64,000 nt of DNA from Psilocybe cubensis (taxonomy: Eukaryota): NCBI GenBank assembly GCA_017499595.2, contig CM039008.1:2542001-2606000 (forward strand), read 5' to 3'. Each line of letters starts with the position of its first letter. Position 1 is the first letter of the stretch. Made by a program: the position numbers and the translations under genes. This document shows positions 1-64,000 of the stretch, in pieces. The notes under the pieces are model-generated. The model was not told the origin of the DNA, did no database searches, and saw nothing but the letters and a program-made list of their open reading frames with translations.

Positions 1-1066
1 CAAACCGAAACCGAATAAGTATACCAACAAAGCTACAAAACCACGAAGTTGGTCCTTTCTCCTCGAGACAGCAGGTCGCATCAACTTGAGACGACTCTAG
101 TAAGAGTCCTCCAACGATGTCGTGACATTTCAATGGAATAAAAGGCAAAAATCTACACATACACCTCAGTATCACTTAGAAGTATATTTTATTTTAGATG
201 CTAAGGTTGATGGATTCGTTTTGATAGAGTCAGGGGTTACTACCCCACACCCACCTCCGGGGCGACAAACCATATTGCAAATGGGTATCCGTCAACTTCC
301 CACTTCTCTCCGCTATATACACAACCCACATACAGTAAAAGAATACCCTAAGGCTTAAGAAGTGGTTAGCATCTTATTCCGAATTTTATCGCCGATATTC
401 CAAATACCTTTAGCACCAACAGTATGTATGGCATCATCCACTGTCATCCGCGGTTCAATTGCCAAAAAAAGACCAGGGCGCTCCGGCGCTCATCGCAGAT
501 CAAACTCTCGAGTCCTCGACATCTAATTTCATCTAATGCATTTACAAAAGGTTGAAATAACGGAACCTAATGCGGTAACAAAATATGAATAAGAAATTAG
601 ACAAACCTTGAATACCATATTCATATAAGTTAACAGTAAAGATTACATCAGTCCGATCTATAGCAGGTATTTGACACGCGAGTCAGCGGCAAGATGAAGC
701 AAAAGAAATTTCTACACTATCGGCCAACCTTCCCAAAACCTCACATAATGTTACCCAACACAATACTGAAGTCGTTCTAGATGCTTGAGCACGTCCTTCC
801 ACTTATTCACGTATGTAAGAATGCAAAAACGAGACATTACGTTATTGGTATATGGGTAAGTGTGTATAGAGGTTGAACAGGGGGAGGTGGGCAAGGAAAT
901 AGAACTATATTACTCCGAAAGGTATAATTTACAACTGTATAGTCAAACAAAACATCTCCAATAAACGAACAACAACATCATGTGTGTGTATATGCGTAAA
1001 GCGTGGTGGGCGCATGGGCGTGAGTGCAGGTGGTAATAGTGTGAGTGCAGGGTGTTGGTAGTGTGT

Positions 1067-3560
1067 TTAATTGGTGAAAAGCATGCGGTATATCCGGACG
1101 TGCAAAGGAGCACGGGCGCGCTCAGCGCGGTATTCACGCATTTCCTCAACAGTTAGCCAACTCTTGCGACCAGTCTAAGATTAAAAAATTAGCGTCAACA
1201 ATCTAAATACAAAATCAGACGAATATAAACTCACGTCGAGGTCGATCTCGTGGGATCGTTGAGGAAGGGTACGCTTCCAGGCATATCCAACAACGTAGAA
1301 TAGAATCATGATAGGGAACGCCAGGTAGGCCGCTGGAAAGAAACGTTAGGAATATAGTTGTAAGTGTGCGCAGCGCGAAACTCACAGAAGAAGCCTTCGG
1401 CGACCGCTTTAGGATCAGGAGACATGCCACCGATGGGCCACAAAGCCTGAAACCATAATCGTGAGATTCACATCATGGATGCGCATCAAAATATGACTTA
1501 CAATATAGAACTGGGCAATGAGGACGATCACAATAAGGGTAACACCAAGCCAGGATCCGTACACGCCACCGAGAGCACGGTAGGGAAGTTCCTCAAGGGA
1601 ATGACCCTGTACAATCCATGCCTTTCGGAAGCGGATGCTTAAGAAAAAAAATGATAAGAAACCATCTTTGAAAGAAAAGACAGAAATACGAACTGGCACA
1701 AGCAGATTGACAACCAACTGAAAAGGGTGGAAAGACCAGAAAGGGCGAGAAGCCAATTGACTATGAGCAAGTTAGGATATCAATTGACAGAGTCAGAAAA
1801 AGAACACGCACAAACAACGTCTCCAGCACCGTCAGAGGCACAGTTGGCGTAGGCAACGGGACCAAAAGCCAGGATGGCAAGGACGGAGAAAAGGGGTCGA
1901 CTGGACTTGTCAACTGGGTAGGATTTAAGTCACAAATGCGGTTGACATTCAAAAGAGATCAACACACCATAGGTGAAAATCTTAGGAGCGTAACCCGTCT
2001 CAGCAAGAGCAGTGAGAGTACGAGAGCCCGCATAGACGCAAGCAAGACCGATAGAGAGAACGGAAATACAGATGGTAACGTTGACCAAATGATTCAAGCC
2101 TTTGATTTTAGCCTTGTCGAGAGCAATGACGAAAGGAGAGGCGTCAGCACCACTTCCACCAAGGAGACGATTATCGGTGTAAGGAATCAGGAGACCAATG
2201 ATGGTTAACGACGTAATATAGATCAGAGTCTTGAGAGGAATAATTAAACAGTGAAAATTGCCTGAAAATGTATGAATACGCACGATACGCCAGAATGTGC
2301 CCTTGACAGCAGCAGGCATGGTAGCACGAGGGTTGGGGGTCTCGGAAGCGGCAAGGCCAACGAGTTCAGTTCCAGCTACAAATATAATAGAATTAATAAT
2401 GGCAGACAATTGTATCGAAACAAAAGGCACGCACCGAAAGAGAAGGCAGCGGTGACGAACACGGCGCATACACCTTTGAATCCGTTTGCAAAGGCTCCAG
2501 GGTCCGACCAATGAAGTCCACCAAGATAACTGGCGTAGTCACCGTTACTGGGTCCTCCACCAGCAATACAAACACTAATATATATGTTAGAACATATTTC
2601 CCCAAGGACGTCGGAAAAGAAAGCGCAGAGCATACATTCCAATGAAAATAAACATGACGACCACAAAGAGCTTGAGGACGGATGACCAGAATTCTTCTTC
2701 AGCATACCCAAGAGTTCCGAATACGCAAACGATAACTGAAACCAAATTTAATAGATGAAATAAAACAACGTTGGAGGGGACTCACTAATCGCAATAAAGA
2801 ATATCGTGATCCAACCAGCGAGTGGCATAATATCCTTCCCCCAGTATTGGACTGTGGTGCCAGCTACCGTAATCTCTAGCGGAAGCACGACCGCCCATTG
2901 AAAGACATAATTCCAACCCATAGCAAAAGCAAATGAAGGATCGAGGAATCGCACAGCCAATGTATAGAAACCACCAGAAACAGGGTATAGAATCGACATT
3001 TCACCAATAGCCTGAAAGTAATGGTTCATAGAGAGTTCGTGCGCTCGAAAGAAATGCTTACCTGAGTGACGTTGATCAGCATGACACCAATAATCGCCCA
3101 AGCGATAAGAATTCCAGCTGGTCCACCATTGCGAAGAGCACTTCCAGAACCAACGAAGAGACCTGTACCGATACTGCCACCTGTACGAGACGTCAATTGA
3201 GGAATGGTAAAATTGTATTCAAACTCTCTCACCAACAGCAATCATCTGAAGATGCCTTGGCTTCATCTTCTGCTGCAGCATTGGCGAGTCCGCCATGATC
3301 TGCTCGATATCGCCAACATTATTTCCACCAGCAATAACTTGTCCACTGGAAATAAAAATAGGAACGTTTAAGGTATGCGAAATTTAGAAGAAATGAATTG
3401 CTTACCCGGTAGTTCCTGGGGCACGCTTGAAACTCTCGAGGTTAACACCCAGGCGCGTCCAGATGCTCTCCTTCGAGGGATCGTAAAATTCGTACTTCGC
3501 ACCAGGACCTGATGCCGCACTGGACGAATCCACGTCTTTCTCGTTCTTCACGACAGACAT
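1067..3560 (-). CDS. Amino acid permease (APC superfamily, fungal YAT/Gap1-like), multi-exon
   Basis: Exons give MSVVKNEKD...[59 protein letters not shown] and SRTLTALAE, typical of the family. ATG at 3560; last exon ends RIYRMLFTN*. Confidence 0.93.
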
Positions 3561-6500
3561 CACCGAGGAGGGAGCTGGAGTTGCGAGGAGTGGTTTGCAA
3601 AATTGGTGGCTGCAGATATTTATTCAGTCGGTTAAACCCATGCTGGTGAATAAATTGATCAAGGTGTTCATAGTTGCTCCATGTGAAGCGATAAGAAAAT
3701 GTGTTGAAGGCCAAGCATCTAGCACCCAAAAAAACCTGGGCATCTTGGGGTCGCAAGGATCGTTAACAGATCTGGAACGAGAAATCTTTCGAGCCGTCGA
3801 AGATGGAGATCTGTGTCCCGAAAGTGAGGCACGCGACCGCCTGGAACTCTCTCCTGGTTATCTCACTTGCATGTCAATTTTTCGCTGAAACAACGAGCCA
3901 CGTATTTGCGCGTATAGGCCACAGCCTTTACAGCTTATATTCGCTCCAGTCCGAGCTTTGTATGAATAATCGCATGATTTCCAGCATCGTTGTGTCTTTT
4001 GGACCGGTATCAGCTGGTCAATGAAATCGAAGTCGTTCCGTTGGTGTAACCTTAAGCCATCCTGAGCCGCATGGTCAAATTACACCCTTCCGCTCCCTGC
4101 CGTCATTATGAGAATGTGGGGTTTCGGCGCCTCAGTGTAAGTCTTTTGACATCGAAACTTTCATCGTCTCCACTAACTTGAGGCACTTCCATAAGCCGAC
4201 CAACGCTTGCCCACAACCATAACTAAACTGCCATCTGCGATATGATCCTTGTATTTGTTGCAGTATCAGTAATCCAACATAGTCGAGAAACGAGCGTAAT
4301 TGGAACTTGGAGAGCCGGTGTAATGAAGCGAATTTGATTGTCGAAACGTTGTCGGGGGTTGTCGGTGCTTTTCGTCCGTTTGTGCTTGTAACACCGATAA
4401 GTCCAAATAGAGACACACTTGGCAAAACTTGGCAACACTGCGACCACGCGCTACTGTGGGTTACTATGAAGCTGTGGTACTATGGGTACCCGTTGTTCGG
4501 TTTGGAAGGTCAGTCGGTTTGATGGTAGCTTAGTAATGATGATCAGCAGAAATTATAGCTCCGCTATTTGAAGTCACTGAACAGTACTATATCATCGAAA
4601 AGTTGTCCAAAAGCTCACTTGAAGGCAGAAATCACTGAGATATTGTCATTTTTTTAAAATTCATGTTTCAGGCAATCTGTGTCTTTTGAAACATTGGATA
4701 ACGGTCTCCGGGTCATCATCCTAGTAAGTACATTTCAAGATAATCAATTTGAATCAAAAACTCGAAGAAAATAGGACATCTTGCCTGCGTAAACCTTAAC
4801 AAGGCATAGTATCGTTCAACTGCAAGGGTCTCTGACCAGAGTTATACGAATTGTCACAATCCCTTCCGACAATGTGTCAAAACACCGGATTCTTCTCTAA
4901 TTTAAATTTACCGCTGACTCCAATTGTATTATTATATTGTTTTTCAGGTTAACGCGGCTGATGATTAGTACTGATTTCTCGGAGAATGTGAGTCGCGGTA
5001 AAGACTTCAATTGTACCTGAGCAGACCGATCAGCATTGCCTCGGGGGTAGGGTTCAGCTAAACTGATGATGATTTACACGCTAGGAAACTTTAGTTGATA
5101 AGAACAGTAAGAAATCTGCTAAAACACATGGGAAGCTTCAGATGAACAGACCACGCGTCTACATTAACAATATGCTGAGATAGAGGGTCGATCAATACGG
5201 ATGCACCAACGCCCAGGGTTTGAAAAGGATGAATGCACGAGGTGCAGCTTTCTGGAGACAGTACATCACAGTTCAAAGGCCAATACATGTGTATGAGCTT
5301 GAAGGCCAGGCTGCTGGTGCTATACCTCAGCTTCGAGTAGTTTAATATCATATCCTCATATCCGGATTCGATGAGCTGGCGGAGTGAGTTGCAGAACACA
5401 CCATTTGTTTGATACCGATAGATTCCACCCCGATCCTATCCTTGGGTTTTCAGAACACCGCAGCTTGCCGGCGCCTCTACGCGATTCTTATCATAAACGC
5501 ATGAATCACCTGCATTATGGAGATTTCTGCAGCCTTTTATTTAATATCTTTTCATTATATTTTATCTTGCTCCTCGACTCTCAATGGATTGGAAGAAGCT
5601 TCGGAAGCCCACGGGCGCCTCCATGCGTGCCTTTTACTCCCCCCTCAACTTAATTATAGCTCTTTCGTCACCGGCGCTTGCGGTCATACCCTTATACTGC
5701 AGGTTAGGATTTGAGCCTTTTAGGTCTGTTTTAAGCATTTGGATCTGGGGAAATACTAAAAGAGGCCATACGATGCCCAGAACTGATTGTGATCGGACCC
5801 CGCATGATACGGATGTTACTAAATGGGAGTTCCAAGGCGGCTACGACAATGCACACGACAACAGTAGTCTTCACTAAATAGCGCTCCAGTCTTGCTCCAG
5901 TCAAAAACTCACCATCGTTATTCGTGCGGGCGCTATAAATGCCGATTATACGTGGGACAGTGAAAATGTGGGTCGTTCTCTACGCCATGCACAAGATCGC
6001 CCGACACAAGTCAGACGACTACGTGAACCTTCAGTTGGGCAAGTGGTTTGTCCAGGGCAGTGGCTGGCAGTGGCGTCGAAGAACTTTGAGGAAGGTGTGA
6101 TGTAACAGATAATAATCAAAGTATCCAAATGGGCGCCGGGATTGCCGCCATTATGCGCAAGCTCCATCATACCCGCGCCGATTATAAAATCAAATGGATA
6201 GCGCACTGTGTGTAGCCTCGCGTCAAACGGTGAGGTGAGATAGCCTCAGATAGTCGAGTTCCTCGATAGAGATAAACGATGTCGCCTATGCTCAGCTTAG
6301 AGCTGAAAAAGCTTTGGCCACGGCACCGCTCGCCCCCGTTGATGCGCCTGATGGATACCACGAAACCAGAAATGAAACGCGCCATGAGTTTAGAGCCCAA
6401 GCATAACTTGCGATAGAGCTTGATTGAGATACAAGGTACCATCGTTGAAAAGACGGAAAGATAAGGTAACAAGCAACCATCTATGTGCCTAATAAATAAG

Positions 6501-6773
6501 ATAACTAAATACCATCCAACAAGATACAGATATGAATCAATGACACTTCGTCGATTTGCAGTCAGACGGAACTAAAAGAAAACATACAGATGACGTCCAT
6601 TCAAAAGTAACAGGCTCTAGGCCAATCCAACGTATCAAGGGAAGGAAAACAGATTTGTGAACATCTCGTCCAATCTGTAACCACTTGAAGCATCAAACAT
6701 GCATAACAGATCAAACAGAAAAAAACACATGTACGAAATGCAAACGAAGAGTCACCACCTCAAAGTGTTATCT

Positions 6774-9700
6774 TTATCGCAATGAGGAACCTCCCTCTAG
6801 ATCGGTAGTAAATCGACCATCTCCATATCCACCAGCTTTTCCACCAAGCCCAGCGGGAAGCGAGGTGCCCTGACCGGGTGCATTGCTTGGGAAGTCGCCT
6901 CGAATGGGGCTGCTGGGATTACTGCTGTTCACATACGCACTGATGTAATCGTAGTCATCCTCAACATCGGCTTGCGTACGTCCTACAGGCTGTGGGTTCG
7001 CCCCCGTTGTTGGAGGAGGCGCAACAGCAGTAGCGCCGCTCAGAGAAGGCCCACGCTCACCCTGATCCCTCAGAGGATATGGCGAGCTCGGTAAGCTCTT
7101 CTTGACATAGTCTCCAGTGTCCGTGCTTGCGTTACGCGGTCTCTTGAACGCCGCAGCCGAGATCGTCCGCGGACCAGACGCCGACGGGCCCGTCCCAGAA
7201 GGCGAAGACGCCGCGCCTGCTGCGGCATTTAACGAGCTCGTTGACCTCGTGAATGACGACGTACTGACTCCAAGTGCACGCGGATACTCTGGCGGCGTGC
7301 GATATGGCGTCGTGGCCTCCGAATTAGGGTCTTTCCGCACGGTGTCAAACTGCTGTTGTCCTGGCAGGCTTATCCCCGCCGGCGGAATCTGGGAGGAACC
7401 ACCGACCTGAAATCGAGGCGGAAGCTGGTGCGTCGTGCCAGGCGAACCTGGTGTTGACTGGAAGCGCGGTGGTACTTGGTTATCGGAGGAGCGGTTGAGT
7501 GCCTGGAATCTAGGAGGAAGGGAAGAATTTGCATGAAGGTTATCTGTAGAAGTTGGTTGGGAGTAAGCTGATGATGCTTGGTATGGTTGTGCGTAGGCCT
7601 GGGCCGGAGAATTCAACGATGGTGAGCCATATGGACTTCCCTGGTCTTGGTACGATTGTGCGTACGACTGTGCAGCAGATAGTGGTCCTCCGTAAGGTGT
7701 GGGTGCTGGTGCATTCGCGTTGAGCTCAGCGTATGGATGTGGTGATACTGCGCGGCCTGCGAATGGTGCTTTTGGAGGGGCAAGGGGGGAACGATCTCGC
7801 TCAATGCTTGTCTTCTCATTAAATCCTTGAGATGCTGGTGGTGATCGGCCACGTTCTACGATAGAATCTGTTTCGGATTGCTGGTTCATGTTAGAAAGGT
7901 TGGTTTGGCTGTTTAGACTTTCCATTTCTCGAGCGACGTCCCGGGCAGCAGCGGCATTGAGAGCCTTTTCGTCATCGTCTGAGACGTAAGGGGGGGCAGG
8001 AATGCGATAACTGGGTGGCTTGTTAGTCGGAGAGGTGCTTTCACCGTTTCCAGTGTCAGACTCTGGAAAAGAATGATAGACACTGAGTTCATGTTAAGCA
8101 CTAGACATCTGATACACGTACTATTATTACCCTCAGTCGTATATGAATCCTGTTGTGTGGGGATGGGAATTGGCTCTGGCTCTGCAACCCCTATCTGGGC
8201 CTGCCGTTCCTTTTCCAACGACTTTTTCTTCTCCATCTCCTGCACAACATCTTGGACCTCTCCGAACCTCACGTGCCTACTGATGCGCTGCTGCTCCGTT
8301 TCTTCGTGGTTATGCGCAACGAGAGTGTTGTTGTCATGTGTCGACACATTCGTCGTGCCATCTTCTGTCTGCAAATCATCCGACGCCGATGGTGTCATCA
8401 TATACGCCAGCAACGCGTCGTCATTGGCCGAAAAGCCACGATTATGGCCGGGTGCCTGCATCGTGTCTTCGCGCCACGAGTTTGTAAGGTTGGGAGGGGC
8501 CGCGCCTGGTGGCGGCGGTGGGGGGTGAGAGGAAGCAGCAGGACTGGCAGGAGGGAGCATGCTGGGAGCCGGAGGTGGCGGGCTAAACTCGAAAGATGCA
8601 GCACCAGGGCTTGACCAGGGCGGCTGGCCTGTGGCATTTCTACCGCCAAATGATGACTGGTTCTCTGGAACCATTTTCCCATCCAATGCTTCGGCGACCG
8701 AGGCAGAGAAGGACGTGTCTTGGCCATGTTGTCGAGGAGGATCCTGGAGTGAATACCCGCCAGTAGAACCAGGAGCACGGGTCTTGACTGGGAAGGTTGC
8801 GAATCTACCACCTACTGCGTTCGACGTGTCCATCAACCCAGCCGTGCGCGTGTTCATGCCGAAATCATCAGTGATTTGAGGAGGTCTGTCAGCAAACTCG
8901 GACTGGATTTCAGGAAGCATAGGCGGCGACTGGAACCCGGAACCGCCGGAAAGCTGTTGTCGATGTTGAGGGGCATACGGCTGATCAGTGAAGGATTGCC
9001 CAATGACACCAATGGGCGATGCAGGCGTCTCGTTTCCAAATGCTCGTTGCGAATTGCCCAAGTAGTCAGATGTAGTTGGTTGCAGTGGCTGCGGTTTAGT
9101 TTCCCAGCCAGCCGTTGGGCTGCTAGGCTGAGGGGGCAAATCTTGTTGTTGTTGTTGCTCGTAGTGTCGACGATCGCGGGCGCCGACTGAGGGGACGGTT
9201 GATAGTACGACTTCATTGATGCATCGTCCGGCTTCTGCAACAAGATTTTCCGTCTTACTCTGCCCGTAATACAGGCTTCGGGGAAGTCCCGGCTGGGTGA
9301 TCTCCTCAGATATTTCCTGCAAATCGTAGGTTCAGGAGTTGACCATTAATGAAAGGCACACGACATACTGAGATGATCATTTTACCAAATTCTGCGGCAA
9401 TCTGAGGTTAATTAGGAGTGTTATTCAAGACTGACATAATTGAGTCACTCACTGTTCCCTTCTCGCAACACTCTAGTAAGCCTCCGAACTTAAGTCCCAT
9501 CCAGCCCCTCGTTGCAGAGCGCTTGAAGTCGCCGAGCGCAGCTTCCTCGGTCATAATATCCGAATCCATCGTCCGTATCTCGTCTCTTAGTCGGTTCAGC
9601 AAGTCGGTCTGCATCGCAAGGTTCTTGTGCTCTGGGCTCATCTTACTCAGTTTCTTCTCCGCGTCTTCGGCCTTGCGAACTACCGTGCGTCTCCTCTGTT

Positions 9701-10134
9701 TCAAGTCTGCCAGAGACTCTTCTCTTGTCCGGATCGCTTTGAGCTGGTCTCGCATGGAATGGCCGTGAGTCGCATATTGAGATAGTGCAGCGGAGAAGTG
9801 GTTTAGGATTGTCGTGGATGCACTCAGAATGTCCTGAATGCACATCGACGTTGACAGCGAGCGAGACATGAATGTGATAGGGACTCACACCGAGGTCATC
9901 ACCCTCATTCAGCCCCCATGTCCGTAGCGCCTCTGAGGCCTTGGAATAGTCCACGCTGAGCTTTTGCAGCCTATCTGACGTCAGACTTTATTCGAACTCC
10001 TGAGCTTCCACGTACGATATTAACACTGCTTTCTCAGCGGTGATGAGGTCCTGCAGTGGTCTCAGGTCCTGATTGCCTCCCAGGGCTGGGATCGTTGAAT
10101 TGTGCGCGATTTTTGTTGCCGCTGTCCTAAACAT
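6774..10134 (-). CDS. Pil1/Lsp1-family (eisosome) BAR-domain protein with a long Pro/Ser/Gln-rich disordered C-terminus
   Basis: N-terminus MFRTAATKIAHNSTIP...LQDLITAEKAVL...WGLNEGDDLGDIL...LKAIRTREESL...EEAALGDFKR resembles the Pil1 domain. GT-AG introns join ORFs 9408-9869, 7913-9322 and 6774-7925. Confidence 0.8.
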
Positions 10135-11364
10135 GGTGGTCAGGGTAAGATGTGGAGTTTGGAGTTAAGAGTATTTGGCTCCGTTTTCATTATGCGGCTG
10201 ATCTCGCCAATTTCCTATTTTACAAGACCCAACATCCTTGATGCTGTCTACTAACGCCGCTACCCAGTAATCCGACGATGAGATTTGTTGTACTACATGT
10301 CAACCAAATACACCAGTACGTTCTAACATGGTGTCTTGTATACGCTACTAAATGGATCCAAAAGCCTCGAGCACCCTAAAACACGAAGCAGCGAACATTA
10401 CATGGAACCTAAATTCTGCCGGAGCTGTCAACAAAATCCTCAAAGATAGTTAGCTATCAGGACCCTGGAAGTGCCTTTCAGATCATGTACACCTTCGAGC
10501 AGAATGCTAGCCCTTCAATCCCGATATTGTCCACTTGGATACGGTCCTTTTTAATTCCCAGGCCGTGGGCCGTGGCTGGACCTGGTGACGCGATTGACAT
10601 GAAGATCGTTGATAAAACATCGTTAAGCTATTCTATCCTATGCGTCTCCCTAATTGAAGCTTTGGAAAATACCTACCCACATGAACGGTCAACCCAATAT
10701 TTGCCGTTGCGGTAGATACTCGGAAATTTTGTCTCCCGTTCCGGCCACCGTGGTGTAGGACACTTCAGAGAACCGATTGGGGTGAGCACCCTATACAAAC
10801 TCTATGATCTCCGCCCTTATTACAGCATTTGCTGCTCCAAATAGCTTCCTTTCGTCGTGCAACCAAACGGTTCACTCTTGTCACCTTCGGAGCGATCACC
10901 AAATGTCTGGCCCAGATTGCCCCCCGAGAAATTTTTGGTATGGATGTTCATGCAGTAGTTCAATCCTGCCCGTATACATTTGCCATGACATGGAAATGGA
11001 AACATCTGTAATAGGCCTTTGCTTCCATCACTCTCGAAATACTGACACCAGTCATTTGCCTCTGTATCGATCAAACTTCAAACACGATTATACTGGGACT
11101 GTTTTTCTGTCTTTGGGGCACAGCATACTACACCAATGAATTGACGGGCTCCAGAAGGTGTATGTGTGGATCTCATTATATTCATTAACTTCTCTTATCA
11201 TCGTTCAATCCTTGTTAGTACCCTGATTCTAGATTTGATTCATCAAAGTCATGGCATCGTCTTCAATATCAACATGTCGAGCTTTCAGCCAGCTATTATA
11301 AAGTGTCGCTTTTTACTGTCAATTCTCCAGTAGCTCTTTGGTTTCCTTCTCAAAAAACATCGAT

Positions 11365-12422
11365 ATGGCGTCAACATCCAGCTTCACAAAACCTTCTCAA
11401 ATAAAAAAAGGCTCGACCCCGAAAGCGCCTCAAACTCCCTCCATCCATATTGCCACAGATCTTCCATGTCCCGCCGACAAAGACACTGGCCCTATGCCTC
11501 GCCCCTCTTACTCCGTTAGCGATATCTGCCGCGTTCAGAACATCCTCCTGCACTTCGTACCGGTCGAGCTGGCAGATGTCATCATTGACCTAGCCGAGTA
11601 TTGGCCTTGGGTTGCAGTTTCCCGAAACTCTTTTAACTCAGCTTATTCTGCGTTGGAGGCCCCCGACAACAATGCGCAATGGTGTTTTTTGGTCACTCCA
11701 AAAGTACCCTCTATTGAGCGTGCCGGTGTTAGCGTGCCTACTATGGTAAAAATGGTTAAATTCTTCATCAAGTCTTACGAATCTTGCTATGAAAAAACCA
11801 AGGAATCTAGAGCAGGTAAACAGTCATTGCTTGTATTTCCAGATGAAGTCTGAAGATAGAACAGCATCAGACGTCACAAGCAGCTATACAACTTGGTTTG
11901 AGTCCATGATCCTTCGACATGGGGAATCCATACCAACGTACGAGAGCCCCATACGTCCAAACAACTGGTTCTCCGGCCTTGCTGCTCCTCACCCAAAATA
12001 TCTTAATGACTTCCAAGAGTGTGAGCTTGCTGGTGCGCCAATAGCTAATCCTATGGATGACCAAAAACGATGGCACGTCGCAACGAGTTCTCCGTCGGCA
12101 AATCCTGGCTCAACCGGAGACAATTCACAAGGATGGCATGAGGTCACTTGGAAATACAACGACCCAGTGCCAACCGAAGCTGTTATTGAAAGCAGCAACC
12201 CAACCGCTCGAGCTTCGACAGGTGCGGGGTTTGTTAATTCCCTCTCCGTTGGCGACCAAATAGTGCTGATGGCCAGAGCATTGGTAAGTGGCATTTTCAA
12301 CACTCGCTGGGGGTCTTTACGCTGAACTGACTCTTATTAATGAAAAGTCCCCTGGTTGGATTAATACTGTCTTCAACGTGAAGGTTGAAGTTTATTACGC
12401 TTTTTCATCCTCTTATTTTTGA
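11365..12422 (+). CDS. Conserved fungal hypothetical protein with an F-box-like N-terminal motif, 3 exons
   Basis: ORFs 11338-11853 and 11789-12325 are joined by an intron; motifs VPVELADVIIDLAEYWP and GFVNSLSVGDQIVLMARAL|VPGWINTVFNVKVEVYY; TGA at 12420-12422. Confidence 0.7.
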
Positions 12423-12951
12423 ATAAGTTATGGCCTTGGATTTTTGTCTGACTAGTATGAGACTGTGCATGAATTTTTTAGACTACCTTTTTTCCAGACA
12501 GCTGATTACACGTAGAACTTAGAACTAAAAGCATAGACTACGTAGAAGTCGATATTTTCGGATATATCATGGGAAAATTGTGTTTATTTTTAGAACACTT
12601 TTGTTCGGCTGGTAGCTGAACAAAAAATTATGGGTCAGTCCAAACTTCGAGGGTGGCATGAACCAAATATTTTCGTCGAGAAAAGCGGCTTAAATATCAG
12701 CGTAACGTCAAATATATTGTCTTACAAAGGGATTCATCCCCCGGTCCCCTGCTCCCCTGGCGATATAAATACCAATCGTATGATGTACTAGATCCTAAAA
12801 ACATGCAGAAGAGGCCACGATGAAGACGGTGAGGTAGTCATATTATACAATTACATTTCCAATACCGTTGATGTTACAGTGCGTCATTGCAAGAGTTATG
12901 GTTTCAATTCTCGGGAATCCGGATCGAAAGATATTGAATGGAAATGAAGGC

Positions 12952-14201
12952 TCACACAGGGCTGTAGATTGGTGGAAGCTCTACACCACCTGCCAAGGCG
13001 TCCTCTGGCTGTATATTAATCGCACGCACCCCGCTGTCGATGTGCTGAACAGGCTGGGACAACAGCTCGGCCGATGATACTGTGCTGGGAGGGGTGGTAG
13101 CTTGGGGAATGATGATATTAATGACCCCTGGATTGTGCCTGGCCACAGCACTTTGAATAGTTTCTTGAATAGTAGACAACCGTCTGTTCTCTTCATGCGA
13201 CAGTGGTAACGAGCTGTTGGTGGAGTTTGCTACAGCAGTCAGTGGCCCCGAAGTAGAATGGGTTGGAACCTGAGTCTGATGGAGAGCCATCAATTTTCGT
13301 GAATGTAATGTATTTGGGGATGTGCTCGCGACACTTTCCGATGGTGAAGTAGGGGATGAATTTTCCACGGTCCGCGTAGGCGTAAATGGAAATGGGGTAA
13401 ACCTTTGTTTACCTGACGTAGAGTAGACTAAAGGTAACAAAAGGTCTGGTGTCAGGAAAGATGGTTCTCGTAGTAGAGTAGCAGGAGAAACATACAGGAT
13501 GGTGACTCTGCATCAATAGGTTCAATACTCCGGGGAAAAGGAAGAGGTTTTTGCGAGGCTCGTTTTTTCCTTCCACGAAAAATGATGAAATGAAGTACCA
13601 CAAGAGTAAGCACGACACCTCCAACAACTCCCCCTACAATTGCCCCAATACGATGTTTGTGGGAAGATGCAGAAGGCGAACGAATTGTCGGATCAGTTAC
13701 TCGAAAGTAGTCAAACCAAATAGTCCCTTCCCCAGGACCTGCATTGGTGTTCACCTTCACCATGGTAACCTGCAAATGACTGAAAAAATGAGCTTCAACG
13801 CTCAAAGGCGTAATGAATATTCAGGCGTACTGCTGTCCTACATTCAAGGTAGGTGACTTCCAGAATTGCTGATTAGGTGTATCACCCTGACCAGCTTGAG
13901 ATGACATTTGCTCGGGAGGTGCCCCGTCAACCGAGTAATTCGAAAGAACACCGCTCGACGTTATGTCGATTGTGCCATAAACAGTAATTGACGTTCCTTG
14001 TATGGAGTCGCATGATTTAACCAGCTAATCGGCGAATAGATTCATTTAAAGCTCACCAAAGAAATCCACAGAAAAAGAATCCCCCACAACCGTAGAACTA
14101 GCGACCGTCTCATCGTGCTCTATCGTGGAGCCACCTTTAATCCATGTTCCATTATAGTGAACATGAGATAGATCCTGGTCGTCAATAATAGTTTCGGTCA
14201 T
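12952..14201 (-). CDS. Single-pass membrane protein: N-terminal 'IIDD' beta-sandwich (galactose-binding-like) domain, TM helix, PPxY tail (paralog A1)
   Basis: MTETIIDDQDLSHVHYNGTW...IWFDYFRV; TM IGAIVGGVVGGVVLTLVVLHFIIF followed by RGRKKR; tail QHIDSGVR...ELPPIYSPV*; 4 exons. Confidence 0.8.
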
Positions 14202-14940
14202 GAAATTAGCGGGAAAAAAATAGGGAAGGGAAGGGAGTTTCGTCAGGTGTAGATGTCCATTGTGGACTAGTATATATAACCTCAAGAACCTTACGTTGGA
14301 ATCGCAACTCCACCGTCAGAATGCAGTGCTTTATGATAACGATCGAAGAAAATGGTTGTTCCTAGGGTTTATTCTTCCGGACTTCAACGCAAATCAACAT
14401 TATAAGGCGATACCGGTATGTTCAACTTACATCAGTCCCGATGCTTCGTCGGCTTGCAGTACGCGACTTATTAATCTTAGGATTATTGGTATTAGTATTC
14501 ACCCACTTGCATTGTCTTGCAACAAGGCCTTAAGGTACATGCACCGAATGATAGTCGTGCTCATGCACTTGATTGCTATCGACCTTAGAAGGAAAGGATG
14601 GGTGGTACATTAACGGGAGGTCGAACAGATGCCGGTACTGGCGGGCACTTTTAGAGTCAGTGATAGTTAATCAGCGAGATCAACAGGTGGACTCGAGGTT
14701 TATATATAGAAACTATTTCAAGTCAGTTACCTTGCTTCGATCTAACATCATGTAGTTGATATTCCAGGATGATTACTGTAAAGTGGATGTCTAAGTACGG
14801 GTATATATCAATATTGAGTGATTCCAAATTGTCAAATTCATGGAAGGAGGATCCTGAGAATCAAGACGGTATTCCCGACCGCAGATAAAATGTCACCAGC
14901 CGCCGACGCCACATAGATGATATTGAGATATCAGATACAG

Positions 14941-16214
14941 TTACTGCGCACTGTACACGGGTGGAAGTTCCTCAGGTTTTGGGACGTTGACAACTCGCAG
15001 ACCGCTGTCGACGTGTTGGATTGGTTCTGGTACCCATGCCATTGTCAATGAAGGATTTGTAGTCTTGGTATCCTTGCTGATGGATGGCCTAGAGTTAACA
15101 GTAGGTGGATGGGACGTGGAGACAGCAGAGGACATCGATGGCCGTTGGTTAACTGCCAAGGACGATGCATGCGCCTCGCTGTTGTAATACAGAAGTGATT
15201 GACCCGCCGGTACACTATAGTTTGATGGAGATATCGAGCTTCGAGGTATTGATGAGGGAGGTGGCGGACGGTAGCTCGATGGTGAGTTGGTCTGAAGTCC
15301 TGTACCGTTCATAGTTGGTGCAAAATTGGCTTGAGAATTGCCAAGAGGTAAGGGCATATAACCCGGCGCTAATTTACGTCGATCAAAAAAAGTGTATGGG
15401 CGTCAAATGGAACACATACTTTGAGTAAAGCTCGCATCAATTTCAGGCTTCGGAGGCCTGGTGACCTCGTGCCTGAAATTACGTCTGCGCCGCCGAACTA
15501 TAAGATAAATGATAAAAAGAGCCAACAATGCGATAGCAGCAACGATGCCCCCCACAGCGGGTGCTATATTACCCTTCTTGTTCGTTGGCGAAGCAGCAGG
15601 TAAGTTTGATGAAGTCTCGTTGGGTGGGTTGGAAGGTGTAAGCGTTAAAGCTGATGATGTGGATGGAGAAGAGGTCGAGCTTCCGCTGGGGGTATTGGAT
15701 GTCTGGGAAATCGCATCAACCTGAAAGAAGTCGAACCAGACAGTGCCTTCTCCCTGATCAGGTACAGGGTTCACTTTAATCATCGTAACTACAAGATTGC
15801 TTGAAGACGTTTAGGCTTCAATACCAAATGGAAAGCGTCACATACTGTTGCTGTGCACTCAATTGTGGTGATTGCCAGAAGGGCTGCTTATATGTATCTC
15901 CTGAACCTGCTGGGGAGGTGAACTGTTGCGGAGGAGCTCCATCAACAGAGTAGCTAGTCACAACGCCCTGAGAGGTTGAGTCGATAGTTCCAAAGACTGT
16001 AATTCTCGTTCCTGTCTTAGTCTCTCAACAACATGAACCTGTCACCAAACAAGCTACACGACGTACCCGTAAAGGTTACGCTGAAGGAGTCCCCGACTTC
16101 AGTTGAGCTAGTCACCGTCCCTGCATTCTCATGCGATGTTCCACCCTTGGTCCAACCATTACCAACGTACTTCACTGCAGAGAGGTCCGAGTCGTCGATT
16201 ATTATGCTGGACAT
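14941..16214 (-). CDS. Single-pass membrane protein, tandem paralog A2 of 12952-14201
   Basis: MSSIIIDDSDLSAVKYVGNGW...VWFDFFQV; Ser/Thr linker; TM followed by RRRRR; QHVDSGLR...ELPPVYSAQ*; same exon layout as A1. Confidence 0.8.
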
Positions 16215-16763
16215 GTTTGTTAGCAACGAGGATCAAAAGTGCAACCAACATGCCTTCTTTAAGTATATCCTTGATTATTTTTACACCCTGCCATGTCTGT
16301 GAGACCGAAAGCGTTAACGCCGCAAGGCGTGCTATATGCAAAAACAAGCTAAATTCCCATGATTGTAAGATCGAATTTAACTGTATCACCTAGCACGATA
16401 AGCCTGTTTTTATACAGATAGGTTTGAAGGCGGCACCAAAGAATTATCAACACCATGCAGATACTTTACCGCTGAGAAGTACCGACAGGTTCGACCCAAC
16501 ATCCTAGTTGTGAACCTACTAAGGCATATTTTGGTTTTCGGAGACGGATAATATTCGCCGGCATCGTTACCAGATTTGGCTCAACTTTGAGCCTGCCGTG
16601 TTCACGTTGTGTTTAATGAGCTTGCATTAGGTCGACGGTATCCAAGATCCAAAATACACACGTGGATACCCAAAGGGTGACTTGAATCTGTAGTGGATTC
16701 GGGTTGAATTGTCCATCATTCAAATGAAGCGAAAATTCTGAAAAATACAGGAAGACTTTAAGG

Positions 16764-19700
16764 TTACTCTGTCCAAAGCGTAACAGTAGACGCAAAACCA
16801 TTAATGTTGTCCTGCTGGTGGATGACCCCAGTTTTGTTGATGCTGAGCTGGTATGTCGATGCGACAGTCGAAAGGCTACAAATGTTGATATCGGAGCTGG
16901 ATTCGATATTCGCAATCTGAGATTGACAATTCCTTGTCTTTATACAATCTTGGGAATAGTTCTACATGCATATCAGAGAGATTGGATGAAATGAGAAGTG
17001 AGGCTATTTATAGACAGCACAGAGACTGACCACGAAAAAACTGTAAAGCCCAGCGCCTAATAAAGCAGTCACAAGTCAACCACAAGCACACTTGGCGTTA
17101 TATATTTACCCTTACCAAAGATTAGAATGCGTTGGGAATCAGAGATCGTTAAAGCCCAAGAATGCGAAGAACTATCGTATGGGCGAGGATCCTTGTAATA
17201 GGGGTTGACATTAAATGGCGTTGGAGCGGGTGGTTTAGGTTGATAATACGGCTGTGTTGAGTCCAATGAGCCTTCAGCTCAAAATTAAAAGGGGTTTGGA
17301 CGCATACACTTTCGGTCTGTATCAATCCCATATAGTGATCGTGTGCACCGGCGAGATTATACTGGTAAAGAACAAAATGTTCTGCTGGTGAGAAAGAGCA
17401 CAAGCTGCGCAGTTAGTGGATGTCAAGTAGGCAAAATTGAATGCAAGCGCCTACACGCAGTCCCAACCATCCAAACCGGACCTTGGGACTCCGACAATAT
17501 TCCTCTACCAGCATATACCGTGATCTGTTTTTCTCCGGATAAGTCCAGGTCATGATCTGCCAGCCATACCCAAGTTCCCTGAAGTATATCTGTCAAAATC
17601 ACAATGCCAGCGTGATCGAATTAATCTAACCTCAAAGTAACCTGTCGCCAACGGCGTTATGTGAAGGGCAAGGAACGCAGCATAGCAAGAATCGTAGCCT
17701 CTTTCTCCAGACTTGGGACAAGTTGTCCCTTCAAGATTCGTCCCACTACCTAAAAAATCGTTATCAAAGAGATTTAATGATACGAACAAGCAAACGTACT
17801 ACCGGCGAGCCTAGATAATTGTTGATTAGGGTCATTCCAATATAAATTCAAACACCCACCTGATGTGAGTATCCCACATCCCAGCAGCAGCCTTCATACC
17901 TTCCGGTTCTCTGACGTTCCACTCAACAACGACGGCGCCTGGCGCAGGTCCAACAGTAGTGAACACAACATCCGTAATCTCTGTAACCCCTGTCGCTGGT
18001 TCCTGTCCCCGTTCCCCGACTCTGAACACAACCTGAGGGGCGTCTTGATTTTGAAAGAGTGGCCCCTTTCCGGCCAATACAGACCAGCATTCACCCACAA
18101 GCCGCGTTCCCGCAGGGATAGTCAATGTCGACGTAACAATATAAAATCCAGCATCAAGGAAGATAATTTTTTGATCTGAAAACTGGGCCAAGTGTCGCCG
18201 TTGGATTGTTTTTTCAGACTGTCGTTGGGTGGCCACGCACCTTATTGAACAGAGACTGGAGGGCCTCGGTGTCGTCGGTGATGCCGTCACCCTTCGCACC
18301 ATGGTCTCTCGCGCTAACGAAATCCGATGCATCATACTCTTCATATTGGGGATGCCCACGACTGACAATTTTTCCTTCGTCATCCAGCAAGGAAGATGCC
18401 TTCACAAGCGACGGCACTGTTCCCTTCAAGAATATCCCCTTCCCATTGCCGCTTTTGTACACATTTCCTTGCACCCACGTTTCAATAATTTTTGTTTTCT
18501 CTGCGCCAGAGGTTCCTTCGAGGACGGTGGATCCGTTAAGCACACCCACCGCAACAGGTACATCGGTAAATTTAGCATTGCTGATGACTAATGAGCCAGC
18601 AAGGCTGCCGTTGGAGGGCTGTGATGTCCTCACAAAGCACGGCGTATTGGTAACAACCGCGTCAATAATAGCCTGAGCGCCTGTTGTCTAAAATAACATT
18701 TCGAGTAAGCTTGATCATTCTTGAGTCAGTCCGACAAGAGAGGCGTATACCTGGGCCTCGGTAGTAACACCTCCGGTAGCAATATCGAACCCAACCTAAA
18801 AACACATTCACTTCCTTCATTCCATTGCGTAAGTGAGGGCAGATTATTGACCTGGCAATTATTGATTTTCAGGTCTTGATATGTCCAACCTAGCTCTAAT
18901 TGTTATAAGCAGTCCCGCGGAAGTAAATGAAGATGTACCCCAATTCCACAAGCTATAGACTCCTATTTGTGCGTTATTAATGGTAATATTTCGTACTGTG
19001 AACCTTTACGAAGCGTCAGCGGGGTCGATTTTTTTGTGGGACAAAACTGACTGTTGGTTTCCTCCCCATATCCCAAATTTGCCTGAATCATTCTAGCTCT
19101 GACCCCATGGTCTTTAAAGAGACAGTCACAGACCTCCATTGAAGACCAAATCACCCATAAATCCACCACTTACTTGAAAGTGAGCATGAAATACGGCGCA
19201 TTAGGAATAAAATCTCTGACCTTCCATTTTCCATCCAGATTCCTGGAAGAAGATGATCAAATCTCAAGATATATGCGCATTGAAACTGAATGACCTTGAT
19301 GGGCGGTATTCGGTGCAGTTGACATTTCAAAGACAATGTTGATGAGGGACGTGGCTTGGGCAACTTGCCAATGTATACCCGTTCCTTGTTGTTTTTCTGG
19401 AGGGACCCTTTTCTAAAGTTCAGTGGTTTGAATAATATGTATTCTGGTGTGACGTACTGCCTAACATCAATCACAAAGTTTCTGATGGAACGGTGACTTG
19501 AGGGAGGAAAAGTAGTTCAGTAACCTTGGTGGAGGAAAAGGGCCAACTGCAAAAACGTACAAGTTATTCGTTGCTTGAAAGTATTGTGCTCCTCCTCCGC
19601 CTGGGATATAGGGGTTTGCATCTGAACTTGTATCTAAGCGAAAGATAGAAGACTCAAGAGAAAATGAAGGCACCAATGACTGCAAAGCCGTTGAAAGATT

Positions 19701-20446
19701 TTGCAGCCAAAAGGGTCGGCGGCACTTTGGCATCACCAATAAGTTGGGTATAATAGTAGGGGATAATTGGGGCCGATATCAGGTAGATCCTACAAGTGGT
19801 ATATCGATTCGTTATCATTTTGATAGCAGAGCAAACTTGAGATACCCTTGAGGGAAATACACGACAGCCGGGGAAACGCTTGGCAGAAGTTAGGAGACAG
19901 AAACAGGCGAATAGTGGCTAACTGTTGGCACTAACGTTGAAGATGGACAAGTGCCGCCACCACATCGATTCTGCTCCCTTATGGCCCGACTGAGACAAGA
20001 TGGTCAGCTTAAGTTGAACGTTTTCTGGCCCCAGTATTTAAAGGTCGAGTTCCTAACTTGATGGCCATAGTATCATCGTGTATGCCGTCTCCGACCGCAC
20101 CATAATCCTGTAGGATTCAGACAAGGTGATTGAAACAGTTAAAATCCAAACTTACTTTGACATTTCTGAAAACTTTATATGTAGATGGATTGGCATTAAA
20201 TGGAGAGATGCCTTGATGTTTAATTTTCTCCATCCAGAATGGACTGGATGATGTTGTACTTCGTCCTTGATTTTCGTCCGACGATCTGGGCCCGGGAGAA
20301 GCGATAGACTGCCATTTTCGAAGGACAGTTTTCAGTGGCATGATTTTGTTGTGTAGGTTGCGATCTGAATTGACAAAGAGAGACGAAATATGTGAATGCA
20401 GAATCCAGATAGCCACTGTGGCAAGTACTGTGACACGTGAAGGCAT
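16764..20446 (-). CDS. Glycoside hydrolase family 55 exo-beta-1,3-glucanase (copy 1), many exons
   Basis: FWMEKIKHQG, YKVFRNVKDYGAVGDG, DANPYIPGGGGAQY, GIWMENGSGG, GAKGDGITDDT, GTASEHF, QTESPYYQP, ending GFASTVTLWTE*. Start is ATG 20446 or the in-frame ATG at 20341. Confidence 0.92.
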
Positions 20447-20642
20447 TCAAAAAGTCATTAATATGCGAAACAATGGGTTCTCTGCTGTCACAAAATCGCG
20501 TTCTTTCAAAATGCGTTGAACCATTTTATGTTATGATATTCGGTGGTAGGTATATGCCCTGAGATCCCAATGAGATCCCAATGACAATGCGAGGAGGATG
20601 AAAACTTTAAAGCAGAGCGTGATTCATTGCTTCTTGTATTAT

Positions 20643-21823
20643 TGTGACGGTTCGGTTACCGTCCACGACTTACCACGGCCGGCCTGGGTTAGGGTTCCCA
20701 GAGTGACGGGTGGTCAGGAAGTAACATGGCATAGGTTAATGGGACAGATTAGTCCAACGGTTGCGCGTGGTGCAATTCCCGCGTGGTTCTATAGCGAACT
20801 CCCTGTGACTTGGGGACCCGTTCACCGGCTTGGGTCACCGGAAATATTATGTAATTCGTCACGCTCGGGCCCTTCCGCGCGCCAAAAAATTCAGAATTTT
20901 GTGCATTTCATTGTGCTAAGTTCTCCGAGCATCTCCCGATCGCCCGCCTTGTCACTCGCGGTCACCAGAGTTTGGCGGGTGCATAGACCCTCAGGTCACC
21001 AGCTTTTCGATGTCCGACAACTTTTTAAGTAACTTCGCGGCCATCGGCGGCATGGCCATCTTAATTGGGCTCCGCCGCGTCATGTGACGGTTCCCGCGAT
21101 CCGTTCACGGTCGCGTTTTGGAGCTTCTGCAAACCGTTTAAATGTTGAACGTGAACAGTGACCCCAGTTCAATCTCGTTTAATATGGGTTGGATAGTAAT
21201 GGGTATAATTATATCTTATTGTATGTACCAAACTCAATTTTAAAGCCTCAGACTTTTGCAAAAAAGACTCATTAGAGCCTTCAAAAATTAATATTTACAC
21301 CGGTAAGAAAGGTTTACTTCTGCTCTGATAGTACTGTATTCACTATGTACATGCTTTTGTGTGTATGCTGGAGTGTGAACTGCTAAAGTATACATGCAAA
21401 GAGTGCATGCTGCAGTTGGCACATAAGATTGTATGCAATCTCCTCATTTCTTGGAAATAATTCAACTAGTTATTGTTATGATCACGTTGACCCATGTCAG
21501 TACTCATTTAAACGGCTGAAAAGTGAAGTAAAAGTACAATCTACATCCTGAAACACAAATAATTCACAGATGAGACTCGGAATTTTGCATTTTCACCTTT
21601 AAATAAGTCATTTTATGCTCAAATTTAGGCAAGTTGATGCTTCCACTCCTTGATATTAGGCAAACGAGGAAGGACAGATTAGTCTGACTATATACAAGAG
21701 TATAGTGTACTGATTTAGATGTTCTTGACATTACAATTTTAAAAAAATCTTCCAAATCATTGAAATTGATGGGAAGCGGGACTTGCGAGTTTCACTGCGG
21801 TTCTATTTTCCCGTGATGTTACA
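20643..21823. mobile_element. Solo LTR (1181 bp) of an LTR retrotransposon with 5-bp target-site duplication ATTAT
   Basis: Begins TGTGAC (20643) and ends GTTACA (21823). ATTAT lies immediately on both sides (20638-20642 and 21824-21828). No recognisable coding content; GC-rich first half, AT-rich second half. Confidence 0.72.
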
Positions 21824-22685
21824 ATTATGTAATGGGGTATTTTAATATCAGAAGTCCGATTGAAACCCAGCTGTACAGACCAGCTGCCAGCTGGTCAGTG
21901 GAAGTCAAACGAGTTGTTGTACGTTGCTCACGTCGCGCGACGTGCACGATATGTACCCAGCTATCAAGCGCTCTCCAGACGTGGAAATTCACGGCCACGT
22001 ATGCCGAACCAGATTCCTGTCAATGCTCTCAGAGTCCGTGTCCAAAAACCCCTACATTCTCTCGGTTAGACTTCCGACTTACCTTTAGCTGCGTTCCCGA
22101 GCTCTTTGGTAAAGGTCACCGATGCGAAGAGTAATCAAATAAACTGTTTGGAGATCAGAAATGAACTGAAAACATTGTCGGCAGAATCGAGGGTGCTTGG
22201 TATGTATGGAAGATAGTGGCATAAGTGACAAGTGAGTACAGTGTCACCTCATTGACAGTAAGTATCTGAATCCTCACTAGGCCTCAAGCTCAACCTCTTT
22301 TCCATAATTACAAAGCTTCAAAGAGTCTGCAACCAGTACGATTTTAGTCATTACCGCGCCACATTCACGGGCCCCGACATTAGGCAATGCCTTCGGCACG
22401 ACGTGCAAGGCAAAACACCACCAACTATTTATATCACGGAGAGGAACACGGAAGACTGTCCGTCTCCCACACATGTGTCTACCGCATGAAAGGTTCTATA
22501 ACCGGACTTTTCTACGAGTCACCAGATGGATGTCATCAATGGCTTATCCACTGCCATTAGCCATGCTTATCATAGCCGGTTCGATCGCCATCGCCCGACA
22601 TTTACGCTCTCCCTGGTATTTAAACCTTGTTCTTCCACGATTCGCAATTTTCAACTAAGAATACCTTCAGTGACAAGTGTCCCCA

Positions 22686-25068
22686 ATGGCATCCTATTCC
22701 TCTGGAAGTACAGGTCCCCATGAAAACAGATCATCATTACGCTCAGATTCGGCACCCACCTTACCAGGCGAAGTTGTACCTGAAGATGTAAATGACGTCG
22801 AAGTAGTGATGGGATTCAAAAATAAAGGGGAAAAGGAGAGAGAGAGCAGGGAGGTGGACTCAAACGACGATGTGCTCTGGGTGAACTGGGATGGTCCTAG
22901 TGACCCACTCAATCCAAAAAAGTGTGTCACTACCAACTGATATCCAATTATTCACTAATAAATTTCATCAGTTGGTCGTACAAAAAGAAATGGGCAGCGA
23001 CTATTGTTGTCTCATCATTCACATTCATATCGCCAGTTTCCTCGTCAATGGTTGCACCTGCGACAGAACAGGTGGCTCAAAAGTTTGGTATTACCAGTAC
23101 CGTGCTCATAGCTATGACGACAAGTGTTTTCGTTTTGGGTTACGGTGAGTTTTAGAAACATCGAACTTTGCACTTTGGCTGATTTTTTATCAGCTGTCGG
23201 ACCTCTGGTTCGTATTTTAATCAGTCGAAGACAACAATTTACTGAAATTGATTGCATGGTTATAGTTTCTGGGACCTCTGAGTGAAATCTATGGTCGTTC
23301 TCGAGTTCTTCAGTGGTCTAATCTTTTCTACCTGAGTACGCCTCTCAATTCCTTCACTTTCCAAATCTCATTTTTGTTCTTCAGTTTGGAATATCGCTTG
23401 CGGCTTCGCTCAGAGTAAAAACCAACTGATAATTTTTCGCCTATTGGCTGGATTAGGCGGCAGTGCGCCACTTTCGGTGCGGTCCCCTTTGTATGCCGCA
23501 GCGTCATTCCTTACTCATGATTTATTTTTCCGCGTCATAAATAGATCGGTGGAGGCGTGCTTGGAGACATATGGCATGCTGAGGAAAGAGGAAGGGCAAT
23601 CGCGATATACTCACTGGCTCCACTCCTTGGACCTGTTATTGGGCCCGTGTGTGGTGGTTGGATAGCGGAGCGTTCAACATGGAGATGGGTGTTCTGGTCA
23701 ACAAGTATTGTGGATGTCCTTGTTCAGCTCTCGGGTTTGTTCTTCCTCCGCGAAAGTGCGTTATTTTAATGACAATCTCTTTCCCATTCGTTAACGCTAA
23801 CACATTACTGCTATAGCTTTTGCGCCATTTATACTCGAACAAAAGGCCAAGGCTATCCGTCAGGAGATGGAGCAAGGTGCTCGGGCACATCGAGAAGTGA
23901 GGACAATATTTGAGTCAGCGGAATCGCGATCGTAAGCCTCGCTGATATCGCAATGATTGTTGAATATACTCACGCTGATACTTCTAGATGGCAGCGCATA
24001 TTTGCGAAAGCATTGACTCGGCCGTTCCAGCTCTTTGCCTTCGAAACCATCGTTCAGATTTTAGGCGTATACATGGCCTTCGTGTACGGGATCTTTTATC
24101 GTATGTCCTGTACCCTGTACCCTTCGACAGAGTCGTGCTAATTGATTTTTCTGCTACAGTTTTCTTGACCACGATACCAGTCATCTTCAGGAATAACTAT
24201 CATGAGGGCCCTGGGATTGGAGGACTGCACTACATCGCACTCGGACTCGGCCTATCTGGGGCATCGCAACTGAATGCAAGGTTTATGGACCGCATATATG
24301 TTCACTTCAAGAAGAGGAACAATGGTGTGGGCGAGCCTGAATTCCGTCTTCGTGAGTTGTCATGTTAATTATATTACTGCCATCAATATTTATTTACATC
24401 TTTAATATAGCAACAACCATCCCGGGTTCCTTGATTCTTCCTTTTGGGCTGCTTTTGAGCGGTTGGGCTGCTGAGAAACAGTTACATTGGGTGGCTGTCG
24501 ACATTGTACGTCTTCCAGGATTCTTTTGCGTCGTACTGTGGCTAAGTAATATGTTCTCCTAAGGGTACTGCGTGTGTTGGTGGTGGTATGATACTCGTGT
24601 TCCAGGGCATTCAAACCTACGTTGTCGATACATTTACACTTCATGCAGCCTCTGGTGCGTCAGTTCATCTTTTAGGTGTTTCGTGACCTTATGATTTCTT
24701 GTTTTTAGCCCTGGCAGCGGTCTCAATGTTACGTTCGCTAGCCGGATTCGGATTCCCGTTGTTCGCCCCTGCCATGTATGCTAAACTTGGATACGGGAAA
24801 GGAAATACCATCCTAGCGGCTTTGGCCATTGTTTTAGGTTGCCCTGCGTAAGTTTTCTTCTTTCATCTCTAAAACGTTGTAATCTCTAAACCGTCCGTCC
24901 ATACGTTACAGGCCGCTTCTTCTTTGGAAATACGGCAAACGAATTCGCATGAGTAGCAGATATGCCTCAAAACAGACACATCCGCGATCGCCACCCATCT
25001 CAGCCGGTCCAACTCTGGAAGCTCCCCAACACGACCACAACCATAACGAAAAGAAGAGTGCTGTTTAA
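22686..25068 (+). CDS. MFS drug:H+ antiporter (DHA1 family), copy 1
   Basis: [82 protein letters not shown]; ends ...KKSAV*. Confidence 0.92.
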
Positions 25069-25946
25069 GACGGCGTATACCTGTTAGGTCTGCCTCGAGG
25101 CTTTTGCGTAATGACCTCCCATGACTATGACGAGAAGAAGACAAAGACGAACAATTTTATCCATGATTTTGCGATTACGACCATGCTTTTCCGGTTTCTT
25201 TCTTGCATTTTTCTTACTTTAGGTTGTCATAATCACTTTTAGCATTGCTTTTCGAGTCTTTCATCCCCCACGGACTTACCATGGTGTATTTCACATAGAG
25301 GCGGATGATAATTATCGCAAAAGGTGTATCTATAGTTCTTGCATGTATTTTAGTGACTTATCGAGGCAGATCAACAGCCGCCTCTAATGTTATTGTAACA
25401 GCATTATCATTAACGGCGACATGTAATTGTACAGCATACCTGTGGCGTGGAACTGTGAGGGATATTTTAATCGTCAATTCTGGGAAATATTTGGCACATG
25501 CAAACTATCGGCCGATGGCACCCTGTAGAATACAGTCAGTGTGTTGCTTTGAAGGTCATTTCGCTGCTCCGAGAGTGACTTTATCGTGTATCCGCGCACT
25601 CGAAGCCACCATTAGGTGGGCACGCGATCGGAAACGGCAACAAATTTCTTCGATTACATCGTCGTGTGGGTTACACATGCGTGCAGAATCGACTTCTGGC
25701 TGAGCCAGACTGGGTCTCACATCCACACGTTTTATTAACCGTTTATCCAGGGAATCATTGCAGTGAGTCATTTCTGATATGCTGATAAATGAGCCGACTT
25801 ATAAAAACGGGATGCAGGCTACTTAAAATCCAAACGTCGCCCGCGGTGTCTATATTTGCAGTTCAAGTTACTCAGTACGGTCCAGTAGGAATCCTCCCTT
25901 GTACTTGATTGCGACTTGGTACTAGGCCGCCAACATACTCGACAAA

Positions 25947-28369
25947 ATGCCCTCAGATGGCTGTTCCAATGCCGATACAGTATCATCAAGCAGGCCTCCT
26001 AAAACTGTTGGAACCAGGACTGTTAAAGCTGCTGACGCCCCGACAGGCGAGCACGGAAGTGCTTCCGAGAATGACGCAAAGTACCTTGAAAATGGAGATA
26101 AGGAACAGACAGAGGAGGATATGGTCATTGTTGACTGGGATGGACCCTCCGATACTTCAAACCCGAAAAAGTACGCTCCTTCACTTGGATTTGGGGCGTT
26201 TCTGACAAAGACCAAAAATTCAGTTGGCCATACCGCACGAAATGGGTGGCGACGCTCGTCGTGTCATCGTTCACCTTCATATCACCTGTCTCGTCGGCAA
26301 TGATTGCACCTGCAAGCGACCAGGTAGCCCATGACTTTGGAATAACGAACGATGTGCTTATAGCTATGACGACAAGCGTCTTCCTGCTGGGTTATGGTGA
26401 GCATTTCCTTCGATCTATTTTTAGCTTATTTTAGGGGCCAATTGATTTTGATTTTGATTTTGCTCTTCGCCTAGCTGCCGGTCCTCTAGTGAGTATTCTG
26501 TGTATTGTTGGGTGCTTCAATGCGCAAGACATAACTTATGGACTTTCCACAGTTTATCGGACCTCTAAGTGAGATTTTTGGACGCATTCGAGTCCTGCAG
26601 TCGTCCTACCTATTTTATCTAGGTAACAACATCAGTCAACTTTTCACTGGGAGATTAAACTTCTGACATGCTTTCTTCATATATCCATTTACGAAGCTTG
26701 GAACACCGGATGTGGCTTCGCAAAAAATGCAACCCAGTTGCTTCTGTTCAGATTCCTAGCTGGAGTGGGGGGAGGTGCACCTCTGGCGGTGGGTTGTTGA
26801 CAATTTGACCTTATGATTACCCCCTTCACTAATTTGCACTTCTGTTTCTAGATTGGGGGAGGGGTTCTTGGAGATATCTGGCTCTCGGAAGAGAGGGGTA
26901 AAGCAATTGCGGTATACTCACTTGCTCCCTTGCTTGGACCAGCAATAGGACCAGTTTGTGGAGGCTGGTCTGTAGGCGTACCCTATTGACTTATTTAGCT
27001 ATTCTGACGATATTTGGACTACTAGGATTGCTGAGCGATCGACATGGCGGTGGGTATTTTGGTCTACGAGCTTGGTTGATGTCATAGTACAAGTTACAGG
27101 GTTGTTCTATCTTCGAGAATGTACGTCTTTCTCTAATATGACTTTCCAATTGGTCGTTGTTAATGCAAAAATCATAGCTTATGCGCCAGTTCTACTCGAG
27201 CGCAAAGCGGATCAGATACGAAAACGCATGGATATAGAACGTGAGCCCCAGAGGCTGGTGCGGACAGTTTTCGATTCTGCTGGAGACTCACGGACGTAAG
27301 AATGTACATGCAATGAACCACTGAATATTGTCAAACTTATGTCCTCAAGGTGGAAAAATATATTCAAGAAGGCTTTAACACGACCCTTCCAGCTATTTGC
27401 CTTCGAGAACATCGTCCAGATTCTTGGAATATACATGGCATTTGTTTATGGCATATTCTACAGTACGTTGGCAGGCATTTTGATCCTATCAATCACTCAT
27501 CGTGTCTTGCATTTGCATAGTATTCCTTACCAGTGCACCTATCATTTTCAGTACCATATACAATGAAGGTCCTGGAAAAACAGGATTACATTATATCGCA
27601 TTAGGCCTAGGATTATGGCTATCGTCACAAGCAAGTGCACGCTACATTGATCGCATCTACATACACTTCAAAAACAAAAATAACGGTGTCGGAGAACCCG
27701 AATTTCGTCTTCCGACAATCATCCTTGGATCAATGCTTTTTCCTTTTGGCCTGTTGCTGAGTGGTTGGGCGGCTCAGCATAAATTACATTGGATTGTTGT
27801 TGATATCGTGCGCCAATCTCGATTATTCTAAGGAATTGTAAGTTAAATCTCAGCGAACATCTTACTAGGGCAACATGTTTGTCGGTGCAGGGTCAAACCT
27901 TGTTTTCCAAGGCGTGCAAACCTACGTTGTTGACACATTCACCTTGTATGCAGCGTCTGGTAAGCTTGTTAAGGTCCTTTCATAAACGGTAAAGTTGTAA
28001 CATCGCGTCTTTTTTAGCTCTAGCAGCCGTGAACACCCTTCGTTCATTGGCAGGTTTTGGATTCCCACTGTTTGCTCCCGCCATGTATGCGAAGTTGGGT
28101 TATGGTAAAGGAGACACGCTTTTGGCTTGTTTATCTATCGCAATTGGCTGCCCCGCGTAAGTCCGGACCATTATTTCCAAAATGATGTCGAGACTGAACA
28201 TACAAAAAGGCCTATTCTTCTGTGGTATTATGGGAAAAGGATCAGAATGGGCAGTCAGTTTGCAGCTAAACAGAAGCTTGTGGCTCACTCTCCATCATCT
28301 GGTCCCACTATGGACGACTCTACTGCAAGTCAAACTTGCCACAGTCGAGTTGAAAAGAATGAAAAATAA
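25947..28369 (+). CDS. MFS drug:H+ antiporter (DHA1 family), copy 2
   Basis: [56 protein letters not shown]; ends RVEKNEK*; exon structure matches copy 1. Confidence 0.9.
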
Positions 28370-28401
28370 AGGCCTATAACAATTATTATCATCTTACTGT
28401 A

Positions 28402-29338
28402 GGGGCATCAAGCTCCTGCGAAGATTCCATGTCGAGTTGGTGAGAAATATAATTGGTATCGTGAGCTTTAGGTGAAGGAGGTGTGATAGAAGCGGGCATT
28501 GATTGAGGATCGACCCCATTCACATATGAATTGGGAAGGAGAGTGGTTTGCAATTGAGGAGAAGTGAATTCTACCGGCGGCAGGAGCTGGGGCTGATTCT
28601 GATGCTGCGGTGAGGTATGTTGGTTGGCAGGTGGACGATAAAAAGCTTCTGGCTGGGGTGGAATCTGCGGAAGAGCATGCTGGGTCATGTCCTGCTGTGC
28701 CATAGGAGCATGATCATCTTGACTGTACGAAGTTCCGTTCTCCTGAGCCTCCATCGCGGCAAAAATTCTCGGTTTCCCTCTTAGGGGGGCGGAAGTCGTC
28801 TGGACGCTCGGAGATTTCTGCAGCATGACCGGCGTGGGTTGCTGCACGGGAACCTGGGTATTATTAAAAGGTTGCGTCATGGGCACTTGAGATTGGGACG
28901 GTGGGTAAAACCCGGGAGGGTGAACACGCACCGAACCCATATGTTGGTGCTTGCTTGGGGAAGTTTGGAAATTTGCTGGTTGCGCAGCACCGGGAGGCAG
29001 AGGCGGCGAAACTGACCGTGAATTAGACTGCTGGTGTGTCCGTGGCTTGATTTCACCGGAGTCGTAATTATTGAACATTGACGGCGTTCCATTTGCAACT
29101 GAAATTAGCTGAGGCGTGGAAAAGTCCTTGTAGGAAGAGGGTAACACTTCAGCATCCAAATAGCTATATGCGACGCCCATGTCTGGGATAGGAGGAGGTG
29201 GTAGAGGAGGACTAGGAGGCTGAGGTTTACTGATAATAGGACGTGGGATGGGGGGTTGAGGTTTCGAATCACTTTGCATATAAACACTCTGATGACATGA
29301 CGGAACGGTGGTGTTCAGAAAAAAGACCTGGTGATATC
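28402..29338 (-). repeat. 937-bp inverted duplicate of 37773-38709 (internal exon segment of the gene at 36174-41079)
   Basis: Reverse complement matches from GGGGCATCAAGC to GGTGATATC. The shared parts of three overlapping ORF translations are identical in both copies. Both spans are 937 bp. Confidence 0.97.
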
Positions 29339-29437
29339 GATTTTCGGACGTTGTAGGGTGCTTCAACTATCAAACTTGTTTTATTTCGGTGAACGATATT
29401 CGAAAATTAGTGAACGAGATCTAACAACTGTTTTCAG

Positions 29438-31087
29438 CTTGGAATTTGGGCAGTGGATTTGCACAAACTAAAGGCCAACTTATTGGATTTCGATTTATGT
29501 CTGGCATAGGAGGAAGTGCCCCGTTATCCGTGAGCCTCGTAGATAAGTTTTTCTGCCAATATAAATCCTTTTTTAGGTTGGCGGTGGAGTCCTTGGAGAT
29601 ATGTGGGCGCCTGAAGAAAGAGGGAGAGCGATTGCTATATATTCCCTAGCTCCGCTCCTCGGGCCCGTCCTAGGACCTGTTTGTGGAGGATGGTCAGTGA
29701 TTGCGTATGGGATGTGAATCAATCTGACGTTATGTGATTTAGGATTGCCGAGCGTTCGACATGGAGATGGGTGTTTTGGTCGACGAGCATTGCTGACCTT
29801 GTCATCCAAGGAATCGGACTGATATACCTACGTGAAAGTATGCATCAGTCGGCTTCGCACAGACATGAAATTAAGACATATAATTCTCAGCATTTGCCCC
29901 TTGGCTTCTCGACAGAAAGGCCGACAAGTTACGGAAGACCTTTGACCCAGAAAAATGCCAGTACAAGGAGATACGCACGGTTTATGATTTAAATAATGAC
30001 CGCTCGTACGCTGTATCCATTTTATATTTTTCAGTTAATTCAGCTGACAAACTTCAAACAGATGGAAAGTTATTTTTCGTAAAGCCCTGACTCGTCCTTT
30101 TTCCCTGTTTACCAGCGAACCTATCATACAACTTATTGGGATATACATGGCGTTTGTATACGGAATATTCTATCGTGCGTCAAGTTCCCTCTTGCGCACA
30201 CAGATAATATAACACCCAGTCAGTATTCTTGACCACGATTCCTTCCATATTTAGAGAGATCTATCACCAGACATCAGGAATAGCTGGACTGAACTACATC
30301 GCTCTGGGCATCGGTTTGACTGTAACCTCACAAATAAATGCCAGAGTGTTGGATCGCGTATACAAGCACTTTAAATCCAGGAATGGAGGTGTTGGTGAAC
30401 CTGAGTTTAGACTTCGTAAGTTTTGACCTTTTTCTGGAGTAACCAAGCGGACTCCGTCCCTAAATTAGTGTTGCAGCATCACTGTTTCCTGGTACGATAA
30501 TTCTTCCTTTTGGGCTTTTCTTGGCCGGATGGTCCGCACAGCACAGGCTCCATTGGATTGCCACGGACATTGGCATCGCGTGCGTTGGCTCAGGAATGGT
30601 CCTCGTATTCCAAGCGCTGCAGACCTATGTCATCGACTCATTCACTCTGTATGCTGCATCTGGTAGGAGCCTCTGTGATTTATCATCATTTTCCAACAGT
30701 CAATTAATTTTTACCGGCGCAGCTCTTGCGGCGGTGTCATTTCTGAGGTCATTAGCAGGATTTGGTTTCCCCCTTTTTGCTCCAGCAATGTACCGAAGAC
30801 TAGGGTACGGGAAGGGCGACACGATCTTGGCCTGTCTTGCAATCGGCTTAGGCTGTCCTGCGTGAGCACCTTGGCTTCGTTATGGCTTGTTACTCCATGC
30901 CAATTTTTGGATTTGAAATAGACCATGCCTGCTGTGGATATACGGCAAGAGAATTAGGGCGAACAGTAAATATGCTCGCAAATCGAAAAATCGTCAACAA
31001 CGTATGGCGAAAGCCAGTGCTGCCGCCGCAGAAATAATGAGAAGGCACTTTGATGGGGAGCATGAGACTTCTTCGAGACCACCCTGA
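29438..31087 (+). pseudogene. MFS DHA1 transporter copy 3, 5'-truncated (first ~5 exons missing, remainder looks intact)
   Basis: First recognisable exon (ttttcag|CT TGG AAT TTG GGC AGT GGA TTT GCA CAA) corresponds to the WN..GFAQ exon of copies 1 and 2. Later exons are in frame to TGA at 31085-31087. Upstream is only an intron remnant and the inverted duplicate. Confidence 0.8.
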
Positions 31088-31485
31088 CCCTCCGCGCGAT
31101 GAGGCTAGTACAGGTGAATGAATTTTCGATACTCATCACAGGAGTTACTGCATCGTCCAGATTAGATAAGACTCTGCGATCCATGACATCGCAAATTTGC
31201 TAGGGGTATGTCTCTAGACCAATAATAGCATTCAGTGAAGTCTCGTACATCTTTAATACAAGATTCAATCTTAGTCTTTACCGAATTTTCACACACACGT
31301 ACTGCGTCGAGACTTGCACAAATTCCGGAATATTTCGTCAAGTTTCTTGGAAGCTTCTAGAGTCGCCTGCAAGGCTGCCATATATAGTAAATGAGTCTGG
31401 GAAAATTGAGTTTGATCTTGTGAACGCGTCTGGGACGCGTGATTCGAATGATATCTAGCTCTCTTGATCCTGAACTCAACCTACC

Positions 31486-32092
31486 ATGCCCGACTCTCCG
31501 GAAACTCCTGACGCTACACACCCCCTCAATGCAGAAGAGCTTGAACCTGGGCTGCTGTACGCCGTGCTGACCTATCGGGGTGAGCTCGCATCCTGGAATT
31601 GGGCATTCTTCGTGCCCAATCCCGCAGTGTCGCCGATCGGTGCTGCTGGGACGATGTTCCATGTCGTGGACACGGATTCGGTGGGTTTATGGAAGTTTGA
31701 GGTAGAGAAGCAGGGTGTCATATCCTCTCCGCTGGTAGTAGCCATCATGCGCCTGGCTGATGTCGGATTCTTGGGAGGTTACGACGATGTCGTGGGCAAG
31801 GACAGTCTGCTGCCGATGTTCAAGACGGTGGCTATTCCGACCCAGGCTTCGACCGAATTCAGTTCCAGGACATGGTTCCTTGAAGCGATCTGCGTGTTAC
31901 ACGATTGCGGAGTCGTGCAATGCGACGATGCTTGGCTGCTAGAGAGAGAGATAAGGCGATGTGCGTTTACGGCCATGGACAAGTATTTGGAGAATAAAGG
32001 TATGGTTTATCTGAATTCACATCATTGCATGCACACAAGTGACAATTTGGCATGTAGGCTGGACCGCTTATAGAGCTGAGCACTGCTCTTAA
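31486..32092 (+). CDS. Hypothetical protein (~180 aa), 2 exons
   Basis: Long ORF 31486-32073 with globular composition; intron gtatgg...tgtag gives the end GWTAYRAEHCS*. Confidence 0.75.
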
Positions 32093-33916
32093 CCAATGTA
32101 TTCTGTATAAATTTTCGTTTTTATTGCTTTTTGGGTAGGTCTTCCTCATAGCTGTTGACGTCGAGCAGATGTTTCAATCTTCTCTCCCAGGCTTGCAGAC
32201 CATTGCGTGACTTACAGTCATTAACAAAAAACATACCCCTGCTCTGCCCTGCTTAAACCTTTGGCACATGTCGAGAAAACACGCCCTCGCAAAATGTTAT
32301 GAGCCAGCGAGACAAAGACTCAATGCATTAGATCTCAGAGGGTGGGGTATGGGGTCGCACGCGTACACGGTCGCATTTTTTTGGGTTGGTTATCAGATCA
32401 TTGCGGTTGTATATAGATCTTGGGACGATCGTTTGAAGGGTTCAAGTTTTTCGGAGAAATGTAGGATATAGTATATCAGATATATCTAATTATCGTCATT
32501 TTTTGCTGTCTTCATCCAATACGCTCAGCTTCTGATCTTTATTTGCTTACAGGAGCTTGCAAACGAATCAGAAAGCCCAACGAATCGTTACAGTTTGACA
32601 GCTAAAATCACGTGCTGAGTCCAAATTTTAATGACGACGGTGACGAACTGGTGACGTCGGTCGCGGATCATGAAGTTGGACTATTTTTAGATTTGATGAG
32701 TCGTAGAAGAACTGCTTGCAGATGAGTTTGCAAAAAAGCGGAGAGCGGATTCTCTATTGGCTGTCTGGCATGGATTTACCCAGATATCCTGAATAGATTT
32801 CCTGCTGGTAGGAATATTTATGAAATGAAATTTTCTGTATCCCTATTATTTATTGTAGAGCGCACTGACAAAGGAGTATGTGCCAATGTGTGCTTTTCAT
32901 CATTGAAAGCTGATGCGACTATCAAGAACTGTAAATACCTTTACTAACACCCGGCAGACGGTCAAAATTTTCTACAACTTGAAAGGTTCTCGGCAAACAA
33001 AAAGAATAAAATGCTGTTGGTTTTGATTGTAACCCAATTGCGACGGTTTTCGAATGGAGCAAGACGTTCCGTTCCTATGTTAACCCCGTAGATAAGATGC
33101 ATGTTAGATGCAAATGATGACATGGTCACCAGTGGGCGCTTATAGTGGCCATCAGCCTCATTGCCAGAGTGCTTCCTGAGAACAGACCGCAGTTGATCGT
33201 ATGAAAATTGATCGTGACGGGCGCTGGATACATGGACAGCAATTGGATGGATTGAGTATAAGAAAACATAGATCAGTTGGTGGAAAGAGAGTTTCTTGGA
33301 GACGGAACTCCGCAGAAACCAACACGATGCCAAAAGATCCGTTGGCTTCGCTATGTCTGTCAAAGAGGCGAAGCGTCTATGGATAAAAACTTGTAAGATG
33401 ATTGTCATCGCGCACCGTGACAGAACAAAAACGTATTGCATCATTACAATGCGTGCAACTTCTCCGCCGATGCGATTCGAAAAAGAAACGTCACCTACGA
33501 CTTGACATACCTCGGTCCAAAAAAAAATTCAGCCACTTATAACATAGATGGATTAGTGTGGGTCCACAAATAAACTGGTCCAACGTTACCATCCAAATTA
33601 AAAATGTCGATGGGCAATTCTGATCTCAAAGCATATTTGAGTGAGGCTCGAAATGCAATCCTACATGTACGGCAGGGGCACTCATGCATAGTTTTATGAA
33701 CTCCAGCGATCGACGGCCACGCTTCTAGGCGATCGAATGGTCGAAAAAGAGACTATGTCTATCGACGATCGCGAGCTTGACCTTTGTTTGATTACTACCC
33801 TTTTTCATCTGTTATCGTTATTGCCCGACCAATAGTCGGTTCTCCAGGTCAAATAACGACATCGCCTAATAGATAATCCAAATTTCCGCGTAAAGAACCC
33901 TTGGGTGGTCAGGGAA

Positions 33917-34881
33917 ATGGTTGGGATGACATCCTCAATGCTGGTGATGACCTCGTTCATCAGCGCCTCTCTTGCCAAACCAAACCCACTTGGATTGCAT
34001 AGAAGACTCGCCACACCCGCCAATACGGTGGCAATAAACGACGCGGAGAGCTACTGGTAAACATCCCCGCCCCAATTTCACAAAGGAGAAGAAAGCTGAC
34101 GAACGACTTCGAAACCGTGGTTTTCACTTTTCATTTGATCTCATAACAGCCTCGTTGTTCCCAAGTGCGTCGCGGTTTATTTTTGGGGGTTGTTATTCCT
34201 AGGCGTTTTCTTGTTGTTAACGCCACATGTTCTTTTTCGCTTGGTGCGTGCTTTTGACAGGGACGCCAACACTGATGTGGGTGATAGCGAGTATCCTGGC
34301 GGCACGACGGTGTATTGCTCCTTAGCGGGACGTTCATCGGAGTCGCAGGGTCTCCTATCAAGTAATTTTTGGACCAATGTGGAGTATACGACTGGTTTCG
34401 GGAGCGGGAAGTACGTGCAACGTGCGTCTATATAATGATTTGCAAAGACTAGGAGATTGCTGAAAATAGGAATGGGTGTTTGCAGTTACTGGGTGTATTG
34501 ACCCGTACACGCTAGACAGGATAGATCCTGATGATTCGGGAGGCCAGTATGATTCAAGCGGAGGAGCAGACGGGAATGGTAACCCGGCGGGGAGTGTGTG
34601 TGCTGGGTGAGATAGGTTTTGTTGATTTGCGAGCGATAGGAGAGTTTTGTCATATTGATTTTTTTTTGGTTCACAGATATAACCACTATGTGGAACTGCT
34701 CGAACCGGCGGGTCCTAGGGCGTGCATACGATGTTGCGAAGACCCAGACGACTGCCCAACTGACCAAGGTGAAATCTCCATCTCTCCTAATCGTCACTCC
34801 TTTTCGATTTTGACTATGTTTGTTGCAGATACACTGGGATGTCCGAATGTCATTCCGGGAAATTACTTTGATTGCGACTAG
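33917..34881 (+). CDS. Small secreted cysteine-rich protein, RTP1 (rust transferred protein)-like
   Basis: Signal-like MVGMTSSMLVMTSFISASLA, dibasic HRR, 15-nt microexon at 34150-34164, YVQLTGCID...GGQYD...CAGYNHYVELLEP...CIRCC...DC...GCPNVIPGNY; 10 Cys. Family assignment is from recalled motif similarity. Confidence 0.75.
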
Positions 34882-36173
34882 GTAGTGCCGCCCATTAACA
34901 CATACTATTAACACACTATTGCATGCTATATCGTTGACAACTATTCACCCTGTAATGCTGCATATCAGTACAAATTCGAGTTCAAAAAATACGGTTACAC
35001 GAGCCATTGTTAAGAAGCCGGCGTTTTAAACAACGAGGTGAGGTCGAGGCCTCGGAAAGGAGTTGTTGGTCAAGATGGATGCGAGCCGTAATCTGACAGG
35101 GTTATACGAAGCTCTGCAGTACAACGCAGGGCATTGACTCTCCGTCTCTGCACAAGCAATCTAGCTTTGATGACCGTGGCGACGTGTCGTGGCAGCTAAT
35201 CGCACTTGTCGTTATCTGACCACTACTTCCTTGCAAATTGCTATGAGAGCTAGAGTTATTGGTTCCAGTCTGTCGATACAAGCCAAGTCGCAAAGATGTA
35301 GGCCTAGTCGGGCGTTTAGAATTTCATAGTCTTTAAAGAGTTGGATACGACGCGCCACGAGCGTGCTGTGCAAGTGATATTATCGTCCTGGCATCTTGCC
35401 GGTCTAGAAGTGGGCAAATTACTCACCAAGGTCGCTGGCGCAGCGACAGCAAACTCCGCGGTCTCGTTATTGGCTGCATTAGAAGCTAGAATGGTCAATC
35501 TTCCAAATTTCGAAGTCGGGAATCCATAAACCGCGTTGAGTGTGTAATGTAATGGGTTTTGCAGCTGTTTCGCAGGTCCATGAAGCGCTTAATAGTAGTT
35601 GCGGTTGATCGTTAAAAGCTGAAAAGCTTGGATCGACATTTATCACAGCGCCGAGCCGCTCGCCGCACACTACTCCCGCCAGACTCCGCACCGCACCGTC
35701 TCGTCACCGCTGTCCATCTCTCTTTCAACTCCTCCCAAAGCTATATTTACGAGTGACGAAGGATTGACGAAAGGGTTTAAACGAGGTGCGTGGTACACAA
35801 ATCTGGAATGCTCCATTCAGTCATTGATATGATGGTTGTAAAAAGCCTCTCAATTTGTCGCCCGCCGCAGATTGGCCACCAATTTATAAACAAAGTTGTT
35901 GTTTTCTGTCGAAGGAAAGGCTTTCTCAGGCACAGTTTGTCTCCATTGTGCGTAAATGAACGTTTATTATCCGAGGTTGAAGGAAATCAATTGACAGCGC
36001 TGCTCGCTCCAGGGTCGTTGCTGTAACCGACCAGGACGCCTGCCTGCGGCGATTACATTGCTCATGTTGAAGCGCCTCGCGGCCGCGCCTTGACACATTG
36101 CCATCCCTCTCAGTCTTCCCCACCAACCCTTTTCTCTCATTTCGCACCCTATTCGTGACTGTATGCGACCGTA

Positions 36174-39100
36174 ATGGCCTTCCTTCGCAAGAAGAAGCAG
36201 CCAGAGACACCTACTCAGTCGCCTACCAAGGTGACTTTAGCACCCTCTACATCGCCTCCACCACTTTTCGCCCGTTTTTCAACCACAGCACAGAACAACA
36301 ATGTGAAAGAGGCCTCTCCCCGTATAGTGTCATCGCCGATGATGTTGACAAGTCAACGAAAGGACCGAGATATGCCTCAGAGGGTGACTTCAGCCAAAGG
36401 CTTTGGACATTCAACCACCTCGTTGGCGGCGAGCAACCGCGATCCAAATTTGTCACATCGAAAGGTGCAGGAGAACAATCAAAGCTCTGTTGTCCCGATC
36501 AATGGTAGCGTTCATGATTTGGGTCCAACTTCCTCCCAACAGTTGGCGAAGGCGCCAACCCGCCCCGCTTCTAAAGTTATTGTTGACAAGCCTCTTCCTC
36601 CGCCATCTTCCGCCATCATCAATGAGCACCGCGCACGGTCGCTGGACACGGTCAATCGTAGGGCATCGGCCAATAGACCACCTGGTCCTCCTCCATCGTT
36701 TCAATACCCCCAGCCTCATGTTGTCCGTCCACGCGCGTCCCTTGACATGCAGGATCTGGAAGCCAAACCACTACCTCAACCCGGATCAACCCAAGCCTCC
36801 TACCAATCTGCGCAGGGACAAGACCCTCGAGGTCCGCCCCCGTCGACTTACACATTTTCGCCGTCGGCCACAACTAGGCGAAATGCATCAATCTCAACAA
36901 CTAGCTCGAGCATAATACCTCATGCCGGCCCGCCTATCACCAGTATGAACCACAAGATGCAACCTTCATCCTTTTCTTACGGTCGGCAAGTCCCTCCTAC
37001 AACCGACCAAAAAATTGGCAGTCAAACTTTATCGCCACCTTTGGCGAAACGCGCCGTATTGGGCGAAGATTTCTCTCAGAATCGTGTCAATGGGATGGAG
37101 GGTGTTCCTTCGAAGCGTATGAGTGGGGTTGGACTACCTCAGGGTAGACCACAGGATGTACAAAGGACACCGATGTCGGACCGTGGAATCGATCTTCCTC
37201 CTGAGGCCGCCTTGTTCCAAGTAAGTAAGCTCAAACTCGGTGGTGTTTTTTTCAGTATTCCCGACTCTGTGCCTGTTATCATTGCATCACGATTCGTCAT
37301 GCTGGCCAAGTCAATGTTGGCTTTGTGCTCTGTGCGGGGCGGACGACGACGAGGTTAATTATCCACGTCCAGATTCCGCCCTCCGTGAAAATCTCGTCAT
37401 ACTTTCTTGTGATGGGGTCAAAGGTGTTAAACTCGTCCGGTCATTACACGTGTGGATGGGTGGACGTAATTCATTCTTCGCGTCCCAGGAATTCATCTAT
37501 TCCTCACCCTCTATCGCGTAAACCGTGCATCTTTTCACACATTTCGCTTCATTCTTTCTGGCTGTATGCGAAACCGCCCTCTAAAGATCGGCGATTATGA
37601 CTTGATTGCTGATTCTCGCTGTTTTGCAGGAGTATAGCGATGCAATATCTATCCCCGGCACCCCGTATGCCTCGAACGCACGCCAACTTCCCCCTGGTAG
37701 CTTAAAGACTACCGAACAGGTGTCTTCTTCGAGCATTCCGCGATCGGTTAGTTCTCTTTCTTCATCTCAGATGATATCACCAGGTCTTTTTTCTGAACAC
37801 CACCGTTCCGTCATGTCATCAGAGTGTTTATATGCAAAGTGATTCGAAACCTCAACCCCCCATCCCACGTCCTATTATCAGTAAACCTCAGCCTCCTAGT
37901 CCTCCTCTACCACCTCCTCCTATCCCAGACATGGGCGTCGCATATAGCTATTTGGATGCTGAAGTGTTACCCTCTTCCTACAAGGACTTTTCCACGCCTC
38001 AGCTAATTTCAGTTGCAAATGGAACGCCGTCAATGTTCAATAATTACGACTCCGGTGAAATCAAGCCACGGACACACCAGCAGTCTAATTCACGGTCAGT
38101 TTCGCCGCCTCTGCCTCCCGGTGCTGCGCAACCAGCAAATTTCCAAACTTCCCCAAGCAAGCACCAACATATGGGTTCGGTGCGTGTTCACCCTCCCGGG
38201 TTTTACCCACCGTCCCAATCTCAAGTGCCCATGACGCAACCTTTTAATAATACCCAGGTTCCCGTGCAGCAACCCACGCCGGTCATGCTGCAGAAATCTC
38301 CGAGCGTCCAGACGACTTCCGCCCCCCTAAGAGGGAAACCGAGAATTTTTGCCGCGATGGAGGCTCAGGAGAACGGAACTTCGTACAGTCAAGATGATCA
38401 TGCTCCTATGGCACAGCAGGACATGACCCAGCATGCTCTTCCGCAGATTCCACCCCAGCCAGAAGCTTTTTATCGTCCACCTGCCAACCAACATACCTCA
38501 CCGCAGCATCAGAATCAGCCCCAGCTCCTGCCGCCGGTAGAATTCACTTCTCCTCAATTGCAAACCACTCTCCTTCCCAATTCATATGTGAATGGGGTCG
38601 ATCCTCAATCAATGCCCGCTTCTATCACACCTCCTTCACCTAAAGCTCACGATACCAATTATATTTCTCACCAACTCGACATGGAATCTTCGCAGGAGCT
38701 TGATGCCCCGTTTATAACACCAAAATCCACTCGTTCGCTCTCGCTGCCTCGCCAGGAGGAACCTCGCCAACAACAGCTGCAGTCGCCTCAAGCCACACCA
38801 CGCGCGAAGAAGCTCAGCAAGACGCGTCACCATGTAGACAATGCTTCCATCAGCACTTTTTCTAATGGATCGAACGGGACTCTGCAGAGCTCGCCTGAGA
38901 CTGCCCGCGCGAGGAAGCGCAGCGCCTCAAAATCTCGGCCGAACACTCCTATGACGACTAGCAAGCTGCTTTCATCGGTCGATCCTGCTCTACAAGTTGA
39001 GCAAACAGATGTCGGAGATGTTGGCATCCCGCTCGATGACGACCCGTTTGCTCGAGTCGAAGGCGTTAAGATGCTTCCGAACAGCACCCAAGCGGGTGGC

Positions 39101-41079
39101 ACCAAGGAGAGGAATGCGAGCCGACACCGTAACAAAGGATCGGTGTCGGTGAAAGAAAGTTCGATTATGGATAGCAAAGGCGAGAACGCGCCTCAGGACT
39201 CCCCGCCTGAAATGGAAAACCACAGTTCGATCCCTCTAACTCCAGTATCTCCTGAAGACCTTCGCAAGGCTAAAAAAGATAAGAAAAGCAAGAAAACGAC
39301 AGAGGCACCTCCTACAGTCGCCGAAACTATTGCTGCGCTGGAAAGTCCTCCTCCTGAACCAGTCACGATGGTTCAGATCTTGTCAGATCCTCAACTCCTT
39401 TCAAACATCTTGTCTTATCTGTCTTTTTACGATTGGTGCATTTTATCATCAATATCCAAAGAGATACGCATCCTCTTTGTGCGGACTCCGACGTTAAGGG
39501 AAACTATACTAGAAACCTTTTTGAGGACCGTAGGGTATTGTCGATGGACATGGGACGATAAAGAACCTTTATCGCTTTCTCTACAGGTGCGGAACATTAT
39601 TTTTTTGCGATTTTGTTTGGCAACTTAATGAATACTAGGATTTAAATGATTACATGCGAGGAGTATCAATTCCTAACCATGAATATGCTCGGATAGCCGC
39701 CATGCATGTGCATTCGCTTTCTATACACCCCAATCATCGTGATCCGTCGCTGATCGATACTGTCCACGCCATGACCGCATGCACTCGTGCATATAGTCGT
39801 GTTTTGCTTCGTTTACGTGCTCAGGCAGAGAAAGAAGCTAGCATTTTAGCTTTAAGCAATCCACTGCCGCCACCGTCTGCCACGTCTTCAAAATCAGCTG
39901 CTGGTGGTTCCCGGGGACATACATCTCGTGTATCCAGTCGTGCGCCCTCACCAACGACTTCGACATATTCGCATCCGACTGGTGGACATCATGCGCCAAC
40001 ATATAATGCACCAAGTTCATCGCAGACGAGCCTTACTTTTCGTTCTCCATTGTTCCGACTTCGCCGTGCTCCACTATTGCGCGTCTTTGTCCCCTCTCCA
40101 GAAGGCGATTGGCTTTCGGATAAAAGCGTACTCGAATGCGAAGCAGAATGCAAACGTGCTGGGATCATGCATCTTCTGCGTTTAGGAGATGTTGTTTGGG
40201 ATGTTGCAGTCGGTGATGAAGGCAATGTAGGGAGATTAGTTTGGGATGGCAGCTATCTCATTGTAAGCATAATCTTTCAATTCTCAACAGGCTCCATACA
40301 TTATGCCATGCCACGTCAGAACTACTTTTTCTGTAGAGATTAACCCCGCTTTTTTCTTTTCAACAGGATCTGGACTATACCTACTCCCCCGTTGGAGATC
40401 TGCCAAAGTATCTTCCTACGCTAGCCTTTCCACCGTCTTATTTCCACCGTGTCATCCGCACCGGGCCAAATATTACCAACCCCATTATCCATATCGATAT
40501 TAGTCCTTGGGGCGAAGAGATTGCTATGAACCTTCAACTCCTCCAAGATCGTGTACGAACTGAAACGTGAGATTGAGCCCATCCACTTTCCACTTGATAT
40601 TATATACTCATGTGATATGGTATCACCCGAATAGTCCCCAAGGAGCCTATCACAACGTCGTCCGCTGGGTCCATAGATCTTCGTTCTCTATTAGGCCTCC
40701 TCGAGGACCAAATCGATACAACAAAGGCGCACCCTTCAACGGCCGCATACCAATACCTGACTCGAACAATCTATTTGTCGACTCTGGGTGGTACGGAACT
40801 ATAGTTGTTGAGACAGAAGGCACCAACGAAGCCCTTGCTGATCTGCAAGATCGATGTGGGCCAGGGGCGTTTCCTCCACGACCTCGCGGTGTGACTGGTC
40901 AGATTAGCCAGGCGCAGATCGAAAACAGAAAGGTTTTCCGGATCTTGAGAGAAAAAAGGTAAGCATGCTTCATGTATGGTAATAATCATATCACTGACCA
41001 CTCATATCTATCCACTTTCTACAGTCGTCCCGGCGAAATATGGATCAAAGCTGTTGGCGTGAAAGAACGCTTGCTATGA
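36174..41079 (+). CDS. Large Pro/Ser/Gln-rich protein with an F-box-like motif and a conserved-looking globular C-terminal region
   Basis: ORFs 36174-37358, 37832-39628, 39654-40343 and 40567-40962 are joined by GT-AG introns; motif QILSDPQLLSNILSYLSFYDWCILSSISKEIR; ends WIKAVGVKERLL* at 41079. Confidence 0.8.
37773..38709 (+). repeat. Donor copy of the 937-bp inverted duplication
   Basis: Reverse complement of 28402-29338; lies in frame within an intact exon, so this is the source copy. Confidence 0.95.
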
Positions 41080-41829
41080 TGAACGAACGTTTGCTATCAT
41101 TTTCGTCTTTTCTATGGTTTTCGAATGGCTCACTTTTCGAATGGTCTACCTTTTCTCACTACCTTTTCTGCGTAATATACTTTATCATTTCGCTGGATAA
41201 TTGTTGTTGTTATATTGTCTTTTCATTCCTTGTTGTATTGCTGCTTCCATCCCACTCCTGCTTCCAACTTCACTGCTCGACATAAATTGTTTTAACCCCT
41301 AAATTATTAACCTTGTAGACAACCATGACGTATCGCCCAAGCTATTGATGCTTTCTTACGATTTGCTTATTTCTACTCTTCTCGTCACAAAGAATGTATT
41401 TCAGCAACAAAGGACATTGGAACAAACTTGTATCTCACCATGGCGTAAATGAATACAAGTGAAAAATCTAGAAACTTATTTCTTCACGTTTCCACGCATA
41501 AATTCTTTCTTGCTAAAGTTCTGGGAGAGTGAAGAGAGCCTTATGGCGCAGGGTTGGCATACATAGCGACCGCTTGGCTAGAATGACTAGATCCTTCTTT
41601 ATCTTATTTTCCTTTTGAATAGAAGAAACTTCGGGAATAGTCGTACGTGTGATAATAGTGTGTTCCATAGACCGAAAAGACATGATAGCAGTGACAAAGT
41701 AGAACTAAACTGTCAATGAAACGAAGGTTAAGATATAGCACCAAGTATATCTCATGTGCGTCAGGCTCACCTAGGGTATAATATAATACATAATCCGAAT
41801 ATCCAAAGAAGAAAATGCTCCCACTCCCC

Positions 41830-42301
41830 TCAGACGGCGGGAGAACCCCACCACCATGACAAAATCTTCGATATGAGCCAGAAAGCGAGGAATACGCCAA
41901 CAATAAGCATAGCGATTCTCCATGGTTTGAGGCTTCCTGAGCCAATTCCGAATGCCTGGCCGGCTCGTTTTGAAGTTTGCATTAAAGATGCACCGAACGA
42001 AGAGAATCGGTCGCCCTGGACAATGAAAGAGTATGAGTAAGGAGTGCACAATGAATCCTAGGCGTAATACAATGTTTATATACTTACTGTTTCGTCTAAC
42101 ATGAGGTTTTGAGATTCAACATCACCATGTATATCTGTTGTAATCTAGACAGAAAAATAGATATATGAGCAGCTGGGGAAAGAGATATTCGACTAAAATA
42201 CTTACACCGCGTAACGTTCGGATTTTGGAGTGCAATTCATCGAGCCTCTGGTCATTTTGTGATTCGTAGACATCCTCTACGCGGGCTCTTGAGGAAGACA
42301 T
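41830..42301 (-). CDS. Small tail-anchored Qc-SNARE (Sft1/Bet1-like), 3 exons
   Basis: Spliced product MSSSRARVEDVYESQNDQRLDELHSKIRTLRG|ITTDIHGDVESQNLMLDET|GDRFSSFGASL...PWRIAMLIVGVFLAFWLI: a SNARE heptad plus C-terminal TM, ~110 aa. Confidence 0.82.
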
Positions 42302-43452
42302 GTTATAACAAAACGGTTAATTAGGGATATTAAAGAGACGATAGGAAAATGTGCAACGTGAGGACTGGATTGAGGTTGGAGGATAATGAACCTGACAATG
42401 GAGTGAGCCTTCGACAATGCAGACTTGGCTAAGACTTAATTATTTTATTAATTGTAATATTGTATGCTTAACGCTGACTAAAAAGCAAACAGATTAATAA
42501 TAATATTAATAAAATAACACATAAACGCATCCATAATTGACAAGCTCAGCGTTTCGTTCTTTTAAAATCCTTGACCATGGTAAAACACAGTTTTGTGGAC
42601 AACTGTCTCATGTACAAGCTCTTCATCATATTAATTACAGACTGACACCGTTCTCTTCAGGATGAGGATGCTTTTCCGCCAACTTTTCCGATTTTGCATG
42701 GACCGTCTCTATCTTGAGGAATTTCGGATTGTTATTACACTTACTTGTGCTAAACGGTACCTCATTTCAAAAGAAACCTATTGAATATCTGTGTTTGATC
42801 AAGTTAAACCCACACATCGAGCTGAAAAGTTGAAGCAGAAGACTCAGATCAGAAGATTTGAACTTGACCTGACGGTGCATGTGGATGGCCTGCTGATGCA
42901 TCACAACCTTGTATATTGAGTATGTTTCTAACCCGACTTGGCGCAGGATACCTCATCTAACGTGCTTCAATTATAGAAACGTCCGAGCTTCGATCCACAT
43001 TTGCGATATTTAGAGTTTCCAGCGTGTACCAAAGGACTTCCCCGGGCGCGTGCACACCACTCTTCAGGAGGTCTCCGCATTGCCCACATCGTCATAGTCT
43101 TACTGGGACCAACCAAGTCCCTCTGCATTCAGACTACTCGCACGATGTCGATCTTTCCATATTTGCTTTCTTTGTCAAGACGTACACGGCCAACATCTAT
43201 GGTCAAACCTTCCAGGTGACCGACTCACTCACCGGTGGCAATTTCAATGCACCTGCTGTTCATGGAACACGCCAAATTGGTCTCTTGTCCTCAGTATTGG
43301 ATCTTGAGGTCAAGGTAACCGATGGTGTAGCATATTTCTTAACGGATGTGGAAGTATCATGGGTCTTGAGCAAGCGGAAATTTTTCATGCAACCTTGCGT
43401 CGGAAACCAATAAAAGCTTCTGTGACTATCCAAGGGTAGCCAACAAACTACT

Positions 43453-46400
43453 ATGCTCTCCCTCCGTGCCCTGGGAGCTGCAACTCTTGTGCTTGCTTGT
43501 ACCAGCGCCGTCCTTGGACTGGGTTCGTCATGCTCTGGGCCTATCGGACCTGGAACCTCTGGACAAAATGACCCGTTCTGGATGGAAAGCATAAAGCATC
43601 AAGGAAAATCTGCCTTTAACCCCAACCCAAACGTATATTCCGTTTTCCGTAACGTAAAGGTCAGTAATTATGTCGTCTGGGTTAATGCTCAGGTCAACTT
43701 ACTTAACATCGCACATATTAGGACTTCGGTGCTCGTGGAGATGGCGTTACCGACGACACGGCAGCCATTAAGTAGGTATTTCTAAACCTTTTTACAATTA
43801 CAACTAACTGTCGGTGGAACTAGTGCTGCAATTACATCTGGTGGTCGATGTGGAGGTGGCGGTTGTCGCTCCTCAACGTACATACACCTATCCTATCTCT
43901 CTTCCTCGTCTCACTGAATATTCTTACTCGATTAGTCTCACCCCCGCTGTTGTATACTTCCCCAAAGGGTATGAAAAGATCCTCTGCAATTTTCATCCTA
44001 CTAAACAAAATTTAACCCAGAACTTATCTCGTCTCTGCACCCATCATACCATACTACTACACACAGCTCATCGGAGACGCGAAGAACTTCCCTACTATAC
44101 TTGCATCAGCATCTTTCGATGGAATGGCTGTCATAGGTATCCCTTTTTGAAGTCATGGAGCGCGACATCTGACTCATGTACCTTAGATGCGAACCCGTAC
44201 ATTCCTGGAGGCGGAGGTGCACAGTACTGGACAAATCAAAATAACTTGTCAGGGCTTTATTTTCACTTCTCTACACCCAACTCATATTTTAAATTCTTTA
44301 GCCATAAGTCCATCAGGAACTTCGTGATCGACGTTAGACGGTAAAGGCAACAACATTTCTTGAACTAAAGCTAATTAAATGTTCAGTGTCCCAGCCGACA
44401 AGCCTCAAGGAACAGGAATTCACTGGCAGGTTGCTCAAGCGACATCTCTCATGAACATCGTGATACAGATGTCGGCGGAACCCAACACTGCCCACCAAGG
44501 TGTGTTAACTGTCATTGCTCCATGACCTGTGGCACATTACTGAGAAACATACTTTTAGGCATCTGGATGGAAAACGGAAGGTATGCTGGTACCAATCTGG
44601 CCCGAACAATGGCAGTCCTTACGTGTGTGCAATGTTTTTAGCGGCGGTTATATGGGAGACCTGGTATTTAATGGAGGTAAGTCATTATCAATGATTTCAT
44701 CTTTTTTATTGACTTTTAAATGAACCAGGCAAATTTGGAATTTGGGGCGGAAACCAACAGTAAATTCCTTCAATCTAACTTATATGTTAGGTGTTGACGT
44801 TGAAACGATTAGGTTCACCGTCAAAAATGTCACCTTCAACAACGTCCAGACGGCCGTATACAGCTTGTGGAATTGGGGTTGGACCTACCAGGGTGTTACT
44901 ATCAACAACGCTCAGGTGGGAACTACTGACTAGACCTTCTAAATCGTTCTCACTGACATTGTAAACCATACATAGGTCGGGTTTGATATCGCGTCTGGAG
45001 GACTGACGATTGACACCCAGGTATGCCATGCGCTTGTTGGAAGGGTGTTTGGTTAATGTTCTCTTCTACAGACCACTGGTGCTCAAGCGATCATCGATGC
45101 CGTCGTCACAAACACTCAGATTTTCGTTCGAAACTCTCAACCTAGCAATGGCCGTCTGGCAGGATCTTTGGTGCTTAACAACGTCAGACTCAATAACGTC
45201 CCTGTAGCTGTGGGTGTAGTTGGCGGGGCCGTTGTACTTAATGGCGGTTCCACCACGATCTCATCTTGGGGTCAAGGAAATATTTACCGTGGCACTAACC
45301 CAAGTGGCTCATTTATACAAGGTAATATTCCGGCACCAAATAAAGATGCAAGCCTACTGGATAGCGCTGGAAGAATTGTCGCACGCACACATCCTCAATA
45401 CGCTGAGTATGCTGTAAATCAATTCATCAGCGTTAAGGATTATGGTGCTGTAGGAGATGGCTTTACAGACGATACGGCTGCTCTCACCAGTATCTTTAAT
45501 CGGGTATTCTCGTTTTTATAATCCAGGTAATCTGCTCTTGGCTAATGGGGCTCTTAGTTTTCGGGATGCAAAATTATCTTTTTCGATGCTGGCACATATG
45601 TCGTGTCGAACACCATCACCATTCCTGCGGGAACTCAAATGACTGGTGAAGCGTGGACTGTACTTGCAGGGAAAGGGCCAGCGTTCCAGGACCAGAACAA
45701 TCCTCGCCCTGTTTTCAGAATCGGAGAGACCGGTTCTCAAGGTGTACTCGAAATCAGCGACATCGTTTTCAGCACCATTGGGCCAGGTGCGCTTCCACAA
45801 TTGCGGGCATTGCGTCTTGTAGTAATTGTGACTATTTACAGCTGCTGGTGCTATTATCGTTGAATGGAACGTCAGACAACCCTCTGGATTCCAAGCTGGA
45901 GCAGGAATGTGGGATTCTCATGTCCGGTGAGCCCATAGCCACGGTGTATTTTATAAAATACTCAATTCAATAAACCAGAACTGCCGGGGCAGCGGGGACA
46001 AATCTTGAGGGAAATAGGTGCCCCAAGAGTGGAGCAGGAGGGTTCGATAATTGTTTCGCGGCTTACATGGCGCTTCACCTCACGCCACGATCTACTGCCT
46101 ACATTGAGGTGAGTTTGAAAACGTGCAATTTCTCAGAAGTTCTACAATTCATTGCATTTCAGGGAGCATGGGTCTGGCTCGCTGATCATGACTTGGATTT
46201 CCCAGGAGAAGGTCAAATATCCGTTTATTCAGGCCGTGGAATCTTGTCAGAATCGCAAGGACCAGTGTGGTTGATAGGAACAGGTATACCATATCCTTTA
46301 TTGCATTTCTTGGTCAATTAATTGCTGTTTCCTGCAGGATGTATGGAACTTCTTTCCGCGCATGATCATTCTACTGATATTTTGTCTAGCTGAACATCAC

Positions 46401-46938
46401 GTCTTGTATCAGTATAACCTTGTGAATGCAGCCAACCACTATATGGGTCTTATTCAGACCGAATCAGTGGGTCGCTTTTCTCCTCGTATACGACACTGTC
46501 CAAACATCTTCTGTTCTTTTAGCCGTACTACCAGCCTGCACCAGTTTCTCCTTCCCCTTTCACGATTAATCGTACGATGAAGGATCCAACGCCTTATAGC
46601 GGAAACCCATCTGCATGGGCAGTTTCCATCACACAGTCACGTAATATCCTCATTTTTGGTGCTGGTCTTTACAGCTTCTTCGATGTATGTACCAGGTCTC
46701 TAGTCACCATGAGCATTTTTAATTCCTTTTCCCGCAGAACTACTCGCAAGCCTGCATCGACTCGCGAAACTGCCAATCACAGCTGCTCAACATTGACACA
46801 GCCTCGACAAATATCAACATATACAGCCTTTCTACAGTCGCAACTATGTTCCAAGTCAGTGTCAATGGAGCAGGGATCGTCAACCAGGCGGGAAATGTGA
46901 ACGGGTTTGCATCGACCGTAACAAGCTGGAGCCAATAA
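43453..46938 (+). CDS. Glycoside hydrolase family 55 exo-beta-1,3-glucanase (copy 2, secreted)
   Basis: Signal peptide MLSLRALGAATLVLACTSAVLG; FWMESIKHQG, DFGARGDGVTDDT, HWQVAQATSL, GIWMENGSGG, QTESPYYQP; ends GFASTVTSWSQ*. Confidence 0.95.
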
Positions 46939-48025
46939 TTGTCTCCGCTGAACCCACACACTTTTAAACATCGTCATGTACTAAGGTTGCTATTGCCTTA
47001 TTGAAAGGAATTTAAGATTTTTTTTAGTTTCCGTCCAATTAAGTTCCGACTGCACGCTGAGAAAGTCTTTAACCTACCCTCCTTTTCCTCCAAATATACC
47101 TTCGTCCATCCGATTATTGGTGTCAGGCGTGTCAGCACTTACAAAGTTACTTGTCGGGGATTTTTAGATATTTGCTGCTTATATATTTTATGATGCAACC
47201 AATTGTGTATGACGGCAGCAGATGGCCTCGTATAACGCTGTGAATTTTGTTAGAGAGAATTTTCTCAAAGGGCAGTATACTAAGTCGTGGTATAATTTAT
47301 TGCATCATATACATACATATACATACATTTTAAATTCTATTACTGGAACCTGTAACCAAGTTGATGAAGGATGGGATATTCGAAAAGGAAGATCCAAGTG
47401 CCACGAAAGTATTCCAGAACAAAGCAGGAACACAATGGAAAAACAAGGAACAACGGAAACGAATATGAACAAACGTTTAACTATGAACAGAAAAAACGAA
47501 GAGATACTTTATGCAGAAGACAGTAATGGGCGTGATAACGAAAAGGAAAATACATAGAACTACAACATTGAACTGGAAGAAGATCAAACGCACGAAAGCA
47601 ATTGGGGATAATGAACAGTCAGAGAGCTACGAGATCCAAAAAAGTACACTAAACTACAAATGTGGCGATACAGCGAGATAAAAGGATCTAACATTAGAAA
47701 GTCGGAGAATGAGAAAATGCCAACCGAAGGGTCAGTAACAACGAAACGGTCAAAGGAAGAGCAATGATGAGATGAAGGCGGTGACAAGTACGAAAGGAAC
47801 GCTGTCGTAATAACATGTGCTGGATCAGGCTGCAAACGATGCTACGCACACGACTTCCGCAGTCTCCGGGAGTTGCCTTGCGTTGCCCATCGGCAAAAGC
47901 TGTTAAGCGCAAGTTTAGCGAGTGACTGGATAATGAAGGATGTCAATTCGATTTCACACTCACCGGACAGTGAAATGGAACGAAACCTTTTGCACCTCCA
48001 TCGGCAACAATTTCTCCGTGTGGTA

Positions 48026-49898
48026 TCAAAGGGGTATAACCCTCACATTCTTCCCTCGCACCCATCTCCTGAACTCACTGTGTCCTCCCTTATCCAGTCG
48101 ATGTCGATACCTTCTCAGAAATGGGACGCCCCAGAGCGGGATACCCCGCTCCACCACCGCTAGTGCCTCAGGCCGCCCGTGCTTGTCAACGACGACGTCA
48201 TAGCACCCCTCTTGCTTCAGATGATTTGGACACTTCTCCCGGGCCCAGCGAATATTGATTTGTTTCAGAGCTGGATTGTATTTGAGAATGCGCAAGGCCG
48301 TCGAGAGCATGCTTTCGTCGACGTATTTGTGTCCTTTCGTGAGAGAAAACCGTTTGAGGGAGGGGAGGAGGTAGAGCTGTGTTATTAGTTGTTTAAGTGG
48401 TTTCTTGACGAAAATAATTATTAGTAATTGTCGATGTGGACAGATGCAAAGGACTCACTACAGTAAAAGACGTGGTACACATGAAATGAAAGTCTGTCAG
48501 CTTGGGGCACGATGTAAGAATAGAGAAGAAGAAGAGGGAGTGGTCGCGGCTAGTGTCAAATACGTGGGTCCAGATATCGAGGCTTGTGAGGTTCGTCAGC
48601 GTCCTCAGTACAGGACATACGGCCTCCAAACGGCTCTCATATACCGGTTCGCATGTAAGATCAAGAGTCTCAACAACCTGTGGATTCGGTAGCTCAGCAA
48701 GTTGCTGATACACCCCAATAAAGGTATCTAGCGCCGGTAATGATTTCTCTGAAAGGTGCATGGGAATGTTGTCTGGAGACATCCACCGCTTGAAGTTCCA
48801 TAAGAAGCGGATATACTTGAGGTTCGTATGAGAGTCCAGAAACGAGGAAAGCGAGTTGTTATTGAGGGCTGGAGGGCCAAGTGAGAAGTCCTGTTGATAG
48901 CCAAACGAACCCAGGGTCAGTGTGTGAAGCTTTGGCCAGTGACCGTCCGTGATGGGGTCAAAGTCGAAGACGCGCGCAGAGGACGAGAAGCTGCATATCG
49001 CCAACTCCTGTAGGTCAGGGCAACGCGTGCGCAGCATATCCCACAATCTCGGAGGCAGGGCCTCGAGCTCGGGAAAGAGGTCTGCAAAGGGTTTAGTAAG
49101 TGATTACTTTAATAGATTGATTTGACGCGATACCTGATCCTCCGAGCCCGTGCCGCACGATAAGAGAGAAGCTGGTGAGGTTCGAAAAATCGAAAAGAGT
49201 GCTGGAGGGATCCAGGGGACGCGTGCCGACATTCGAGAAGACACTTTTGAGCTCGGGGCAGCTGTGGACGCGTCAGCGGTTGTTTGGGTGGGGCGTCACC
49301 TAGTAAGGCTCACTTTGATCGAAGGGTATGCCATAGAGAGTCGTCAGGGAGCTCGAGTCCGTCCCAGTCAAAGGTGTGCAAGGAAATGAGATCCATCGAG
49401 ATATCTTCAATCATTGACACGACCCACTCTTCGGAGAGCTGCTCGTCGGGGCGCGGCCAGGCGAGGTAATAGTTTGGCCGTACGGCGAGCTTACGCACGT
49501 AGCCACAGATGTCCTTCCGTGACTTGAGCATACTTAGAGTCACCCTACAGTTCTTGCTGGACTTCAGGGTTACTGTCTCGTACAAAGCGGGCAGAAGCAT
49601 AGCTCGCAGGTGTTTGGACTAAGTTACTGTGCGTTTAGGCTTTCATTGAAGCCAGTAGAATATATTCCAAGTTACTTACAGCGAGGCTGAAGTTCAGGAT
49701 ATCCGATGGAGCCAACAGGTCTACTATCTCCCGCACAATATCTGCTGGAATCGAACCCACTGGCAATGTCCCTGATATCGAGCCATAGATGGATGTGCGG
49801 GATGAAAGGGGAAGTTGAAAGAGTGTCTTGAGACTTCGTCGTCGACCGTTCTTCGTAAGGCTACCACGAATGGTCTGATAGCTTGACGCGTCGTCCAT
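48026..49898 (-). CDS. F-box / LRR (RNI-like) protein
   Basis: F-box-like IPADIVREIVDLLAPSDILNFSLASKHLRAMLLPALYETV, then LRR-like repeats (CPELKSV, CPDLQELAI, WPKLHTLTL, LTNLTSLDI, CPKLTDF). Confidence 0.82.
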
Positions 49899-50518
49899 GG
49901 CAAGGAACTGCGAGGTGCCCCTGTCGGGCAGCGTTAGGGAAACGTGCAAGCGACGGACTGTCTGAGACTCAAGGCAGCAGCAACTGATGATACCAAAATA
50001 GGGTCTCGATCACAGCCACTACTGACTTCTCACAGTCCATCTTATCTTTTATCTTTCAATATTCCCCAGGATGTCATGGGAAGAATGAAGCTCGAGAGTC
50101 AGAAATGTATGGCAGACGAAAGGTCGGAGGACAAAGAATTTAGACATTCTAAAAATAGCCTGACAAAACCCGCAAGGTCGACAAAACCGCCCGTCCTAAG
50201 GTTCCAAATTCAGAACTACTTCAAAGCAGTCTACTGTGAATATCAGATACAAATCAGAACAGAAGTAGGGATCTTTTCCTTCATGTCCACTCAACACGCA
50301 ACAATGCAGCCAAAAGCGATCACTACCTCCACATCATCCAACTCCATTCTGTTTACATCGTTAATGTGTATGTATGGATCACGAGGATGCAAGGCCATAT
50401 CAGCTTTGCGTGGTACTAGTGGTAGATGACGTATAAGCATCAAGTCCCAAACACCCATATATACCCATCTCACGTACTACAACGACCATCGCCACCACGT
50501 TAAATCCTTGTGTTGAGA

Positions 50519-51149
50519 ATGAACGACGGAAGTCAAACCCAGGTCATTTCTTCGAGCACGCCATTTATCAATGCCACCGATACTCATCGCTATAAACAGA
50601 ATCGAGAACCTCTTTGGGAGTGGTCAGCTCGCATCCGGTGCAACAAACACGAACTAGGTTCAAGCTTCTCGGTGTGCTTGTTCCTTGGTCCACCTCCCGA
50701 CGACCCAGAGGAGTGGCTTACGGCTCCAAATCTAGCAGGCGCGCACCATGTATTTGTTGCAGGAGGAGGAGAGTATGGTCAAAGACGAGGACCAAGCCGA
50801 ATGACAAACGAAGGATTTGTGAACCTCAATTCTGCAATTGCCCGGATTTCTAGGTTGAATACATTTGATCCTGAGGTGGTAGTGCCCTATCTAAAGGATT
50901 ATTTGCAGTGGCGAGTGCAGACGGTATGTGTGTTTGCTTTGGAGATTCAAGCTTTAGGCTTCATGTGCGATTTGTGCGTCGGAGTTCCAGACAGATACGA
51001 CGCCAATGGAGCTGCCATCTTTGGAGGTTGTCGTCTTCGCCACGCCATTAACATACCCTCCGGGTGGAATGTTTCCAGTTCCAGGAGATCGTCGTCGATA
51101 TAGCACCATTACATATGGCAAAAAAGGAGGAAGCCGCGACGAGGAATAG
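50519..51149 (+). CDS. Stand-alone fungal tyrosinase C-terminal domain protein (no copper catalytic domain), 2 exons
   Basis: WEWSARIRCNKHELGSSFSVCLFLG...AGAHHVFV...EGFVNLN...VVVPYLKDYLQWRVQ|...LPSLEVVVFATPLTYPPGGMFPVPG...ITYGKKGG matches the recalled C-terminal domain of fungal pro-tyrosinases; intron 50924-50990. Confidence 0.75.
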
Positions 51150-51476
51150 TACCAAAATAGTAGAATCGCCAAACAACTGGCCATGTACTACTGAAAGTCA
51201 AAATTGGATAATATGTAGAAAAAAATTGTAACGTCCCTCGTATTAGCTCGTATTCGTTTCATACCAATATTCAATTTTGAATTTGTTAAACTTCGAGTCA
51301 ACCCATTTCCGGGTTAACTTGTTACTATTAGTACCCCTGACAAACCCCTGAGCGCTGAGCGCGAAGCCAATCATGATGGTTCTTGTAAGCGATGCTTACA
51401 TAACATTATAACCTTAACCATGGCTTTTCTTGCACACCGGTTAAAAGTTGGCACTCGAGCCTTTTGACCACCACCA

Positions 51477-53224
51477 ATGATCTTTCGTATCTTGTGTTTA
51501 TTCACTCTTTTGCAGTTGGCGTTGTGTGAGCAACAAGTCTTGACCGAACAGTCCAACTTTGGTCTTTTGAGGAGATTCAGTTCAGTGCAGGAGGCATTGG
51601 ATGTCGCTCAGGTGTGTCCACAACCTGTTAAATGAGATAGACACTTATGTGGTATCAGGCGCGTAATCTGGACGTCTGGCACCAAACAAAAACATTCGTA
51701 GACATATACTTTCCACCGGATGAACTTCATTTGCCAGACGAACTGAAGGTGCTTCCGCACAATGATACATTGATATCTGCAATACCACCCAGACGGATGG
51801 GACTCGGAGGATTTGCACCGTTTGCAAACAGCAGTTTTCACGATGTCTATCACCCTCTCGATGAGCTAACATCGTTCATCCACGAATTAGCAAACACCCA
51901 TCCGAACATAACTCGTATTACGAACCTAGGGACAAGTGCAGAGGGGCGGGATGTTCTGGCATTGACAATCTCAACAGGGCCTTATTCAAAGAAAATGGAA
52001 TTAAAGAAGGGTGGAAAGAAGAAACGCCCCAGCGGTCCAGCTGGAGACAAGCTAGGGTTCGTGATCGTTGGTGCTCAACATGCTCGCGAGGTTCGTCACT
52101 TCGTTTCGCTGTATGTTATTAATTATGCTCATATATTTCAGTGGATTGCAACTGCTACATCAGTTTATCTTGCACATGCATTAGTTGCCGATGCCTCCGA
52201 ACCTCACTCGTTATCGCCTCTGTTGACGCACTTCGTAAGTTCTCAGATGTTTGGAGTTGCGACGTCATTAAAACCTTGATCCAGGACTTCCATATCGTTC
52301 CAGTGCCCAACCCAGACGGCTACGAATTTACCTGGTCAACTGACCGATTCTGGTACAAAAACCGACAAATTTTAGGCCCGCATGAGAAGTGTATTGGCTT
52401 GGATATGAACCGCAACTGGGTACGCTTTCTCACAACACCTTATTTCTTTTTCTAAATGAGGACCATCTAGGGCTATAAATGGAAGCGCGAAGCTCTTGAT
52501 AGGGGCCTCCAGGAAACGAAGCCGCGGGTGCCTACGAATCCGTGTTCGCATTGGTACCCCGGCACGCGAGCGTTCGAAGCTCCAGAAGTCAACAATCTGG
52601 CGAATTGGGTAGCCACTCTTCCGAATGTTGTCGCGTTCATCGATCTGCGGAGCTACGGGCAGATGTGTGCGTTATCAGTCTTCTCAAACTGACTGGATTG
52701 ACGCAAGCTAACGAGAGCAATCAGTGTCGTCACCGTACTCTTATACCTGCAAGAAGCAGCCTAAGGACGCAGAGGACCAAGTTGAAGCCGCCCTAGGAGC
52801 TTCGCAAGCGCTCAAGTCCGTTCATGGGACGCACTTCCAGGTGAGATGCGCTCTTCCCTCGTGATTGCTGATCGTTTGTTAAATCTATGCCACCAGACCG
52901 GAAAGCTTTGTTCAATGCTGTATGCTGCACCTGGAAATATCCTTGATTGGATGTACGCCCGCGTAGGAATCAAATATTCATACGTTGCGCATCTGCGCGA
53001 TACAGGAACTGTAAGATCCATCTGATTGTCTATTCCTCAACCAACCTTACATTTTCTCTAGTATGGGTTCGCACTGCCAGAAAAATGGATCCGCCCAACA
53101 GGAGAAGAAACGGCTAGCTTGGTCGACTACCTCTCTAGGTTCATTGCCAAGCAGGCGAAAAGTTCGTAAATTGATTTCATGACCTACACTCGCAAACCTC
53201 AAATCTTTCATAGAAACTTTCTAA
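51477..53224 (+). CDS. ECM14: M14 metallocarboxypeptidase-like protein, Ecm14-like, probably inactive
   Basis: Signal peptide MIFRILCLFTLLQLALC; GAQHAREWI, PVPNPDGY, WYKNRQ, GLDMNRNW, IDLRSYGQ, YVAHLRDTGTYGF. Last exon uncertain (stop at 53169 or 53224). Confidence 0.85.
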
Positions 53225-53501
53225 TTGTATTATCAACATGGATGGCCTATATATGTATGTATGCTCCTCATCTATCCAATATGTATTTGTTGTATTTCTA
53301 GTATATCACAACCCATCTTCGCCTTGCCGTGCTGTTGCCTTGAGATTCTTCGCCCCTTGCGTTGCTCGAGTTCACAGAAGTTCACCATGAATCAGGATTA
53401 GTCATTAGAGTACGGGTTACATTATTTTTTTAAAACTATGATTACTGGGGCACATTATTGTGGTACACCGAGCACTTCGTGAACACGATTTCATCCATCC
53501 A

Positions 53502-55046
53502 TCAAGTTGCAGTATAATTAGGAGGCACCTCAATAACAACTGTATTTGAGGTGGCAACCTGCGGGGAAGTTGGAGACACCCTGCTATCCCGTTGAGAACT
53601 GTGGGTGGATGCCGACATCGATGGGGTTCTTATTGTATTTGGAGAGCTGGCTTCTACGTGTGAGCTAGTAGATCGAAGCATCTGTGCTTTGCTGGGTCGA
53701 GATACGATCGATTGGAGGTTTGATGATGATGCTTGCTGAGACGCGATCATATCCCTCTTGGACGGAGTTTGAACCTCGCTAAACAGCGATCTTTCCGACG
53801 GTGGATCAGTAAATGGTGTGATATCCATCTGGCTTGGTTCCTGATCCTTTTCGACCTTTGGTGGACTATCTTTCATGTTCCGACGACGTCTTTTCCACAG
53901 AAAAGCGCCCAGGAGAAGGAGAGCGAAGGCAACCACCGCGACTATGCTCCCGACTACAGCACCTATGATGGGTGACGTGCTATTGTGACCACCAGGTAAG
54001 GATCCTGGTGTCGCGGAAGCCGTATTCGATACCGATGGACCAGACGCGCTGCTTGTTGGGCTAATAAGAGGGGAATCAACATTCTTCGCGTTCCGCACGA
54101 GGATATAGGATAGACTCAGGGGCGTCCCAGTAGAGCTACCTATTATCAGCCCAGTGCCCGAGTTAGGATCTGCGCCTTGGAACTCGACCTCAAGATGGTG
54201 CTCGCCCACTGTGTCCTGTGAAGCCTGGAAGAAGATTTGATTGAAGAGAACAGGCGTACTGATAGAGGCGACGTTATTGATAGTAAAGTTGACAGGTGTC
54301 CCTCCATCGATCCTATAGGTACCTGTTGATGCACCCCGCGCAAGACTATTGTTGTAGGTCCCAATCCATGCAATCGAGCTCCCTAGTTTAAAAAAAAAGG
54401 AATTGAAAAAAGAACACAAGGAAGATATAATAGCCCACGCACCAAAGAAGTCGAATGACAACTTGGCACCCTTCTGGTCCGTGAATGTACCAATGCTACT
54501 TAATTGCCAGTCCTGCCCACTATACACCATACTAGGGTCCGTAGCAGTAAACATGAAGTCTCCCGTGAGGACTCTAGCGGACGGCGTGTAGGTGATATAG
54601 TCAAACCAAGCTAACGCACCATCCGCCCCTCCCAGATCCACGGAAACGAACAACGAGTGCGGCCCGTCCGTCAAACTAAATTGTCCCTGCACTGGGGAAC
54701 ATATTTCGACAAGATGTGTTCCAGAAGTAGGAAAAGGACGAGTCGGTATCTGAAGCCCATCCACAATGCATGTCCATTTCGGTGTCAAGAAGTTGAGCAG
54801 GAGACCCCACACCGAGAAATCTGAGCCTATTGACGAGGAAAATGAGGTATCTGTATCTGAGGTCGTACTTTTAAACTTACCATTGAATGCAAAAGTAAAG
54901 TTTTGCGCGTCAGACGCTGCGTGGGCCGTATTAAACAAGGCTGGGCCGTCGCCTGAGATGGAGATGGAGAGAAGCCGATTTGTCCACCCACTGCTATACC
55001 GAATGCTGGGAGAAGTGTCGTCCACAACAATACGGTGCAAGGACAT
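53502..55046 (-). CDS. Single-pass membrane protein with two 'DD' beta-sandwich repeats and PPxY tail (paralog B1)
   Basis: MSLHRIVVDDTSPSIRYSSGW...AWFDYITYTPS; second repeat TDPSMVYSG; TM followed by WKRRRR; ends EVPPNYTAT*; introns 54827-54880 and 54383-54442. Confidence 0.82.
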   Translation of the reverse strand: MSLHRIVVDDTSPSIRYSSGWTNRLLSISISGDGPALFNTAHAASDAQNFTFAFNGKFKSTTSDTDTSFSSSIGSDFSVWGLLLNFLTPKWTCIVDGLQIPTRPFPTSGTHLVEICSPVQGQFSLTDGPHSLFVSVDLGGADGALAWFDYITYTPSARVLTGDFMFTATDPSMVYSGQDWQLSSIGTFTDQKGAKLSFDFFGAWAIISSLCSFFNSFFFKLGSSIAWIGTYNNSLARGASTGTYRIDGGTPVNFTINNVASISTPVLFNQIFFQASQDTVGEHHLEVEFQGADPNSGTGLIIGSSTGTPLSLSYILVRNAKNVDSPLISPTSSASGPSVSNTASATPGSLPGGHNSTSPIIGAVVGSIVAVVAFALLLLGAFLWKRRRRNMKDSPPKVEKDQEPSQMDITPFTDPPSERSLFSEVQTPSKRDMIASQQASSSNLQSIVSRPSKAQMLRSTSSHVEASSPNTIRTPSMSASTHSSQRDSRVSPTSPQVATSNTVVIEVPPNYTAT

Positions 55047-55476
55047 TGCGGCGTCTCACAGCTCAGTTATCGTCGGGGGAAAGGACCTGAAAATCCCAGC
55101 CTAGTTTTTCAATATCAGCGATTTACGGCACACGCGCCAAGACTTCCACGAGCTCTGTATAACCACCGTGATGGCAGATATCCCTTGACATCGCAGGTAT
55201 CCAGGTTGTATATATTCCTTGTGTGTCCGTTTCACCTGATTTCAACACCATTTCAACCTCTTTTGGTCACAGTGAAAAGGTGGGGAACTGTTTACCCGAT
55301 GCCCACCGAAATGTGAGCTGTCAGTTCGACAAGGCGTCCTGTCAGATAAAATACTATGAAGCATTGATGGTAATAGGATAGTGTGGAACCGTTGACTATT
55401 TAGAATCTGCCACTTGAATGAATTCAAGGTGCCTAGTAAAGGCCGCAGCCTGTTTCAAGTATGGGCTTGACCATTT

Positions 55477-56955
55477 TCATGGCATCTTCATAGTATCGTT
55501 ATACTGAGGTGGATTATCTGTGGCTGAGCTTTCTGGCTGATCAAAGGCATGAGGATATCGGATCCCACTGTCTTGGTGCACCACAACTGTTTCCCGGGGA
55601 AGGGAATGCTCTTGGACGGAAGTAGGAAATGAGATAGGCTGAGGAGAAATCGAAGGGGAAGCGTCGGTGGGATCGGAAACTGGGGAATGGGCTGGCTCTT
55701 GTCTTGTCTTTTCCTCGTCATCACGTGCACCTGGAAGTCCATAGGTATATCCGTGAGCGCCTGTCATATTATTCTGTGCTCGACGTCGTTTTTTAGAGCG
55801 TTGAAACAACAAGAAGCAGACTAAACATGAGATGATTGCCAGAGCAGCAACACAACCTCCGATAATGGCACCTAGAGGCCGTCCTTGTTCCTGGCGGTTA
55901 CCAGGACTACTGGACGGAAGACTTGATATCGAGCTTGTATCCGTTGGGGAAGTCTGTGACTGAAGAGGAGGTACAGGACTAAGAGCAAAATCCAATGTAC
56001 TGTTCTGAATGAGAATATTCAACAGAGACAATGGGGTCGTACTGCTTTTGTTGATGACGCGCAGACTGTGCTTTCCACTGGGGTATTGTTTGGTCTGGAA
56101 GAAAACCTGATTACTAATTGTCTGGGGTCCATTGACGAGATTGACTGTGGGTTTGCGATAGGTGAACTCTATAGGAGGTTCTCCGTCAACAGAGTAGGTT
56201 CCTCTTACGGAATCGTCAAAGCGACTGGTATTGGCGTATCCAAACCAAGTGATAGACTTTCCTATGGACTGCATCAGCAGGTTCGGAGCTCGTATTGGAA
56301 ACGAGACAGACCATAGAAGTCGAAATCAAGTGTTGCGCCGTCTAGAAACCCAGTGGTCCCACTTTGTTTGTTATCTAAATCACCCCACCATCCATCGCTA
56401 TATCTGATTTGGTGAGAGGTCCAATCAACCTGGGTGTCTCCAAAACTCGTTGACACAGAATTGGTCGAAGGGGTGAAATATATGAAGTCAAACCAGATAG
56501 GATTGTCCTTTGTTCCATTCACAGATACACTGATTTCGTGTTGGCCGTCCGACAAGGTGAGGTCCGTCGCATAACATGCAGTTTGTCGATTAGCATCAAC
56601 AGAAAGACCATTCCATGTCGAAGTGGAATCACTCATCCTGGTACCATCAAGAGTACAGGTCCATGACGTTGGAATCCGCGTATAAGTTCCAGTAACCACA
56701 ATAGTTCCTGTGAAGCCTCCTGGATTTTCTCTCCATTAACATCTGAAGGAGAATGAATATATATAAGACAGTACCGTTGAATATATATGTGAAGCTACTT
56801 TTAGATGTAATCGCCCCATGCAGTGTTCCATATATGGGGTCGCCAATGGCACCGATATTGGGTGAGATGGAATTCTGTAGGTCACTGATCCAGCCATCGG
56901 AGTATTGTATAGCAATGTCTGTATCATCAACTATGGTGGAGTTTACGGCTTGCAT
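55477..56955 (-). CDS. Single-pass membrane protein, tandem paralog B2
   Basis: MQAVNSTIVDDTDIAIQYSDGW...IWFDFIYFTPS; TM LGAIIGGCVAALAIISCLVCFLLF followed by QRSKKRRR; VHQDSGIR...NPPQYN; 3 exons. Confidence 0.82.
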
Positions 56956-57232
56956 TTTTAGATGGAGGCGCGAGATCCTTTTAAAACGCTCACACCTAGC
57001 GGTTGTGAAGAAGTAAACAATCAGAAAGAGAGAGAGCTCGCGGTGTTATCGTAATTTCGGAGAAGAAATATTCAATCTCCGATTGAACAATTAAGTTCGT
57101 AAAATGCCTTGCACTGCAGCCATGGTTATTCAAGCTGAAGCTATCATCTTATTAATTTGTATTTCTTTATTATCATTGTTTAGAGCCCACGTAAAATCTT
57201 CAAGCTTCAAGGTTGAGAGGCTCCAAATTGAT

Positions 57233-57233
<1 letters not shown>

Positions 57234-57272
<39 letters not shown>

Positions 57273-58900
57273 GTGGAGCGTTGATATTAGTTTCCTAACA
57301 TCAGCTCTTTCGTGCGCGATTTATCGACACTCAGAGCCCGCTAGTTGTTTACAAGGACTGACGACCTTGAGAAATTTCCATAACCAGATTCACCTTGGGG
57401 AAATGCCTTTAAGCACTCTGTGTGGGACTCAAGACAAAACCTATGACCTGACGCATGCACACCCCCATACTTACCTCCCACGCCTTCGTCCGTCTTTACT
57501 TCTCGGTTCAATACCCACTAAAACCCCATATCTCCCTGTCCAATCTCTGGGCAGGTTTCCCTCATCTCGTAGGGTGCCTCGCCAGGTGTTTAGAACAACC
57601 TTCTTTTTCAAGGCTTTTTTTCCATATTTTGGTCTAGTTAATATCGAGTCCAACTCTAATCTCGAGTTAATCGTCTTTAACCACTTATTATGAATCTCAA
57701 TTCCCGTTGCCTGTTGTTGGCCCTCGTGCTTGATGACTGCGTCGCATCGTATTTTCCAGATTAGGTAAGCTGATTCTGTCATCAGAATGCGAAGCAATCT
57801 CGCTTCTCCTTCAGCGTTATCCAACATTTTACCCTTTGGCTTTTCTCGTCTAGTTGGTCTCGTACTCAGTATTATCTCTTCTAGCGTCGCATTGGGCCAG
57901 GGTTTGTTAGTTCTCATTCCCCACAGTTCTCTAGCCAGGTTCCACACTTGAGCTTGGCCGGATGCACTGCACTTTTCAATGATGTGAGTCATAGTTTCAG
58001 TCCCTTGCCCACATTGCCTGCATTTACTCCGTTCCTGGTATTCAGCATTAAATCCTGGCTTGAGCCAGTTGTCGCCTACCATATACCCATCGTGTATCAC
58101 CAACCATAAGAAATTTCGGATTGATCTTGTAATGTCTTTGCTACGAATTGAGCCCCATATCTGGGTTGCTTTGAGGTTTGCCTCGCCTTTTTCTTGAGCC
58201 ATCGCCTCAATTCTTTTTAGGTTCACGGTAGTCTGGCGTCGTTCCGCATAACCCTTAGATTTGTGTCGTCTGACCAGTTTGTACGCGGTTGCTTGGGTCA
58301 GGCAGCTTAGATTGGCACCTGATAGTGTCCAGCCGTTTGCAATTTCCGTGTTTATTTCAACAGTATCTTGCTGAAGTGCGCCTTCGTCAGCGAGCGCGCT
58401 TGCTGCTTCGTCTCTTTGGTTAGGGCTTCTATCTCCTTTCCACACTATTACTGGCTCATGTCTTAGATATCGCAGGCTAGCTACCGTTGCTCGGACTAGG
58501 TCTTCATTTGGGACCCCTAAGTATCCTCTTAGCTCATTTTCTGAGACATTGATAGTCAGGTCTTTTACAGTGTGTAACGAGTCTAGCTCAACTGTCAATT
58601 TCTCTGAGCTCAATGTGCGATCAGCAAGTAATTTCGTGGCGACTAATTCACCCACTCTGTTAGTATGTTCAGCACCCTTTGGGAGTCGCAATTTTATGTT
58701 TTCCGGGTCGTTTTCTTCCCTAACAATTCCTACTCCAGTTGTCTGAGTCTCTTTAAAGGCAATAGTGCCTATAGTGGCTCTCACCTCAACGGTGTCCGCA
58801 CCTATTGGGGCTTGTACACGTGGCATGGTGTTGTCTATATTTCCTTCCGTGAAGACTCGAAAAATATTTGCGACTGTACCACTTGTTTCGGACAGTCTAC
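57234..58900 (-). mobile_element. 5'-truncated non-LTR (LINE) retrotransposon with poly(A) tail and 13-15-bp TSD
   Basis: 38 T at 57234-57271 (poly-A on the minus strand). CTCCAAATTGATG(TT) occurs at 57221-57233 and 58901-58913. ORF encodes an RNase H-like region and a C-terminal CCHC finger. Confidence 0.93.
57471..58898 (-). CDS. 3' part of LINE ORF2/pol (RNase H-like domain plus zf-RVT-like CCHC finger), open to the truncation point
   Basis: Intron-less frame RLSETSGTVANIFRVFTEG...TNRVGELVA...ELDS...IWGSIRSKDITRSIRNFLWLVIHDGYMVGDNW...CRQC...ETMTHIIEKC...AYLIWKIRC. Confidence 0.85.
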   Translation of the reverse strand, partial: RLSETSGTVANIFRVFTEGNIDNTMPRVQAPIGADTVEVRATIGTIAFKETQTTGVGIVREENDPENIKLRLPKGAEHTNRVGELVATKLLADRTLSSEKLTVELDSLHTVKDLTINVSENELRGYLGVPNEDLVRATVASLRYLRHEPVIVWKGDRSPNQRDEAASALADEGALQQDTVEINTEIANGWTLSGANLSCLTQATAYKLVRRHKSKGYAERRQTTVNLKRIEAMAQEKGEANLKATQIWGSIRSKDITRSIRNFLWLVIHDGYMVGDNWLKPGFNAEYQERSKCRQCGQGTETMTHIIEKCSASGQAQVWNLARELWGMRTNKPWPNATLEEIILSTRPTRREKPKGKMLDNAEGEARLLRILMTESAYLIWKIRCDAVIKHEGQQQATGIEIHNKWLKTINSRLELDSILTRPKYGKKALKKKVVLNTWRGTLRDEGNLPRDWTGRYGVLVGIEPRSKDGRRRGR

Positions 58901-59361
58901 CTCCAAATTGATGTTACCCAAATGGACATATAAATAATTGTAACGATCATGTGACTGCCCTTAAACGCGCGCGCGTATTTAGGCACAAGGCGTGGCATGT
59001 CCGGAAGTTCGCAATCCCCGGGATGTGTTCAACGCTCATCTGTAGTTAAAGCTACTTTAAACTTAGATAGACTCTATCCGTCACTTTACCAGATTCACGA
59101 CGGAGTTATTTTTAGCGCCGTCCTAGTATACCGTTAATACCCCACAGATGCGAGTATTTATATCAAATTACCGAACTAAACCATACATCAGGAGTGAGCA
59201 AGTAGTGAGCAAGCTAGGTGCGCATGAATTTTTTTATTTTTATTTTAATTTTTGAGCTGCTCAATGTGTGCATACATAATACCAACACGCAAAGCCTATA
59301 TATATTATACTAAATTTGCTAAATTATCTCTATGGTTATGCAAAATATTTTTCTCTATCAG

Positions 59362-60634
59362 TTACGCGGTAATGCTGACTTTCAGCTGTTCCCTTGTAAT
59401 ATATGCGGCATCTCGGGGTTGGAGTGTGATCTTTCGGGTTTTCTGTATCAGCATACCCTTGTCACCGTAGTATCTCTTTGTCTCGTAGCTCCAGGCATCG
59501 TATCCGCGAACACATCTTCCCACAAGGTCGAAAAATTCGTGAACCCCGGCGTCGACTTCGGGGCCCCAAGATGGTAGCTTTCTTCGATCAGAGTTGAATT
59601 TGGAAATGGTTTTGGTCGCGTATCCTGAGAGCCAGTAAAGGGCCTCTTGTAGGTCGAGATTGTATTCCTTCATGATGGCTGTAACGACGTTGTGGCCATC
59701 CAGACCTCTGGAGTGCTCCAGGCCATATGAGTGCATATCCTATCAAATAATCCAAGTTAACCTCCGTAATCGCTCTCTCTGTATTCAACCGAAATAATAC
59801 ACATACATTGGTGATGGCGATGAGGTCGGTGGCAGCTTCCAGCATCGAAGCAACCAAAGAATTATCAAACACGTCATTGGGCAGATTCAGTCCGAGAGCA
59901 TAAAATGAGAAGCTCGGTTTTGCACCACATGTATCGCGTCGAAGAATCAAGTAATCCTCCACGCTTCTAACGTGGCCCACAGATCGATCATCTGCTTCCT
60001 GGATTATGGATGTTGTGTATGCATCAAAATCGGCAATGAATCTCTCAAATCCGGGTCTGTCGTCTCCAACAACATCCACAGTTCTCTGGAAAAACCTACG
60101 GAAATTTTAGAATAAAATTATGTTAAAGTAAAGATATTCGTGACTCACTGTCGAGCCATTTCGATTAATTTGCTATCGGATGGTTTCGAAGTGTCCCTGA
60201 AGGCATCCATAACATCCTTAGAGATTTGTAAGGCTTCTTCCCGATTGGCCAAGTCGGTGTACTCGTCGAAAGCAAAGTAAAAGTTCATCAAGTCGCACGA
60301 GATGCGAAGATGATCTTTGGATAGTGGGGTTAGTTTACGGCCAGACACGATGATCAATATGCAATGTACATACCTTTACTCCTTAGTGGCCCAATAAGAG
60401 CTCCAAGTAGATCTAGACGATATGCTTATTAAAATCCAGCTACCGGCGTGTGGGGAATGGGTCAAACATACTGAAGTTACATGCTTTGAATTTTTTGAAT
60501 TGTGATGGATCGAACAGTTCCAGCGACTGGACCCATGCATTTGCCTCCTCTTCGACCTCGCTCAGAGAAGCATTGATGGATCTTGGCCATGGCCACGTAG
60601 CAAGGAGGTCGGGAATAAAATATTGACGAGTCAT
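59362..60634 (-). CDS. Class I terpene synthase (linalool/nerolidol-synthase-like), copy 1, 5 exons
   Basis: IPDLLATWPW, metal motif FYFAFDEYTD, LRRDTCG, NSE motif NDMHSYGLE, RYYG; ends QLKVSITA*. Confidence 0.92.
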
Positions 60635-61875
60635 GATGTGCGTGTAGTAGGTCCCTTTTCTGCAGTGAGTTACTAGACAAGGTGGTGGACAATGCTCCTG
60701 TTGGCCTCAGTGACTGAAAGATGATTGGATTTTATACTCCAGAACAACAAGTTAGCAGTCCTGGCGTGTGCACTGCTTTCAAGAAGTAATTGTACTTCCG
60801 TGCCGTCGATTGCTATGTGGGGTAACCTCCCTGATGTACGGAGAATACATGTCCCGATGTAAACGATAACTACGAACTAAAAATAGAGTTTCAATAATTG
60901 CAGAAGTCACACAAGTACATAGAAGTTTAACCGCAATTTACATGTCTACACAGACTATTATTACCTCAAACATTTATATTCGCATGGAGTATATCTGAAT
61001 GTAGGGTACACGGTCCCTGACCTATAACATCTTTTTTCCGAAATTTATCGGAGTCAGCCAACATTGCATATCTGGGTGCAAAGGGCAGATTAAGCATATT
61101 ATCTTTCATCAAGAATAAGATCCATCGGTGGCAATGATTTTACACGATGTCAGTGCCAATTTAGGATGAGGACACTTATGTAACAACGGTGGTTCTTGGG
61201 CAGTCCTCAACGGCGGTGAGTCCTGATCAAAGATACCAGATTCAGACGGTGCAACCTTTAGGCATCCCACGGCAATGGGCTAGAAGCTGTCCCTTTCTGA
61301 GCTTGGATTTTTCTTTCTTTTTTTTGGAATATGGTTAGTATCGTGTAACAAGCAGTTGAAGTGTAGTAAGACACGCAGATAAGTGTTGCTCACCTTCCTC
61401 GGCTAATGTATCTACTTTGTTCTAACTATCGGGATTGTATATCTAACGGACAGGTGTAGGTGTATGTTTGTATCATTGGTGTTTGGAGTGGACTTATCTT
61501 GAACGGTCAAGGTTGCTCGCGTTAGCGAAGACCGGGATTTCTAAGTGCCTGTTTCCAAATGTGGGTATGCGGGAAGGTCTGTGCAGAACTTCATTTTCTC
61601 TCAAATTATAAATAGTTTATGGATATTTTGGGTATTGAGTATTGATTATCTGACTAATTTCCTAAATTGTACCGTGTAGTGACATTCGCTGTTACTATTA
61701 GTGAGCAGTCTTAGACTGAAATGAGATCATTGGTTGGCTAAAAACAGTATTTTAGGACCAGGCACAAAATCAGATTTGATTTCCATGCAAGAACATTTGA
61801 TTGCAATAAATAGTATTAATCGACGTTATCTCTGTCTTCGATCAAAATACATCCACTAGTGTTTGTTCTTTCAAG

Positions 61876-63140
61876 CTACGCTAAGCTGCTTTGAAGCTGT
61901 TCCTTGGTAATATATGCCCCATCACGAGGTTGAAGTGTGATCTTCCTCGTCTCTTGTACTTTTAGACCATTTTCCCCATAGTATCGGTTAGTTTCGTAAC
62001 TCCAGGCGTCGTAGCCACGAACGCAGCGCCCTACCCGCTCGAAAAACTCGTAGACGGCAGCATCCACGTCTGGTCCCCATGAGGGAAGCTTTTGCTTGTC
62101 AGACAGGAATTTAGAGATAGTTTTTGTGGCATATCCAGAAAGCCAGTATAGAGCTGCTTGTAAATCGACCCGATATTCCTTCATTATTGCGGTGATAACG
62201 TTGTGACCATCAAGCCCCCTGGAGTATTCAAGACCATATGAATGCATATCCTGTAGCAGCGCATCATATTAGACGTGTGATTATTTCAGAGAGATTTAGT
62301 TCTTACGTTTGTGATGGCGATGAGGTCCGTTGCCCCTTCCATCATTGAAATTACCAAGGGGTGAGCAAACACCTCGTTTGGTATTTTCAGACCAAGGCCA
62401 TGGAATGAGAAACTCGGTAATGCTCCACAAGTATCGCGACGGAGAATAAAATAGTCTTCCACGGATCTGATATATCCTTCTACTCTATCATCCGCTTCCT
62501 GAATGATGGAGCGAGTATAGGCATCGAAGTCTGCAATAAATCTTTCAAATCCGGGTTTGTCCTCCCCCACAACATCAATGGTTCGCTTAAAGAATCTAAG
62601 GCAAAATGAATAATGTGTGCAATCCTTGAAAGATGTTAATACTCACTGACGCGCCATTTCGATCAGCTTGTTGTCAAATGGAACGTCTGTATGGTGGAAC
62701 GCATTCATAACGTCCTTCGCAATTTTCATCGCTTCATCCGCATCGGCGAGATCGGTGTACTCGTCAAATGCGAAATAGAAGTTCATCAAGTCACAAGATA
62801 TGCGAAGATGATCTAGTGAAAATAAAATATTCAGCATGGTTTCTCAGCATATACATCTATACAAACCTTTTCCCTGTAAGTGTCCTACAAGTGCTCCGAG
62901 ACGGTCTGATGGACGAAACATGGAATATAAGCACACCTCCCGTGATCAGTTGTGTCGTAGATCAGGAAACTCACTAAAATCGCAGCCTTTGAATTTTTTG
63001 AACTGGGAAGGATCGAAAAGGTCCAACGATTCAACCCATTGGTTTGCTTCGTTGGTGACTTCTTCGAGGTTTGGGTCAATGATACGTTTCCAGGGCCAGT
63101 TAGCCAAGAGATCAGGGATCACGAATTCAGTGGAAGACAT
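61876..63140 (-). CDS. Class I terpene synthase (linalool/nerolidol-synthase-like), copy 2, 5 exons
   Basis: MSSTEFVIPDLLANWPW, FYFAFDEYTD, LRRDTCG, NDMHSYGLE, RYYG; same intron positions as copy 1. Confidence 0.92.
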
Positions 63141-64000
63141 TGTGAGTGCGTTGACTATGAATGGAAGTTCAAAGAAAGCTTGGGAGAGGATGAAGCATAG
63201 TGAGTAGACCGACTGGATTTTATATCTCAGAGGCACCGTTCCACCGTGGTGTATTTCTCGGCCAAGATGACCTCAAATGGCTCGATGACATCGGCACAGT
63301 TTGCATCCTTGCTGGCATACAACACTGTTTACAATGCTCACGCCAATAACAGAAATTAAGTCAAGTACAATGTAACTCCGATCGGCTTTACTTGGGCCGG
63401 CACCAAAGCTTCCTGGACTATCTAATGCGGATTGAAGCAGCTTGCGTTTCCCGCTCTGGCGCTTATCTTTTCATCGCGTTGTGGCTTATTGTGAGAGTGA
63501 TCTACTGCTCTCTCCATGCCTTAGATTTGCACTATGCCAAAAAATCTTACTTCCTCGGTAGTGCTCCTCACATCCTTCAAGGATCAGTTATCGCTCATAC
63601 CATTGAATCGACAATCCCTTCCAACGTTTTCACAATGTCGCCGGAGTATTCCAGTCCGGATATCGTGTACAGCATTCGGTCCATATACTATTCTGCCGAC
63701 TTCGAACAGGCGAAAGACGAAGGTAAGTGGTCATCGGAACCATTTATTATCGAGCAGATTGAAATGAAATCATGGATGTTTGTGCACTGCATGCGCCATG
63801 ACAACTGTGGGGAATGCCGATGTTGGTATCGCCGACAGGCTTTCCTCTGCTTGTCTAAATTTGAACTTTTGACGTGTATGTGAATCATTCATCAATATTA
63901 TTAGAAATGCTACCACACGCAAATTATCAAGGCAGTTAATTTCGGGTCTTCTACATGAGACCCATAATAAATCATAGATATGCTTAACTTTGAAGCGCGG

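What the first reader, a model, noticed from the sequence alone, without database searches (positions are those of the whole stretch)
28402..29338. Apparently exact 937-bp inverted copy of a neighbouring gene's exon sits in place of the start of MFS3
Seen: 28402-29338 is the reverse complement of 37773-38709, with no difference found in three overlapping reading frames. It begins 32 bp after the MFS2 stop and ends ~100 bp before the first surviving MFS3 exon. There is no TSD, TIR or poly(A). The expected MFS2 3' UTR, MFS3 promoter and ~5 exons (about 700 bp in MFS1) are absent, so this is a replacement of roughly similar size rather than a simple insertion. The segment between the copies is not inverted. 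Inference: a very recent templated insertion during break repair (template switch to a locus ~8.4 kb away), or an assembly or in-silico artefact. If real, MFS2 read-through would make RNA antisense to the 36174-41079 gene, and the repeats could invert 29339-37772.
Basis: partly seen in the sequence, partly recalled or inferred. Interest (0 to 1): 0.8.

Follow-up and report, generated by a model that had tools for sequence, protein, structure and literature searches.

The report
Inverted DNA copy replaces transporter start
In one lineage of the mushroom Psilocybe cubensis, about 900 bases at the start of a transporter gene were recently replaced by a perfect upside-down copy of a neighbouring gene's DNA; it is a real and unusually clean fungal example of a known kind of DNA-copying accident, not a new genetic system.

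Summary
Real, recent and of a known class. 28402-29338 is the exact reverse complement of 37773-38709 (937/937). In run X1, which may be the source, contigs cross both junctions and the segment has double depth. X5, from another study, matches letter for letter but has 897 other bases here and one donor copy. X6 and X12 are also intact. So 898 bp (MFS3 promoter, exons 1-3, 20 nt of exon 4) were replaced by 937 bp from 8.4 kb away, with 1 and 0 bp of microhomology. This is the 'Loss-invDup' two-jump of human genomes, most likely a template switch-and-return. Corrections: the right junction lies inside an MFS3 exon, and the copy includes 50 nt of intron, so the template was not spliced mRNA. Two hints, both found after the fact: lost and gained lengths nearly match, and a pre-existing 20/22-nt inverted match lies 158 bp from the break, out of register. 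Orientation of the middle rests on the assembly alone. Antisense RNA is untested. The scan had not noted this locus; it noted a 136-base bacterial case of the same class.

The parts
28402..29338 (-). Derived copy: exact inverted duplicate of 37773-38709, in place of 898 bp of ancestral DNA. 29289-29338 is donor intron; 28402-29288 is donor exon.
   Evidence: a 937-nt contig at depth 30.5 in X1, against 16.8 and 15.1 on the flanks.
37773..38709 (+). Donor segment, unchanged: last 50 nt of intron 2 and first 887 nt of exon 3 of the F-box-like gene.
   Evidence: Single copy inside long contigs of X5 and X6.
28401..28402 (.). Left junction. One base (28402) is shared by the intact allele and the donor, i.e. 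1 bp of microhomology. It lies 32 bp after the MFS2 stop.
   Evidence: X5 aligns through 28402; the X1 flank contig runs to 28431 with 0 differences.
29338..29339 (.). Right junction, blunt (0 bp microhomology), inside MFS3 exon 4, within the GPLSE|IFGR loop (MFS motif A; the motif name is recalled).
   Evidence: X1 contig from 29309 with 0 differences; 27 X12 reads with the intact exon start loose before 29339.
29339..31087 (+). MFS3 remnant: 420 codons, no stop or frameshift, lacking promoter, ATG and about 145-180 N-terminal codons (first two helices). Probable null allele (inferred).
   Evidence: 79.7% identical to the third unit of P. cyanescens model P0001, which has the N-terminus.
25947..28369 (+). 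MFS2, intact, 563 aa; keeps only 32 nt of native 3' flank.
   Evidence: P. cubensis protein P0080 matches it at up to 100%.
22686..25068 (+). MFS1, intact, 565 aa; first member of the tandem trio.
   Evidence: P. cubensis P0025 ('Efflux pump vrtL') matches it at 100% in its terminal exons.
36174..41079 (+). Donor gene: 7 exons, 1,376-aa Pro/Gln-rich protein with a weak F-box match, conserved in agarics. Intact in the assembly.
   Evidence: open spliced frame; P0121 100%, P0122 66%; PF00646, E 0.0011, 19.3 bits, just under the 20.5 cut-off.
29497..29518 (+). Recipient arm of a pre-existing 22-nt inverted near-match (20/22) to the donor, 158 bp inside the retained MFS3 side. Candidate anchor for the switch.
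37911..37932 (-). Donor arm of the same near-match, 138 bp inside the copied tract (its duplicate sits at 29179-29200).
29339..37772 (.). 8,434-bp single-copy segment between the repeats. Its orientation is known only from the assembly.
   Evidence: X1 record 4 is 8,494 nt and starts at 29309, so it spans exactly this segment plus 30 nt of repeat at each end.

Best explanation
[quoted passage not shown] SHOWN: ancestral allele intact; 898 bp lost; 937 bp gained from genomic DNA 8.4 kb away in inverted orientation; donor unchanged; junctions with 1 and 0 bp of microhomology; the lost DNA not found elsewhere in the assembly. INFERRED: a nascent strand moving leftward through MFS3 stalled or broke at 29339 and was brought to the donor, possibly held by the 20/22-nt match 158 nt behind its 3' end. 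It copied 37773 to 38709, came off, and rejoined its own chromatid about as far along as it had synthesised (898 against 937). The mismatched bubble was fixed at the next replication. Result (inferred): MFS3 is a null, buffered by two intact paralogues about 66-69% identical to it; the donor gene is untouched; the locus now carries a 937-bp perfect inverted repeat.
For: X1: both junctions with 0 differences, segment depth 30.5 against 16.8 and 15.1, the contig layout of a two-copy repeat., X5: one 32,270-nt contig with 0 other letters over 25000-28402, 29339-33000 and the donor, and 897 letters between 28402 and 29339. X6 has 824 extra letters before 29339; X12 has 27 reads with the intact exon-4 start. 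The allele is intact in 3 of 4 runs laid. Direction: the P. cyanescens orthologue keeps the N-terminus; the intact 30-base flank has 0 matches in G000. DNA template: the copy includes 50 nt of an intron whose removal is supported by P. cubensis and P. cyanescens protein models. Copy gain with an unchanged donor favours copy-and-paste, the argument made for a related insertion class in PMC7025897 section 9. Length match: chance 0.012-0.026 under independent log-uniform lengths (my assumption, after the fact). Anchor: score 16, reached by 0 of 600 and 0 of 400 random window pairs and 0 of 300 shuffles; one of only 2 dispersed inverted matches of that score in 64 kb; its orientation fits priming from the MFS3 side.
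Against: Junctions of 0-1 bp are what end-joining leaves; microhomology-mediated routes usually show 2-7 or 10-30 bp (PMC7025897 passage). The 22-nt match is 318 nt out of register with the junction, so it does not explain the switch point, and the intervening tail shows no pairing (32-51 of 158). It was found after the fact. The match near the left junction is not significant (5-30% of random pairs). Only 30 bases of the lost DNA were seen, so hidden homology there is untested. X1 may be the source sample, so the derived allele has no independent holder among the runs laid. One event cannot identify a pathway.
Confidence: 0.6

Rival explanations
1. Break repair by end-joining with fragment capture. 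A double-strand break in the MFS2-MFS3 region was resected by about 0.9 kb, and a free 937-bp fragment (from a broken sister chromatid or over-replicated DNA) was ligated in, inverted.
For: Blunt and 1-bp junctions. Insertions of 0.1-1 kb from nearby breakpoints are described under breakage-replication/fusion, and 48% of PCAWG insertions map within 10 kb of another breakpoint (PMC12807874, passages).
Against: It gives no reason for the near-equal lengths or the 22-nt match. It needs a second lesion at the donor, yet the donor is unchanged in X1. The breakpoint order (+ - - +) does not fit one replicated break end (my reading).
Confidence: 0.22
2. The event was an inversion of 29339-38709 with an 898-bp loss at one breakpoint and a staggered, filled-in 937-bp overlap at the other. 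The assembly then mis-phased the middle, or recombination between the repeats flipped it back.
For: Both arrangements have the same two junctions and copy numbers, and X1's contigs cannot tell them apart. PMC7025897 notes multiple solutions for such structures.
Against: The assembly has 46.6 Mb in 21 contigs, which implies reads far longer than 937 bp (inferred). It shows the donor gene whole, and a public P. cubensis model matches it across both ends of the donor segment (that model may come from the same assembly). The inverted form would break a gene conserved across agarics.
Confidence: 0.08
3. Ectopic gene conversion or homology-driven strand invasion using similarity inside the lost 898 bp.
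For: Length-matched replacement with an unchanged donor is what conversion gives. Most of the lost sequence was not visible to me.
Against: The genes are unrelated. The visible 30 bases of the intact allele share at most a 6-mer with the donor end. The paralogous MFS2 5' region finds no match at the donor. X5's 897 letters did not align to the copy at 88%.
Confidence: 0.06
4. Assembly or in-silico artefact.
For: Perfect identity. The only laid run with the junctions is flagged as a possible source, and its library is not on record.
Against: An independent contig assembly of X1 has both junctions at flank depth and the segment at twice that depth, and no intact MFS3 start among the rows shown.
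Confidence: 0.03

Closest known systems
Loss-invDup local 2-jump (PCAWG, PMC7025897: 472 cases; germline, PMC12583596: n = 14)
   Same: [quoted passage not shown]
   Different: Here it is in a basidiomycete fungus, under 1 kb per segment, resolved to the base, with a near-isogenic intact allele in another run. The lost and gained lengths differ by 4%. I did not see whether length matching is reported for the human class (supplements and extended data not read).
Four-point template-switch mutation, type 1-4-3-2 / 3-2-1-4 (Loytynoja & Goldman, PMC5453318; Walker et al., PMC7954356)
   Same: The 1-to-4 fragment is replaced by the reverse complement of a 2-to-3 fragment, creating a perfect inverted repeat.
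   Different: That model is defined as short-range, within one fork. The copied length has median 12 and maximum 128 (PMC7954356) or 318 bp (10.1101/2021.11.26.470150). Here it is 937 bp and the donor is 8.4 kb away.
FoSTeS / MMBIR (Hastings et al. 2009; description read in PMC10766183 and PMC4689423)
   Same: A nascent 3' end moves to a distant template and replication resumes, giving a templated segment.
   Different: Junction microhomology is only 1 and 0 bp; the one significant match lies 158 bp from the junction and out of register.
ODIRA (PMC4689423, PMC10766183, PMC10766186)
   Same: Replication-linked inverted copy; the geometry here is symmetrical about an intergenic region.
   Different: ODIRA gives an inverted triplication without loss, with junctions at 5-6-bp inverted repeats 40-80 bp apart. 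Here there is a loss, one small duplication and no hairpin junction.
Same-bubble fork interactions proposed for yeast segmental duplications (Payen et al. 2008, PMC2518615)
   Same: A free end is proposed to engage a sequence at the sister fork in the same replication factory.
   Different: Those are tens-of-kb duplications from one switch with 5-10 bp of microhomology, not a length-matched switch-and-return.

Membership tests
Loss-invDup local 2-jump | Two junctions, both inverted | tested here: met
   28401 joined to 38709 and 37773 joined to 29339, opposite strands.
Loss-invDup local 2-jump | A segment of copy-number loss | tested here: met
   897 letters between 28402 and 29339 in X5; intact 30-base flank 0 matches in G000.
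Loss-invDup local 2-jump | A nearby segment of copy-number gain | tested here: met
   Two copies 8,434 bp apart; depth 30.5 against 15-17 in X1, flat in X5 and X6.
Loss-invDup local 2-jump | Both junctions on one derivative chromosome | tested here: inconclusive
   So in the assembly; X1's contigs show no intact branch at either junction, but no read spanning both was available.
Four-point template switch (1-4-3-2 / 3-2-1-4) | 1-to-4 fragment replaced by the reverse complement of a 2-to-3 fragment, ancestral state known | tested here: met
   definition read.
Four-point template switch (1-4-3-2 / 3-2-1-4) | Short range, within one replication fork | tested here: not met
   937 bp copied from 8.4 kb away, against maxima of 128 and 318 bp. 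It works like one; it is not filed as a member.
MMBIR / FoSTeS | Microhomology of a few bases or more at the switch points | tested here: not met
   1 bp left, 0 bp right. The nearest shared 6-mer at the right junction was not used in register.
MMBIR / FoSTeS | Dependence on replication proteins (e.g. Pol32) | not testable with these tools
   Needs mutants.
ODIRA | Inverted triplication containing an origin, no loss | tested here: not met
   The middle segment is single-copy in X1 (depth 15.1) and 898 bp are lost.
Transposon insertion | Terminal repeats, target duplication, dispersed copies | tested here: not met
   None among the repeats shown; two copies only, one being host coding DNA.
Retrocopy / cDNA insertion | Intron loss, poly(A) tail | tested here: not met
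   50 nt of intron retained and no A-tail. An unspliced RNA template is not excluded.
[quoted passage not shown]
   The two pairs of parallel breakpoints are within 20 kb, but their order needs two lesions (my reading of passages).

The most novel reading that the evidence does not exclude
The allele records a switch between the two sister forks of one replication bubble. The leftward leading strand left its template at 29339, copied the rightward fork's leading-strand template outward from 37773 to 38709, and returned after both forks had moved the same distance (898 and 937 nt). Strand polarity fits this. It predicts a replication origin near 33,556-33,575, which lies in the 4-kb intergenic region, and it predicts a genome-wide class of length-matched, origin-centred inverted replacements that could map origins in mushrooms from sequence alone. 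An older inverted gene pair in this window is centred about 1.7 kb away. Against: no origin map exists here; the midpoint shows only weak features (AT 0.60 and a 9-base A/T run, both tied with other bins); filling of a single-strand gap also explains equal lengths; and this is one event.
Probability: 0.13. Interest if true: 0.7.

Novelty: new member of a known kind. Interest (0 to 1): 0.36.

Why it matters
It is a base-resolved, spontaneous complex rearrangement in a mushroom with a practically isogenic 'before' allele available. That makes it a tidy case for how Loss-invDup events form, and a ready pair for testing whether a 937-bp perfect duplication triggers methylation, small RNAs or flipping in an agaric (repeat methylation is reported for Coprinus cinereus; PMC6191308 passage). 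Practically, this assembly carries a private knockout of a conserved transporter, so annotation and read mapping against it are misleading at this locus. It is not a new element or system. It becomes important only if length-matched events prove to be a recurrent, origin-centred class.

Tried and rejected
Assembly or planted artefact: rejected. Transposon and retrocopy: rejected. Relocation of the MFS3 5' end elsewhere in G000: no match for the intact 30-base flank; no close match for that part of the P. cyanescens orthologue among 27 of 99 candidates scored; the MFS2 5' query found only MFS1, itself and a contig-13 paralogue. Microhomology in register: none beyond 1 bp. The 9-bp match near the left junction: not above chance. 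Pairing of the 158-nt tail to the donor, direct or inverted: chance level. Origin-like composition at the midpoint: nothing distinctive. Promoter/terminator scan: bacterial consensus, not informative here. X12 loose ends at 30381 and 30421 look like paralogue reads, not an insertion (my reading). The MFS3 homologue search (best 120 of 249 hits listed) showed no full-length P. cubensis MFS3. A genome-wide count of similar events could not be made, because the genome is not available as a file. Literature searches listed no paper on this locus or on length-matched inverted replacements in fungi; the library lacks most subscription papers and I read no supplements.

Full report
OBSERVATION. Window 28402-29338 is the reverse complement of 37773-38709 at 937 of 937 positions, with no extension at either end; it is the only near-perfect long repeat in the window's self-comparison. 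The assembly G000 (46.58 Mb, 21 contigs) holds exactly these two copies. The organism is Psilocybe cubensis by protein match: the donor exon is 100% identical to P0121. An earlier scan note named the species first.

ANATOMY. Three MFS transporter genes lie in tandem on +: MFS1 (22686-25068, 565 aa), MFS2 (25947-28369, 563 aa) and an MFS3 remnant (29339-31087, 420 open codons). They match the three units of a fused P. cyanescens model one to one (86.8, 83.0 and 79.7%), so the trio is old and MFS3 once had an N-terminus. The copy starts 32 bp after the MFS2 stop. It ends inside MFS3 exon 4, not upstream of it: the frame IFGRCRVLQLSNLFY begins at 29340. The donor lies in a seven-exon gene (36174-41079) for a 1,376-aa Pro/Gln-rich protein with a weak F-box match. 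The copied tract begins 50 nt before the end of intron 37747-37822. P. cubensis and P. cyanescens protein models both join the exons across that intron, so the template was not spliced mRNA.

IS IT REAL? Thirteen runs were listed and I laid 4 of them on 25000-33000. X1, which may be the source: a 937-nt contig at depth 30.5; a left contig running to 28431 at depth 16.8 and a right contig from 29309 at depth 15.1, each 30 nt into the repeat with no difference; a third contig joins the repeat to the donor flank. That is the layout of a two-copy repeat with both new junctions and no intact branch among the rows shown (14 loose-end rows, 11 piece rows and 129 variant rows were not shown). X5, another study: one 32,270-nt contig with 0 other letters over 25000-28402, 29339-33000 and the donor, flat depth, and 897 other letters between 28402 and 29339. 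X6: 824 extra letters before 29339 and a single donor. X12 (raw reads, about 26% read): 27 reads loose before 29339 whose consensus is an intron end plus the missing 20 nt of exon 4 (FLGPLSE), and no joint at either junction. So the junctions are in 1 of 4 runs laid and the intact allele in 3 of 4. X2-X4 hold a 1.00 share of sampled words against 0.99 for X5. The intact flank is not found in G000. Conclusion: 898 bp were replaced by 937 bp, with one shared base at the left junction and none at the right, after the split from an otherwise identical haplotype.

WHAT REMAINS OPEN IN THE STRUCTURE. X1's middle contig (8,494 nt from 29309) ends in the repeat at both sides, so short reads cannot orient 29339-37772. 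The alternative form is an inversion that would break the donor gene. The assembly's contiguity argues for the form shown (inferred), but I could not check it.

MECHANISM. Shown: a copy gain from genomic DNA, an unchanged donor, a loss of similar size, nearly blunt junctions. Two hints were found after the fact. First, the lengths differ by 4%, which has a chance of 0.012-0.026 if lengths are independent and log-uniform (the prior is my choice). This suits a strand that leaves its template, synthesises elsewhere and returns at about the distance it would have covered. Second, MFS3 29497-29518 and donor 37911-37932 are a 20/22 inverted match that predates the event. None of 600 (200-bp) or 400 (300-bp) random pairs and none of 300 shuffles reached its score. 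It is one of two dispersed inverted matches of that score in the window outside the old paralogue pair, with an expected count of 0.0001-0.005 depending on the area allowed. Its orientation would hold a leftward-growing MFS3 strand on the donor template, pointing the way the copy was made. It is, however, 318 nt out of register: the tail beyond it is 158 nt, copying began 160 nt behind its end, and the tail shows no pairing. I treat it as a possible tether, not a primer. The match near the left junction is not significant. I put replicative switch-and-return at 0.60, end-joining capture of a fragment at 0.22, the inversion form at 0.08, hidden-homology conversion at 0.06 and artefact at 0.03.

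BOLDEST READING. The strand polarities are those of a leftward leading strand borrowing the template of the rightward sister fork, which would make equal lengths automatic and place an origin near 33,556-33,575. Payen et al. proposed same-bubble fork contacts for yeast duplications (PMC2518615, passages). Nothing here locates an origin, and gap filling explains equal lengths as well; probability 0.13.

CONSEQUENCES (inferred, untested). MFS3 has lost its promoter, start and first two helices, and is probably null, with two intact paralogues beside it. The donor gene is whole. MFS2 read-through would be antisense to 887 nt of donor exon, but an AATAAA overlaps the MFS2 stop and I have no RNA evidence. 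The copies show no divergence, so no repeat-induced mutation has acted yet.

COMPARISON WITH WHAT IS KNOWN. [quoted passage not shown] It works like a four-point template switch of type 1-4-3-2 or 3-2-1-4 (PMC5453318, passages) but fails the short-range criterion (PMC7954356 and 10.1101/2021.11.26.470150, passages). It lacks the junction microhomology of MMBIR and the triplication of ODIRA (PMC4689423, PMC10766183, PMC10766186, passages). Ten searches listed nothing on this locus or on length-matched inverted replacements in fungi. I read no supplements; those of PMC7025897 and PMC5453318 may bear on whether length matching is already known.

VERDICT. A real, lineage-private, very recent complex mutation; a new member of a known kind. 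Interest 0.36: the class is well described, but a base-resolved fungal case with an isogenic ancestor and two mechanistic hints is a usable test case.

Noticed in passing
window 16780-20242 (-) and 43573-46922 (+): An old inverted paralogue pair (about 70% nucleotide identity; weak PF12708 match below cut-off; probably exo-beta-1,3-glucanases, recalled and not tested) brackets the whole region. It is centred near 31.9 kb, about 1.7 kb from the midpoint of the new event.
   Followed up: partly
window 28389-29366 (-): On the minus strand the copy keeps the donor's splice acceptor (at 29289) and an open frame of 325 codons that closes just past the left junction. The first Met is at residue 30, giving a possible 296-aa Pro/Gln-rich product if antisense transcription from MFS3 exists.
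   Followed up: partly
window 27753-30151, runs X6 and X12: Patchy divergence across the MFS array: X6 has 30 differences in 813 nt of MFS3 and 17 in 390 nt at the end of MFS2, but 5 in 2,401 nt upstream. X12 shows about half of its reads with other letters at many sites, i.e. two haplotypes.
   Followed up: no
window 21878-21896 and 21929-21944: Two GC-rich palindromes (19 and 16 nt) 32 bp apart, about 750 bp upstream of MFS1; another 16-nt AT-rich palindrome at 45946-45961.
   Followed up: no
window 59360-60316 and 61874-62814: Tandem pair of terpene synthase genes, 70% identical (PF19086).
   Followed up: no
window 57471-58913 (-): 480-codon frame with a zf-RVT domain, a probable retroelement remnant beside the terpene synthases.
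   Followed up: no
window 37221-37629: The first intron of the donor gene is 409 nt, against 47-104 nt for the other introns modelled here.
   Followed up: no
protein P0001 (P. cyanescens, 1,722 aa); also P0002, P0003: Public gene models fuse the tandem MFS genes into single two- or three-unit proteins, probably an annotation error caused by short intergenic spacing.
   Followed up: partly
window 50504-52276 and 1933-3218: Tyrosinase C-terminal domain, M14 carboxypeptidase and amino-acid permease matches.
   Followed up: no
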